Shown here piece after piece: positions 1 to 64,000 of a stretch of DNA of 64,000 nt. The number at the start of each line of letters is the position of its first letter. The stretch's first letter is position 1. This stretch comes from Styela clava. Lineage: Eukaryota. Below the pieces are notes generated by a model, which saw only the letters and a list, made by a program, of their open reading frames with translations, was not told the origin of the DNA and did not search any database. The stretch spans positions 7,192,001 to 7,256,000 of the forward strand of contig NC_135257.1 in NCBI RefSeq assembly GCF_964204865.1, written 5' to 3'. The position numbers and the translations under genes were made by a program.

Positions 1-834
1 TTCCACCTTTACTTTGTAACACTGTAAATATTGCTCATTGAATTTTCACGTCACACTTACATGGCCCGACAGTCTACTCTAGGTGGTCAAAATTTTTGGC
101 CTCTAGTTTAAAAGCCTTGCCCACCTCTGCTATAGATGGTGGCATAGCGACAGCAACAATTTTACCTACTGAAAATTTTAAAACAATTGGTTTATAGTAG
201 GCCTATAGCTGAGGAGAAAAGCGACATTAATGACTAAAAGTTGAAGAACAAGAAGACCGCCACCAACAAAAACAATTTAACAAAACAATCCATAGGCCAA
301 ATAAGATAGTAATCCAATTCGACAATTGGTATATGATATAGCGCATGAGGCAAGTTTGCATGTTGTCAAAAATGTTATCTTTCAGAATGTGATATGTTTG
401 ATGAATGCAATTCTTCAATTTATTTGTTTTAATGACAATACCGATTTCTTGCTAAGTGATAAAGTTATCACTGCTCCATCCCTCTTAGCATAATGATATA
501 TAACCCACAGAACACCAGGCTGTAATAGCAATTTTCGCAGCATTCTTAGACTTGTAGTAACTAAACGCATAGGCTTGTGTATATAATTTCATGGGATTTA
601 GTTTCACTGGGATTTACCGTACACGCAATATTTGCCAACTTGCATCTAAAAGTAGTTGGAAACAACAAAGCGAGCTTTTGTGGTATTGGCCCCCATTTTG
701 CTGAAAACATTTGATGTGATTACCCATGAGGCTTGGCATTTCTGATGCCCTTTCCCTTTTCACAATTTCCTTTTAAAATTATATTGATACGCCTCATATT
801 CTGATGTGCACGCGACAACTTCAAGAAATCTCCT

Positions 835-990
835 GCAAATATCCATGGGTGCAATGTCTGCGTCTACAAATATCCATGGGTAAAAATATCATGAGGCGTG
901 AAGGCCCATGAATGCAAACAACAATGGGTGTAAATTTCCGCGGTTGCAAGTGTTCGTGGAGGAATTCTTTAATCTGTGGGCGCAAAGTTG
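835..990. repeat. Degenerate ~16-bp tandem array (tgggtgcaaatgtcca-like), resembling the subrepeats of the 5957 MITE in reverse orientation
   Basis: Recurrent atccatgggtgcaa, atccatgggtaaaa, aatgggtgtaaat, gtgggcgcaaag. Confidence 0.5.
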
Positions 991-1937
991 ATGAAACTGA
1001 AACAATGTATTAGAGTAGTAATCAGGATAAATATCCCATATACTATACTAAAACCCTTCCAAGAAGTGTCTTGCTACTGCGGTGAGGAAACCAAGTATTT
1101 TTTGCATATTCCACTAGTAGTTTTATTTCGATTTTGTACTACAATTTTAGATCAGGAGTTTTCATTCAGTCAATATCGGGAATCGTCTTAAAACAGCGAA
1201 ATTAGATGTCTTTAATTTGTTTATATAAACTATTTGTGTCTATAATCAAAACCAATAGATTTTTCTCCTGCCATTGCGTTAATTTTGTTTCTCAGTTTAA
1301 GCATGAACGCACTGTTTATCATGTTTGCATTAAAAATAAATAATGAAGAGAGGCTCATTCGAACTTTATCTTGAGTGCGATTATGTTCAGATATGTCATA
1401 ATGTACAATTGGACCTTGTACCACTTAGAAGTTTGCTCGTTCAAATTTTGTTTTCAATAAATTAATAAAAAAAAAATAATAATTGCAATATGTCGCGTCC
1501 GAGTAAACATGATAGGTCACTGTGCGTTTTTCGATAAGATAACAAAATTGTCAAGATACGATCCGCCCTATTATTCAACAATCATCGTTAGAAGTTTGGT
1601 ATCGCGTTGATGACTATAGCAAATATTGAAATAGTTTATCTTTCATCAACTGGATAAAAATTATGTAACATTTTAATCTATTAATACTAGTCATTCTTAT
1701 GGACATAACACGCGTCACACAAGAAAGAAGTAGTCTATGCATATTTTATCCACGGCATATACTTGACTTTAGTAAATTCATGTCGAGGTATGCTAACGAC
1801 TTTTTGTAATTTGCTCCAAGCTCTCGAACAAAATTGCGTCATTTTTTTCGTCAGAGGACATTTCAGTTTGGAGAGCATGACTGTCTCACAAAAATCAAAA
1901 GTAGTTTGGCATTTTGTAATATGGGTTCAAGTATTTT

Positions 1938-2174
1938 CGGTACTCCCAAAGTATGTGAACCAAGATGACGGACGCCGGAACGTAGTATGTGTATCAGGTT
2001 GGGGTTAAGCCATAATTTCATTCCAGCTTCCTTATTTAAGTTCTATTGCGATTTCGGAGACTAGCCAAGTGACTCCCGTAGTATTTGTACTTAAAATTAT
2101 GGCCTAACCCTAACCTTGGTACACATACTACGTTCCGGTGGTCGCCATCTTGATCACATACTTCGCGAGTACCG
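1938..2174. mobile_element. MITE with ~80-bp TIRs containing a telomere-like (TAACCC) motif, 6-bp TSD TATTTT
   Basis: Left arm cggtactcccaaagtatgtgaaccaagatg...ggttggggttaagccataattt. Right arm aaattatggcctaaccctaacc...cacatacttcgcgagtaccg. TATTTT at 1932-1937 and 2175-2180. Confidence 0.9.
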
Positions 2175-2517
2175 TATTTTCTTGGTAATTCTAGAACTAG
2201 TAGGTTGCTACTTTATAATTAAAAACTTTTTTTCTCTATCTATACTTTTATTTATATTGCAACAATTTAAATGTAAAGTTTGTGAACTATGTAAAAGGCA
2301 AAAGGCAAGGTATTTGTAATTGTTCATGGATCCGTGTATTGAAAAGACCTTTTTGGGTATTGTTTTGCAATTTTCGATGCCACAAGTTAGTGTAAAGAAC
2401 TTCATTTTTTTGAAAAACACGAACCCACCCAAACCAGGAAACGAGCTTTAAACGGCCCAAATATCATTAACGAACATTCTTCAAAATTAGTTTGTGTTTC
2501 AACAGAAAATAATAACC

Positions 2518-5500
2518 ATGTCTTTTGAAATACTGAAAGTAGAGAATTTTCTATTGCTTTTTTGTATTCCCTACTGCTTCTCGTTATCTACATCAGACGT
2601 AAAAATCACTGATGATGGTGGTTACACGGGAGTTGTAATTGCAATTAACTCAAAAATAGAAGAAAGCGATAATCTAATCCAAGCCATCAAGGTAAATCAA
2701 GTTTGAGTAATTGTTTTATCAATTTAGCCTAAATTTCATTATAATACTTTTTTAAATTTAAATACATTTCTTGGTTCGATCACGACCTGACCAAAAAGCA
2801 AGCGAACTAACGATGTATACTCATTAATATATATACCATTGCTATAAATATATTGAAAATTAATATGTTCAGACGACATGGACAGAAGCGTCTCGAGATT
2901 TATACGTGGCAACGAAAAATTTGGCGTACTTTAAAGAAATCACAATTCTACTACCAAGAACCTGGAATAAGATTGACAGAGATCCTGTATTGGGTAAAGA
3001 AAATTACGACCAGGTAAAAATTTGAAACATAGTTTGAATTGAGATGCATTTAGCAGAAATTAAACTGGTATATGTATTGCTCAAGCAATGCAACTTGTTC
3101 TCAACTACGTGTAATACTTGAAAAGTATAGTTGTATGTATGCAATCTATATGTGAATCAGCTTTAGCGCAATATTATGACGTCCAGAGGAAGATTACCAC
3201 TGTAAAACAAACTTCGTAAACTAGTATAATATGTGAATTATATCGGATACACAGTTCCGATCACGAAAATATCACCAAATTTACTAAAAACCACACAGAT
3301 CGTATAAAACTGCCATCACTTTGGCGAAATCGCTCATTCAATTGTCGTGGCATAACTATTTTTTTTATAGTGTTTTAATTTCAAACGTTAATATAAATAT
3401 ACATACTGTTTCCTCCTTGTCATCAACTGCTTATTATTAAAGTTGATGTCTTACGGGTAGCAGCCGTGCTCGTCTCACGATTCTGATAGAAATGTTAAGA
3501 TCAGTCTTATCAATTAATATTATCTCAATATCAATCAATCATATTAAAAAAAAAACTTTTTTAACTGATCACAATATGACGAAGTAACAATTTTATTAAT
3601 TCCCATAAACATTTTTATGAACAATTTTTATTTATTATTGTCTTCGTTGATTTTTTATGTTAGTTTTTATGATATTTAATAGGCGGATGTCATCATAGCC
3701 CCAGAAAACCCGAGCTATGGAGACTCCCCATACACATTGCAATATGGTGGATGCGGAGAGCCTGGAATTTACACTCATTTCACCCCTGAATATTTGCAAA
3801 ATGAGGAAATTATCGATGATTATGGAGAAAAAGGTAAAATTAGTACATGGTACTTATGCTGATGAGGTACAGTATGAAACTAAAAATGCTTCATGCAAAC
3901 GTGTATATTTTTCATCATGTGCTATTATTTGTAAGCAATTTGCTTTTATTGTTCTTCGAAAACATATATCTTTCAACACCAACATTAGTAAAAAGTAAGC
4001 TTATACAACTCGTTGACTCACAAATAAATTGTTTATGTATATCAGGGAAGGTAGTTGTGCACGAATGGGCGCATTATAGGTGGGGAGTGTTTGATGAAAC
4101 CTCGAGCAATTCTCCGTTTTATTGGGATCCGAATAAAGATGGAAGTAATGGACCCGAAGCGACCAGGTAAACAAAACTTTTGTTAAATAAAACTGTTGTT
4201 TCCCACCCATTGATGGGGCGCCATCAGTAAATATTTCCGAAAGTTTCGCCAAAGACATGCCAAGACACTTTGTCTTTTTCATCACAGCTCCCAACAGACC
4301 AATACCTCTAATCGCACCCTTAATAGGGACAATGACCACAAGCTCTGCGGTAACTTCAAAATCATTATTAACTCCCCTCAAGAAGATCGCCAACTGAGCA
4401 GTAACCTTGATGTAGGTGCTCATAATAATATAACACATAATATACATTCTCAATCTAAGAATGGCTTCGATTGTTTTGCGATAACGTTATATAGAGTAGT
4501 AAAAGACCAAGTGTGTAAGACCAAGTGTGTAAGTGGCTATGGCATCTTTATTTATCGATATATCCTCCCAGTTGCTTTCGATTCAAAATGGCACTAATGG
4601 CCAGTTGAAAGGGCTGGCAGAGTGCATTTCAGGAAAATAAACAAATCGTTTATATCACATCTCTGTATACTACATCACTCAAAAAATAGCTTTACTTCAA
4701 TTTTTTTTCACTCTATTTTGAAAAATACAGCGCGGGCCAATCGAAATGCTCCTGCGGGCCACATATGGCCCGCGGGCCACGGTTTGGACGACCCTGACCT
4801 ATATCATGCCAAACTTATAGTCTTGATTTGTATCAGTTTTATAAACTCACAGTGTTTAGGTTATTTCTAGTCCTACTCCCACTTTCAATTGTCTACAATG
4901 GTTTGAAATTATTATTGATGTTATTACCAGATGTCCATTGTCAATGAACGGGGAAGTTCGAGACCTAAATTCAATAAATGTTGAAAGGAAATGCACCCTC
5001 GCGGATATAGACCCTGCAACAAACACATATCCGGACAATTGCCTGTTTTTTCCATACGAAGATCAGTTTTACCATCCCAACTCTTCAATGATGTGTTATC
5101 AGTATATGAAAGAGGTTAGCCAAAGACGTTGTGTAGAAATCTAGATTACCGTTACCAGATATGAGATGCAGTATTTCCACACGTCGTCTGCTAGTTGAAC
5201 CATTGATCACCAACAAATAGATTAGTATATACATATATGAATTATTATACATGAATCTTATTGTGTGAAGCGTCAAAAAAAGTTTCATATATTTGCGTTT
5301 TTGCACTAAAATCTCGGGCATACCAGGAGAGAATATTGAAAAATGGCAACCATAATCTAAACTCATGTACAACAGTTCACACACATTTTGTGCTATGCCG
5401 TTGTGTAACAAGCGCATAACTGATATCATTAGCATCTACCCGCCGCTGATGTCATACCTATTTATACGCCATCAGACGCAATTTAAGTGACCTATTCTGA

Positions 5501-8500
5501 CAGTTTGCCTTGCAACATACAGGTAACAACGTTTTGTGAAGATGGTTCAAATGCCAATCCTAATAATTTGCACAATCCGTATGCGCCGAATGACCAGAAC
5601 CGCTTATGCAACATGAAAAGTACGTGGACTGTAATCATGGAATCTGAAGACTTCATGGATGTTAATAATAAGCCTTCTATTCATGTTGCTGACACTAGAC
5701 CAATATTCAAAATAGTCAGACCTCAAGAACAGAGATTTGTATTGGTGTTAGATTCTTCGAGAAGTATGGAAGGGGTATGTACAGTAATCAAAGTCGGTAG
5801 TAACCTAACCGATATACACGAAGCAGAGCTTTTGTGGCATACACCGTGACATAAAATTACCAAATAAGCAATAGTACTTTTCACTCCACTCTTATAACGT
5901 AACTTGTACTGAATGATTTTGTTTTTCAAAAGTAATCTGTCTATCAATTAATAAGACGGTTCCATTACATTTGAACCCACGTACATTTGAACCCGTAATT
6001 TGAACCCACGACAATTGCATCTGCATACCATTGCACCTATGAAATTTTTTTTACGGATATTTGACCCCATACTAACCCTAACCCATGGATTTTAGCACTC
6101 GCATATAAATTGAACCCGCGGATAAACGGATGCAAATGTATGGGTTCAAATGTACGGTCACTGATAAGACGGATTTCTAAACTACTGTAAATGACCTGTA
6201 ATTGGTACGTTTGGAATTCATTTTTATTTTTGCCTCTTTTCCTGCGAGTCTGAATGCTTTATATGGAAAAATTATATGTAATTATTATGATTTGATCGAT
6301 CGATCAAAATATTGACGGCTCGCCTCGACATATTGTACTTTCTGTGTTAGGCTATCAGAATAATATAATGATGTGGTATGAACCGATATTTCCATTTCAG
6401 TACAAACAGGATGAGATGAGAACTGCAGCGTATAATTTTATCACTGTGGCAGTTCCGCGCGGTAGCTACGTTGGGATCGTAGAATTTGGAACGGATGCAA
6501 CCACACTGAGCGAATTGAAAGTTATGAATTCGTCGGAGGCTCGGGAAACTATGACGTCATTGCTCCCGACAACGACAGGCGGTCAAACTTGCATCGGATG
6601 TGGAATTAGGAAAGGCATAGAGGTGGGTGATTTCATGAAATAATTGATTAATTTATTGAATATTTTTATTGTTAAGTTTACCACAAATTAGTATTGCTAC
6701 AAGCCTACAACTGACATATCCATTACCCATTTCACGCAACACCACTAAGTCCCAAGGCTACAAATTACCGATTTTTTATTGAGATATATGATCTTTGATT
6801 CTGGAAATAGTTCATACATTTGCCTTTTTACGAATTTATATATATGCTATGAGTTATGCCATATAGTTCATCGCTTCTTTTTGTGCTGTGTTTTATAATT
6901 TTAAAATATTCCCATAATCTAAAATAATCAAAAATGTTACGGTGTCAACTTTAGTGTTGCGCGATTAACCAACGCGACTAGGTGCATGGTTATACGAAAT
7001 ATAAGCTGGCGCTTACAAGAATTAAATCGTAAATCTTCACACTGTAACGCCATGTTCAATAAACACACTAGGGTAAAGTTATATATTGAAGTTCCCTCCG
7101 GTGTATAAGCTTATCTAAACATAGTTAACATAACTAAAATTCATTTTAGAATTTTCTAAATCATAATGCTAATTTATTGCGGCTAGTAAGGCCACCTCTG
7201 AGATTATGTCATGCTAAGGTTTGTTTTGATAGTTTTAATTGCGTATTTATTACAATCAGTCGTAAATTATAAAATCTCGTAAAAGTACAAATAAAAGTAC
7301 AAAGTGGGCTGACCGGTGGATTGTCCCGTATGTGTATATTGACCCCAACTGTGGGAAATATATGACTTCATGAGCTAACGAAAGATTTTAGCCATAGCTG
7401 GTTGTAAGTAAAAAAAATAGCATACAATACGAATTTCTAACATTCATACTTGAAAATATAATAGAAAAACACGAACATAAACTTCTAGAACATAAATTTC
7501 TATTCTACACAGGTTCTTGAAAAATTGAGCAATCCAGCAGGTGGGCACATTATTGTTATCACGGATGGTTGGGGTTTTGCAGTGGACGAAGTATATGATG
7601 ACGTCTTGACTAAGGTATCTTACAATAAATAATTAAGGGTTACGTAAAATTAATTTGTTTTTCATTGTATTTGCTGATAAACGACAGTAATACTCGAAAA
7701 TCCAATTATTATTAAACTTTTGATATAAAAGTTGAGGAATTTATCTAAAAATTTAAAACAATTACTTTATTTTCAGGGCATCGTGGTCAGTGCCATATAC
7801 ATAAAAATTTACGCACGACAAATTTTATCCACGTTAAGTATTGAGAGTGGCGGATCTTGGTATTACACAGAAAACGAAGAAGACATGCAACAAGCATTAA
7901 AAGAAGTTGCATCCTTCGGCGACAAGGAAAGCAACTCCCATCAGGTACACTACGCAGGGGAAATAATAATTTTGTACCTTTATCATTTAGTCAATAGTCG
8001 TAAAAATGAGGTACCCATAATTATTACCCTAATGATAATATATGATTAAACAATGGAGAAAAAATAAGTTAAAAACTGATACATAAAAAACGAAAAAATA
8101 TGATATTTCCATATTTGTTTTTGTGTTAGTTTTATTTTTGTTTCCATAAACGAAATAATCTGCCAAATTTTTATTTACTTTTCAGATTCAAAGTAAATCG
8201 TTCTACCTACCTCAAGGACGAGATTTCACATCTGAAGTATTCATTGACCATAGCATCGGACTTGACACTAGTTTTGTATTCACTTGGTCCAAAAATTCTC
8301 TGTCTCCACCCATAGTACATATAAACAGCCCTTCGGGTTGTGTTTACACGAATGCTAATATTTCTGATGAAAGTATTTGCAACAGTGGCTCAGAATACAT
8401 CTTATCTCCTGAATTTCTTTCTATCAAATTCAACATACTGGGAAATGCAGAGGTACAACTAACCTACTTCGTAATCAGTACTTGGTACTTAATCAGTTTT

Positions 8501-11500
8501 TAGCCTTACATAACGACCTTGTGCTATGCTATGGTAGACTAAGATTGAACACAATTAACTATAGTGAGAATTTTGCTGCTGTTTCGTTCCCAATATAAGA
8601 TTACAAATGAGGTCTCAAAGAAGTTTCTGCAACACGTAGCTCTGCAGCGGCGTTCAGCCGATTTCGTTGCTTCGTTTTAATTAAATATAGTGATGAGGAT
8701 GTTTTTTTGCCTAACGCATACGTAACTGGTTGAAAATACGGATAACAGTTTGATTGCTCGATTACTTAGCGACGGGTATTCGTTAATAATAGATATCCAA
8801 AATTGTGACAGTGATTCTTTTTTAAATCTGGACTGTAAAGTAGAATCACAATTTTAATCAAGCTTTTTCCTTTTCACCGGGTTTATCATATTAATCTCTC
8901 TGCAGTTGATCGACGCCTCAAACGAAATACATTACAATGACAAAGTCGTCGGTAACTCAGCACCAGGCGCAAAATCTTACTGTGCCTATTAAAAATACTG
9001 TCAAAGATCTCTGCGGCCCATGCTTTTTTGCGCGTCTCGTGACCACCTGTAGGGTCGCAACAAGTTCATATCTTACTGGAATATTATACTGTTCTTGACT
9101 GTTTTAAACAAAGAGATATGCATAACGTTTTATATGAATAGTCTTATTAATCAGGGAAAACGTATTGGATAGAAAAAGCACGCGTGCCGATTTTTAGGTT
9201 TCTGAATCTTGCGAGATTTGTTGGAGCGCGTCCGCGATGAATCGTAGCCGAAAAGTGTGATTACTTAGCGCCCAGATGTCGCGAAAGACGTCGCAATATG
9301 ACGGCCTTATAATATGATCGTCATAAGATATTTAAATCTTTGTAAAGTATATCGTCATACGTAATATTTTGAGATAATCAAACAGAAAAGTATTTTCGTA
9401 ATTAGCTACATAACATGGTTCTACCAACTTGAACGCAATTCGTAGTTATTTAGCGAAAAGGGGGAAATTAAATGTTGCTGTAACGTACAGTTCTCACGAG
9501 TGGGCTTTCAACAACTTTTTCCGAATGTTTGGGTTATATGACCAAATGAACTATCCCTTCTTCCGTAACAAAGTCAAACAATGTGAACAATCCACAGAGA
9601 ATCGAATTAAAAGTTATTTTAAGCATTAGTAACGTTATATTGAAATCATGGAGTCTTACAAATAAAAAATACAGCCCCTTTATCATCGAATATTAAATGT
9701 CATTGAAAAATATGAAATTTAAAAACAAATTTCGAAGTGGTTGTCACTTCATAAGATTATTATACCAGTTTTTCCTTAAATTAGTCTTTTACTCCGTGCA
9801 AAGGTCTCACGTAAGAAGCATTTCTGGTTTTAAAATAGCATTTGCAAGACAGGTATTCACGAAGTATTTGTCGAGACAGAGCAGAAATATGCAACGATAG
9901 CAGATTCCAACATATGTTTGCTAAGCGTGCCACTCCTAATTTGTGACGGCTATGTTATTGGTGCCATAAGTAGCTGACATGTTAACCACTCTTATTCCAA
10001 CAAACAAAAGCTCATGTCTCAGTTTGCAGGATAATCACATAACGAATATTTATTTATTGTGTACAATAGTTGCTTCAATCAAAAAAAAATTGAAGCAAAG
10101 TCACATGATCATATGCGCTAACGATATTCCAAGCTCGTAATTTTAATTTGAGACATTTGGAATACTGTTTGCCTTTAGAAACAGTCTACGAGCGAGAAAA
10201 TCAACATTTAAAAAATATATACGTTTTTTTATAATAGGCCGGAAAATGGGCTTACTCTGTCAAGCCGTCAACAAATGAGCCACAAGATATGACGTCATCT
10301 GTGACCTCATCGTCGTCTGGTGAAAGCGTCGATCCTATTGTGGTCTCTTCTGGCATTAGTAATACAGATGTAACAGGTGGTTCTTCTACTGTCGTCTACG
10401 CCAAAGTAAGTAAGCATTTTGTAACAAACAGTATTACTTTTTGTAAATTCCTTTTTTGTCCCATATTCAATTTTTCAGGGATAATAATTTGAAATCTCTA
10501 TTATCAATGACCGCAAATGAAGCTACATTTTTTTTCGAGTTATTTCATTCCAATCAACAAGTATGGGAAAATTCTTTTCCCTTCTCGTTTTCAATGTAAT
10601 GCCAATTCCATGACTTATTACATAAGCTCCACCATACATTTTATATCTATTTTTATTTCAATATAAACAAAGTAGTCTCTTTCTTTCATACTTCCATATT
10701 CACTAATAATCCTAGTTAACGGATATAAAAAATAATTTATCATAACATTTTGACGCTCTATTAAAGGTGACTCAAGGATACAAACCGATTCTCGGCGCTA
10801 TTGTCGAAGCAACTGTCAGCAGGCCATCTGGAGGGCCGGTTGTTATTAACTTATATGATAATGGCGCGGGTAAGACATATCTTAATCTCGTAGATTAGAG
10901 AGCGATTTAGATCATGGCCCGACTACAGTCAGACTTGAGTCACATTTGGATTGTTTGTGGCGAAAGGTCGAAATCACACCATCTGAGCCTGAATTATAAA
11001 TATTACAGTAACCCAAGTATTAAGCCTACTTGGCCGAAACGAGCAAAACGAGTTTGTTCAAACAAAAACGAGTTTGTCCGAACAGTCCAACATTATAAAA
11101 TCCGAAATATATACATCTGAAAGATGGAATGATTAACGTTGGTTTGCATTTCACAGGAGCCGATATTAATTCTAATGATGGAATTTATTCGAAATATTTT
11201 ACTGAATATTCCGGTAGAGGAAATTACGCTGTCAAGGTACGTAAAAATAGCGCAACCCTTACCGATATTTTTCTTTGTTAGTTTCATCATTTTGACATAC
11301 ACAAAGGTTTATTTATTATTCAGTATTTTTATTGTGGAGATGAAATTGTAACATATAGGAAAAGAAGGATTTTTCAAGCCGCCCTGTCTACTGTAATGAA
11401 ATGGACTTTGATTTGTTAACCTGATTAAACTAATTGTTTAAACAGTATTCACTTACGTAACCTACGTTTGTTTAAACTTCAGTAAACCATTTATTGATTG

Positions 11501-14500
11501 ATTGATATTTGGCTTCTTTAAAGTTCAATCTTCTTAATCAAGAGAACTTGCTGATGTTCAGTCTAAATTCTAATTCACAGCACGATTTTAAATACGTGAT
11601 ATTGCTTGTTTTTATAATGTACATTACTAAATTGATTACCTCAAAATTGACGGTATCATTTGAGATGGGATCGTTTTACATATTTATCTCGCGGAAAGCA
11701 AAGTTATGAGAACGTCTTAATCATATGGTGAACCACGGCCTCTCGTCCGGTTACAGGTCCATGTCGGGTATTGAATTATTCTTAGCCAGTTATTCGTTCC
11801 CAGATGTATGAAATTGATGGTGGAGGAAGCCGGTTACGTGAACCACTCTACTAAATGAATAGTCATTTCTGGTATAATGCAACAATTTTCTGCTTTTCGT
11901 TATAAGTTTTGAAGACCTTTTCGATATAATAAATCATTCCATGATTTTGACTCTCTCTCTACCAATTTCTAGTTAAGAATTTCAATGTCCATCAAAACGT
12001 TATTTTTTACACCTTCACGTGTTGATTACCATTTATCAAATGCTTTTCTGCATAAAAAACACTTCAATGACAATATGTTTGTAAAGGTTGAAGTAAGATA
12101 TCACAACCAATCATCAGTTGCGAGAAGCAAAAGTACATCAAGAGCAAATTATAAACCTGGAGTCATTTCTGTCGATGGTGCGATTAATTTGTTTTTATCA
12201 AATTATTTATTGTAACTCATTTAGTAATAGCGCATATATTTGGTGCACTCTTTATTTGGCATCCTTGCTGCTAGGTACTTTCCTGACGTAGAGACATAAT
12301 ATTGTGAGAAATTCAACTATTAGGAATAATAGTGAAACTTGCTTGAGATAATTCTGAAAAAATGAAATACACCCCATTATAATTAAATTTATTAAAAATC
12401 ATATTGTTTTATTTAGGTTCGGTATCAGTAAACCCACATGGAGTAACGGGACCTGAAGGCAACTCGGAAGGAGGCGGAGAAAGCCAGGCTGAAGACGTCG
12501 GTGACTTCACCAGAGTAGTTTCGACCGGTGGATTTAGCTATACTGGGTACTAAATGTTTGAACTACACTTAATATTAAAATTTCGGATAAATTTGTAAAC
12601 TGACAGGTAGGGCTGGGCACTTCGAATAGTAAATTATTCGAATCGCCGTCATCTTGTTTTTTTCTTCTTTCCGCCATTGGTCGAGGTGAATTACCCAATT
12701 TTATTTTTTTAATTTAGTCATATTTTTTCAATGCAATCCTGTCATAATGACTATTTTCTGTATTCAGTTGTTGGTAAATAAGTGTTTTGTTATTGTGTGT
12801 GAACGCTCCGCAATCTGTCCTAGTAATGTTTTTAGTAATTCACTTGTTGACAGGACCAATTACAATAAAAAAGCCGGGTTAAGGGAAAGAGTATTTCCCA
12901 AATTTAGATCCATACTTTTTACAGACCCAGTACGGCTGAAGACACAATTCCACCAGGGAAGATTGTTGATTTAAAGATACAGCAAAAAAATTTGAGTGAT
13001 CCATTTGCAGGGGTGATATTAACGTTTACAGCTCCAGGCAATGACTATGATGCGGGAACAGGTATATATATATGTCTAGTTTAGATATGATTTGGCTTAT
13101 ATTACTGTATTAGACACAAGTGCTCTTTAAATAGGCTACTATGCTTGTGACGTCTTGGGTATTACCAAATGACCAGTGGACAGAAATATTAGTTTTTACA
13201 CGAGAAGACATCAGTAAAACACAGTGTAGCCTTAAGTTATTTTTGGACGTTCCATTACAAAATTACTTTTTTATAAAAGTCAAGCACTTCTAAATTAAGA
13301 CTACATGACAGACAAGTAGCAAGTCACACGAACACGAGAGAGAGTAAAAGAATGATTTCAGCCTCGGAGATTTAAGTTCGATCAGTACGGGTTGCTTGAG
13401 CCGAAAATATTGCATACTATACATTCCGCAATGTTATATCAGACAGAGCTTAGTGCGAGACACTTCGAATGACAAGAGCGATTTAAGAGCACGCAGACAG
13501 GTAAAAGAAAGGAGCAATTACGAGAAAACAATCGTGACATAATAATCAAATTTACAAATCTAGTCAGTGTGGGTGATAACAAAATAAGAATGCTTTTTCT
13601 TGGGGACAAGTTGATGTTATTTTCCATTTTAATATTTCCTGAAATAAAGTTAAAATTATTTATACATTGTTTTGGCAGCATCGCGCTACGATATCAGTTA
13701 CACCTATGATGATCCCTCTTTGCTGGTGAGCAATTTCTACGATAATGTCATGGTTACCGACTCGCATATCATTGAAGGCGATTTGAACGCACCGTCTAAT
13801 GCTGGCTCTTCTGAAACGATGATAATCCAAACTCCGATTGCAAGTAACAGCCAGACCACATTAAGGTAAACGATCACAATCGTAGCGCCAGTGCATGTAC
13901 TACATTTGGTTTTCATTGCGCCAAATTGTCATTTAATTAATATCTACATGACGGGCAATTGAATCAGGTTCACTTTCTTAAAAATATTTTCTACTTAGCC
14001 CTGGGCTGTGATAAATTTTTTTATAATTAGTTAGTTTTCGGAGTATTTTCTTGGGCAAATATTCAAAAAAGACAAGGGAGTAATTCTCAAATATTGGTCG
14101 CGCATCCGTACCGATATGGTAGGCCTGATAAGCACCAATTTTGCTGAAGCGATCGGCGGTCACGAAGCACCACGAAAGGCGATTTTTTCTCAACAACGAC
14201 AAAAAAAAACGTTAAAGATAACAATATAAACAATCCATATGTACATTTCGTGCCGGTTAAAAATCTTGTGCAATCCATTTCTCACATTACCACTTAACAA
14301 TATGACTATCGCAAGCATTGCTGGGAAAAATGCCCCAATCGCATATTGTTTTCATTTTATTTAAATAAAAAAGGTTAAATCGTTTCCCCCTTTTCTGATA
14401 AATTCTCTTTCTACCAACACTAAAACACTTGCATTTCATCAGACTCGCGATTGCTGTAAAGGCTGTGGACAGTTCTGGGAACGTTGCAGAAACATCTAAT

Positions 14501-14854
14501 GTTCCAGTGATTAACTTTTTTGTTGCGCCACCCGGATCTCCAACTGTACTTCCCCCAGGCGAATCAGAGGCAGTCACAACTACCAAGTCGTGCTATTGTC
14601 CAGGTAAAAACTTAGGCTCATGCTACGCAACCTATTTCATATGCTTTGTGGTCATAACGTGAGTCTGAGTGCAGAAAATAGGGTATTGCAATTGGGTATT
14701 TTAATGTAAGAAGAAAATCGGTATCACATGTAGTTTCATAATAACATATATTTTTAGTCACTGATGGATATTCATTTCTTTTTAGTGTGCGATCCAAACA
14801 CCAATACCTACGTATTACTGACGGTGATTTTAACTGCAACCACAGCGGCGTCAG
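2518..14854 (+). CDS. CLCA: Calcium-activated chloride channel regulator (CLCA)-family protein: signal peptide, zinc metalloprotease, Cys-rich, vWA, beta-rich, FN3 and hydrophobic C-terminal segment; at least 969 aa, final exon unresolved
   Basis: Frame-consistent GT-AG exons: 2518-2691, 2873-3013, 3683-3833, 4046-4166, 4931-5114, 5523-5774, 6401-6622, 7513-7614, 7777-7944, 8186-8452, 10238-10405, 10767-10869, 11157-11236, 12087-12177, 12417-12546, 12925-13061, 13679-13865, 14443-14603, 14786-14854. CLCA hallmarks: [71 protein letters not shown] (MIDAS), [46 protein letters not shown]. Confidence 0.95.
4190..4797 (-). mobile_element. Truncated hAT (Buster/Charlie/GTF2IRD2-like) transposon: transposase fragment plus one terminus, in CLCA intron 4
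   Basis: Minus-strand translation [29 protein letters not shown]...[17 protein letters not shown] matches the Buster-type hAT catalytic region (TDGAPxM). Terminus ggcccgcgggccacggtttggacgaccctg ends near 4796. Confidence 0.85.
5957..6163. mobile_element. MITE with catttgaaccc subrepeats, internal ctaaccctaaccc, 6-bp TSD ATAAGA
   Basis: TIRs cggttccattacatttgaaccca / tgggttcaaatgtacggtcactg. ATAAGA at 5951-5956 and 6164-6169. Confidence 0.85.
11675..11852 (-). mobile_element. tRNA-derived SINE, 3' fragment
   Basis: Shares tttacatatttatc, accacggcctctcgtccggttac, catgtcgggtat and ttgatggtggaggaagccg with the copies at 47091 and 58288. Confidence 0.75.
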
Positions 14855-14869
14855 GTGAGTTTTTTGGAC

Positions 14870-15600
14870 ACGAAATGTACATATATATGGATCGTTTTGT
14901 TATTGGACACGTAGTGGACCTATGTATCATTTTGGTATTTGTTGTTCTTGTTGGTATTCTTCTTCGCATCGATATGAAAAAATCCCCTATCTCTTCAACT
15001 ACTGGACCAATTACTTCGAAATTTTCAGTGGTTAAAGATTGTACTTTTCGCTGAGATCTGATACTTCATCCAAATTTTCGCTGTATTACTTTTTACTCAT
15101 GGGAACACTGTTTTTAACTTATTTCGAGCGGTTCCGCGATCGAATATCAGGTCTACAGCTACAGGTAAGTTGCCGCATATGATTTTCGGGGAATTGATGA
15201 TAAAATATTTTGTTGTGCCCTCCGTGTCCATATATTTGAGCATCGCTCTCTTGTTATTCCTAAGGTTATTATTATTATTCATTCTTTCTTCTTGTTGTGG
15301 AAAACCCCTTTTTTTCATTAGTATTGGACTAATTGCTTTGAAATTTTCAGCGGTTGTGGATTGTATTTTTCGCTTCAACTTTCATTTATTTTAAAAATTT
15401 TTGTGGGCTCTATGGAATTCGTTTTTGTGTGCGATGAAGTCGACAAAAGTAAAAAAAATGCCCAACATGCGCAGTTCTGCGATTTTGTGGTCAGATTACC
15501 GGTACTGTAGATTTGATGCTAATATGTTTTGGCCTCCATTCCATATATGTGGGCATTTTTTTTACCTGATCACTGTACTATTAAATAGATGTCATTAGAT
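14870..15600 (-). mobile_element. Cluster of fragments of a non-autonomous Helitron/Helentron-like repeat family
   Basis: Reverse complement of the head aacaagagagcgatgctcaaatatatggacacgga at ~15220-15255. Repeated body segments (ttgaaattttcag.ggtt..agattgta.ttttcgct) are homologous to 52425-52755 and 49785-50055. The superfamily call is inference. Confidence 0.6.
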
Positions 15601-16479
15601 CAGAAAATTTTGCAATTCCAAATCGGATTTATTTGCAAACGTTGATGGGGGAATGATACAAATCAAATTATCTCTATATTACGGGATTCTTTCGACACAT
15701 CGGAGTTGTTCCTCCCAGCAGTACAAAAAAAATTATGTTCAACGTGGTATACTAAGAGAATGGTCCGACACATTGCAATCATTGGTAGTTTCGATGACTA
15801 AAGTAGCGTTAAATTATAACGTCAAACTACTTTCCCAGTGACCGCCGCAATAGTACTTGGAATACTGTTATGTCACGCCAACAAGCGAATGAAAAAGAAG
15901 GGACGATCTCACATGGAAGGAATCACGAATTCTCCTTACGCGACCGACGGAGAATCTGCAACAGTCACAAGCTTCACAACGCGGACCGAGTGAATCAGAG
16001 TTTTCCATTTATGTTCAGTGTAGCTTCAAGGTTATTTTTTGTTCCTTGGTATATTCCCACAATATTTGACGACGCACAATAAAATATATTTGTGCGATAC
16101 ACAGCTGTGTAATAGGGCAGTTGTGAACTTGTCATAGTCCAGATAACCCTCGGTTCATAGCAGATGCGGAGACTGTTATTAATCTATGAATTTCGAGATT
16201 TCATTATTTGCGGAACCGTTTCCATGTTTAAAAACAAATCACCCAAAACTTTTTTGACTGAAAGCAAATGAGCGACCCAATGACCCTGCCATCAAACCCA
16301 CATTCAAACCTGAAGCATTGTACCTAGCCGAAAGGGGAGATATCAAATCCAATTTCCTATTGAATTAAGCGTAGGCTGCAATGCAATAGCGGTCCCTTGA
16401 GATGGCTCTACGAGTGCTTTCAGTTAGGAGCTAGCTCATCTGCTACAAATTCGGCTATATCTTGCTGGCTAATGTCACG

Positions 16480-16665
16480 TGGCCGGTGTGGAACGCGCTG
16501 AAAGACAGGTAAATTGCAAGACTTGCCCATGGGAATGCGGATGGGGACAGCACACATTTGTGTTACCCATAGGCACGAAATACTGTGTGATTTTGGGGAA
16601 ATGGTGGTAAAACATTTCGTTATGGACTCCGTGTCCATATATTTGAGCATAGATCTCCCGTTAGT
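16480..16665 (-). mobile_element. Head fragment of the same repeat family as 15170-15255
   Basis: tgattttggggaaatggtggtaaaacatttcgttatggactccgtgtccatatatttgagcat is a near-copy of 15180-15243. Confidence 0.7.
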
Positions 16666-17656
16666 TATAAAGAGAAAAATATATTCAGCATTGACAATAT
16701 ACTTGGAGGCGAAGGTGCTGTGCTGATGGACACATGTATATTAGTTATGATTTTAGAGTTATAGATTTTGTTGTTTTACATATCTCATCGTACATGTAGT
16801 CCTATTTAGTAGACGCTGAACCTGAATTTAACAATTTTCATTGAATTGTATTCCAATAAGATGGGACGGGCATAAATTGCTATGAGATGGGATGGAACAG
16901 AAACATATGTCCCATGAACGAGCCTGTAAGTTGCTGAATTTGACCAGTCTATCGGAACAGGAAAGGTATCTTGGATACTCCGCCAATATTTCCACAACGA
17001 CAGATATTGAACACCAATATACTTTGTCATAACTTTTTCTCCGGATAGTATATACAAAGCAAATTGACGTAGGGCACATGCCGAACGTACGAAAATAATA
17101 AAACATGCAATTATTCGGCCTACCTAATCAAAAGGTAGCAAACATGAACGGGTATTCTTATCGACAAAGAAATGAGAACCAACCAAATCATGCTTGAAAG
17201 CATTCATTTACTTCCCATTTCCCCGTTCACAAAAAGTTATTTAGAAATAAAACAAGAACAATATACAATTAAAAAGCAAATTGGTGATGCCCAACAAAAA
17301 ACCCAAATCAACTACCCAGATTACTGGCCTGATACAAGCAGGTCCAAAAGGGTCTGGAATGCAAAGAAATTAGCTAAATTGCGGAATGCAGTAGCAGAAA
17401 AAAACGAGTTCGGCTGAGCCGAAATCTCCGATCTATGCATATTAGTAGTTAACTTCAAGTGTTTGTGCATTTATATATTTCAGAAATGTGGAATAAATTC
17501 GATGATCATTTATATATTTAATCAAATTAACGGGCACAAATTGGTATATTGCCAATCTATTATTAACTTAAGATAAGGCAACGGAACATATTAATACTAC
17601 ATACCTAAAACAATAGCAAATGGCACATCGCAGATGGATAAATTATGCTAACAGTC

Positions 17657-17850
17657 TAGGGATGTCCATATGTAAATAGTTTAAATTCACCTTCCAAATT
17701 TCAATTTCGACTAAAAGGGTTGAATTGACAACAAAATCGTGTTACACATGAGAAATGTTGTCATATAAGTTTCGAAACGTGAAAAAAAAGTCTCAAAAGG
17801 AACCTTCTTAATTTCGGTGTCTTCCTAAACTTAATTTTTGCACATCCCTA
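17657..17850. mobile_element. Short MITE with TAGGGATGT termini
   Basis: tagggatgtcca ... tgcacatcccta. The same terminus occurs at 48034, 54619 and 59331. Confidence 0.6.
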
Positions 17851-18739
17851 GACGAGGATTTGTGTTGGTCGTCAGAAAGTAATATAAAATAATATAGTAA
17901 TATGACGTCACAACACCGATTACGTGAATTCGAATAAAGATAAAAATATCAAGTACGGTTAAATACTACAGTATGCAGAATATCCAGATGTCATATCAAG
18001 ATCTATTACAAGACAATAACGAGAGGCCCATGCTTGGTCTTAGTTTACAATATTATAACAGTTAATATTTGACGGAGGAATGGTAAAATACCGGAATGGA
18101 TCTCAAGGAATAGATATCGTCTCAACTCAAGTAAAATTGAAAAAATTGGAATGTCATGGACGTAAATGAGTTATTTTTCTCTGTGAGTGAGTGTGGTTTG
18201 TATTAGAAAGTAAGAAATTTATATTTGACGAACGAAAATCATGTCAAAATAACAAAAACAAACTTCTAAATTTGTATAATACAACTAATATACAAGACGA
18301 CGTGTTAAGAATACAGCATATGCTTTTCTACAAGAGAAGAACATGTTTCCGAACAAATTTGATATTTTGCATTGTGCCGGCTTCTCAGCGTGCAAAAAAG
18401 GATGTTATGAATTTGACAATATGATTGCGATTAAGTTATTTATGTAATGCTTTTGCTAAATTGGAAAATCTAATAATCTGTAAGCTTCTATTTGGGCTTC
18501 GTAATTAGGTTCATTAAGTCGAAATTTAATTTTATCGTCCATGAAATTTTATTACACGGTTAGGTACTCAAAACCGCTCCATATTTGGCATGATAATTTC
18601 GGACCTTTGGTAGTAATGCTTTGGGCATTGTTTCCGATTTGTCGAGCAAATTACACAAAGAATAGATTTGCGATGGTTTCTTCAAATCGATTTATGAATG
18701 CTGCTACTGAGTATGTTTTGTAATACTATATACATCATC

Positions 18740-21700
18740 TCATTTGCCGTAGAATTTTTTGTTCAAGAGGAAAATAAGCAGATTGACGTTTATTTTGGCT
18801 CGTCCTTCAAACATCTTCATAACAGCTACACCTTCGTATTGTAACTGTAGGAGATCCTATAATATGATAAAAGTTATCATTTTATGCATATTCACTTAGA
18901 ACACAATACCATTCCATAAAATGTACGAAAAAGTTGCTTAGAAGATATTTGTAACAGAAGCGCTAAGAGCTAAAAGGTACTTATCCAGTAAATTCAGAAC
19001 CAGCCATCGATTTATGAGACATAAACATTCTAAATATTGAACATCGTTGAGTATACGACTACCATCGATCAATGCGAGACCTAAACATACTCAACACGAC
19101 TACCATGAAAAACGAAAGCGAGTATACCACCATTTTCAGTAAAGTAATTGAAAATGAAAATAAATTTGTTATTTATTGAAGAACAAAAATCTTACCTGGA
19201 ATACGACGGACACTTTCTCCATATTGACTCCCATGAATTTGGCAGAAACGTCAAATTTGCCGAGGTCGCCTTCTGATGGTCCGATTTCAAACATAACGTT
19301 ACGGAATCTGATGAAAAGAGAGATTAAAATAATTATTCCGGTCCCGCTTTGAGATGCTAACTAGTACCCTTTCGCCCCCAACAGGTCATCAGTACACACA
19401 CATTTCCTCACTTAGAAGGGGCAGACATCTTAAGATTCAGCCGTATCGTGGGCGAGGCAGTTGGTACTGATTAACCTTAAGACAAGTCGAGGCCAAATCT
19501 CGATATCGCTAGCAAATTTAATATCTAATCTTTGTGTGCAATCTTGCACAATAGCATAGGTGAGCCACTTAGGTCAGATTGATCTCGCATGTCCCATTAC
19601 CGCAATTCTTAACGAAATAGTATAATTGAAAAAATGACGACAGAAGGAATGAATTTCCAAGTCTAATAATAATAATAGGTAAGTTAAATGCATATTGGAT
19701 ATTTGGTAATATAACTAATATGCGATGACCGATATTGGAAAAAAATAATGTCCTTCATCGATTGAGCATCATAAAATGTGAAGTCCAGTGAGATTTAAAT
19801 GAAATAATATGAATTGAAATGATATACCGAGACTAATAATTTCGAAAAGAAAGTGAAATGTTAAAATTATGCAGAGACTTGTGAAATTCGACTGATGTAT
19901 ATTTAGAAAATATATTATATAAAATCGAAGATAAAATATTATCACATGTTAAATTTTTGCTCCAATGAGAGCTTGAATTGGCTATGTCCAACCGGGATAA
20001 TCCGGTTTTTCTTAACCCAGTAGCCCTCTCCCATATATTCAAATTCGTGCCAAGATCTAATATTGGGCCATAATAAGTTAAGTGCAGAATTTTCAAAACA
20101 CCACGCGACATTGGACACTGTAACCTATTTCAGTTCATTGTGCAATGTCTCTAACGGATATTCATTTGTAGTCTGTACATACAAGCACAGAAAATACTTG
20201 ATGACGGTTCGTGCGAATGAGGAGCAATTTGGCTTACAAATTGCCTACTGAACTGAGCAGATACTATTGAGAGCATTGTCCCGCCATGCCTATTCAAGAC
20301 ATTGACGTGCGTCGCAAAAATTTAATACCAAAATAATACATTAATAAGTAATTAAGCACGTAAAATTTCAAAGAATCTTGTCAATGTGATTGTAGCTGTT
20401 AGCACAAAATGAAAATTCAGAAGTACGAACCAACTTAGGAGCTAAATTGGCATTATAATTAAAAAAGACTAACGAACTCTGACGCCGTGTATGACTATTA
20501 CGTTATTATAAAAGGCTATTCAAACTTGAACTCAATCCCGAATCTGAATTCGTAAATTCCAGACACACAACTTTATTCCGTTCATGTGATTTAACGTAAA
20601 TACGCTGAAAAATATAGATACACAGACCAGTCGAATATGATAAGTCAGCTATTACGTTATTGTAAATGGATATTTGCTTGAACTCAAACCCGGATCTGAA
20701 TCCGCCAATTCCAGACACACAACTTCATTCTATTCATGTAATTTAAGGTAAAACGATGAAAAAGAGAGATACGGGGTCCATTCAAATATGATAAGCCAAC
20801 TTACTGGTTGGTATCCAATCCTTCGATTTCCAGTAAAACCTTCTTTCTATGCAATTCCGATGCCGTATATTTGATTCCTGGGATCTTCTTTTTCGTTTTC
20901 TGTTTCCTATAAACAGTAAATAACAAAATAATCGACCGATCATATACGTACACTCGGTTTATATATTCACAGGCGCAATGGAACAACGATAAAAGCGAAA
21001 TGTTGCATAATGCAAATTGGTTGGAATAGGATCGATTCATGGTGCCAATCGTCATTTGAATGGCCTTTTCCGTAGGCGACGATTGGGTTGCCATATAGAC
21101 AGTATGTGGGCTTGATTCTTAGGGATACTACACTTAAGATGTACACTGCCAATCACGCGCAACATTTCATGTCTTGTCTCATAGACAGTGGGCTTGATTC
21201 TTAGGGCAGCTATACATAAGATGTACACTGGCCATCAAATCAAGTGCAACATTTTATGTCATGTTCTTTTAAATATTTCATATGCTTAATGCCTAACCCT
21301 GCGAAGATTGACATTAACGCGGCAGCTAACGATAAACGGAAACGTAATGTTCATTTAGTCATTTACGCAAAAACCAAGATGACGTTAAAAAAAATCTCAC
21401 TTTTTGCTTTTGTTTGCCAAGCTAGCGAGACAGCTCTTGATATATTGATTGTAATATTCTGATTGTTCTTCAAAGAATTTCGATTTTTGATCCAACATCG
21501 ACATGTTCTGTTTGAGTTTCGTCAATTCTTGCTTCCTGCGTTGACGATACCTACGTTGGTTGCGAATGTCCTGAAATATAGAATAAAAATTTGACCAATG
21601 CACACAAGCGACAAGGCGGACGAATGAGCCGACTGCTTTACTTCTAATTACGAACTTAGATGTACACGGCAGGGATGTAGAGCCGTAGAGTTCATACTCG

Positions 21701-24700
21701 ATTTCGATTACCAAACTTCGAGCCATTCAAGAAACGACTCCGCCTACAACCAGGTTTAAAAAATCCGAAAGCGACTTCAGCTTCAAGAAAACTCAATTTT
21801 GATCACGAAAACTTGGGCGCGTGCAAGCCTTCATCAATTGTTTCATGTCTTAAATCAGTGACTTTCAGTGACTCCGGGTAGTTTGAAAATACAACTTCGC
21901 CAGTCATCATGCAAGACTAAAGACTCCACTGCTATGGTTGTATGTAAGTTTCAATAAAGAAAGATTGCGCGATTGAAAGCAGAAATATCGCTGATGAAAA
22001 TGGTTTCGCGTTTCTAAAAGAGCTAAATACTTTTGGTCCAGTCGAAACATTTTTCAAGACAATGTCATCAGAATTTTTTACTCAAGTTAATATTATGTTT
22101 CATTCGCGATAGGTCATCCATAATGTTTTGGGTGCGAATTACATCAAATTACATCGTCTGGGAACATTAATATTACATGTAGTCTTACACAAGATAGATA
22201 TTGTAAGTAGTACTATTACATAGTATGTGATGATTAGGTAAGCATGCAAAAAACACAGTCAGTTTAATGTGATGTTGAATCATTTATACTGGGTCATGGC
22301 CAAGGTTATAATAAAAATTTTAACTTTGAAATTAATCTTTTAGTAAATTTGAAATTGTACTTTCGGTTACATCATTCCTTCGTTTTCAAATGAAGTTGTT
22401 TTGTTCTTAGGATGGATTCATCAATTCGCAGCGCGTCCAAGTAATGCGTTTGTCCAAAAGTGCGTCGCAAGAAGTATGGATAATTTCCGAGGTTTCCACC
22501 AATGTTAAGTAGGTATTAACGCTGCTATTATTGGCGTTTGACTTCGACCAAAACCCATTAATCGTTACCAGTGTTTATATAATTACAAAACATATCACGT
22601 ACAATTTAAGGTAATAATGATGAAATATGAGCGGCTACATATAGGGGTGGGCACCGTTTTCGGACCAGGAGCCAAATTTTGCCCACCTAGACTGGAGGGC
22701 TTTGTAAGTGTGGCGAAAAAGTTACATTTTGTGAACAATATTTACAGTGTTACAAAAGCAAAAGTGGAAACAAACCTCGTGCCAAAACTTAATTTAATCG
22801 AAATCTCAACAAATTCCTTGAGCTATTTTTTAGATAAAACATCGAAATTTGGTTTTAGTTGGGTTATAACAGCATAAGACGGACCAGATTGAACTACCCA
22901 AAGGCCGGATTTGGCCCGGGGTCGGGAGCCGTATATTGCCCTTGTCAGAGCTACAATCTATTCTGTTTTGTTATCAATGACGTATGTAGTGTCAAATTTA
23001 GCAAGACACGAATCCTGAATTATTTTTTTACAGAAAAATACATTTCTCTAGAATAGATGAAATCTAAATCTATATCTGAATGCGGAAGACCTCATTTAAA
23101 AATCAGCATTCACGTGATCACTATAAGTAAATAAATTTATTTTTGAATATGAGACAATTGCGATCAACGCTCATTTTCGTTGTTTTGTTGGTACACAAAC
23201 AGCGACTCCCTAAAATGGCGTTTTCATTTTTATTTTAAAGGAATAAATCCTTTCCAGAGATGGAAGCGCATATGAAATCGGCGATGACATCAAACTGATA
23301 ATAATAGAGATAATGAATTTTACATGAGCTGTATAAATTTTAGTCAATATCCATTTAGATAAGTGTGACAGGGTTGAATAAAATCGTTACATTTCATCGA
23401 CCAAATTAAATATAGAAAAGGTATACATTACCCAAGAAAAATCGTAAAATCGATGAACAGAAATACGCCTTGCATGGGACGTAATTATTTTTTTATTAAC
23501 ACTGACCGAAAATAGCGAAAATGGAATTACAGGGTAATGTGCAATGCAAAATTGAATTAGCGGTTGAATGAAATGTTCGGTTTTACAATATAAGTATGGA
23601 AGCAAGAGATTGACTTTCGCAATTACAAAAATGCAAAACATCAAATTCGGCCCAATCATGATACGACTTGATTAAGACAAGTACATTACCCAGTCATGTG
23701 AAAACTACTTATGCCGCAAAGCAGAGTCAACAATGCCAGGGCAAAATATTTTTTCAGAGGGAAGCACGATTCCCATAAACAAGTATAATTCAAGGGGGTT
23801 TTGAGAGTCACGCGGGGAGGTCAATCATAAACACTTCAAATTGGAGAAAATATCTTGGATTTGTTGGAAATAAAATTTCCCATGTATGAATGCGCTAGTG
23901 ATGTCAATGCAGTACATAAGAGATCATAATACCTAGAACTATGGTAGACTTTCTAAATTCTAATAAAATTCAAATCCCGATGGGCTATTTGAACCAGTTC
24001 ATAGCGACGAAAAAAATCAACAGAAAACAAAATTATTGGGAAGACCAGCGGGATACCACAATATCAAACGTCAAATATAATCAAATTAAATTGTGTCGAA
24101 CGTTACCACGCCGAAAACAAGTTATAAAATGCGGTTCTGGGAAGAAACGAATTACTGTTGCCTTCCTTGTAGGGCGATTGGCGCAGAGCGAGGAACTAAC
24201 AATAGATAGCTATTACGAAGTACATCACTTTTAAGGACATTCTCCTACATTGTATTCATAAACACTAATGGGTTGTTTTTGAACTTACGTAGTTTATTTT
24301 ACTGGTAAATATTCAATACCTAATTACAACCAAAAGATCAACTTACACAAAATTGAATAAAAATCCTAACATTTAGTAGGAAGTGTGTCGAAACACAATG
24401 TATTGAAATTTTATGTATTGAATTTCCATAAAAAAAAAAAATTAAAAGTACTATATTCACATCAAATTGTTCATTCGAATGAATTATCAATGCTAACAGA
24501 CGCTCTATATTTTTATAGAGGTCAAGTCAACCAAAGTCAAATTAATGTCAACAAAATTTTAGTTAAGAGCGGACAAGATCAAAATTCGCTCATGCTTCTC
24601 CGAGTTTAAAACTCACCCTGGCTATCATATTGACGATCGCTTGGTATTTGTTCTCTTTTTTGACGATGTTATGCTGTTCAAGAATTTCTAAATTTTTGGC

Positions 24701-27700
24701 AATTCTTCGTTTCATGTCTTCGAGCGGTAACTTGTTTTCAGTCAATAAGGATCTCATTTTCAGCATGTTCTTTCCGTCTTCATCTGCAGCTTTCTTCTGT
24801 TTTTCACGCTCTTCTAGTTTTTGTATATTCGCCATATGTTCCTCTTGCTGCAAATGGAAAGATATATATTTTAAAAGGTGTTGGAAATATCCACAAGAGT
24901 TTTTGAAAATCCTAACCCCAAAATAAGTCGAATCAAACATATGGAGGTTATAGGTTTCCAAAGAATGAATATTTTCGGTTACACGAACTGAAAATTTACG
25001 ATTTCGAAATCAACTCAAATCAACAGGATCGAAGATTCGTGACCTGTGTTGCAAACATAGTTTTGATGAATGTTTTTGATATGCCACCATAATGTGATAC
25101 GGCAGTATATGTATGTATACATTATTAATATATACGAAATAAAGATAATAAAAGAAGCGATGTCAGCTGCACGTTGATGCAAGATTTTCACTTAAGTGGA
25201 CAAAAAGAAAAACATTATTGTGAATAGAAAAACCATCCATATATAATACAACAGGGGTGGCCAACACGTCGACCACGACTGACCGGTCATCGGCACGTCT
25301 CGAGTAGTCGATAGCGTCTCTGATGTTTTTGAACCAGTTTCATGCAGCGCCTGTCGTGTTTTCAAAACAGCACGAATAAAGTACTGAACAGTGTACATGC
25401 GCAAAATATGATACATTAGTGATTGCATATATAATAACGGTGGGCAAACCGCGGCTCGCAAGAGATTTTATGCGGCTCTTCTCGCTGACATTAATTATTA
25501 CCCAACTTTAACTAAGAGAATCTGTAGTGTAGCAGTTTTTTTTTAAATTTATCAAGCGGTTGAAGGAGTTTTCATCAATGATTAAGACATATTATGTTTT
25601 AGTATGGTTCTTAAAACAAAAAATTTTGCCCACCCCTCGCATATACAGTACTCGAGTCTGGGCACGCCTGATTGAGCATATTATTACGCAAAAATTGCAA
25701 GTATCGCCACTGCCAAGGTGAAATGAACGTGCGGATTATCGTGTGTGTTGAATGGAAACGGTCATTCAACAATCTCTGCAGTATGCGAAAGATGTTGTCT
25801 CGCTTCGAGAGTCGTGTGATGAATTATATTCGCAACAGTAGCATCAGATTGCCCATTTTTCTTAATTCCAAAGAGCGAAAAATCGGACTTGGATGAAATT
25901 GTAAACTAGATTAGATACTGAAGTTTGAGCAGTCATGTATCATTTATGGCTTGAAGATATTTATTTTCGCTGTCTAGATAACGGGGATACTTTGTAGGTT
26001 TTTTTTTAGAGAATATTCAACACTTGCGACGAAGAATAAGGCGGGGCGCCTCAGGATAGGATTTACATATTTATCCCTTCGATTTGAATTGTGTGATTCG
26101 AATAAATCTTAAATAAGTGATGAAAATTCACTCCGATTAGAATTACACAATCAAATTAACATACTAGATGCAACATAAAAATACGAATTTTGTGGCAGTT
26201 CTCATTCTTTTCTTATGTGTGACCTTATTACCGATCAGTCGATCGCGAACGATTTTGAATATTAAAGTCGATCACGGTCGTCGAATGCAGGTTGGTCATC
26301 CCTGATATACAAGATCTGGTCTAATGAGCAGTCAGAATTAATGGAGGCCTATGAATTTTTTTTGACAAATTTGGAACACACAAATGCTAATGGAAATTAT
26401 AATTTACTACTAGAAGTTAAGAATTCAAATGGGGCGATTCAAAGAGTTAAGATATTTACTTTATAAAGTATATATAATATGGGATGTTTACGAAAACAAT
26501 TTCAAAATTTAATATACATGACATCTGAGTTTAGATATCGTTCGGAACTCTTGCGCTGTTTAGTATGACAATTCAGCTTCGTCACATCGTTCCAATTCGC
26601 GTTGTTACGATGACGAACACCGCGAATCCAGGTCGACTCTTGTGTTTAAACCAGGTTAATAACGTCACTCGCGTGTGTGAGGCAAAGAATAGCACTTTAT
26701 ATTAGATGGCGTCGTCCTATGGAATGAATTTGTACTTTGAGCGTCGAGCGTCGGCGCCGGAAGTTGTATTTGAGCGTTGGACACTGAACATTACGTTTTC
26801 GTGATGTAAGTGTATGATTTGAAACAGGGCACGAAAAATTAGATGAAGATACTATTGCGTTGGCTTTCGTAATAGTTCATTAGACAGCTTATAACGTCAG
26901 GAGACCCGTAAGAAAAGCTATGGTCTACCTAGCTATTGATAAATATAAATAACGACAGTTTTAATGGGCAGATTTTTTTATTTATTTCCAGCGGCTTCAT
27001 GAATAGGATCGCATAAAAAAATGCAAGTAAATAACAGTAAAATGCTGCCCCGTAGCTGTAAGATTACGATGCGGTGCCCTAGGGAATATGGCGAAGTACA
27101 GATCGCGACTTATTACTGGGCCAAGTGGGTAAATTTAAATTGCCACTGCAAGTCGTGCTTATCGCTGGATGCTACTATATTGAGGCAAAGTAGAAGTAAC
27201 ACGCGGTGAGATATTTTTATGGGACTGATGAGACAACGCGTGCGGTTGCAATGACATTTCTCGACGAAATAATCTAATTGTAGATATAGTATAGCCCTAA
27301 TCACTTTAGTTCGTGATATGTGTCTGTGCGAGGATGGGGCTATAGGATTTTCATTTGTAGTAACGCCAAAAATATTCGTCTCGGGCCTTATGTAATAAAG
27401 TGAGAAGTGAGAATGCTTTTCGCAGACGGTGCGGAGGAACAGGTAACAAGTCAAAAATTTTAGGTTTGAATTCTCTGATTTTACTCTGGGATGTTATTTA
27501 ATTGGATATGTTATGATTAATCAGATATGGAGAAGGCTACACGAGCCAGAGCGCAAATACAATATCACTATCAAATTCTTAAGATTTATTATTTTCACAG
27601 AACGATCAAGGCATTCAAACAAGTACGATGAAATATTTAAGAATATTACTTCTAATCCTCTTTTGTGGCTGTAGTCTTCCTCAAGGCTTGGATTCCGAAA

Positions 27701-30700
27701 TGACTACAAATGGGTCTGAATATAACAAGAACGGCGACGCCGATTCGATCAAAAAACGTACGGAAGAGCTAGGACAAGCCAATGAAAAAGAAAAACTCGG
27801 ATTGCCCGTCACTACCGAACGAACTATACAGGCTACTTATTTAATACCAACGATGGCAACGCCTAACGCAGTTATACATTCAATGATCGCAGTACCTGCG
27901 ACAATGGACAGGCCGATTCCTACAATGTCGCCGATGTCACCGTCAGGATTACGAGGTAATTCAGATACCCCGAATACGGAGGGAAAGATGAATTCAACCA
28001 CGCATGTGCCTGATATTTTAGAAGTTGGTACAACTCCAGCAGCAAATCAAATCTCTCCTTCAAGCGGGAATACATCTAAAAGTAATGCATCCAAAAGTGA
28101 AGACAAATGGATAGAGGGCCTCTGTAGTTATCCAATTTATAACAATCGTGATGCCTGTATCGGTGACTTGGACTATTATACACAGCATTTGTCACTCTGT
28201 GAGTACAGGGGTGGCGTTGTGGTGTTTGCGATTTTCGTCGCATCACTTGGATTGACTATTATTCTTCTTAACTGCCTGTTACCTATTGTAGTATGGCAAA
28301 GATCTGACATGAGAACTCAGTATGATTATATAAAAGGTTAGTATCAGAAATAAATAACGCGAAGTGACTTTAATTTCGAAGACATGAATATAGCCTTACT
28401 TTGTGCAGCAATCGAGGGAATGACGAACGTAAAAATCTTGACGCCCTTTCAAACGCGAATTGAATACGAAGTGGATTGGATGAATTTTGCAAAAAATTGA
28501 GTCAACCTAATTATTCTAGCTTACGATTTCGGACAAATGATAAAATTGAAGTGTAATCCGAAAAAACACGCTAACATACTCGTAACAGGATTAGTACACA
28601 ACAACGAAGCATAAACGATACTTCCCATGAAATATATATATAAAATCTTATGTAATGACTTTTACAGTTTCTTTAGCATTTGCGGACATGATTCCTGGCT
28701 TTTTATTACTGACTGCCGTGATACCGAACATGGTTTGGGTCAGGCAACATAGCGAAAAACAAGTGGTAGAAATGCTGCATAATGATACAAACTCTCCTAC
28801 TGCAGTCATAGTTGGATCTTTGTTGACGATGTCGGGACAGGTAAAATGATTAATTTTGAAGAAATACTTTAAAAGTATATCAGAAATACACAAGTTTCAT
28901 TTAGATATGAAGAGTCAGTAGTATAAATTTGTATATTTTGATAAAAATATGTTTTAAATAATAAATGCATGTTCGGTTCAGATTATAGTAACCACTAACC
29001 CCAGAGTTACTATCTGCCATAGTTACCAGAATTGCCCTGAGAAGTTCAACACACCACTTTGGGTATGAATATAAACGTTCTGGAAGAAATAATCATTTAC
29101 TTAATAGGCCGCCAAGTTACATGACTTTATTAAATATGGATTTGGTAGGGAAAGGAAACCTTGCAAGTTGCAACTAATTTATTATTCATTATTCACTGAG
29201 GCAACAGCAATACAATAGCACCCTTGTTATTCCATAGCTATTTATTTACAGATTTAGATTCAATTATATCCAAATGTTCCTAATTAAATCCTAAAATCAA
29301 TTCAAATTTGATTACTACATTACCACGTCAAACGAAATATCAATTATTCGTCCATAACAGTCCAAAAACTGGTTTAAAGACGATTATATCAGCAAAAAAA
29401 CTTTCATTAAATAGTGGTTAAAGAGGGTCACAAGTCAAGATCTAAAATGAGCAATGAGCAAAGAGGTCAGAGTGAAGGTGAAGTTTAAGACCTCCAGTTG
29501 CGTTCTTGTAAAACTAAGGAACGTGAAACATAAATAGTTTACTGATTGATTACACAGAATGCAATACTTGATGCTGTGCTCGGAAGGTATGCTGAGGTGA
29601 ACGGTTAACCACCTCCGTCGCTATAGTATATTAAATCGTTCATATAGAGCCAATCATATATTCTGCGGTTTTTCTAAGCAAATCTGGTATGCAAAATTAA
29701 TTTAAACGCTCGCCATATGTAATATAGCTAACTATTATGTATATAATATAATGTTAACTCGTAATGATATCTACTTTTTATTTAAATGAGTACTATAATA
29801 AGGTTTCTATGGTGTGCTTTTCCGAGGGAAGAGGGACACTCATTTCACGGTACTTCGCACAAAACTCTGCGTTCGGTGGTATAATAGGAGATCAGTAAGT
29901 TCAAGATTTGCCCACAATACGATATTTAACACTGAAATATAGCCAAACGATGGCTTCTATATTTCATTGTCTGGGCATAATTGTCAAAAAAAAAAAATAT
30001 AGTCAATTGTAACGGAGTGACGCGAATTATAAAATGTGACAAATCATAGTAGACAATCAATTCAACGCTAATACACGAGAAAACCCTTTTATGTCTTGTG
30101 ATATAAAATCGTTCGTTCTTTTTCAGGCTTCTCTTCTACACCTCATGTTCTTGAGCATCGAGAGATTTATCGCCATCACGTGGCCATTTTGGCATTTACT
30201 GCGAAAAACTCGAACGATAATTGTGACTTTGAGTTTGTTATGGATAGCTTCATTTCTATGTGCATTTGTTCCAGGTGAAGTGTATTACATATTCGAAAAT
30301 TATTTGGAATGTATTAGGAATGGAATATTAGTGTCTGTAATGTCTGTTAACGAGACAAAATTTTGTCAATAAATGTACTCACTAAAATATATTATTTTAT
30401 CTATTTTCAGCCGAATTTCCGCAATACTTCGAATACATATTTCAACCATCTTTGTTAATTCACTACATGACGTTGAAAACAATAATTGGAACATCGGGAA
30501 AAGTAGAATACGGAATACATGGCCCTCTGTACACGTCGATTACCATGATTCTACCTTTTACAATTATGGTAAGGGTTCATTATGGAAACGAGCATAGTAG
30601 TGCGATAGAATGGGCAACATATATCAAACAATATTTACGACAGGGTTTCTCTAACAGAGCCCCGGTATTTTGAAAGGGCAGGGGCCGAAATGGGGCACAG

Positions 30701-33700
30701 ATAGATCATGGAGGTTTGAGAACCACTCTAGCATGGCCGAAATTGAATTTATAGAGATCTGGCTTTATTATTTATGGTATCCAAAAACTGACAATCTTTG
30801 AAATAATGAACTGGATAGTTATTCCAATGTCAGAATCGGCGACCAAACAAGAGGCGTTGGGCTTGTATGCTGTACCCTGATAAATAAGAAATACTAATAT
30901 GTTCTATCGCACAGTGTCAACTTTTGGAATAAAGGACCGGATAGTTTTTCTAATGCCGGAACGGCGACCGGGCGAGAGGCGTTGAGCTTGTACTGCTGTA
31001 CTGATAGATAAATAAATAAATAGGTAATACTAATATGTTCTATCGCGCAGTGTTTGATCATCTTTGAATTAATTACCCTGTGCTGTGTGTAAGCGTGGAT
31101 TTTGAGTTCTAAAACTATCTAAACCGATATTTCTTGTCATTTCAGTTGGTGGTATGCATTTTGACGGGTATTTCATCATACAGGAAATTGAAATCGAGAA
31201 CAAAAACATTTAGAGCCGGCGGAAAGTTTCACGCCGCTTCTGGCTCGGCTGTTGTCGACGGTAAACAGTCATCCACTGGCGTGGATGCAGAACCCCGACT
31301 TAAACCAACGACAAGCTTACGACAAAAATTGCGGCCCGAAGTGTCAGTATTCATTACTATTGTGACAATGATTATTGGATTCACAGTAACCATACGTAGG
31401 TTTATTTTTTAAAACAAATTATATGAGTGCCTTGTCCAATACTCTCTCTTGATATGCTAGAGCAGCTATACAGTGCCTTTGGAATGTTGATCGTTGAATT
31501 GAAAGGAATCATCACACAAATTCCTTTTATGTGATGGTATCAAATCAACTCGTATGTGTGGCATTAGTGGATAATCCTGACAGACAACATCATTTGGGAA
31601 TTCTGTTGTACTAAGCCACGGAACTTGATGAAAGCAATGTTTTCTTGAAAATACAGACAAATTATCAGGAGCATACTGGTTCTTTTAATTAGTCTTTTGG
31701 CGACCATCGACTACTTTTATGGATGATTACTTTTCAGTTGATTCGAATTAAGACCACAGATTCCCCGAGTCAACGCGATCACAAACAAAACAACACCTTA
31801 TACAAAAAATCCTAATTAAATTATATGCATTTTTAGTTCCCTTTGGGATCGTTTTGATCCTATTTGTAGCGAAGACGTTGACGTGTTCAACATACACTAC
31901 TTCATTCGTTCTTACATTCTACGGCGGCCTAGCTAACGGGTAAGTAATCTAGATTTGTATTCTATTAATCAAACTAAATCAACAGCGAAGTACATGCATA
32001 AATGAATATACCAATATAAATATGCGCTCCAGAAGTGTACGTACCAATATGGAGGGAACTGATTTTGTTCGACTACTCTACATCAAGTTGTGTAAAGCGA
32101 CGGAAGACTATGAGCAGGTGGTATATTTACTGGGCTGACACAGAACTCGTAATAGAACCAAAATAGGGAAAATCGGAATAAAATTATGGCCTTACCCTAA
32201 CCTGGTACACATACTACAGGAGTATAAATATTCATTCATTATCCTTTCAGCCTCATCAATCCGATAATTTACAGTTTTCGAGACGAAAGATTCAGAACAG
32301 CAGTTAAGAAGCTATTTAGCAAAAGATCAGAAAATAAGCCTATGGCGACCACGACTACCAACGCATCAAGTGGAAGTTGTAATTCTAAATTATGATAGTG
32401 CGGAATCTTATACAAGTTACAACCATTAAACGCAAAAAATTCATCACGTAAAGAAATGAAAAATCAAAGACCAAAATATTGAACATATTTGCTTGATATT
32501 TTTACTGAACGATGTTGCCTGAGCTCCGTAAAAGAAATGACACGCAGAAGTAGATTTGGGAGCTGCTGGTTTTAGTAACTCCGTATGAGGCGCAGAGTTT
32601 GGGCTAAGCAATAATCTTTTCGGAGTTGGAACCAGAGGACTTCAGACTCAGATGACCAAAAACGCTCCCCATGGATTTAGCTTGTAGGAAAATGCTACCG
32701 AATCATACATTTAACTTAGGTTTCCAGTGTTGAATAGAAAGTATACTTTTGAAAATGAGATATCAATAATAATCAAATGCCAATTAATGTGGTGACGACT
32801 GACGTGGTGTTCAGGGACTCGTTTTACTATAAAAGCAATTCTGATATTGATATACAATCAGAATACTGACAGTGTGTACCCTTTGAATTGCATATAATGT
32901 TGTTTTTATCGTGAAAATGGTATATTTCGTATTATGTGGTGAGGATAAATTTTGATGAATAAACCTCAATTTATTAAGTAAACAATAGCGTTTTTGGGTT
33001 TTTATTAACATACCCGGTGTACGTCATTCGTACAGGATTTGAGTATAATAGATACACTTAATGGCTGACACAAATCCTACAAATGAAAATACAACAGAAA
33101 GGTTTTTGGAATAGGGGTCAGAAAAGTAAAAATTACGAGTATATTAATTCTACGCTTTCAAGTGTTTAGTAAACAGATTACAAGTCAAAAAACGATCCGA
33201 TTATTCAGGCAGCGTTTGGGCTTGAAGTAAGGCATGAAGATTGGGGTTCTGACTGCGTTTACGGTACAAATGACATCATCTTCATGAGTGGTTCTCAAAC
33301 GGTGGGGCGCCCCCCACAAAAGGGGCGTAGACAATTTTTGAGGGAGCGTGGAGCTAATTGAAATGAAAATATTTATTAGATTTGATCTTGTACGCCTTAT
33401 TTCGGCGAATTCAAAATGGGAATTCCGCATCCTTCCCAAATCTTGATGAGGCATTCGGCAACATGCCTAAGACATTTATTTCAATATTTACGTTCCATCC
33501 ACGTATTTTCTGCGTGTTTTTGGATAATACATACTTTCGGCTCACTATTCGTTATTTGTAGCTTACTGTCAGCTAGTTATGTTTGAGTTGGGGCGCGAGA
33601 CTTGATAAATTCTGGCGGCTAAAGGGGCGGATTAAAAAGTTTGAGAACCACTATCTACGTGATATCATATTCTGGGTTTTCACAATAAAATACTGAGTGG

Positions 33701-36700
33701 TAGTATATTATGTACTGAGTTGGTGGTATCCGATACAGCCTGATCGAGGGAAGCCCAAATTATCCGCTTGTCGTCAGATTGGCCTTTGCTTATATTGCCA
33801 CTTAGCTTGACGATAAAAAAGGTGATCTATTTTGATCAACATCAGTCCGTATTCACCCTCCAAAGTTATTTGTGAATTGTGAGCGTAGCAGTATCTAATC
33901 ATTATTTTGTTTGAACGAAAACGAGTAATATGGCCGTTATAGCAAAAACTGGGAAAACAAGTGTCAACGAGCTCAATTTAAAAAAATTATATGTGGTGGC
34001 TCTATTTCACCGCAACGTGAATAATGCACAATCTTGCAGAATTGATCAATGAGTCCCACGTTTTTCAGTTTTCCTCATATAAACTGCTTTAAATTGTCCC
34101 AATCATTTGTCTACGATAAAGAATCGAGAATCGAGATGATCATACATGTTGCCTTTACTTTTAAGCACAACACATTCAAAAAATAACTATGGCGATGCGC
34201 TAAAGCTGTAAAACTGTTACGGCAATACCTTTGAAAATCAGTCATACCGACCCATATTTGTAAATGTATTGTCGCGAGAGAAAAGATGGCGAACGTGACA
34301 CGAGATAACTGAAGTAATTTAAGTCCATAGTTGAAGGAAAGCATCGAGGTGGGAGATTTTGATCGCCAGGACCCAGTTTAAACCACTATTAAATCCGATA
34401 AGGGTTGGGAGTACGAGTAGTCCCAATGTGGCACTATAAGTATTATTGCAATATCTATTTATGCACACAATCACACATTATGAAAAGTTCAAAATGAGTA
34501 AAACCGAGTTGCGCGTATACCTAGCTAAGGATTCTTAAAATGTTAAACAAATAACGAACATAGGATTTTCTGCATAGTGATTCAAATCATGCAAAGGTAG
34601 GAATATACAGGGTTAATGGGTTGGGAACCACTGCTCTAAATGCTCTATCATTGAGCTGTCTAATCAAGAAATCGACAATGTACTTCAGGCGGAAACTCAA
34701 TGTCTGAGTGTTTATTAATACGGACCGAATATTAGACCAATCAGAATGTAGTAATTACGGTAGTTATAAATTCATCAATTTCAACCGGAAACACCAAAGT
34801 GACCGACGCGTTGGAGTATGCTGTGCGAAACGCAAATCGGCAGACCATTTAAGAAAACGACGTGCCAAACAGCACGTTATAAATGTACAGCACGTTACAG
34901 ATGTCAATGCAGACGTGCTGTTTCATTAAAGCAATCAAACGTGTTGATAGAATAAATGTTGATCGTGGCGTTCATACCTGACAGTTCAGTTAGAATGAAG
35001 CATTGCAGCAGACAGGGGTTTACGTAAGCAGTCAATAATACCGGGTTTAGTGGGGCTTTATATTTTTAGTTGAACAGACCAAGCAGAGTTTTGCCCTGAG
35101 CCAAGCTTTATATTTTTAGTTGAACAGACCAAGCAGAGTTTTGCCCTGAGCCAAGAAGTTCAAGATGGCCCGACTTCTGACCAGAAGCCAGGGCGACCCG
35201 TCTAACTCCAACGAAGCCAGCGGGGTGATCGATGAAAGGTTATGGTCAATCAATATCTGTTGCAAAATTTCACTCCAATGTAATGCAATATGCAAAGTTT
35301 GAGAGTTTGCATCGTGTTCAGGATGCATATTCGCCGTCTAGGAAAAATAAGACGGCACGGCAAATCAAGGACCAACACATGAAATTTATTTAATTGGTTT
35401 AAACTTTACACAGATATTTCAAAATATATGTGATATACAAGTGATATTTCAAAAGTCACGCCCAAACAAAAATATGATCTGTTTTCAGCTCTGTTAAATA
35501 GCCCGAGTCAAACTTATAACTCAAAGACATTTAACACGAATTGGAGAGTCATCGGTACTGTGGGTAGCGCGTAAGATACGGTAATAATGCCAACGGAAAC
35601 ACGACATGTTAATATTTGTAATTTGGATTTGAAATGTTTCGTCTGTGTTGATGACGAATCTAACACTTTCAGGCGATTGTATAAAGCAGAAGTGGCCAAC
35701 CTGGTTTCGACCGCGATCGACTAAAATCTTCAAAATAGCTCGCGATCGACTGATCTGTAATAAGGTAATACACTAAAACGAATGAGTATTGAATATGCAG
35801 ATAACTAACTACACACATGCATAGAAAAATTCCACGGCTGCCAATAAGCACGGCTGCCAATAAGCTCGGCTCTGTGGGCGCATTCTTACTGAAATCGACA
35901 AAAAAATTTGTATTTTCATGTTCCATTCAATTTTTTGATTTGATTGATTATGTACTTGTTTATTTGTACCCGAAGAATTCCTCAAAAAACTTGCGTAATC
36001 ACAAGTAATCACGTATTATTTAAACAACAAAAAATGAATATTCTCAAACCATAAATGTTACATGACTAATAAAACAGTATCTAATTTACAATTTTCTCCA
36101 AGTCCGATTCTTCGCTCGCTTGGAATTAGAAAAAAATTGGGCGGGCATTCTGATGTCACTGCTACCGTTACGAATAAAATTTATCACACTACTCTTGGAA
36201 GTGGGACAATAACTTTTGCATATTGCAGAAATTATTGTAGGATGGTCTGTCAGGCAATCAAGACACGTGATATTCGGCACGTTCATTACTAAATTTTGGC
36301 AGCGGAGAAACCCGCATTTGTCACGTGATAGTATGCTCTATCGGACTTTCCCACCCTCAAATAGTGTATATACATTATACAGTACTGTATTCTTCCTGTT
36401 TTAATACACACAACAGGCGCTGCATGAAACTGGTTCAGGCCATTTTTTTGGAGTATGTTTTTAAATTCACTCAACATAAGACGTGATCGACTACTCGAGA
36501 TGTGGCGATCGATCAGTCGATCACGATCGACGTGCTGCCCATCCCTGGTATAAAGTAATGTAGATATTAACATACACTTTATCGTAATCCAATACAAAAG
36601 CGTTTAAATAAGACATCACTCGGAACGAGGCTTTGCACAATAATCTACTGATATGCTACTATTTATGGAATAAACGGTTTGGCATTGCCCGAACCACAGT

Positions 36701-39700
36701 TTTGCTGGTCCCGTGGTCAGATTATATCAATGCATGACTGGACTACAACATTTCCATATAAATAATCTATGACCACCAAGTTATCTATAGATGATACTTC
36801 CACGAAGCTTGAAAATAAAAAGAAGTGACGTCAGCAGTCAGTATTTTCAAGAATATTTTTTCTATATGTCAGAGATGCGGTGTCATTTGGTGATGAACGA
36901 TCGACAAAAATAGACGCTTTATTAGTCGATTTGTATGAAATAATAGGGGCGATGTGGTTGAAATTGAAGTCCATTAGATAGCCTTGGGCGCAGAAGTGAG
37001 AGACTCTTAACTTACAACACTTAGCATTTCAGATCAGCCTAAAATTGGCTTGACGTGATATTTTAGCTTGTAGGCAAATTATTCAGGATAGACGTTAATT
37101 ATAACGTTCGACTCGAACAGATAATAGGACGCAGAACTATAATCTAAATTTCAGTAGATTGTTTTGAAAAGAAAAATATTGAGTACTGAAGAGTTTAGCG
37201 TAAAACTAGTGAAGTTGGTTTTCTAACAGCATGGACCTGATAAATTTAATGATTGAATAATTTGTGATCGATGTATACTATCTTTCTATGACACAATGAT
37301 AAAATGCGCTAATAACGTGACAGAAGTTAATTAATAAAGCTAAGTTTCAAGTAACGAACAGTACCACATAGGAGACGGTGTGACGGATTAGTATATTTGG
37401 TACAGAAATAGGTTTATGTATTTATTCCGTTGATGTTGAATTCAATTCGTGGTCAGATTAAATTTTGTTTTTCATTTTTAATATCAATATAGATTTATTC
37501 GCGAAACAAGCTCCCAAAAAAATTAACATTCAAACCCATCTGTATAGAAGAAACGAGCACTACCGCAAGTGCACGTGCAAGTGCAATTAATATATAATAA
37601 GCAGAAAATTTTACAAGGTTTTCCGGAAATGAGGTGGTAACTACAGGAGAATAATACAAGGCGACGCGTTGATTAGGTTAATAATAGCAAGAATTTGTTT
37701 TCATTCGATAATTGTGTCGTTTGTCCTCGATGGAGTGCGAAATTACTGTACTACATGTGTCAATCCAAAACTGAACACATAAGTGTATTGGTAGATATAT
37801 TAAAGAAATATTGGGAGAGCATTTCATAATAAGACATAAAGATAGACCGGTGACAGACTGGATTTGTCATGTCTACGAACTTATTTAATTAAAGTCATGT
37901 CTACGGACTTATTTAATTAAATTAACTTACTTATTGCCTACAATAAATGAGTTTTAATAGCTAATCGAATAAATTACAATACGAATAACATTTTAAAAAA
38001 TATCGAGTATATTTTAAATTAGTTCATGTCCAGCAAAGAAAATTGTCAGAAATTGTTGCATCCAGTAATGAAAATAACTTTACATAGCATAGCATTCTGT
38101 CACTGATAGTATATTGTTAGTTATAGTGTTAAAGTATATATAATACAGAAGTTGGGATGAAGATTTTTTTCTTATTCTCTATTTTTACAATACAAGTTTA
38201 CAATTGCAAGTTGAAGGAAGTCTATTTTCGTCTGACCATGCGATGTCAAGTGCTCAAAATGAAGAAATTTTGAGATGAAAATATTCTTCATAGTTCAAAA
38301 ACCAAGAATTTGCTGTACCGAATATAATTGATTCTAATATTGATTCGTTATGGGCATCCCTGCATACTCTTATATAACATTCAAAACATGTTGCCTATAG
38401 GAAATTCGGTAATTATCGCTTTGCGCAACATTCATCCCACGCATGCAAGTTATTTGTCGTGTTATCGGCGCTGAGCTGTTAGGCCAACACAGAGTCATGC
38501 GGGAAGGATTAACAACTTAATTAAAGTATTTTTTCTGAATTAAGATTTAATTAGCAATCTAGAGTTTATCTCTTTTCGAATCCTGGCGTAAACTGAGCCT
38601 GAATACAGTTTAATGGTTATGCTCTTATTTCGATTAGTTTTCCTGGTTGTGGTATGTGGAAGTAATGTTACAATTGGAGTGAAAAACACCGAAGGTGATT
38701 TACTTGCGGAAGACAATTTCGGCTTTATAGACAATGTCAACCCTGACAACAATGGACATGTATTGGACAATACCGTGAATGGGATTGTAAATTCGCCAAT
38801 GATTTTAGATGACAACATTGTGGAAGACACGGAAGAGAGTTCTTCAAATGATCTGCTTACACTCGACATGGTGGAGCAAAGCGCGGTTACTTCAAATATC
38901 ATGCTGCAACCGAGCACACCAAATCCAACTATGTATGGGTATGGTATAAATCCATTTTACAGTGAGGTACTAGATTTAACATTGGCACCAGAAATCGATG
39001 TCGTACTTCCCGATAGCTTTGCCATGACAAATGAGGATCACCCGAGCAAGCTGAGGATGGGAAATGAGGTGCAAATAGACCTGAAACAGGCATTGCCGAT
39101 TTTCAATGAAACGACGCAAAAACCAGAAACAACAACAAAAAAAGACAACTCTCGCGTACTGGGCCTCCGACCGTTTCACGGAATTGCGATACCACCCGGT
39201 GTCCCTATTCCACCCGGTGTCCCTATTCCACCCGGTGTCCCTATTCCACCCGGTGTCCCTATTCCGCCCGGTGTTCCTATTCCACCCGGTGTCCCTATTC
39301 CACCCGGTGTCCCTATTCCACCCGGTGTCCCTATTCCACCCGGTGTCCCTATTCCACCAGATGTGCCAGACCATTCAAGCACCTCAACAACGACAAAATC
39401 AACAACGACCACGGTAACTAGCACGAATTCCAGATCAATCGCACCGCATCCACCAATACCGAGACTGCTACAACCGAAAAAACCAACAGAACGTGCAAAA
39501 CCTAAAACTTCAACAACCTTAAAACCGACGACTATAAAAAGCAAACCATCCATACCTACGAAAATAACGCCAACAAAATCGACAATTCAAGCTGGCACGC
39601 CAATGGATTTTCAAAGAGGGATGATACCAGTAGTAGATGTAGACTCTGGGCCGACAACTTCATCACAAAAAATCGAGCATACAACATCAAACATTACGAC

Positions 39701-42700
39701 ATTCGAAGCCGATAACTCAAAAACCATAGTGATTGAACTAAACCCAATAGCAGGACGAGATATATTTCATAACACAAGTCTTATCGAGAAATTTAATAAC
39801 AGTGATAATTCGGATACGCGTGATCAAGTTACTGTAGTTTATCGGATGTGTGGATACCCTTCTATATGCGATCAAGAAACTTGCATATCACTTGACATAA
39901 GTAGTGATACCTTGGAAGAGTGTGAAATACGGGGAGCGAAAGCAGGATTCGTTTTTGTCGTAATCATTTTATCACTAGCGATTATAGTAGGGAACAGTTT
40001 GCTACCGTTGGTACTGTGGAGAAATCGAGAATTGAGAAGTCATCACAATTTAATGAAAGGTGTGTAATAATGCTGTTTTGAGGGAGAAAGACTTGGAAAT
40101 ACTTATTAATAACCTGGAAATAACGACAACAATGTGCAGAAATAACGTTAATTGTATCACGCAAATTAACATGCATACACATCACGATTCCAGATAAATT
40201 TATCATTCATTATACCTAAAATGAAGTCGTGATAAAACATGTACAAGTAATAGATCATTTGTGTGGGGAAATACGTCAACAAGCATTATGATGTTGCGTT
40301 TTTTTAATTAACCAAAGGCTTTGATTAAAAATAATCGAATCGCGATAACATATTGCATATAAATAAATATGCAAATTACCAGTGACGGGAATATCACCAA
40401 CATAGCCATATTGAAAATATTTGGGTATATCTCTAAATTAGGAATAATAGAATCGAGACAATAAATTTGACTTTTCTTGGCTATAAAACGCCAACAACAC
40501 AGTTTTTTTACGATTTCAGTTATGTCGGGTAGATTGGCTTGGAAAGACCCCAAAATAAGCAAACAGATATGGAAGTGTCCCAAACTGTTAGTATTAGAGT
40601 TATGTTGGAGATTGTCTCGCAAAACGACCGATGAACGAAATATAAAACTTTAATGACGTATAAGTAATATTTTAAAATTCGCTTTGGCGAGAAAGCCGAT
40701 TGAAGTAAATATGATACCGGACATTTTTAATCGGAATTTCATTACAATTCAGTTTCACTTGGATTTGCTGACATGATAACTGGTTTGATTCTCCTGTTCT
40801 CCGTTATTCCCAATGTTATCCGTACGATGCAAAGCACCGAACAACAGTTAGCTGAAGAGGATAGAGATATGACGAATTCAGCCCAAGCTATAATAGCCGG
40901 TTCAATGCTAACTTTATCAGCACAGGTTCGAAAATGATTTATAACTAGAAATAAACTACGAAACGTTGGCCTAATTGAAAGTATGAATCTAATAACCAAT
41001 AAAAAAAAAACGTTTTCTGACATTTGAAATGATAAGACTTTTCGATTTCAAAACATCATTAATTTCAAAAATAACAATTTGCTTTGCAAATATGGTTTAC
41101 CCAAAACCATACTTTTGGATCATTCTAAAAGTCATAGTATGTTTAATTCTCTTATTTTTTTGAGTGATTTTTCATATAAAAATATACCATGTTCTTGCGA
41201 GATTTTCATTGAGACAAATACAGATTACTGCGAGAATTTTTGCAAACAGTCAAAAACGAGTATTGATGAACCATTGTCAAAGGCAGCTACTCGCGAGTCG
41301 CGACCGGGTCGTAATAAGAGTCGATTTATGCATTATTGTCTCGCATTAGAAACATTTGTAACACTACTCGATTCCGATCAATTTCATGTTTACTTTTCAC
41401 AGGCTTCATTGTTTCACTTGACATATCTCAGCGCTGAGCGTTTTGTTGCAATTAAATGGCCTTTGTGGCACCGAGTGAGAGGACCAAAGTCTCTTTCATC
41501 GCAAATTTTGTCGGTGTGGGCAGTTTCTATCATAGTGTCTTTTCTACCAGGTAAGAGATGAAACCAAATATATATTTACATAACACAGTCGCTGTAGAAA
41601 TTAAATAAGGCATGGTGGATCAAACGTTGTAATACGATCAATAACGAATATTCTCCAGCGGTATATTCGGTATAGTGCGTTCGAAATTTCCGTAATATTT
41701 GTCATAAATCTTGAATATTTCGATTCAACTAGTATACGTCTCATTATACCTGTGAACTGTGATGATGACTTCGCAGAAAATTATTTTCGAGTTTTTACAT
41801 CAAATACGATATGACTACTTTTAATATGATGACGTATACTATCTGAATATAGAACGCTGTAATTTGCCTAAAATAATAATTAATTATTAAATAATTTCGT
41901 CTTTGATGATGGGTATATTCCCGGAAGTGTTTTCGACACAAAGTTTCGATTTTAAACAACCGTAAAATCTATTTTGTGAAAGATGACATGAAAGCGAACT
42001 TATAAGTGCGTCAAAATTACGTTTTAACTTTGATTGTTTTGCGTCACAATATAGGTAGACTCAGACCGCCAGATCAATGAATTACATAAGTAACTTTCAT
42101 ACATTACAGCTGCTTTCAAGTATCAATTCTCGTTTCGATATTTGCCTGTATTATTCGTCTACATAATGACAGCAAATGGATCCGAAACCAATGCGGAAGG
42201 AACGGCCTATATTGTGATAACCATGGTGATACCATATATAGCCACGGTAAGATGATAATTTAAGCCATATATACCGGTATTTCGATTTAAAATCTTAATC
42301 TTAAAAAGTTAATTTTTTGTGTTAAAATACGCAAAACCTAATAAAATGATGTGTTCTAACTATCCAGATAGGAATTACATTAGCCTCAAATCATTCTGAT
42401 GGATTTCAAAAAGGGCAGGTTGTTGTTGTTTACTTTCGAAACGCTTATGCTTCGATTATTTTAAATTATTTATGGCATTTAAATGATGTGTTATTATATA
42501 AACTTGCAATAAAAAACAAATTAAACCCCGCGTCACCAAAAGCAATATAGAGAAACCAGGGCATGAATATTACCTCCGCCATCAGGACATTAATAACTGT
42601 ATAGTATAAACTTTTCACGTGAAGACTTTCACATGCTAAAGCGATTAATATATTACCTATTCGTTACCAGATAACATTTACGGCACTAACCGGGGTAGTA

Positions 42701-45700
42701 GTATGGTGGAAGATGAAATCAACGGCACATATGAAGCGTTATTCCACAAGAAATCATCGAACTACGAACGGTGGTATAGGATCCCAGACCACTTCCGGGT
42801 TCAAACTAGCGAGTAACGGACGATATCAATGGGATGATGCCGATAACACAAAACCGGAACTAAAGCCGGAAGTAGCGGTGTTGAAGACCCTAACGATTAT
42901 GATTGCTGCCTTTAGCATAACACTACGTAAGTTTACTTTCGTAGCTGCGAGTGACCCATTGCATATTAATAATATATTTGTATATCACTATTTTACTGCC
43001 AGTATTTCAACCGAAAGATTTGAAAATTCTGTGAATTAACCCTTCTTTATTGCATTTTCAGTTCCTTTCATAATAGTTGTGATTCTATTCTACGGTGAAC
43101 AACTGGACTGCGTAAACTACTCTATGCCATACACAATTGCCTTCTACGCCTGTATGTCGAACAGTTTTGTAAATGTATTGATATATACAGTACGAGACCA
43201 AAAATTCAGAAACGGTTTACATAATGTCTTTCGACGACGAGGGGCTAGTCAAATATGGAGCTCTAATTCCAATCAAGGAAAAAAAGGAATGACGATGAGT
43301 ACGAGTATCGAACTCACACCCCATCCAATACAAATGGAGAATGGAGAAAAATTTTCCAGTAGAACATCTGGCAAAGAAAGATGGGAAAGAGCCTTGGTAG
43401 GGATGTGAAGGGTAAGAAGGAGAACAAGACAGAAAAATGAAGAGCGGGATACATTGACACGGCACCGCGATGTAAAAAAATAATCTGATCTACCGGTCTC
43501 AAACTAATGAATCAAACAGATATGATCCCAACATTTAAACAAGGTACAACCAAGGTACATCAGTTTAAAAACAAGTCTACAGACATAATGAATTGAATTA
43601 GTGAACTAATTGTACAGTATTCTTTCATTTTGAGATATTATAACAATCAGTATGTGCATTGAATATTTTTTTGTACAGAATCCAACATTCAGTGTTATAT
43701 TTTATCAAGTACAGCGGTAAAATAATCTATTGCTGCTTTTTTTTATTTTTTTTTTTATCAAGATCTTTTCAATTCATTCTTTTTAATAATTTTTTTACGA
43801 TTTTATTGCACATAAATGGAGATTTTCGAATAAAAGTATGCAAAATGAGAGCAAATATGATCTTGAATTGTCATGAAGAGCATCGTAGTAATGTAATTAA
43901 ATAGTAGATATATATATATATATTCATTAGGATACAGTTAAAACCTATATGTAAAAGAAATTTTAGGAGAAGGTGACAAAACCTGATTGCTATTCAGTTG
44001 ATAGATAGATATTCATTCAAATCCTGTCATTACTCAACAATCAAAACAGAAAACACAATTCGAATTCTCAGGACATATACAATCGACTAATACCAGAATT
44101 AATAAGTACCTAGGTTGGAGGGACCAATCGGTCACCAAATTGAAACAATTCTCCTTGCATGAATAAGTCGATAGACGTCTATACAGTGTAATTATACCAT
44201 TTATAAATCATGTCAATTTGTTGTTGCTATAATTATCATGCTATCGTTATATAATACATACAGACTTACTTCAAGTTCAACATTGCTAACATTTCGGGTT
44301 CGCAGGTTTGAGGATGAGTGGCCGTGGTTCGCTATATGATAAAACAGTCTCATCACTTTTCCTCTCCCCCGGAATGAATATGTAAATCCTATCCTATTTG
44401 ATTGAATCTATGTTACAAACCTGATGATCTGTTGCTTCAGTTTCCAATAGTTGAACAAGATTGTCGCCAGGTTGCACTCGAATCACGTCTATTATCATTC
44501 TCTTAGTTCTGAAAAAGTAAAAAGAAGACTATAAAACAAACCATAGCTCTTGAGTTTATGGGACAACTGGAACCTTGGGTGGCCAGAACCAGTCAAAACC
44601 TAATAATCTACTATTCCAAACACGCTCTAAAACAGTGGACGGCAAACTTTATGTACTACTGGGCCAAACATGCACATTGATGGTAGCGTGCGGACCATAT
44701 TGGTTTATAAACAATCGCCACCTTAAACTTCATATCATGACGTTCTTATTACTCATCGATCTTAAGATCGGTAAGTATGTTGATAGGTATTTGTCTGTCT
44801 GTATGTCTGTTTGTCTGTGTGTTAGATGCACGCGATATCTCACGAAAGCGATGTTGAATCCTGCTCCAAATTTTGCATGTGCAGCCATCATAGCTCGGAT
44901 CAGAAGCCTATAGATTTTGGATGGATTATGTCTTATAATTAGCGAGTTATTAATTAATTAGTGATGGGACACACGGTGTCACTATGGAGTAAGACCGCTG
45001 TTTTGGGGGATCCCCTAACCTTCGATCGATAAGTCTACGGTTTCTAACCGATATTCTAGTTTCTGTGTTAATCACAACCAACGGTGGCAAGTAATTGACA
45101 TACAACTGACAATTTTTGCTTATTCTAATTACCGGTACTACAAAACAAACCCGTAAAACAGCTATTGTTACGACATACATCCGTGGTGCGCAGATGATAA
45201 TAAGTTTACAAGCAACTTTTGTTTTTTTAAGCATTAAAAGTGAGGTTTTGGGGGCCACAAAAAGGAGGGAGGGGGCACGAGCCGCAGTTTGTCAACCCCT
45301 TTCTCTGAAATAAGGTTTTGTAAAGGAATATCAAGTATATATTCTAAACTGGATCCTGCACCCTTTGGGAACCGCTGTTTTATACAATAATTTACCTGAG
45401 TAATACATTTCTCACATCACCATCATCATCTTCCTTTACTTCTATTCTGTTCAGCAATGTTAGTGACACTTCAGTATTACCCAGTTGTTCCAACTGTTTC
45501 TCATCTTGTTCACCTTCACCTGAAGCTTGTGAAGTATCACCACCTGATGAAAGATAAGTAAACCATATGGAAAGTCAAGGCAGTTGGAAGATAAAATGGT
45601 AAAACTCAAAGATACTTTTTAAACCACAAAATAAGTTTAAATATGCATAATTTTTTAATAGTCATTAATAAAACTGACAACTAAATCATAGAATGAGCAT

Positions 45701-48700
45701 AACAAAAACATTTTAAATTACTGCTGAATATTATTCAGAATTAAACTAAAAATAAAAACAAAACTAACGGATACTGAATAGAATTTAATACAAATTGTTA
45801 GCGAGAGTGTTATTGAAATATAAATTTGTTATCGTGTAACCATGCAAGAATAGCTTCAACTGTAGCTATTTATTATCACAATTCAAAGAGAAACTATATG
45901 GTTGATTTGATATATTACCAGATAACATTATAATAAACATAACCATGCAAGTTTGTAAGCATATTATGAACTATAATATATATAGTTTTATAACATGCTG
46001 TTGGTGATATTACATAGAATGAATGAATATGTCTAGCTATGCTACATCCGAGCTAACACCAGTATGCAAACTAACCAATTGGTAATATACTAGCATGCAG
46101 TCTACTACATTCTGTTACAGTTATAGTCAACACTGCTAGGGAACAAGTATGTGCTAGTAATATTCATAAATGAAGATAAAATAAATGCACTTGCTGAGGT
46201 TAATTTAGATCATACAAAATAACAAAGAACCCAGTTAAGGGGAATATCTCTAATAACATGATGAACCTAGGGTTGTAGTATTAGTAGTATATTTTAATTA
46301 AAGAATACCAGTAATTGATAACAGTTTATTCCATTGACTATTTTCTTTCGATTTAATTTTTATGCTGATGAGATGTGCACAACTTACTAACTTAAAGATA
46401 ATAAGATCTAGAATAGACAATGCTGTTAAATCTTTCCAATTCTGCATTGCCTATCTTTAGGCAAAGAGGTGGGGTAGACACCCACTATTTACTGTTGGTA
46501 TTTCGAAATTTCAAAAAATGGAAGTCCAAAAAAGGTGTTATCAGTATGCGATTTGCATTTTCCATCATAGGAGTACCAAAAAAATATTTGAAATTAATTT
46601 ATTCCACAATTCAAATCTAAATTGTTATTGTTGATGCAAAATAGGTTTGGTTAAGTATACAGTTGACTTCACAAGCAGAACAGTATAAAGTGCCGATACT
46701 GTGTTACAAAATAATTTGAAAATATTTTTGCAACGAACTATTTTTCTAATTGCTCAACTCTAGCCTACTACTCAATATCCACCAAAATTATGAATAATAT
46801 TATATTAATAAAGCCACCGCTACATAGCTGATAAAAATTATTCACCCAAAACCATGAAGAAATAAAAGTATGAAGTATGCTGACATTTGCAAAGTAAAAG
46901 TAGACAGTGAAGATGACATCAAGTAGATGAGATAAAGATGAGTTAACTATATATCCGGGTGTTGGTAAGAAACTAGTTAAATGAGACATGGTTGACCAAA
47001 CAGTAAGTTTTAGTTTAGGAAGTGAATGCATTTGATTCTTAGAATCAGAAAATCTATTTAACCTGTCCAACATTCTCTATCTTTGCGAAAGGATAGGATT
47101 TACATATTTATCCCAGGGAAATGGAAGCCCATAAGACGGTTTAATAATATTGCAAACTGAAACAGCGACCCCTCGTCCAGTTACCATGTTGGGTATGGGA
47201 TTAGTTAACCAGTCATTTGTTTTCTGAAGTATGGACTTGATGGTGGAGGAAGCTGTAAACCGACCAAGGGTTAAGTGAACCTCCTTACGATGACGAGGAG
47301 CCCAGCAATGCTCTCGCACATAACTATTCCTGTATGGGTTTCAAACTTGCGAACCCACGGAGGGTAATCATAGGTGCGTATTCCTAATGCTTAGCACGAT
47401 GCGCCACACCGTCGAACCTTAGTTTGATCTATAAACCCAGATCGCAAAGCATTCACTTCCTAAACATAACACGGCTATTTTTTACCCTATCTCAGTATTC
47501 AATAATTACCAACACCCATCCATGTATCCAAAGACAAATGTGAGCATAGTTCATGCACCCATTAGTTGAATTTCAACTAAATTAGATAGATTAGATACAC
47601 CTAAAGCACTTTAAAATCTCAAAGGAGAGTTGTCAGTTTCTAAGTGCGAGATGATGATATGCTATGTATGAATGATACAGCACAAACTAATCTCATAGTG
47701 CATATGAATTAGTTAGCTGCTATGTTATTATGGTTACCATCATACACAACTTCTTTACCTTTTTTCCCAGCAGGAGCTTTTGCAGTAGGAGTTACACCTG
47801 ATCGAGGTTACCAAAGTAAATAGTGTTGAAAGTAAAACAATTTAACGTAAACAAGTATGTCACAAAGCCACATTTATTCACACATAAGCGAATTCCAAAA
47901 AAAAGGAGAGAAACCGTTTATAAATTTTCGGCTTTGTTACAAGACATTCAAGTATGACAAAAAATAGCAGGTACTTTATGTATATATTCAGCACACCAGG
48001 TGTCTTGACGATTGGTGTTGGGATGTACTGTAACAGGGATGTCCAAAACGAATACGTTCCAAATTCGTTATATTCGATAGAGTAAATTTTTGAGGGATAA
48101 TTTAGAATATTTTCATTCGAAAATGTCGTTTTAAGCATTTATTATCTTATGATAGACAAAAAAAGTACCTTTTGACCGAATAAAATAGAGAATACTAATT
48201 GAAACAATGTTTATCTCAATTATTCTGCATGATTAAATTTATTTCTACATATTTACAATTGTCTTGACGAATTTCTCTTGTGGAAGAGACCCATTTCAAA
48301 ATATATTAAATATTTCGTATGCGAAAAGAATATTTTTGAATGTATTCGGAATACTAAATTATCTGGTTTCGGCCATCTCTGACTGTACAGTATTTATGAT
48401 TTGAATAAAAACTTCAGGTCATAAAAATTATAATTGAATCATTAAAATCATATGCTTACTAAAATTTAAAACAAACTGAATTAGCATAAAACATAAAAGA
48501 TTTTCCAAAACAATTAACATCATTCTTCATTAATAACCAACTGAATAGTATTAAGCTACAAATTTATTCAAAATCTCACCAACAAGTTGAGCTATCTCAG
48601 GAACGTCACCCAACTCTTCTAATGTTTCATGAAGAGCATCGTTTGGATCAGGTGCAATTTCATCTTCATGTTCAAGCAAGAGCTAATAAATACCAGAAAC

Positions 48701-51700
48701 AAATAATCATGTGAAATCTATACATAACGAAATGGTGAGTGTGCCAGCATAAATATACACAAATAATAACAGAAGATTTTCTAAAGATATATTAAACTTT
48801 CCGATTTACATATCCTGGGAAGAGGAAAGTCGGTAGGATTAATGTGGAGTCCGGCAATCCCCTCGCAATTAATTATCCCTTACAGGATTCAAGCTTACAA
48901 ACTTAAGCAGGGTAATGAGAGGTGCTGTGGCAAGCGTATTCTTAACGCTCCGCACGATGTGCCACATCTCCGAGTCAAGAAAGATATTGAGACACTCAGG
49001 CAAAATCAAAAATTGAAAGCTTATGTCTGGCCATTAATTTGTTATACATTTTCAACCTTTCAGCGGTATACAATTTTTGATGCCCTTAATGACATCTGAA
49101 GAATAAGAGTTTCATAATAGAATAGTAAATATAATGCACAATCACAGATTGTCTAGCATTCAATTTTTCAAAACTTTTGAATACCTTACCTTGTGTGTAT
49201 CAAGAATCTCTCTTATGCTGATAAAAATAACAGGTTTGCTCAAGGCAACAGCATCGCTGTATTCATCCATGTTATATTTTTCTTCTGGTTCAGGAACTTC
49301 ACAAACCAGCGCAAAAAACTTCCTGCAGAAAGAAAAATAGAACATTAGCACTCAAATGTTTATATCTGAGAACGTTTTTATTCCTAAAATTTGTCTAAAA
49401 ATCAAACTTGATGTCCAATACAGCAATCATTCATACCAAAACCAAGAAAATTTGAAATTTTTTTTAATTCACTTACTTGAATCTTTCATATGCTTCACTT
49501 AGATATTTGTTGATTGATTTTAAATGTTCCATGTCACCAGCAAACTAGAAAATAAATAAAACGAATTGATGATAGAAATTGAGGAATTTACCAAATAACG
49601 TACCAAAACCGTGGTAATAATGAAACTATTTCTACTTTATTTTCACACTAAACAAGCTGACAGTTAGCCAGAAAATAATTACTGGAGTTAGGCACATTTA
49701 TTTCCTCTCAGATGAAGAGTCATCTACGTCAAATAACTTACCGTGTACTGTTAGCACTATTTTCAATAACTGACAAATGAACAATGCCATATATATGGGC
49801 ACGAAGCCCAAAACGAAGTAGAGTCAAATCTGTCACAGTACCGGTAGTCTGATCAGAAATTGCTGAAACTCAGTCCCAGATTCATGGCATCGCGCACATT
49901 TTTCAATTTTGATGACGTCATCGCACACAAAAAACGAATCCAATGGTTATTTTTGAAACAAACAAAAGTAATAGACTTCTAGCAAAAAATACAATCTTTA
50001 CTCACAGAAAATTATTAAGCAATTGACTAACAATATCAGGAACAATATAATAATAAAAACTCATATATGTACACTGTGTGTCAAATAAATCGTTAATACA
50101 GGGAATATAAACTGTTCAGATAGAGGATATAAAATAAAAAAAATGTAAATTACCGTTTTTCCTGTACTTGCAAACTGAAGTACTTTTGCAATAGAACCGA
50201 GATTACGGCGTTGATCTGCATTCAACCCTGCAGCTCCTGCAGTTACATCAATGATATCAAAACCATCCGGAGCAACAATAGCAGGATTCATGTATCTGTA
50301 GTAGATCAGGTTTCCAACCATCTAAAAAAATGAACTCGGGATTAGTTTGGTGTGGTTTTCATATTTAGATCAATGTCTTCTGAAATTCATATCATCCACT
50401 AATTTAATCGAATTCAAAATATACTGCCAGTTATAACACAGAGCAGTGAATATCCAACTGAGTGTTATATGTAATATGGTGAGAGGAACTAAAACATCAC
50501 TCAGGTAATATAACTGTATTATTTAAACTCAGATATAAGGATTAACATATTTATCCCAGGGAAGATGAACACAACAGTAGATCGCACAACCGCCATATAC
50601 GGTAACTTTATACATTTATTAACGAAATCAACATTTTAGAATATGCTGAAATATATTTTTCATCACTAACCTTCAACACTTCATCTTCAGGCGTATCAGG
50701 GAATTTTTCCTTCAACAAATTCTTCAAGCATTTTGCAATATATCGAAGCCCATATCTGAAATAAATCAGGCCAAGTTAAACAAAAAGTTATAATATTAGC
50801 AATCTATTTAGAGTAGAAAAATATGACTAAAACAATTCATAGAATCGTTATACTTCTCATAATTAAAAATAATGATTTTAATTAATAATTTAAATAATTA
50901 TTATAAAACATACCATTAGGTGTATTTCAGCATAGCAGTTTTGATTTTTATACTATTCAAAAAGTGAGTTGATAAATGAAAAAGTGCGATCTATACTAAA
51001 TTATATCCCCCACCCCACATTATTGTTTTTTCACTATAAATGCATTCTTCAATGCAAATTGAAGACACTCATATATGAAACAAAACTTAAAACTTTGAAA
51101 AAAAACTGTATAATATAAGCAATTCTGAATGACAAACATTCGAGGTATTGGTAGAAACTTACGGTATTTTTTCAACAGAACCTAGAATAGCTCCGAGGAA
51201 TTTTTCTGTAACGAGGCGAAGTTGTTCAATTGAATCCTCTACTCTTTTCTTGATTTCATCATGCTGAAGAGCTTGCTCTGTTGTTACTTCATATGGCAAA
51301 TCACTAGAGTTTGAAAAAATGATGAAAAAACGGCAGAAAAAGAAACTTAGATTGGACATGCGAGTGCATTTTTAATCAAATTTGAGAGTGAAATTGAATT
51401 TATGAAAAAGCAAAAGTGACATTTCTACAAGGATATACAAGAATCTAACACGGTCATTGCAGCTGACAGCTGGAGAGTCTGAAAAGTAATTGTCTCTGGC
51501 TTTAGATCGAAAATTTTTCAACTCAGACAACCGAATGATGGAAAGTTCAATTCTGAATCTTAATTTCAGCTCCGAAATGTAGTAGAAATCAAATTTTAAG
51601 CATTATTTAATCCCATATAAATAAGCCTAATACCTTATCCAAGTACAGAATTTTCACTCTGTTCTTCAACTACAAATTAACAACTTTACCTGGCTTCACC

Positions 51701-54700
51701 AGTCTCTGTTTCTTTCTGACCAATCCATGCTTTGTATATTTCAACTGGACTCATGTTTATGTTCAATGCCTTGTCTTTCATAACATATTGAACCTGAAAA
51801 CAGAGTTAAATTATAAATTAGAATACTGTATTTGCTCGTTTTGTAGCCCGGGCCCATATTTTTTTCAACCAACTCACTAACCGGGCCCTTATTCAAACCG
51901 GCCCTTATTCAAGCACGGGCGCTTGTTATTTTCGATCGTTACAATAATTAATATATATATTGTTATTTCCAGTTCTCAAGTATGATTTAAATGAGAATAA
52001 CGAAAATTTTGACTTTTTCTACGCACCGCAGGTACATTTCCGCAAAAGAAGAAAAGTTTTGCGACGCACTATCAATATTAAAACGACGCACTTGGGTGTC
52101 GCGACGCCCAGTTTGAGAACCATGGTATTACGTAATCAATGCTATATGTTATGTACGTGGACGCCTAAGACGTGAGTGTTATCTACCAATGCTTAAAATT
52201 CAACAGCGTTGTGACAAAAGCGCTTCTGATTTCCTATTGTTCTCTACCACTGAAAAATCAGCTTTTACATCGGGCGGGTATTCAAGCACCGGACCTTATT
52301 TATTTTTATGTTCTGTTCACACGGGCGGCTATTCAAACGGGCCCTTAATCAAGATCGGGCGGTAAAACGAGCATACACGGTATTTAATGAGCGTTGGATT
52401 AAATTTTCGTTGGAATTGATTAACAACAAGAGAGCGCTGCTGAAATATATGGACATGAAGGCCAAAACTAAGCAATACGGATATGCAATCTGTCACAGTA
52501 GACAACCGGTACCGACATCTTCATGACTTCACCTGACCACTAATACGATCATGGAACCGTCACAAAGCGCTTGAATTTTGATGACAAATCCCATAGTGCC
52601 CACAGACATTTTTTAAATAAATAAAAGTAACACCCTTCTAGCAATAAATACAATTTTCAACTACTGACAACAATTTCAAAGCAATTGGTTCGGCAGTCAA
52701 TAAGAAAAACTTTTTTTCACAACAAGGAGAAAAGAAAGTCTAACAAGAACAGATTAGACCATACTTATCATACGCTGACTTATTCAGACAAAACGAGATA
52801 TAACTTAATCGAACAGCGCTGTTTGATTAGGTTATAGCTTATTTTGTCAGAAGAAGTTAGGCTATAAACTAAAGTAAGAGTACAAATATACTTGATATTT
52901 TGTGTAAAGAGATTATTCTTAATAAAAAACAAATAGGATTCCATAGGTTTCATTTTTACCCAAGGATTTGAAAAGCATTGCCTGAGAAATGTTTTGTTGC
53001 CATTCACATACATTGAGAGATGTGTTTTGTAATAAATAAATAATACCACACTCTACATTAATGAATTGAACACACAGTGACTGTTTTTGAGCTATTGAAT
53101 GATATGTAGTCTACCAACTTACTTGTGGTGACAAGATTTCTCTCAAAGAACTTTGACCCTTTGAGCCTCTGTTGAAGGTCACGACCATCTTGATAACAAG
53201 TGGGTTACCAGTGGCAATTTCCTTCACTTTGTCAACTTTGGATCTGAAATTTGTGAAACAGATAGATTTATGAAAATTGTATATACTATAATAAATTTTA
53301 CAAATAACACAAATATATCACATATAATACAGGACTACTTCTAGCTATAATTAAATGTAAGAACATCATCATAATCACCAGAAAAGAAAGATAAAGAAGA
53401 AAAGATGAAATTTGAGATAAGATACAGATAAGATAAGCATTAGGACTTGTTTATCGATGGTGATCTATTTATTATTTTATTGATATACAATTCTGATAAA
53501 ATAGAGGTCAATAAGGTCTTAATCATAAAATAACGACAGCAAATGTTATCAATACTTTTTTTAACATACGAAACATTTGGCGAGATCTGAACCGCGCAAT
53601 AGTATCAGGATAGAATACTTAAGCGTGAATGTAGCCTAAAGCGGTCTAAAGTACTTGGTAAGAAAGGTTGAATTGCAAATGATTTTCCTTGTTTTGCTAT
53701 AATCTGAATACTAAATTATACTAATGAGATGATCAAATCACTTAAATTTGTGCGTATATTCAACAAATCTAAGTTTGAATTAGAAAATATAATGCATTTT
53801 GCAATCAACAGAATGTAATAGAAAAATGTCTCTACATGAAGTTCGTTCAATAGATCAAATCGAAATTATCTACTTCTATGAATATTTAATATTGCATAAG
53901 ATATCAGGTTTGGAGCTAAAAGGCTGATAACTTTACATACGAAAGTTGGAAAAAATTTGAATAAAGAATAGTATATAATATGTGAAAATAGAAGATGGCT
54001 CGTTAATTTAGAGTCGAAATGTAGAATGGAGAGAATGATATATAGGTAGGGTCAAAAACTATTTTTGGCCCGCCCTGTATATAATATAGCATTCAGAAAT
54101 ATTTTGAACAATTGCCAGCTGGGAAGCAAAGGAATATAAATATGATAGCAGAGAAACAAAAGATTTCAAAACATCTTTGATTCATCATATTTGTCGACAT
54201 AAATTGATTAAATTTGGGAGATATTTAAAAATTAACCCAATTTTATTTAAAAAAAATTTTTTCTCAAACCTAGAAAATCTTGAAGATTTTTTATCAATTA
54301 AATTTATTTTCATTTTGTCGAAATATTTTGAATTCCAGAAAAATACAGTTCCTGATTACCATTAGGCCATTGCATGAATAAAAACTACCATACATCATAT
54401 TATGTACTACAAAGAATCAAAGAATGGTAATCCGTTACCAAGACAGAAAATTACAGTTACCGATATACAATTTCTGATTAGTCCATATTCAAATTCTATA
54501 TTAATTTTAGAAAAAGAATTATTCCCAATAGAGGAAATAAGTGAAAGTGAATCTTTAAAGAAGGAAAAAACTTGGAAATATAAAACAAAAGTTTCAAAGG
54601 ATGACCACCAATTTAAATCAGGGATGTCCAAAACAAATCGAATATTCAAATACATTCAAAATTGGATATATTCGATTTACTAATATCTTGATTTTAGGAA

Positions 54701-57700
54701 TAGCTTGGAATATTTTTATTTGAAAATGTATTTTTAAGGATTTATTATCTAATGATATACAAAAAAATTAGCAACTACTGACAAAATAAAACAAAGAGCT
54801 CTAATTAAAACAATCTTTATCTCAATTATTCTGCATGACTTAATTTTGATTTCTACAAATTTACAATTGTCTTGAAGAATTTATTATTTGAAGCAGACCC
54901 ATTTTAGAAAATATTCGATATTTGAAAGGATTATTTTAGAATGTATTCGAAATACTGAATTATTCGGTTGGGTGCTTCGGTTGATCTACATAGACATAAA
55001 CTGCCAAAATGGCAATAAAATCATTTCTGCTTTTTCAACAATATATTACCGGAATTTAATATATTCAAGTTTAAAATATGTTTGCATTTAAATAAGAATT
55101 AGAAAAAACTCTACTTTTTTAAATAGACGTCCTTGTAAGTTTCAATCCTAGAAGTGATAGGCATTCAAGCTCACATTAATAACTGACAAATCATAGATAG
55201 TGATACTTATGAATAATCACATATATTTAAGTTTGATTTTAAGTATGATTTCATCCGTGATTCATTTCATATTAATCATAAGAAATAGACCTGGGCTTGC
55301 ACAACGATCTGGAAACTCATCTGGAATTTTTTGACAAAATTTGGTGTATAATATTAGATATACATTTTACATCCCAAATTTTCAAATTGAAAAGACTTGA
55401 TGATCTATTGCGAAAAGATGTGATATTTATTCAAACAATAGCGGAAATATTTATTGAACTGATATTCTTAATTTTAACTTGAATTTTTTTTTTACAAATG
55501 ATCAGACAAAACTAGCTTTTTTATGCAAATCAATTTGCCCATTTCGAGATTGAAGCGGTTTTCCGACAATCATATCACAAGCCCAGGTCTAATCATGTAA
55601 TCAAGAAAAAACAATTTATTTCAATTGTTTTATTTTTTTTTTTCATCCAATTTCACCTTGGTTCCGATGTGTGACTGACAGCAGATGACCTTTATATTAC
55701 ATCAAACAAAAAAATGATACAGAAAAACATATACAATAAATGTACTATACTAAAGCTTATTCAGCTTCTGATCATCATTGATCGGCTATGCCACAACCCA
55801 CCGTAAATTCCCTTCATAAATCAGTCATATATATATATATAAGGTGTTCCAAAATGAAATGAGCCCACATAATTGGTGATCGTATTAATGAATTTCCTTT
55901 ATTTTGGGACACCCTTTATTTGGTATGACCATTGAGATCCCTGAATAACTTGGTGAAAGCAGCAAAAACAATGGTGTTTTTCAACAAAAGTATAATGTAT
56001 AAAAAATTTTGTTAAGTAAAATTACGGGAAAAAGCAAATTTCACAAATTAAAATTGGAGTGTCAAATAAGTCCTTTGACGAATCAATTTCTTTTTATATA
56101 AAATTGAAATGTTTGAACACTCCCACAGTCAAACTCATATATCGTACAATTTCAAAGATCCGTAAGAACTTATTCAACATTTCCACTGATAATAGATGTG
56201 ATAATAAAAACACCAGGAGTGCTACTACTGTGAAATGCCATTAGTAGAAGCTTCAAATAAACAAAAATTTTTTGAAATTTCCAATTTGTATAGTAATGAC
56301 GAATTGCAAGCATACAGCAAAATAGTTTCATTTTGCTTGGAAATAATAAGAAAAGAATTCCGTCACCAAGATCTGATGATGCTATTTTGTGAATTTCTAC
56401 ATAAATAGAAAACGAACACCATACACATACATACATACACCATATCACACACCGACACACACCAGTCAAGCACACAATACAATATATTGATTGCGGTGCG
56501 TCATTCCCAAATGTGTGTGCCATGCGTTCATGTGAGTGATTGCTAGCCAGCAGTCGCATTATTGCTCATATAGGATAATAGCATAATTGTTATTAGTATG
56601 CTCGCCTTGTATTAAGCTATTGCAGATTGAAGGATTTTGAGCCACATAAAGTGCCACCCAGAGCCAAAAAGCAGCAGCATCATTCATTTTAAACAAATTT
56701 CAACTAGTTTATCAATAAATTTTTATTAGTTTTGTGGCCCACCTGAAAATTATTCTGTGGCCCAGAAGTGGGCCATGACCCACTGTTCGAGAACTGGTCG
56801 TCATTCTAGCATTTCTTACCCACATTCAAGTTTATAAATTACATAAAAAAGATTACACTAAAACAATACAGTACTTTGAATTCAGAGGCGCTACATTTTT
56901 GAATTGATGTATTAAGGTCAACTCCATTGATGATGACAATGGCAAATTTAGATTTAAATAAACACAATATGGAAATTGGTCAGGGTACTATCAAAGTATC
57001 AGTGAATACCAAAAATGAAATTGATGACATTTTTATTCCTGCTTAGAAGTGGATAACAGATCAACAGAAAGTAAGTGAACCCCAACTCTGCAACCTGCAA
57101 TAGCATAATAGCTTGGAAAGTATGCTAATGGCATTGTCCAATATGTATAATAAAATTTTCATTACTGCATTTTACAAAATATTTAGTTAAAAACACTCAC
57201 AAAGCCTTGAAAACTGCCAAATATGGAAAAAACAAGCTTCGTAAAGAATAATATTGAAAATCAAATACAGCAACAAAATGGCATAAGCAGCACTCGCATG
57301 ACAATCACAGCAACCGCTTATCATTTGCATGATTTTTCTACTTACGCCGCTGTTAATTCAGAACCATCTGATGCACGACTGATAAATCTATGTTGTGAAA
57401 ATTATTCTCATTAGTAAAATAAAGAAAGTTATAAAACGGTCAGTGGAAAACAAAATAATCATTGCATATTTAGTAGCAGAAGATTGCCTTGGTCAGTTCT
57501 TGTATCATTATTTTTGCGCTTTGACCAGTTTAGAAAATATGGCTATTATACATTCAACTTCATATTTTCTAATATGGCTCCAATTCAAGTATAAACCAGA
57601 ATGCATACAAGTCAAATATTAGCGCCTGAAAAATTTAGGTAAAAACACTTTAAATCCAAATTATTTTGAGACATACAATCAAAATTAGTGTTTTTCAGAT

Positions 57701-60700
57701 AATTTAGCGTTTTTGCAGCAAAATTGTGGAAATACTCTACTGAATATCAAAACGATTTACAACAATATTCACGCTTAGCAAGGCATTTGAATTTTGACCC
57801 CTACATACTTGATGATTTCCTTTTTGTTTATTTTCAAACAAAAAAATCATAACTAACATCACTGAAAGAATGATTATTCTTATTAGTATTAGTTTGAAGT
57901 TATTCAATAATTTGGAATCAGAATCATTTTATCACATAACAGATAACCATCCTTCTTGAATTTATTTCCAAAATAACGATTCTATCTATTCCAATGGAAT
58001 TGAACAGTAATTATCAGTAACCAAGAAATATATTCAGGCATACCAATCACAGAAATAAACAAATGAATTTATTTGCAAAACTGTTTTGGTACTTGATTAC
58101 CATCCAGCAACACATTATCCAAAACAGCATACCAATGACCAAGCACACATAATAATAATCTAATAGGGTTGGAACAACTAGGGGCTAGATAAAATTGGGT
58201 GAGACTTTTTTAGAAACAATTTTGGGAAATGATAGAATTGCCAATATCAAAATTTGTTCATGTGATTTCGAGCCCGAATGACTTGGGTATTTATCCCCGA
58301 GGAAAGGAATGGCGACCACGACCTCTCGTCTAGATACCAGTCCATGTCGGGTATGTGAATAACTGGCCAGTAATTTGTTTCAAATGAATGGACTTGATGG
58401 TAGAGAAAGCCGTAACGGACCAGTGGTTGGTTAAATGAACCATTCTACGACATTGAGGAGTCCATCAATCCTCTCGCACAGAATTATTTTCCACAAGATT
58501 TGAACCCCCAAACATCTACAATGTAATCAGAGGCAAGTGTATTCCTAACGCTTAGAATGATGACCACACTGCCGAGCCGCATTGGTACTTGTGGGTTAAT
58601 GGCTAGGTCCAAACCCTGTTTAATGTCTATTAGCATTACAGTATAATTAGGTAGTAAAATAAAGGAGTATATTATACTTACTCTATTTCTTCCTGGAGAG
58701 CAGTCTTAAATAACTTGAGCAAGAGATATTCCTCTCTGACATTAGCTGCGTAGTTATATACAGATAGAATGACAGATTGCATGAAGTTTGTTGTTCGACC
58801 AGACGCCATTTTGAATATCAATTTTCCAAAGTAAGTTGGATTGGTCTGAGAAAGAAAAGAATTTTCGTGTATAAAGTATGGCACAAAATGTCAATAGGAA
58901 TTTTTGGAATTAAATACATTATGGAGTGAAAATTTTTTTTCCATATATATAAAACATTTCACATCTGGATCTTATAATTTGGGAGGGTCACACAGTAAAC
59001 AAACAAAAAAACAATGTCACCAGTAACAATTAATTAGTAAGAAAAGAAAATAACCTACAATGAGCTACAAAGTGAGAAAATTCTTCAAATAGAAAATTGA
59101 AATCGTGATGAGACTGCTAATCATAAAAACGAAATATGAACATATATGAAACGACACAAATATAAAAGGTCGTTGTTTTCTCTGTATTGCTTGTTACCAG
59201 TTGAGATGTTGTACAAAATCCTTATTTTTAAATGAAAATGTACTGAATTATTCCAAAATTAAAAAAATTATCATATCGAATCTAATGTATTTTGAATGTA
59301 TCCGAATATTCGATTCGTTTTGGACATCCCTAATTAGATTCATATGAAAGCCCACTGAAATGAAACATAGCATCGTGTAAAATATCCTGTTTCCTGAAAT
59401 AAAACTTAATAGACTTGAATTATAATTCCAAAAATATAAATTTTACCTGTAGAAGGTAGAATAGATGCTGATATGCTTCCAGTCTGACTCTGTTCTGCTT
59501 GTTCAGTGATTTCAAACCACTGGATATTTCTGATGCCTGTTGTTCCTTCTTTTTACGAAGATTTCTGCTGTGGTTTACCACATCCTATACCAATATCCAA
59601 TACAAGATTAAATGAAAACTCAGAATAAACGTCAAAATTATCTATCCTATGTATCAGCAAAGAGAGGTAAAAGAAGGTACCAAGAAGAATTAGATAGATA
59701 GGCATCAGACAGAAAAAAAGACCAGAATAAGGTTTTTCTTCTCTGCAAAATCCTTTTCCATCTCTATGTATATGTTTGTGAAATTTTCTACATTGAAACA
59801 AAGCCAATTTGGCATATATTCAACGTGCCAATTCATCGAATATTTTTTAAATTCCTAGTCAATAGTAAGTGATAAAGTTCACATGCAGTACATCATAAGA
59901 TCTAATTCAGTTTAGAAAATATGACAGGCAAAACCAAGGAATTTTTTTTCATGACTACTGATCAACAGCAATCAACTTTTTTTTTGGTTAATATAATACA
60001 CAAGCTAAATGTGCAATGACCATACCTGCAATGTGATTCTGTTTTTGACAAGAAGGCCAATCTTGATATCCATTGTATTCAATGCAGTTTCCAATTCATT
60101 GTTGGACTTGATATATTGAACAACTTTCTTCTTTAATTCTTGTAATTCTAAAAATTAATGTGCTTGTGCTGTAATTTAATCATTCTCCCATCACTATCAA
60201 GAGGCAGCACTTAAAACAATCTCTATATAAGTCTAACGACTTTCTTGCCATTTGAAATACAAAAAGATGGCTTCAATTTGCAGTTGAAAAATAATATAAA
60301 TACTGTATATCATTGCATATAAGCTGAGTGTAAAACTAAAAAAAAAGTTTAGTAACATGCATAACTCTGACCACACTAAAAACCTAATTTTTAGTAGCTA
60401 CAACTCAAACCATGGAACCATGAACCAAGTTCTCATGATAAAAACCTGCACGCACACACACATAGCAGCGCTTGGTATGCTATGACAGCAGTAACAGTCT
60501 GTGATTGGTTGTCATGATCGTGATCGCTGAATTTGAAGAATTTTGAGACACTTCTTACCGTTATTTATAAACAAAAAACATAACAATAATGGTTATCATT
60601 CTCATTAATTCTCTTTCGCAACTATTTGCTGTGATAGGTGCGTAAGACGTGTTACGATTTGTAGGGTCAACCTATATGCGAATTTCTATAAATTTATGAG

Positions 60701-63700
60701 AGAATCGGTCTCTATCCGGATACGGTAAATTTTATTCACAAATATTAGATAATTTATGATGCCATAAGCCCATAACTTACCAATTTCTTCAGCAAAATCT
60801 TTGTCTCTCTGGTCCAGCAGATGAACAAATTTTTGGACAACACTTAATGGTGGATTCTCAGCTCCAGCTGGAAATATAGAAATGACAAATATGTGAACAA
60901 AACTAAAATCTGCAAGTTTCGGTGCCAGTTTAGTGATAAACCATTTATACAATTACGGTCTCGTAACTGTATTTGACTGCTGTCCCAGATGACAGAAATA
61001 CTTTTGAAGACATGATAACAAATGTATAGACAAAAAATCGTTGTGTCAAATATTGTGAAAAATATCACCCCAGGGCTACGGATTTGGAGTACAGAACCGG
61101 AGATTAGCATGTTTTCACTAGAGTGGGAATCAATTTTCAAAACTATCATTATCACTATCAAAATTCACTTTACCGAGAGTCAGTGGGAGGATTATTAATT
61201 TTCCCCAACTGCAACTGCAATCCCTGATTCTGACAAAATCTTCTGACAATATTTTGTAATGCAATTAAACAGGACTAAGATATTTTTCAAAGAAACAAAA
61301 CAAATAACAAACGTACTCAGCGTTTTATAATCATGTCTTGCCTTGTTTGATCTGAACCAAGCTTGAATGCGAATGATATGGCGTGCCTAGAACATAAAAG
61401 ATATTTTATTAGTAATAGAATAATACACAATAGGTTACGAATTACCCAATACTACGAAACAAAAACTTACATTGCTAGCAAGATATTCAAGTCTAGTCTT
61501 GTATCTTGAACGAGCAAGCCACATACGAGCCCACTTTTGCAACTAAACAAGAAAAGAATAGGTTGTTAATAAAAAAGAACTACTGCAAAACAGCAAAGAA
61601 CTATGTAAATATTTTAAACCTAACTAAGCTAGAGATTGAACCTTACAACTTACTGGGTTATTTGAAAATAAACTAAGTTGGTTAATAAAATCGAAAATAC
61701 CAGATTAAATTTGTATAATCATTCTGCTTAGCGAAAATATCATCTAACATTCTTAGTGATATAACTATTGACTTCTTTGGGGTTGAAGGGGAAAAACAGA
61801 TTGTTTTTGTACACTTGTAAAAAGTGCATTGAATCGAATTCTACTATGCAATCTCTTTTCAGCATTTGAATTTACGTAAACCAGTTTGATTTGATAGAAA
61901 TTTCTGAAAATTTCTGGTGCACCATTGCATTCATTTCAACACAGTCATTCCACTGTTAAATGAGGGCAATTACATCAGATATTTGAGAATCAGCCATATA
62001 CTATGATGACCATAGAAAATATTAAACATGTTTGCTTTGAGTCTCAGGATAGTAAATTTACATAAAACTGACTCTGGCGGGAAAATTTCACTTTTCTACA
62101 TATGGATAAGAAATACAAACAACATGACTTTTCTAACCTTAATAATAGTTGCAATATTGTTTCTGAAGTATTCCAATCTATCTAGATATTTGGAACGTTG
62201 AACGTATCCTCTCCAGTGTGATTGTATCATGATGATGGCAGGAAGCTGTTGTGCAAATGAGGAGAGAAATGTTGAAACTCATAGCTATATTAATAATTTA
62301 AATCAGGGCTCTTCAAACTGGGGATTTATGGTGGGTTGGGAAAGGACTCAATTGGGGTCGCGGTAAAATATTGTTTGACACTAACCTATGTAAAAACAAA
62401 ATATCGATCAACTTGAAAGATTTGAAACCAGTAACCAACAAACTAGAGCAAGATTTGACCTTTGTGCGAGAATATGCAAGCACATCGATTTCATTGAAGG
62501 TATAGTGGAATTTTTTTTTTTTATGCTGTATAAGTAAATTTAACTTTATATTTATTTTAGTTCATGGGGTCGCTGTGCCAAGTGGGTCGTAATGAAGAGA
62601 GTTTGAAGAACACTGATCTAAACTATTATTTATAATCATGTTTCAAATACAAGGCATACTGATTTTTGAGACATTTGGTTGTGGGTATTCGAATTATGGA
62701 ACAAAGACTTTAAATGTCAATCGTAGAAAGAACTCCAATGGAAAAATGTGATTAAATTTTTTATATTTTTTTTATATCACATTAAGAAAGAAAACACTGT
62801 TACCAAACATATCCAAAATACTCCAAAGTACATGTTCCAATATAATACACTTGAATTTTTACGGATCCACGTTTTATTAACTACCGTACTTCAAGTCAGC
62901 TGATCAATTTGGTTATGCTTACCTGGCTTTCAATATAAGCAAGTCTATCTTTATAGGCTTTTCTAGCCAAATACATGCGACTGAAAGATTGTAATTTAAT
63001 AATGACATCTTCATTATCTCTCCATAACTGTGCTCTGTCATATGCAGCAGATACCATGTCAACACATTCCTAGAAGAATATAACAAAAGTTAAAAATAGC
63101 AAATTATATTTCAAAACAGTTGCAATACCTTAAAAATTGGTTACAAGTACAAGCATATACAATATATTTTTCTTAAAATACAAGCATAACAGACATTATT
63201 ACATACTTTGTTATGAAATTTTCATAAATAATATTGAAATTAATTTTAAATTTGTTATATTTGATATAAAAAATACTTTGATCTAGAATATTTTTATCTG
63301 CAAAATTGTTATTTCATGCATTTGACCACTCATGGTCAAACAAAAAAATTATTCAATTAACTTCAGACAATTTAAAAATTGTCATTTCATAATCGAAATA
63401 TATTTCAGACTAATTTAATCTACAGGGTGATTAAAAAAACAAAACCCAGGTCATTTGAAACATATTCTAAGCTAGACAGAACATAACTTTCATGCAAAGT
63501 GTCCTAGAATACTGAAACTTTTTTTTGCAACCATACATTCATTCACATACAACCATCAACCATTTTTTCATTTTTGTAGGATAATTCAGAAATTTATGGA
63601 TTCTTTTTTTTGTGTCACTCGTTATTTTTGATATCCCTCATCGTAATGTACATCATCTGAGAATAAATATTTCTCATGGTCTAAAATTTGATAAAATATA

Positions 63701-63894
63701 TACATACAAAATATGTATTCCCTATTGAGAAGAATTAGAGCAATATAAAACCTTGATTTCATCTCTTGTCAATTGTGCTGGATTTTCATTCAGTTCATCA
63801 GGTTTATCCCAGCTACCTTCCAAGGTTTCAGTGTTAAAATAATAATTATATCCTTCCTGTGTTTCGTACGCCACCCACGTCTCATCCTTGCAAC
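18740..63894 (-). CDS. IQGAP: IQGAP-family scaffold, 5'-partial: WW, 4 IQ motifs, RasGAP-related domain and RGCT C-terminus
   Basis: Frame-consistent exons in transcript order: 63752-63894 (WW: WVAYETQEGYNYYFNTETLEGSWDKP), 62923-63069, 62138-62245, 61471-61542, 61317-61386 (IQ motifs LQSFSRMYLARK, IQSHWRGYVQRS, LQKWARMWLARS, IQAWFRSNKARH), 60781-60867, 60026-60147 (MDIKIGLLVKNRITLQ), 59447-59584, 58682-58845, 53123-53243, 51690-51793, 51163-51303, 50671-50755, 50154-50321 (YYRYMNPAIVAPD), 49477-49544, 49190-49322, 48580-48682, 45396-45543, 44421-44508, 24617-24847, 21401-21570 (DIRNQRRYRQRRK), 20805-20906, 19196-19307, 18740-18856 (DLLQLQYEGVAVMKMF..NVNLLIFLLNKKFYGK*). Confidence 0.97.
20525..20804. 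repeat. Diverged tandem duplication (period ~152 bp) abutting an IQGAP splice donor
   Basis: cttgaactcaa..ccg.atctgaat....aattccagacacacaactt.attc...aatatgataag starts at both 20525 and 20677. Confidence 0.85.
21092..21237. repeat. Local duplication of ~60 bp
   Basis: tagacagt(atgt)gggcttgattcttaggg...taagatgtacactg occurs twice. Confidence 0.85.
22642..22945. mobile_element. hAT-type MITE, decayed
   Basis: Starts taggggtgggcacc...ggagggc; ends ggccggatttggcccggggtcgggagccgtatattgccc, typical of hAT MITE subterminal repeats. Confidence 0.6.
25252..26304 (+). mobile_element. Non-autonomous hAT element (~1 kb) with a nested small MITE (~25437-25637) and a SINE tail (~26054-26077)
   Basis: TIRs caggggtggccaac / gttggtcatccctg. 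GATCGAC-type subterminal repeats. Degenerate TSD taatacaa/atatacaa. Homologous in inverted orientation to 35687-36547. Confidence 0.85.
27628..32395 (+). CDS. Orphan rhodopsin-like (class A) GPCR with mucin-like N-terminal ectodomain, about 561 aa, nested in an IQGAP intron (GPCR-A)
   Basis: Exons 27628-28336, 28668-28840, 30127-30274, 30411-30568, 31146-31395, 31837-31939, 32251-32395 total 1686 nt in one open frame. Signal peptide MKYLRILLLILFCGC; TM1 ILLNCLL; TM2 SLAFAD; TM3 SIERFIAITWP; TM4 W; TM7 NPIIY; helix 8 FRDERFR. Confidence 0.92.
30641..30728. mobile_element. Small hAT MITE remnant
   Basis: cagggtttctctaac ... ggtttgagaaccactc. Confidence 0.55.
30837..31054. repeat. Local duplication of ~80-90 bp in GPCR-A intron 4
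   Basis: cggcgacc....agaggcgttg.gcttgta..gctgtac...aatactaatatgttctatcgc.cagtgt starts at 30837 and 30962. Confidence 0.85.
32023..32224. mobile_element. MITE related to the 1938-2174 family, in the GPCR-A-specific TM7 intron
   Basis: Right end aaaattatggccttaccctaacctggtacacatactacaggagta is near-identical to 2093-2131. Left end gctccagaagtgtacgtaccaatatgg. Flanked by a TAAATA direct repeat. Confidence 0.8.
33286..33653. mobile_element. hAT-type MITE
   Basis: TIRs agtggttctcaaac / gtttgagaaccact, with ggggcgc subterminal motifs. Confidence 0.8.
35055..35155. repeat. Perfect 50-bp tandem duplication
   Basis: gctttatatttttagttgaacagaccaagcagagttttgccctgagccaa twice, head to tail. Confidence 0.95.
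35687..36547 (-). mobile_element. Non-autonomous hAT element with perfect 8-bp TSD GTATAAAG
   Basis: TIRs cagaagtggccaac / gctgcccatccctg. GTATAAAG at 35679-35686 and 36548-36555 (central TA, Buster-type). 36098-36220 is the reverse complement homolog of ~25785-25893. Confidence 0.92.
37866..37921. repeat. 28-bp tandem duplication
   Basis: gtcatgtctacg(a/g)acttatttaattaaa x2. Confidence 0.9.
38613..43408 (+). CDS. Orphan class-A GPCR with ~440-aa Pro/Thr-rich ectodomain, about 835 aa, paralog of GPCR-A, nested in the same IQGAP intron (GPCR-B)
   Basis: Exons 38613-40059, 40753-40925, 41403-41550, 42110-42246, 42671-42926, 43062-43408 total 2508 nt in one open frame. TM1 IVGNSLL; TM2 SLGFAD; TM3 SAERFVAIKWP; TM7 NSFVNVLIY; helix 8 VRDQKFR. 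The 173-nt and 148-nt exons match GPCR-A in length and phase. Confidence 0.92.
39192..39368 (+). repeat. Coding 18-bp minisatellite (CCACCCGGTGTCCCTATT)9 plus a degenerate unit, encoding (PPGVPI)9-PPDVP
   Basis: Directly visible. Unit 5 (39264-39281) carries two synonymous changes (CCG, GTT). Confidence 0.98.
44297..44397 (+). mobile_element. tRNA-SINE fragment, plus orientation, with ATCCT tail
   Basis: ggccgtggttcgctatatgat...aatatgtaaatcctatcctat is the reverse complement of the SINE 3' end at 47091 and 11675. Confidence 0.7.
44746..45061 (+). mobile_element. DINE-1/HINE-like non-autonomous Helentron element
   Basis: Subterminal IR actcatcgatc / gatcgataagt, 5' stem gatcttaagatc, (TGTC/TCTG)n microsatellite, cgcgatatctc core, 3' hairpin cggtttctaaccg then ctagt, in T-rich flanks. 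Confidence 0.75.
47091..47418 (-). mobile_element. tRNA-derived SINE, near full length
   Basis: Minus-strand head GGTTCGACGGTGTGGCGCATCGTGCTAAGCATTAGGAATACGC (A-box-like), then GTTTGAAACCC (B-box-like), and an ATCCTATCC tail. Colinear with 58288-58578. Confidence 0.8.
47759..47797 (-). CDS. Candidate 39-nt symmetric (phase 1-1) cassette microexon of IQGAP encoding (G)VTPTAKAPAGKK
   Basis: On the minus strand: pyrimidine-rich tract ...cgatcag|GTGTAACTCCTACTGCAAAAGCTCCTGCTGGGAAAAAAG|gtaaag. It is in frame with the phase-1 junction between exons 48580-48682 and 45396-45543. Confidence 0.6.
48034..48381. mobile_element. MITE with CAGGGATG termini and cgaatattcg subrepeats
   Basis: cagggatgtccaaaacgaat ... 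ggtttcggccatctctg, with actgta on both flanks. Homologous to 54619-54975 (ttatctcaattattctgcatga..., tttacaattgtcttga). Confidence 0.8.
48803..48976 (-). mobile_element. Internally deleted tRNA-SINE copy (head joined to tail)
   Basis: Head gcgtattcttaacgctccgcacgatgtgccacatctccgagtc, middle gcaatcccctcgca and tail gatttacatatcctgggaag all match the SINE family. Confidence 0.7.
49785..50055 (+). mobile_element. Helitron/Helentron-like repeat copy
   Basis: atatatgggcacgaag, aatctgtcacagta, aattttgatgac, aaaagtaatagacttctagc and aagcaattg are colinear with 52425-52755. Confidence 0.65.
51826..52380. mobile_element. Tc1/mariner-superfamily (pogo/Tc2-like) MITE with TA TSD; contains a hAT end near 52093-52125
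   Basis: ta|ctgtatttgctcgtttt...cccgg and cgggcggtaaaacgagcatacacgg|ta, with internal cggg..ttattcaa repeats. Confidence 0.8.
52425..52755 (+). mobile_element. Helitron/Helentron-like repeat, most complete copy in the window
   Basis: Head aacaagagagcgctgctgaaatatatggacatgaag; body shared with the 49785 and 14870-15600 copies. Confidence 0.65.
54619..54975. mobile_element. MITE of the 48034 family
   Basis: Starts cagggatgtccaaaacaaatcgaatattc; internal homology to 48034-48381. A right-end fragment of the family is also at ~59270-59332. Confidence 0.75.
55286..55591. mobile_element. MITE with 14-bp TIR TAGACCTGGGCTTG
   Basis: tagacctgggcttg ... caagcccaggtcta is a perfect inverted repeat. 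Confidence 0.75.
55841..55917. mobile_element. Tiny mariner-like MITE remnant
   Basis: aaggtgttccaaaat ... attttgggacaccctt next to a (TA)n run. Confidence 0.55.
58288..58578 (-). mobile_element. tRNA-derived SINE, diverged near-full-length copy
   Basis: Minus-strand head GGCTCGGCAGTGTGGTCATCATTCTAAGCGTTAGGAATACAC and B-box-like GGTTCAAATC. Colinear with 47091-47418. Confidence 0.8.
62304..62615. mobile_element. hAT-type MITE
   Basis: TIRs cagggctcttcaaact / agtttgaagaacactg, ggggtcgc subterminal motifs, degenerate TSD atttaaat/atctaaac. Confidence 0.85.
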
Positions 63895-64000
63895 CTTGTA
63901 GTAAATAAATAACAACCAGGTCAGAAATAGAAAACATTGTCATTTGTCACAGTACATATATATAGTAGATTGCAGTACATATAATATAGAGTAGGAAGGA

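Follow-up and report, generated by a model that had tools for sequence, protein, structure and literature searches.

Class A GPCRs typically carry a disulfide between TM3 (position 3.25) and ECL2, although this bond is not universal and is missing from melanocortin, EDG and cannabinoid receptors. Elaborate N-termini also occur on class A cores: GPR37 has a long disordered N-terminus and is regulated via ectodomain cleavage (PMC12315979), as is the beta1-adrenoceptor, whose N-terminus is O-glycosylated (PMC5554155). Tunicates have lineage-specific expansions of LGR-type/LDLRR-GPCR receptors with reshuffled N-termini (PMC2396169). The stretch of Styela clava DNA analysed here (64,000 nucleotides from contig C9, hereafter the window) carries on its + strand two neighbouring, spliced class A GPCR genes that are tandem paralogs and that combine a long ectodomain with a short cysteine-bearing segment, the Cys module, next to the membrane (Table 1).

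Gene 1 has seven exons encoding 561 aa, and its CDS translation is exactly P0035, that is RefSeq XP_039271368.2, which RefSeq labels "uncharacterized protein". Gene 2 has six exons and an open frame of 835 aa; its five introns are all GT..AG, and each is bridged by spliced transcript-like contigs in three runs (X1-X3). Both genes are intact and spliced, and gene 2 is transcribed as well. Exon 1 in either gene encodes the N-terminus, an S/T/P-rich stalk, the Cys module and TM1, and that of gene 1 ends in phase 1 at a G|GT donor. The initial annotation, which described two class A receptors with a signal peptide and S/T/P-rich ectodomains of ~190 and ~440 aa on a single exon, agrees with these models, in which TM1 starts at residue ~196 (gene 1) and ~443 (gene 2) and the N-terminus, judged from the sequence, is hydrophobic and signal-like in both.

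Table 1. Positions of the gene 1 and gene 2 features within the window.
Feature	Position	Strand	Evidence or detail
Gene 1 exon 1: signal-like peptide, stalk, Cys module, TM1, ICL1	27628-28336	+	CDS = P0035/XP_039271368.2; AF2 pLDDT
Gene 1 signal-like peptide	27628-27687	+	within exon 1
Gene 1 S/T/P-rich stalk	27688-28122	+	within exon 1
Gene 1 Cys module, residues 166-195	28123-28212	+	3 Cys (C166, C177, C191), then E192
Gene 1 exon 2: TM2 with SLAFAD, ECL1, TM3 start	28668-28840	+	
Gene 1 exon 3: TM3 with ERF, ICL2, TM4	30127-30274	+	Pfam 7tm_1 at 1.7e-8 on exon
Gene 1 exon 4: ECL2, first part of TM5	30411-30568	+	
Gene 1 exon 5: remaining TM5, ICL3, first part of TM6	31146-31395	+	
Gene 1 exon 6: TM6 end with LPF, ECL3 with C496, TM7 start	31837-31939	+	
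Gene 1 exon 7: NPIIY, helix 8, C-tail, stop codon	32251-32395	+	
Gene 2 exon 1: signal-like peptide, mucin-like stalk, Cys module, TM1, ICL1	38613-40059	+	
Gene 2 signal-like peptide	38613-38678	+	within exon 1
Gene 2 mucin-like stalk	38679-39848	+	within exon 1
Gene 2 stalk coding tandem repeat (PPGVPI)n, 18 bp x 9.3	39192-39358	+	TRF, 97% matches
Gene 2 Cys module, residues 413-441	39849-39935	+	4 Cys (C413, C419, C424, C437), then E438
Gene 2 exon 2: TM2 with SLGFAD, ECL1	40753-40925	+	spliced contigs X1-X3, GT..AG, frame check
Gene 2 exon 3: TM3 with ERF, TM4	41403-41550	+	spliced contigs, frame check, Pfam
Gene 2 exon 4: ECL2, TM5 start	42110-42246	+	spliced contigs, frame check
Gene 2 exon 5: TM5 end, ICL3, TM6 start	42671-42926	+	spliced contigs, frame check
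Gene 2 exon 6: TM6 end, ECL3 with C737, TM7 with NVLIY, helix 8, tail, stop	43062-43408	+	spliced contigs, frame check

The 7TM part is class A, as first annotated. P0002, which is almost identical to the gene 1 product, matches Pfam 7tm_1 with 77.8 bits (cutoff 30.5; residues 215-521, E 1.2e-21); the family members P0017, P0027, P0025 and P0026 likewise exceed the cutoff, and the gene 2 exon encoding TM3-4 scores 32.6 bits. Only 7tm_1 and related class A models were matched, not 7tm_2. The core retains N1.50, D2.50, ERF at the DRY position, W4.50, P5.50, P6.50 and N(P/V)xxY within the signatures LN/GN (TM1), SLAFAD, ERF, LLW, ILPF, LPF and NPIIY (gene 1) or NVLIY (gene 2), while W6.48 of CWxP is absent. 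Inspection of cysteine positions and of the alignment found no Cys atop TM3 or in ECL2 of either gene, which therefore do without the canonical TM3-ECL2 disulfide. Pfam searches of either exon 1 and of full-length family members returned no GPS/GAIN hit at E<=0.1-1, bearing out the earlier remark that no GPS motif is visible, and no LRR or LDLa domain.

The closest described cores are distant. A single-sequence search of the PDB gave a best hit at E 2.8e-10 with ~20-24% identity, and with the family profile beta2AR, D1R, A2A and OX2R lead, aminergic, adenosine and orexin receptors scoring E 1e-23 to 1e-19. An AF2 model of the gene 1 product (pTM 0.69) aligned by VIA-align to the beta1-adrenoceptor with Z 28.1 and an rmsd of 2.7 over 277 residues, and aminergic/adenosine structures are the best structural matches overall (Z 28, rmsd 2.2-2.9). 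Because the core is only ~20-24% identical to aminergic/adenosine receptors, neither gene has a characterised 1:1 ortholog. The automatic NCBI names of the paralogs conflict (dopamine D2-like, LPA-receptor-like, NPY2R-like, uncharacterized) and so indicate no real orthology.

The Cys module occupies the 29-30 aa directly before TM1 and has the pattern C-G-[YF]-P ... C ... C-E. Across the family this becomes C-G-[YF]-P-x(3-7)-C-x(10-13)-C-E, within ~5 residues of TM1 and on the same exon, and it recurs in both window genes and 7/7 Styela paralogs. Conservation extends over ~30 residues and includes the non-Cys positions G-Y-P, L-[DN] and P-L-x-x-C-E. The common motif before TM1 that the initial annotation had pointed out thus stands, but not as a strict Cys pattern: the number of cysteines per module ranges from 2 to 5, the first is present in 6/7 Styela genes (paralog L004 is the one without), and invariance is limited to the middle Cys and the final C-E. 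An HMM built from the module by itself, as had been proposed, separated family members from controls: non-Styela members scored 15-54 bits, whereas the highest value among 1,020 shuffled sequences was 7.1 bits and those outgroup GPCRs that were scored stayed at <=0. By these profile scores, the module is not a chance match and is conserved apart from TM1. The 5-Cys modules of the Clavelina type score near shuffle level with the module-only HMM, so that their homology rests on the profile of module plus TM1. The module matched nothing among Pfam models, NCBIfam models and PDB sequences, in keeping with the earlier suggestion of an undescribed domain.

The stalk behaves quite differently from the module. 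Its length from residue 21 onwards is 145 aa (gene 1) and 392 aa (gene 2), with an S+T+P content of 32% and 34%, respectively, compared with 20-23% in the remaining protein; in gene 1 it is predicted to be disordered (AF2 pLDDT <50 at residues 15-143 and 145-149). Between the two genes, exon 1 aligns over no more than its final ~90 aa (tblastn E 1e-13), so the stalks are indeed unalignable. Judged by pairwise identity, the stalk changes far more rapidly than the module, as had been supposed: three pairs gave 41% vs 79%, 74% vs 90% and 36% vs 74% for stalk and module, the first of these being orthologs. The (PPGVPI)9 repeat of gene 2 is missing in P0001, the ortholog of gene 2 exon 1, and is species-specific. 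Stalk length across the family runs from about 20 to 412 aa, P0017 and P0027 being nearly stalkless. In members from outside Styela, what precedes the module can be replaced: some have just a short N-terminus, and in predicted Clavelina proteins nine Sushi repeats stand in the place of the stalk (Pfam finds nine upstream of the module in P0026).

A search with the module+TM1 profile at E<=1e-3 recovered only 34 clusters among 1.84 billion (1.84e9) protein representatives, and every named member of these belongs to one of two ascidians, Styela clava or Clavelina lepadiformis. The number of family genes in Styela is exactly seven, since searches with the module+TM1 exon and with the TM2 exon arrive at an identical set of seven loci on C9, and in all seven the module is paired with the same 7TM clade. 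We judge this to be a variant of class A GPCR architecture that is undescribed and restricted to ascidians, which upholds the proposal of a lineage-specific family; the restriction to ascidians rests on few named members, since the majority of family hits lie in unlabelled Logan/ENA/JGI assemblies.

The most reasonable explanation, which taken as a whole we consider rather probable, is that the two genes are tandem paralogs of a small, orphan, divergent class A family with named members in ascidians only, in which the module is a lid or hinge and the stalk a spacer. The module would form a small, disulfide-stabilised and N-glycosylated lid or hinge on the extracellular face beside TM1, where it would take over the vestibule-stabilising role of the absent TM3-ECL2 disulfide, perhaps pinned to ECL3 via one cysteine. 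In its favour, AF2 predicts the gene 1 module as ordered (pLDDT 83-96 for residues 160-195), and the Cys total of ectodomain plus ECL3 is even in gene 1 (3+1), P0041 (5+1), P0027 (3+1) and the Clavelina protein (5+1); against it, parity is broken in gene 2 (4+1) and in P0017 (3+0), paralog L004 is short of the first Cys, and the module of the distant member P0027 has a pLDDT of only 56-75. The stalk would be a glycosylated spacer or shield (for module and stalk alike, glycosylation is read from sequence only), and the stalk or its substitute would position the receptor or gate access to it. Signalling would presumably proceed via heterotrimeric G proteins, as in other class A receptors. A bolder version strikes us as very unlikely: the module would be an extracellular switch domain of a new, autonomous kind, serving as lid or tethered agonist, and the class A core would be gated by the upstream mucin stalk or Sushi repeats. 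If true, such a switch would parallel, by convergence, the Stachel of adhesion GPCRs and the hinge/P10 segment of glycoprotein-hormone receptors, and its origin would lie among the invertebrates most closely related to vertebrates.

Several observations invite an origin from LGRs that lost their LRRs, with the module as a degenerate remnant of the hinge (Cys-box 3 / '...NPCE-x-x-x-G-Y') that acts as a tethered agonist or inverse agonist, freed or moved on ectodomain engagement. Searched against the PDB, the module+TM1 profile matches an LGR-type chain best (8w1z, E 0.35, non-significant; TSHR follows at E 0.66), with the family's '...CE-x-G-G' aligned to 'PDALNPCENIVGY' immediately before TM1; the relaxin receptor RXFP1 (7tmw) ranks near the top in the single-sequence PDB search (E 1.2e-8 over TM2-TM4); and Ciona has 14 LRR-less 'Unclassified LGR-like' receptors in which no N-terminal domain is recognisable (PMC2396169). 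VIA-align also runs into the module for FSHR (8i2h, Z 27.3, model residue 159 onwards on FSHR 344 onwards) and TSHR (7xw7, from model residue 163), yet the FSHR overlap is unspecific because alignments with CB1, CB2, 5-HT1B and CCR5 extend to the module region too. All module matches are non-significant, and the module-only profile has 0 PDB hits at E<=10. The family profile, moreover, ranks aminergic, adenosine and orexin receptors first with LGRs missing from the best 60, and LGRs keep the TM3-ECL2 disulfide that is absent here, so we regard this derivation as unlikely. It is likewise improbable, in our view, that the module is no autonomous domain at all but a Cys-bearing N-terminal tail that one disulfide ties to ECL3, in the manner of chemokine or melanocortin receptors, its conservation reflecting a tether plus an N-glycosylation site. 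Such a tether would fit the ECL3 Cys found in 5/6 full-length lineages, the CCR5 alignment, which reaches model residue 160, and an invariant core of just two Cys and a Glu. P0017, however, retains the module without an ECL3 Cys, and one tether would not need ~30 conserved residues, non-Cys positions included, and 3-5 cysteines, nor the two short helices and beta-bridges that AF2 predicts with high confidence for gene 1.

Convergence on adhesion GPCRs, the functional reading that follows from the mechano-, glycan- or protease-sensing role put forward in the initial annotation, with a stalk that transmits force or is shed by a protease and a Cys module that then activates the class A core, would account for the superficial resemblance of a signal peptide, a glycosylatable stalk and a compact juxtamembrane element, and the exchange of the stalk for adhesion-type Sushi repeats in Clavelina would suit it, as would the regulation of GPR37 (PMC12315979) and the beta1-adrenoceptor (PMC5554155) by ectodomain cleavage. 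A conserved cleavage motif was not identified, however, there is neither a GAIN/GPS domain nor a 7tm_2 core, and the almost stalkless P0017 and P0027 imply that the stalk is inessential to the family; we therefore think this quite improbable. The label "adhesion-like" in the initial annotation holds as a loose analogy of architecture but not beyond it, given these absences, the 7tm_1 core and the occurrence of lengthy disordered N-termini in class A receptors like GPR37.

Compared with known receptors, the present family shares the 7tm_1 fold and motifs with aminergic and adenosine receptors (beta1/beta2-adrenoceptors, D1 dopamine, A2A), from which it differs in lacking the TM3-ECL2 disulfide and W6.48 and in having a long ectodomain with a signal-like start and a Cys module. 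GPR37/GPR37L1, endothelin B and the beta1-adrenoceptor likewise join a signal peptide and a long, mostly disordered, glycosylated N-terminus to a class A core, with proteolysis regulating the ectodomain (PMC12315979, PMC5554155), but they keep the canonical disulfide and have no conserved juxtamembrane Cys module, and no sequence relationship of this family to them was found. LGR-type receptors (FSHR, TSHR, LHCGR, RXFP1) also combine a class A core with a modular ectodomain and a Cys segment ending in C-E before TM1, whereas this family has no LRR or LDLa, a hinge similarity that is not significant and a core that is not preferentially LGR-like. Adhesion GPCRs (class B2) are alike in their signal peptide, mucin-like or adhesion-repeat ectodomain and compact element by TM1, but unlike them the receptors of this family lack the GAIN/GPS autoproteolysis domain and have a 7tm_1 rather than a 7tm_2 core. 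Finally, in the class A receptors for chemokines, melanocortins and cannabinoids it is cysteines of the N-terminus that give the extracellular vestibule its shape, through a tie to ECL3 or a membrane-proximal disulfide; their N-termini show no sequence similarity to those of this family, whose module is longer, has 3-5 cysteines and carries a family-specific motif.

Gene 1 and gene 2, two paralogous class A receptor genes, each encode on exon 1 alone a hydrophobic N-terminus, a stalk, a Cys module and TM1. Measured from residue 21, the stalk runs to 145 aa in gene 1 and 392 aa in gene 2, with S+T+P contents of 32% and 34%, respectively, vs 20-23% elsewhere in the protein, and both stalks contain several N-x-S/T sites. 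The gene 1 N-terminus (MKYLRILLLILFCGCSLPQG...) reads as hydrophobic and typical of the signal-peptide type. The initial annotation had placed a signal peptide and an S/T/P-rich stalk on one exon in both receptors, and this arrangement is borne out, the signal peptide by sequence reading. It had also noted that the stalks do not align yet end in the same Cys motif before TM1; the two first exons are indeed alignable by tblastn over their final ~90 residues only (E 1e-13, 32% identity). The motif is present in both genes, but only its central Cys and the C-E at its end are invariant; the first module Cys is kept in six of seven Styela genes.

Coordinates of the receptor genes, their modules and the surrounding gene
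Feature	Position	Strand	Remark
Gene 1, seven exons	27628-28336, 28668-28840, 30127-30274, 30411-30568, 31146-31395, 31837-31939, 32251-32395	+	AG/GT flanks at all
Gene 2, six exons	38613-40059, 40753-40925, 41403-41550, 42110-42246, 42671-42926, 43062-43408	+	transcript-like contigs
Cys module, gene 1	residues 166-195		
Cys module, gene 2	residues 413-441		
Coding tandem repeat, (PPGVPI)n, gene 2 stalk	39192-39358	+	18 bp x 9.3, 97% matches
IQGAP WW exon	63725-63946	-	
IQGAP IQ-motif exons	62099-62278, 61198-61386	-	
IQGAP RasGAP exon	50064-50321	-	
IQGAP RasGAP_C exons	24593-25009, 21400-21726	-	

The joined gene 1 CDS is an exact match to RefSeq XP_039271368.2 ('uncharacterized protein LOC120345858 isoform X1', 561 aa). 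RefSeq holds two near-identical gene 1 loci a few residues apart, LOC120345758 and LOC120345858; the single gene 1 copy among the seven family loci of the present assembly suggests either haplotype duplicates in RefSeq or a collapsed duplicate here. No database protein matches gene 2, and its exons were set by contigs from three public runs of one study, whose run type, 'RNA?', is a guessed label. These contigs show five GT..AG joints and low intron depth, and the joined exons give an open 835-aa frame in a local frame check. Gene 2 is transcribed and spliced, because the contigs themselves are intron-less and thus cDNA. Introns 1 and 3 are partly covered (40004-40530 and 41521-41995) at a depth of 3-11 vs 40-160 on exons by contigs that differ from the window by several SNPs and small indels; this low-depth coverage fits pre-mRNA or genomic carry-over. 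Pseudogene or mis-assembly was considered and rejected given the intact ORFs, canonical splice sites, spliced transcripts and conservation of the module between species. Both genes are nested antisense in one intron of a minus-strand IQGAP gene, parts of which lie at 21400-25009 and 45395-63946.

Searching the species' own 377-Mb assembly with module+TM1 returned seven loci, six of them inside C9:7.22-7.60 Mb and one at 11.71 Mb, all on one contig; an eighth, very weak match (E 0.1) is an open frame lacking the module. Since a TM2-exon query recovers the identical seven loci and none further, module and 7TM clade coincide in 7/7 Styela genes. Two of the loci, L002 and L003, form a young tandem pair with 7.5 kb between them. 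At the 11.7 Mb locus (L004), Pro replaces the first module Cys, and the open frame has no obvious signal peptide.

Beyond Styela, the module+TM1 profile made from these seven sequences (95 positions) was run with HMMER against 1.84 billion representative proteins and gave just 34 matches at E<=1e-3, 23 of them at E<=1e-10. In the 28 of these 34 clusters that were looked up, named members all come from Styela clava or Clavelina lepadiformis, the rest are from unlabelled Logan, ENA and JGI assemblies, and there is no Ciona protein. Clavelina lepadiformis belongs to a different ascidian order from Styela clava. The suggestion of a lineage-specific receptor family is upheld by this narrow distribution, and the searches establish a class A orphan family of ascidians in which TM1 is joined to a conserved module. 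A module-only HMM (37 positions, TM1 left out) scores other-species members at 15-54 bits vs 7.1 bits for the best of 1,020 shuffles, and three reported outgroup class A receptors at <=0 bits. In Clavelina-type members the module is a 5-Cys variant, C-G-x-P-G-F-C-x(6-9)-C-x7-C-x2-C; their modules score near shuffle level in this HMM, and their link to the family runs through the module+TM1 profile only. In word-index protein searches, the gene 2 module region had a single match, a Logan ortholog fragment; the family protein P0025 matched nothing besides itself; and the family alignment brought up nothing more specific than class A receptors in general, at about 20% identity. The ESM Atlas yielded only unnamed short GPCR-like fragments for the module+TM1 region and was uninformative.

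The region upstream of the module is replaceable and fast-evolving. Family-wide it measures about 20 to 412 aa with an S+T+P content of 17-38%, and the module itself has 2 to 5 Cys. As had been proposed for the stalk, divergence is faster there than in module+TM1 in 3/3 pairs: identities are 41% (150 gap columns) vs 79% between gene 2 and an ortholog fragment of its exon 1 (P0001), 74% vs 90% between the tandem paralogs L002 and L003, and 36% vs 74% between gene 1 and L002. The ortholog fragment is without the (PPGVPI)n repeat of the gene 2 stalk, whose copy number may vary or be mis-assembled because the transcript-like contigs break at the repeat. In two predicted Clavelina proteins, P0026 (CAK8686673.1) and P0040 (CAK8686668.1), the module comes after a signal peptide and nine Sushi repeats. 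Both models join the C-terminal half of one receptor to the signal peptide, the nine Sushi repeats, the module and a second 7TM, and are probably two tandem genes merged by annotation, in which case Clavelina has class A receptors with Sushi repeats.

As initially annotated, the core is class A and free of a GPS: Pfam 7tm_1 scores 77.8 bits (cutoff 30.5), and there is no Pfam call of GPS/GAIN, 7tm_2, LRR or LDLa on both first exons or full-length family members. The adhesion-like architecture first proposed is retained for the signal-like peptide and mucin-like stalk, but the likeness is superficial given the 7tm_1 core and the lack of GPS/GAIN or 7tm_2. The core retains N1.50, D2.50, ERF, W4.50, P5.50, P6.50 and N(P/V)xxY; missing are W6.48 and the cysteines of TM3 and ECL2, and ECL3 usually has a single Cys. 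Among solved structures, the closest to it in sequence are the D1 dopamine receptor (E 2.8e-10) and the beta2-adrenergic receptor (E 2.2e-9), with an RXFP1 match (E 1.2e-8) confined to TM2-TM4. With the family profile, beta2AR, D1R, A2A and orexin receptors are near-equal (1e-23 to 1e-19), and an AlphaFold2 model of gene 1 superimposes on the beta1-adrenoceptor with Z 28.1 and rmsd 2.7 over 277 residues (23% identity). NCBI's automatic paralog names conflict ('dopamine D2-like', 'high-affinity LPA receptor-like', later 'NPY receptor type 2-like' and 'uncharacterized'). Such a pattern marks a divergent orphan clade without a 1:1 characterised ortholog. A melanocortin-like identity was rejected; the Styela 'mc4r-like' gene (PMC11430673) is another, 389-aa gene, XM_039403826, outside the family.

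The proposal that the module is possibly undescribed stands so far. With both first exons and the full-length members as queries, Pfam and NCBIfam return no module match; the sole candidate, Nlp36, is a spurious match below threshold that overlaps TM1. Against PDB sequences the module-only profile has zero matches at E<=10 and the module+TM1 profile none that is significant. A minority reading derives the module from an LGR hinge. The top match of the module+TM1 profile, the LGR-type chain 8w1z, is non-significant (E 0.35) yet 'suggestive', with its hinge end 'PDALNPCENIVGY' aligned to the family '...CE-x-G-G', and TSHR comes next (E 0.66); in VIA-align, FSHR and TSHR also align into the module, starting at model residues 159 and 163, respectively. 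An LGR origin would agree with the Ciona survey, which described LRR-less 'Unclassified LGR-like' receptors along with 23 'Other Rhodopsins' regarded as specific to ascidians (PMC2396169). However, the VIA-align alignments of CB1, CB2, 5-HT1B and CCR5 enter the module likewise, and similarity of the core does not favour LGRs, none of which is in the top 60 family-profile matches.

The AlphaFold2 model of the gene 1 protein was computed with a 41-row family alignment as input. Stalk residues 15-143 and 145-149 have pLDDT below 50, and residues 160-195 reach 83-96, with short helices at 174-179 and 188-191 continuous with TM1 (196-224). In a second run the module of a distant member, P0027, reached just 56-75, which suggests that a confidently predicted fold is so far particular to the better-sampled Styela type. 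We propose that the module could serve as a small glycosylated lid or hinge, stabilised by disulfides, at the extracellular face, where it would make up for the absent TM3-ECL2 disulfide, and that the stalk is probably a glycosylated spacer or shield. One module cysteine may tether the module to ECL3; the total of ectodomain and ECL3 Cys is even in gene 1 (3+1), P0041 (5+1), P0027 (3+1) and the Clavelina protein (5+1), and odd in gene 2 (4+1) and P0017 (3+0). Ectodomain shedding regulates GPR37 (PMC12315979) and the beta1-adrenoceptor (PMC5554155) and, by analogy, possibly these receptors.

If the module is a structural lid or tethered regulator, it would offer a compact natural case of a class A receptor replacing the canonical ECL2 disulfide, an example of class A acquiring ectodomain-dependent gating, and, in Styela clava, a set of seven orphan receptors open to testing; if not, the family merely adds to the orphan GPCR subfamilies whose N-terminus is decorated. 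Styela clava is an invasive fouling species of the tunicates, the sister group of vertebrates. The many lineage-specific 'other rhodopsin' receptors of tunicates have stayed without classification since a survey of Ciona GPCRs (PMC2396169). One such group is now delimited by a searchable signature, Cys module and TM1 on a single exon, beneath a swappable, fast-evolving platform of mucin-like stalk or Sushi repeats. In our literature search no paper names the loci or accessions or describes the module, and a conserved juxtamembrane Cys module paired with interchangeable ectodomains in ascidians appears to be undescribed, within a kind that is well known: the class A GPCR with lineage-specific N-terminal decoration.

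What the first reader, a model, noticed from the sequence alone, without database searches (positions are those of the whole stretch)
24848..44420. Two paralogous multi-exon orphan GPCR genes nested antisense in one 19.6-kb IQGAP intron
Seen: IQGAP exon 44421-44508 joins exon 24617-24847 in frame (...EATDHQ|QEEHMAN...). The intron between them is 19,573 bp, while other IQGAP introns here run from ~80 bp to 5.4 kb. It holds two complete intron-containing GPCR genes on the opposite strand with matching exon sizes and phases, i.e. a tandem duplication inside the host intron. Established: mammalian IQGAP1 scaffolds GPCR/arrestin/MAPK signalling. Inference: antisense nesting may force reciprocal expression through transcriptional interference, or mark a co-regulated receptor-scaffold module.
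Basis: partly seen in the sequence, partly recalled or inferred. Interest (0 to 1): 0.8.

Follow-up and report, generated by a model that had tools for sequence, protein, structure and literature searches.

The report
Two receptor genes inside IQGAP intron
In the sea squirt Styela clava, one 19.6-kb intron of the IQGAP gene really does hold two transcribed orphan receptor (GPCR) genes on the opposite strand, but this is an ordinary nested-gene arrangement, and the two genes are old, distant relatives rather than a duplication made inside the intron.

Summary
RNA contigs from four runs (three studies) join IQGAP exon 44421-44508 directly to exon 24617-24847, so the intron is 19,573 bp and the main transcript has no exon inside it. 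Two intact class-A GPCR genes lie in the intron on the + strand. GPCR-A has 7 coding exons and 561 aa, and matches RefSeq XP_039271368.2 of Styela clava exactly. GPCR-B has 6 coding exons and 835 aa, and one RNA contig shows all five of its introns spliced.

- The first five introns share position and phase, and exons 2 and 3 have equal sizes. B lacks the sixth intron, which all six other family members have.
- The family has at least 7 members, all on chromosome piece C9.
- A is 72-76% identical to two copies about 360 kb away but only 39% identical to B. A and B never group together in 1000 bootstrap trees. A duplication inside the intron is therefore not the likely origin.
- Nothing links the receptors to IQGAP in function.

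Opposite-strand nesting of paralogous GPCRs is already known, for example human MED12L with P2RY12 and P2RY13. Unchecked notes from this scan report other antisense nested receptor genes elsewhere in this genome. Interest is low.

The parts
44421..44508 (-). IQGAP coding exon upstream of the host intron (..TKRMIIDVIRVQPGDNLVQLLETEATDHQ). Acceptor ag is at 44510-44509 and donor gt at 44420-44419.
   Evidence: Sequence. RNA contigs in four runs cover it and leave it exactly at 44421. The apparent extension to 44512 is a 4-nt ambiguity, because the upstream exon ends in TCAG.
24848..44420 (-). Host intron of IQGAP, 19,573 bp, phase 0, gt..ag on the minus strand.
   Evidence: The loose end at 44421 equals window 24818-24847.
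24617..24847 (-). IQGAP coding exon downstream of the host intron (QEEHMANIQK...KYQAIVNMIAR). Pfam RasGAP_C starts at residue 42 of this exon.
27628..28336 (+). GPCR-A exon 1: signal peptide, Ser/Thr/Pro-rich stalk, three-Cys module and TM1. It ends in phase 1.
   Evidence: It equals residues 1-236 of RefSeq XP_039271368.2 (P0032).
28668..28840 (+). GPCR-A exon 2 (173 nt; TM2, ECL1 and the start of TM3).
30127..30274 (+). GPCR-A exon 3 (148 nt; TM3 with the ERF motif, ICL2 and TM4).
   Evidence: (7tm_1, 34.7 bits).
30411..30568 (+). GPCR-A exon 4 (158 nt; ECL2 and TM5).
31146..31395 (+). GPCR-A exon 5 (250 nt; ICL3 and the start of TM6).
31837..31939 (+). GPCR-A exon 6 (103 nt; TM6 end, ECL3 with its Cys, and TM7 start). 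It is followed by the phase-2 intron that B lacks.
32251..32395 (+). GPCR-A exon 7 (NPIIY, helix 8 and tail; stop codon at 32393-32395).
38613..40059 (+). GPCR-B exon 1 (1447 nt): signal peptide, a long Pro/Thr/Ser-rich ectodomain that includes the 18-bp x 9.3 repeat at 39192-39358, the Cys module and TM1.
   Evidence: RNA contigs cover 38604-39221 and 39329-40057. An orthologous 474-aa ORF exists in another species (P0001).
40753..40925 (+). GPCR-B exon 2 (173 nt).
   Evidence: The splice is seen in the X1 contig.
41403..41550 (+). GPCR-B exon 3 (148 nt; ERF motif; 7tm_1, 32.6 bits).
42110..42246 (+). GPCR-B exon 4 (137 nt).
42671..42926 (+). GPCR-B exon 5 (256 nt).
43062..43408 (+). GPCR-B exon 6 (347 nt), equivalent to exons 6 and 7 of the other copies fused. 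It carries NVLIY in place of NPxxY. The stop codon is at 43406-43408, and an AATAAA lies at 43829.

Best explanation
This is an ordinary host/nested gene arrangement in the ascidian Styela clava.

Shown:
- The single-copy IQGAP gene runs on the minus strand for about 60 kb. It removes a 19.6-kb phase-0 intron just upstream of its RasGAP_C region.
- Two independent transcription units lie inside that intron on the opposite strand, each spliced.
- They are two members of a small family of at least 7 genes: A-F lie within about 380 kb and G about 4.5 Mb away, all on the same chromosome piece.
- The family encodes orphan rhodopsin-class GPCRs with a signal peptide, a mucin-like stalk and a three-cysteine module before TM1.
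- Named relatives of the family come only from tunicates.
- A and B are old, distant paralogues. A's closest relatives are a tandem pair 360 kb away.

Inferred:
- Each gene has its own promoter.
- A and B came to lie in the intron (or stayed there) as part of the local, DNA-level spread of this gene cluster around IQGAP. They did not arise by one duplication inside the intron.
- The intron is long because it carries about 9.6 kb of guest genes plus repeats.
- Host and guests are functionally unrelated. Any effect on each other would be generic head-on transcriptional interference.
For: - IQGAP splice 44421->24847 is seen in RNA contigs of 4 runs from 3 studies.
- IQGAP identity and single copy.
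- A 1591-nt RNA contig in X1 shows all five GPCR-B introns as GT..AG on the + strand, at exactly the modelled sites.
- The GPCR-A model equals RefSeq XP_039271368.2 exon for exon. Nine transcriptome-sized runs from 3 studies hold 0.21-0.47 of the A gene's words; its exons make up 0.35 of the stretch.
- Pfam 7tm_1 scores 77.8 bits for A's protein.
- The 7 family members all lie on C9 and share their exon structure.
- Identities are A-E 71.7%, A-F 75.8%, E-F 90.2% and A-B 38.8%. In the NJ bootstrap, (A,(E,F)) scores 100% and {A,B,E,F} scores 0 of 1000.
- Nucleotide similarity between A and E/F is confined to exons, so the duplication is not recent.
- The CH domain position places copies C and D outside IQGAP.
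- Literature: the nested gene most commonly lies in an intron in the opposite orientation and arises by DNA insertion. Human MED12L hosts P2RY12 and P2RY13 (PMC3933685). About 10% of Drosophila genes are nested (PMC3814207).
Against: - Splicing of A was not seen directly in reads here. It rests on the RefSeq model and on word shares, and run X2 also holds unspliced pieces of the region.
- The deep branching order of the family is weakly resolved (58-80% bootstrap) and the tree is unrooted. An ancient origin of the whole family inside the intron, followed by dispersal, cannot be excluded.
- Functional independence from IQGAP is assumed, not tested.
- Across the four runs, B is best covered where the IQGAP contig depth is lowest. 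That would fit reciprocal expression, but with four contig-only runs, whose depth the tool says cannot rank genes, it carries no weight.
Confidence: 0.85

Rival explanations
1. One reading: A and B arose from one tandem duplication that took place inside the IQGAP intron.
For: - A and B are adjacent, in the same orientation, 6.2 kb apart, inside the same intron.
- Their first five introns share position and phase, and exons 2 and 3 have identical lengths.
Against: - The shared exon structure is common to all 7 family members, so it does not mark A and B as a pair.
- A is far closer to E and F (72-76%) than to B (39%). B is about equally distant (39-46%) from every copy.
- The split {A,B,E,F} appears in 0 of 1000 bootstraps.
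- B lacks intron 6.
- No nucleotide similarity remains between the A and B halves of the intron apart from a dispersed repeat.
Confidence: 0.12
2. One reading: the nest is a selected regulatory unit. Either head-on transcriptional interference forces IQGAP and the receptors into reciprocal expression, or the locus is a co-regulated receptor-scaffold module.
For: - The orientation is head-on.
- B's likely poly(A) site (AATAAA at 43829) lies only about 0.5 kb from the IQGAP exon.
- Interference between nested genes has been reported in Drosophila (PMC5174743).
- In the four runs, B contigs are fullest where the IQGAP contig depth is lowest.
Against: - Spliced B RNA and correctly spliced IQGAP RNA coexist in library X1.
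- Five of the seven family members are not in IQGAP, so the family does not depend on this host.
- Contig depth cannot rank genes, as the tool itself states.
- A study in mammals found no expression divergence between nested genes despite interference (PMC8467205).
- The link between IQGAP1 and GPCR signalling is a mammalian protein-level fact and says nothing about gene position.
Confidence: 0.08
3. Artefact: the 19.6-kb 'intron' is a misassembly or haplotig insertion that placed a GPCR cluster between two IQGAP exons.
For: RefSeq held two near-identical loci for A (LOC120345758 and LOC120345858). This shows that an earlier assembly carried allelic duplicates in this region.
Against: - In this assembly only one copy of A exists.
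- The B gene is colinear with a spliced RNA contig over 3.9 kb.
- Four genome-sized runs hold 0.77-0.93 of the words of the A region, although all come from one sample and may be the assembly's own source.
- There are no N runs in the window.
- More family copies lie just upstream of IQGAP, so GPCR genes belong to this neighbourhood.
Confidence: 0.03

Closest known systems
Human MED12L hosting P2RY12 and P2RY13 (different-strand nested gene structures; table in PMC3933685)
   Same: Two paralogous class-A GPCR genes lie inside a large, unrelated host gene on the opposite strand. Host and guests have no known functional link.
   Different: - The host is a different gene, and the guests belong to a well-characterised receptor family with known ligands.
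- The Styela guests have 6-7 coding exons and long mucin-like ectodomains, and they are orphans.
- Here both guests are shown to sit in one and the same intron.
Mouse Gpr21 in the Rabgap1 intron between exons 13 and 14 (PMC4813635); also CASK/GPR82 and FYCO1/CXCR6 (PMC3933685)
   Same: An orphan or chemokine GPCR is nested in an intron of a large gene for a cytoplasmic signalling or trafficking protein.
   Different: Each case has a single guest. According to the paper, Gpr21 lies on the same (positive) strand as its host.
LRRTM genes nested in alpha-catenin (CTNNA) genes (PMC3933685)
   Same: [quoted passage not shown] One family member (LRRTM4) lies outside the host but nearby, as copies C and D do here.
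   Different: In vertebrates the host/guest pairs were duplicated together and are conserved across jawed vertebrates. Here the host is single-copy and conservation is untested.
NF1 intron 27b with OMG, EVI2A and EVI2B (from my own knowledge, not checked here)
   Same: Several opposite-strand genes lie in one intron of a RasGAP-family host gene.
   Different: The guests are unrelated to each other and are not GPCRs.

Membership tests
Opposite-strand nested (host/guest) gene structure | The guest lies wholly within one intron of the host, flanked by coding exons that are spliced to each other. | tested here: met
   RNA contigs of 4 runs join 44421 to 24847. A spans 27628-32395 and B spans 38613-43408, both inside 24848-44420.
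Opposite-strand nested (host/guest) gene structure | The guest is its own transcription unit on the other strand. | tested here: met
   B: a spliced contig has five GT..AG introns read on the + strand, and its start is covered from 38535/38604. A: the RefSeq protein is identical to the model and RNA-type runs hold 0.21-0.47 of its words, but its splice joints were not seen directly.
IQGAP (host gene) | CH domain, WW, IQ motifs, RasGAP-related domain, RasGAP_C and the C-terminal RGCT domain, in that order. | tested here: met
   - CH domain at C9:7268476-7268721, minus strand.
- WW and IQ motifs in the frames, read by eye.
- The GRD exon hits only IQGAP2 and IQGAP1.
- RasGAP_C.
- The RGCT domain hits IQGAP1/3/2.
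Rhodopsin-class GPCR (Pfam 7tm_1) | A match to PF00001 above its curated cut-off across seven helices. | tested here: met
   A's RefSeq protein scores 77.8 bits over profile positions 2-260. B was tested exon by exon only: exon 3 scores 32.6 bits against a cut-off of 30.5. All other B exons align to A and to the family.
Rhodopsin-class GPCR (Pfam 7tm_1) | Canonical microswitches: D2.50, E/DRY, CWxP, NPxxY and the TM3-ECL2 disulfide. | tested here: inconclusive
   Read from the family alignments.
- LAxxD is present.
- E/DRY is ERF (DRF in copy G).
- P6.50 is kept, but there is no CWxP.
- NPIIY occurs only in A, E and F. The others have NVLIY (B), NAIIY (C), NVIIY (D) and NVVIY (G).
- I saw no Cys at the usual TM3 position.
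Helix numbering was assigned by eye, not by a structural alignment.
Named GPCR subfamily (amine, lipid, peptide or other): the 'orphan' claim | A clear closest relative among characterised receptors. | tested here: not met
   - The best PDB match of A is 43 bits (D1 dopamine receptor), followed by beta-2, octopamine, relaxin, M3, GPR119 and MC5R at similar scores.
- The exon 2 profile finds nothing in the PDB.
- RefSeq names differ from copy to copy.
Tandem duplicate pair | The two neighbours are each other's closest relatives. | tested here: not met
   A-B is 38.8%, against 72-76% for A-E and A-F. The split {A,B,E,F} appears in 0 of 1000 bootstraps.
Tandem duplicate pair | Same orientation, adjacent position and shared exon structure. 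| tested here: met
   Both genes are on the + strand, 6.2 kb apart, and five introns share phase. The structure is shared by the whole family, and B lacks intron 6.

The most novel reading that the evidence does not exclude
The IQGAP intron is the birthplace, or a conserved home, of this tunicate-specific GPCR family. On this reading the nest is kept by selection across ascidians because head-on transcription makes receptor and IQGAP expression mutually exclusive in particular cell types, for example sensory or neural cells.
Probability: 0.06. Interest if true: 0.55.

Novelty: new member of a known kind. Interest (0 to 1): 0.22.

Why it matters
It matters little on its own. The arrangement adds a clean, RNA-verified example of two intron-containing paralogous GPCR genes nested antisense in one intron of a chordate invertebrate. 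It also shows that GPCR-B, which is transcribed and spliced, has no protein record in the 5.8-billion-protein collection searched, so it may be missing from the public annotation.

The receptor family itself is the more interesting object, but other findings on this same stretch deal with it. The family is known from named records only in tunicates. Its members are orphans with a mucin-like stalk, a three-Cys module, no CWxP and a variable NPxxY.

The nest would gain weight only if it proved to be conserved in other ascidians or tied to reciprocal expression.

Tried and rejected
1. Junction by homology. Pfam RasGAP_C starts only at residue 42 of exon 24617-24847. No solved structure covers the region. 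The junction was therefore settled with RNA contigs instead.

The other collections hold only viral, metagenome or prokaryotic DNA. This was not tested.

3. ESM Atlas.

5. No joined model. I made no joined spliced model and searched with none. B was searched exon by exon only. For A, the full-length RefSeq protein returned by a tool (P0032/P0003) was used instead. The family tree was built from distances summed over separate per-exon alignments, not from a concatenated sequence.

6. Non-coding RNAs. Rfam at gathering threshold found nothing in the window.

7. Recent segmental duplication between A and E/F. Rejected, because nucleotide similarity is limited to exons.

8. Copies C and D also inside IQGAP. 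Rejected. The CH domain and the likely first exon lie at 7.268-7.270 Mb, while C starts at 7.288 Mb.

9. Link to the S. clava 'Mc4r-like' receptor of PMC11430673. That receptor is a 389-aa protein from a different transcript, and I saw nothing linking it to this family.


Full report
**Where we are.** The window is G000:C9:7192001-7256000 of a 376.8-Mb genome. The organism is the ascidian Styela clava. RefSeq protein XP_039271368.2 (LOC120345858 isoform X1, 561 aa) is recorded on a contig of 23,815,600 bp, which is the length of C9. It contains every exon peptide of my GPCR-A model, in order and without a mismatch. The window has no N runs and a G+C content of about 0.35.

**The host gene and its intron.** The minus-strand frames carry the IQGAP series of motifs: a WW domain, IQ motifs, the RasGAP-related domain, RasGAP_C and the C-terminal domain.
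- One GRD exon matches only the IQGAP2 and IQGAP1 GRD structures (E 4.9e-22 and 1.1e-19).
- A C-terminal exon matches the RGCT domain of IQGAP1, 3 and 2.
- Pfam RasGAP_C begins at residue 42 of exon 24617-24847.
- The CH domain lies at C9:7268476-7268721 on the minus strand. A likely first exon lies about 1 kb further upstream.
- The gene therefore spans roughly 60 kb, and it is single-copy.

Exon 44421-44508 ends CATCAG|gtttgt, and exon 24617-24847 begins ttgcag|CAAGAGG. The frame reads ...ETEATDHQ|QEEHMAN.

Neither Pfam nor the PDB covers this part of the protein, so I tested the junction with RNA. I laid four transcriptome-sized runs from three studies on window 38520-44519. In each run the IQGAP contig (up to 6,750 nt) fits 44421-44512. 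Before 44421 it continues with TTTTTGTATATTCGCCATATGTTCCTCTTG, which is exactly the + strand of window 24818-24847. The intron of 19,573 bp is thus spliced out as one piece in the main transcript, and no additional constitutive IQGAP exon lies within it. The apparent 4-nt overhang to 44512 arises because the upstream exon ends in TCAG, the same letters as the intron's end.

The other IQGAP introns in the window are about 5.4 kb or less, judged from the spacing of exon-bearing frames. I did not map every IQGAP exon.

**The two guests.** Stop-to-stop frames of 27.4-32.6 kb and 38.4-43.7 kb match each other piece by piece. I fixed the splice sites by reading the sequence.

| Gene | Coding exons (+ strand) | Length |
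|---|---|---|
| GPCR-A | 27628-28336, 28668-28840, 30127-30274, 30411-30568, 31146-31395, 31837-31939, 32251-32395 | 1686 nt, 561 aa |
| GPCR-B | 38613-40059, 40753-40925, 41403-41550, 42110-42246, 42671-42926, 43062-43408 | 2508 nt, 835 aa |

All introns are GT..AG. The first five introns share the phases 1,0,1,0,1. Exons 2 (173 nt) and 3 (148 nt) are equal in size. A has a sixth, phase-2 intron just before NPxxY, which B lacks.

For B, one 1591-nt contig of run X1 shows all five introns removed, as GT..AG on the + strand and at exactly these sites. A second contig covers 38604-39221. The gap between the two contigs is the 18-bp x 9.3 coding repeat at 39192-39358.

For A, the evidence is indirect. 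It rests on the identical RefSeq model and on nine runs of 53-79 Mb of contigs, from three studies, that hold 0.21-0.47 of the words of the A gene. A's exons make up 0.35 of that stretch. Four of these runs are shown to be RNA by their spliced IQGAP contigs.

B's first exon has an orthologous 474-aa open frame in another, unnamed species (P0001). Overall identity is 34%, but the Cys module and TM1 are nearly identical.

No protein containing B's first exon is on record in the 5.8-billion collection or among the representatives. B therefore seems to be missing from the public annotation.

**What the receptors are.** A's protein matches Pfam 7tm_1 at 77.8 bits over the whole profile. B's exon 3 alone passes the cut-off.
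- The best solved relatives of A score only 43 bits or less. They are a mixed set: D1 dopamine, beta-2, octopamine, relaxin, M3, GPR119 and MC5R receptors.
- A profile of exon 3 finds class-A receptors in general.
- A profile of exon 2 finds nothing.
- A profile of the family-specific Cys module plus TM1 finds only 30 proteins in 1.84 billion at E <= 0.001.
- The named hits are from S. clava, plus one weak match in Clavelina lepadiformis. The rest are unnamed Logan contigs.
- RefSeq calls the S. clava copies 'uncharacterized', 'LPA receptor-like' then 'NPY2R-like', 'dopamine D2-like', '5-HT2B-like' and 'alpha-1A adrenergic-like'. That spread is what automatic naming gives for orphans.

'Orphan' is therefore fair.

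**Is it a duplication inside the intron?** No. The genome holds at least seven family members, all on C9.

| Copy | Location on C9 | Strand |
|---|---|---|
| A, B | inside the IQGAP intron | + |
| C | 7287876-7294532 | - |
| D | 7310123-7316557 | + |
| E | 7582581-7587549 | - |
| F | 7590947-7595002 | - |
| G | 11706795-11713902 | + |

C and D lie upstream of IQGAP, not inside it. All copies share the exon structure. All except B have intron 6, so B most likely lost it.

Summed over separate per-exon alignments (219-315 columns), identity is as follows:
- A-E 71.7%, A-F 75.8% and E-F 90.2%.
- A-B 38.8%, the lowest value for A.
- B is 39-46% identical to every other copy.

Neighbour-joining on these summed distances, resampling columns within each exon, gives (A,(E,F)) in 1000 of 1000 replicates. 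The split {A,B,E,F} appears in none. The deeper order is weak (58-80%) and the tree is unrooted.

Nucleotide similarity between A and E/F is confined to exons at 70-82%, so that duplication is not recent either.

The simplest reading is a local gene cluster that spread around IQGAP, with two of its old lineages lying in the long intron. An origin of the whole family inside the intron cannot be excluded without outgroups.

**Function of the arrangement.** Nothing found here ties the receptors to IQGAP. Spliced B RNA and correctly spliced IQGAP RNA occur in the same library (X1). B is less complete, or absent, in the runs with deeper IQGAP contigs. However, the tool itself warns that contig depth cannot rank genes, and four runs are too few.

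B's likely poly(A) signal (AATAAA at 43829) lies about 0.5 kb from the IQGAP exon. If both genes are active in one cell, the polymerases meet head-on. That is an inference, not an observation.

**Comparison with what is known.**
- Nested genes most commonly lie in an intron of a larger gene in the opposite orientation, and are thought to arise by DNA insertion (PMC3933685).
- About 10% of Drosophila genes are nested (PMC3814207).
- Human MED12L hosts the paralogous receptors P2RY12 and P2RY13 on the other strand. CASK hosts GPR82 and FYCO1 hosts CXCR6 (table in PMC3933685).
- Mouse Gpr21 lies in a Rabgap1 intron (PMC4813635).
- Reports on interference between nested genes disagree (PMC5174743 and PMC8467205).
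- I found no paper on a nest in IQGAP.
- Unchecked notes of this scan mention two more antisense nests of receptor genes elsewhere in the same genome.

**Limits.**
The work was redone from coordinates only, without typing those letters again.
B was handled exon by exon throughout.

**Verdict.** The duplication story is not supported, and functional coupling is unsupported. This is a new example of a known kind of arrangement, of low interest.

Noticed in passing
window 38613-43408: GPCR-B is transcribed and spliced (X1 contig), yet no protein containing its first exon is on record in the 5.8-billion collection or among the representatives. The only match is an ORF from another species, P0001. 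B is probably missing from the public S. clava annotation.
   Followed up: partly
window 43062-43408, compared with copies A and C-G: Only B lacks the phase-2 intron just before the NPxxY motif. All six other family members have it. This looks like an intron loss in the B lineage.
   Followed up: partly
window 44358-44398: A 41-nt element next to the IQGAP exon occurs at least 837 times in the genome with 3 mismatches or fewer, on both strands. It turns up inside many unrelated RNA contigs with different flanks. It is likely the end of a MITE- or SINE-like repeat.
   Followed up: partly
window 25252-26305 and 35693-36547: Two copies of a dispersed repeat of about 1 kb (73-84% identical) lie in inverted orientation on either side of GPCR-A. 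Related copies lie in intron 1 of family copy C (L015:7025-8186) and in L010.
   Followed up: no
window 39192-39358: An 18-bp x 9.3 tandem repeat (97% matches) encodes (PPGVPI)n in the ectodomain of GPCR-B. The RNA contigs of X1 break exactly there.
   Followed up: partly
window 40538-40799 and 42506-42876: Run X2 holds low-depth contigs that run across intron/exon borders of GPCR-B without splicing. They could be B pre-mRNA, IQGAP pre-mRNA or some genomic DNA in the library.
   Followed up: no
window 31146-31395 (GPCR-A exon 5): RefSeq isoform X2 of A (494 aa, P0033) leaves the isoform X1 frame after '...RPEVS' and ends before TM6-TM7. This splice variant could not encode a full receptor.
   Followed up: no
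family alignment (A-G); window 32251-32395 and 43062-43408: The Pro of NPxxY is present only in A, E and F (NPIIY). The others have NVLIY (B), NAIIY (C), NVIIY (D) and NVVIY (G). All copies have ERF or DRF in place of DRY, and none has CWxP.
   Followed up: partly
P0031 (Clavelina lepadiformis, 1340 aa): This protein has seven Sushi repeats followed by a 7tm_1 domain. The stretch just before and into TM1 weakly matches the family's Cys-module profile (E about 1e-3). It may be a distant relative with a different ectodomain.
   Followed up: no
P0003 versus P0032: RefSeq held two loci for GPCR-A (LOC120345758 and LOC120345858) whose proteins differ at a few residues. In this assembly only one copy exists, so the pair probably reflects allelic duplication in an earlier assembly.
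   Followed up: partly
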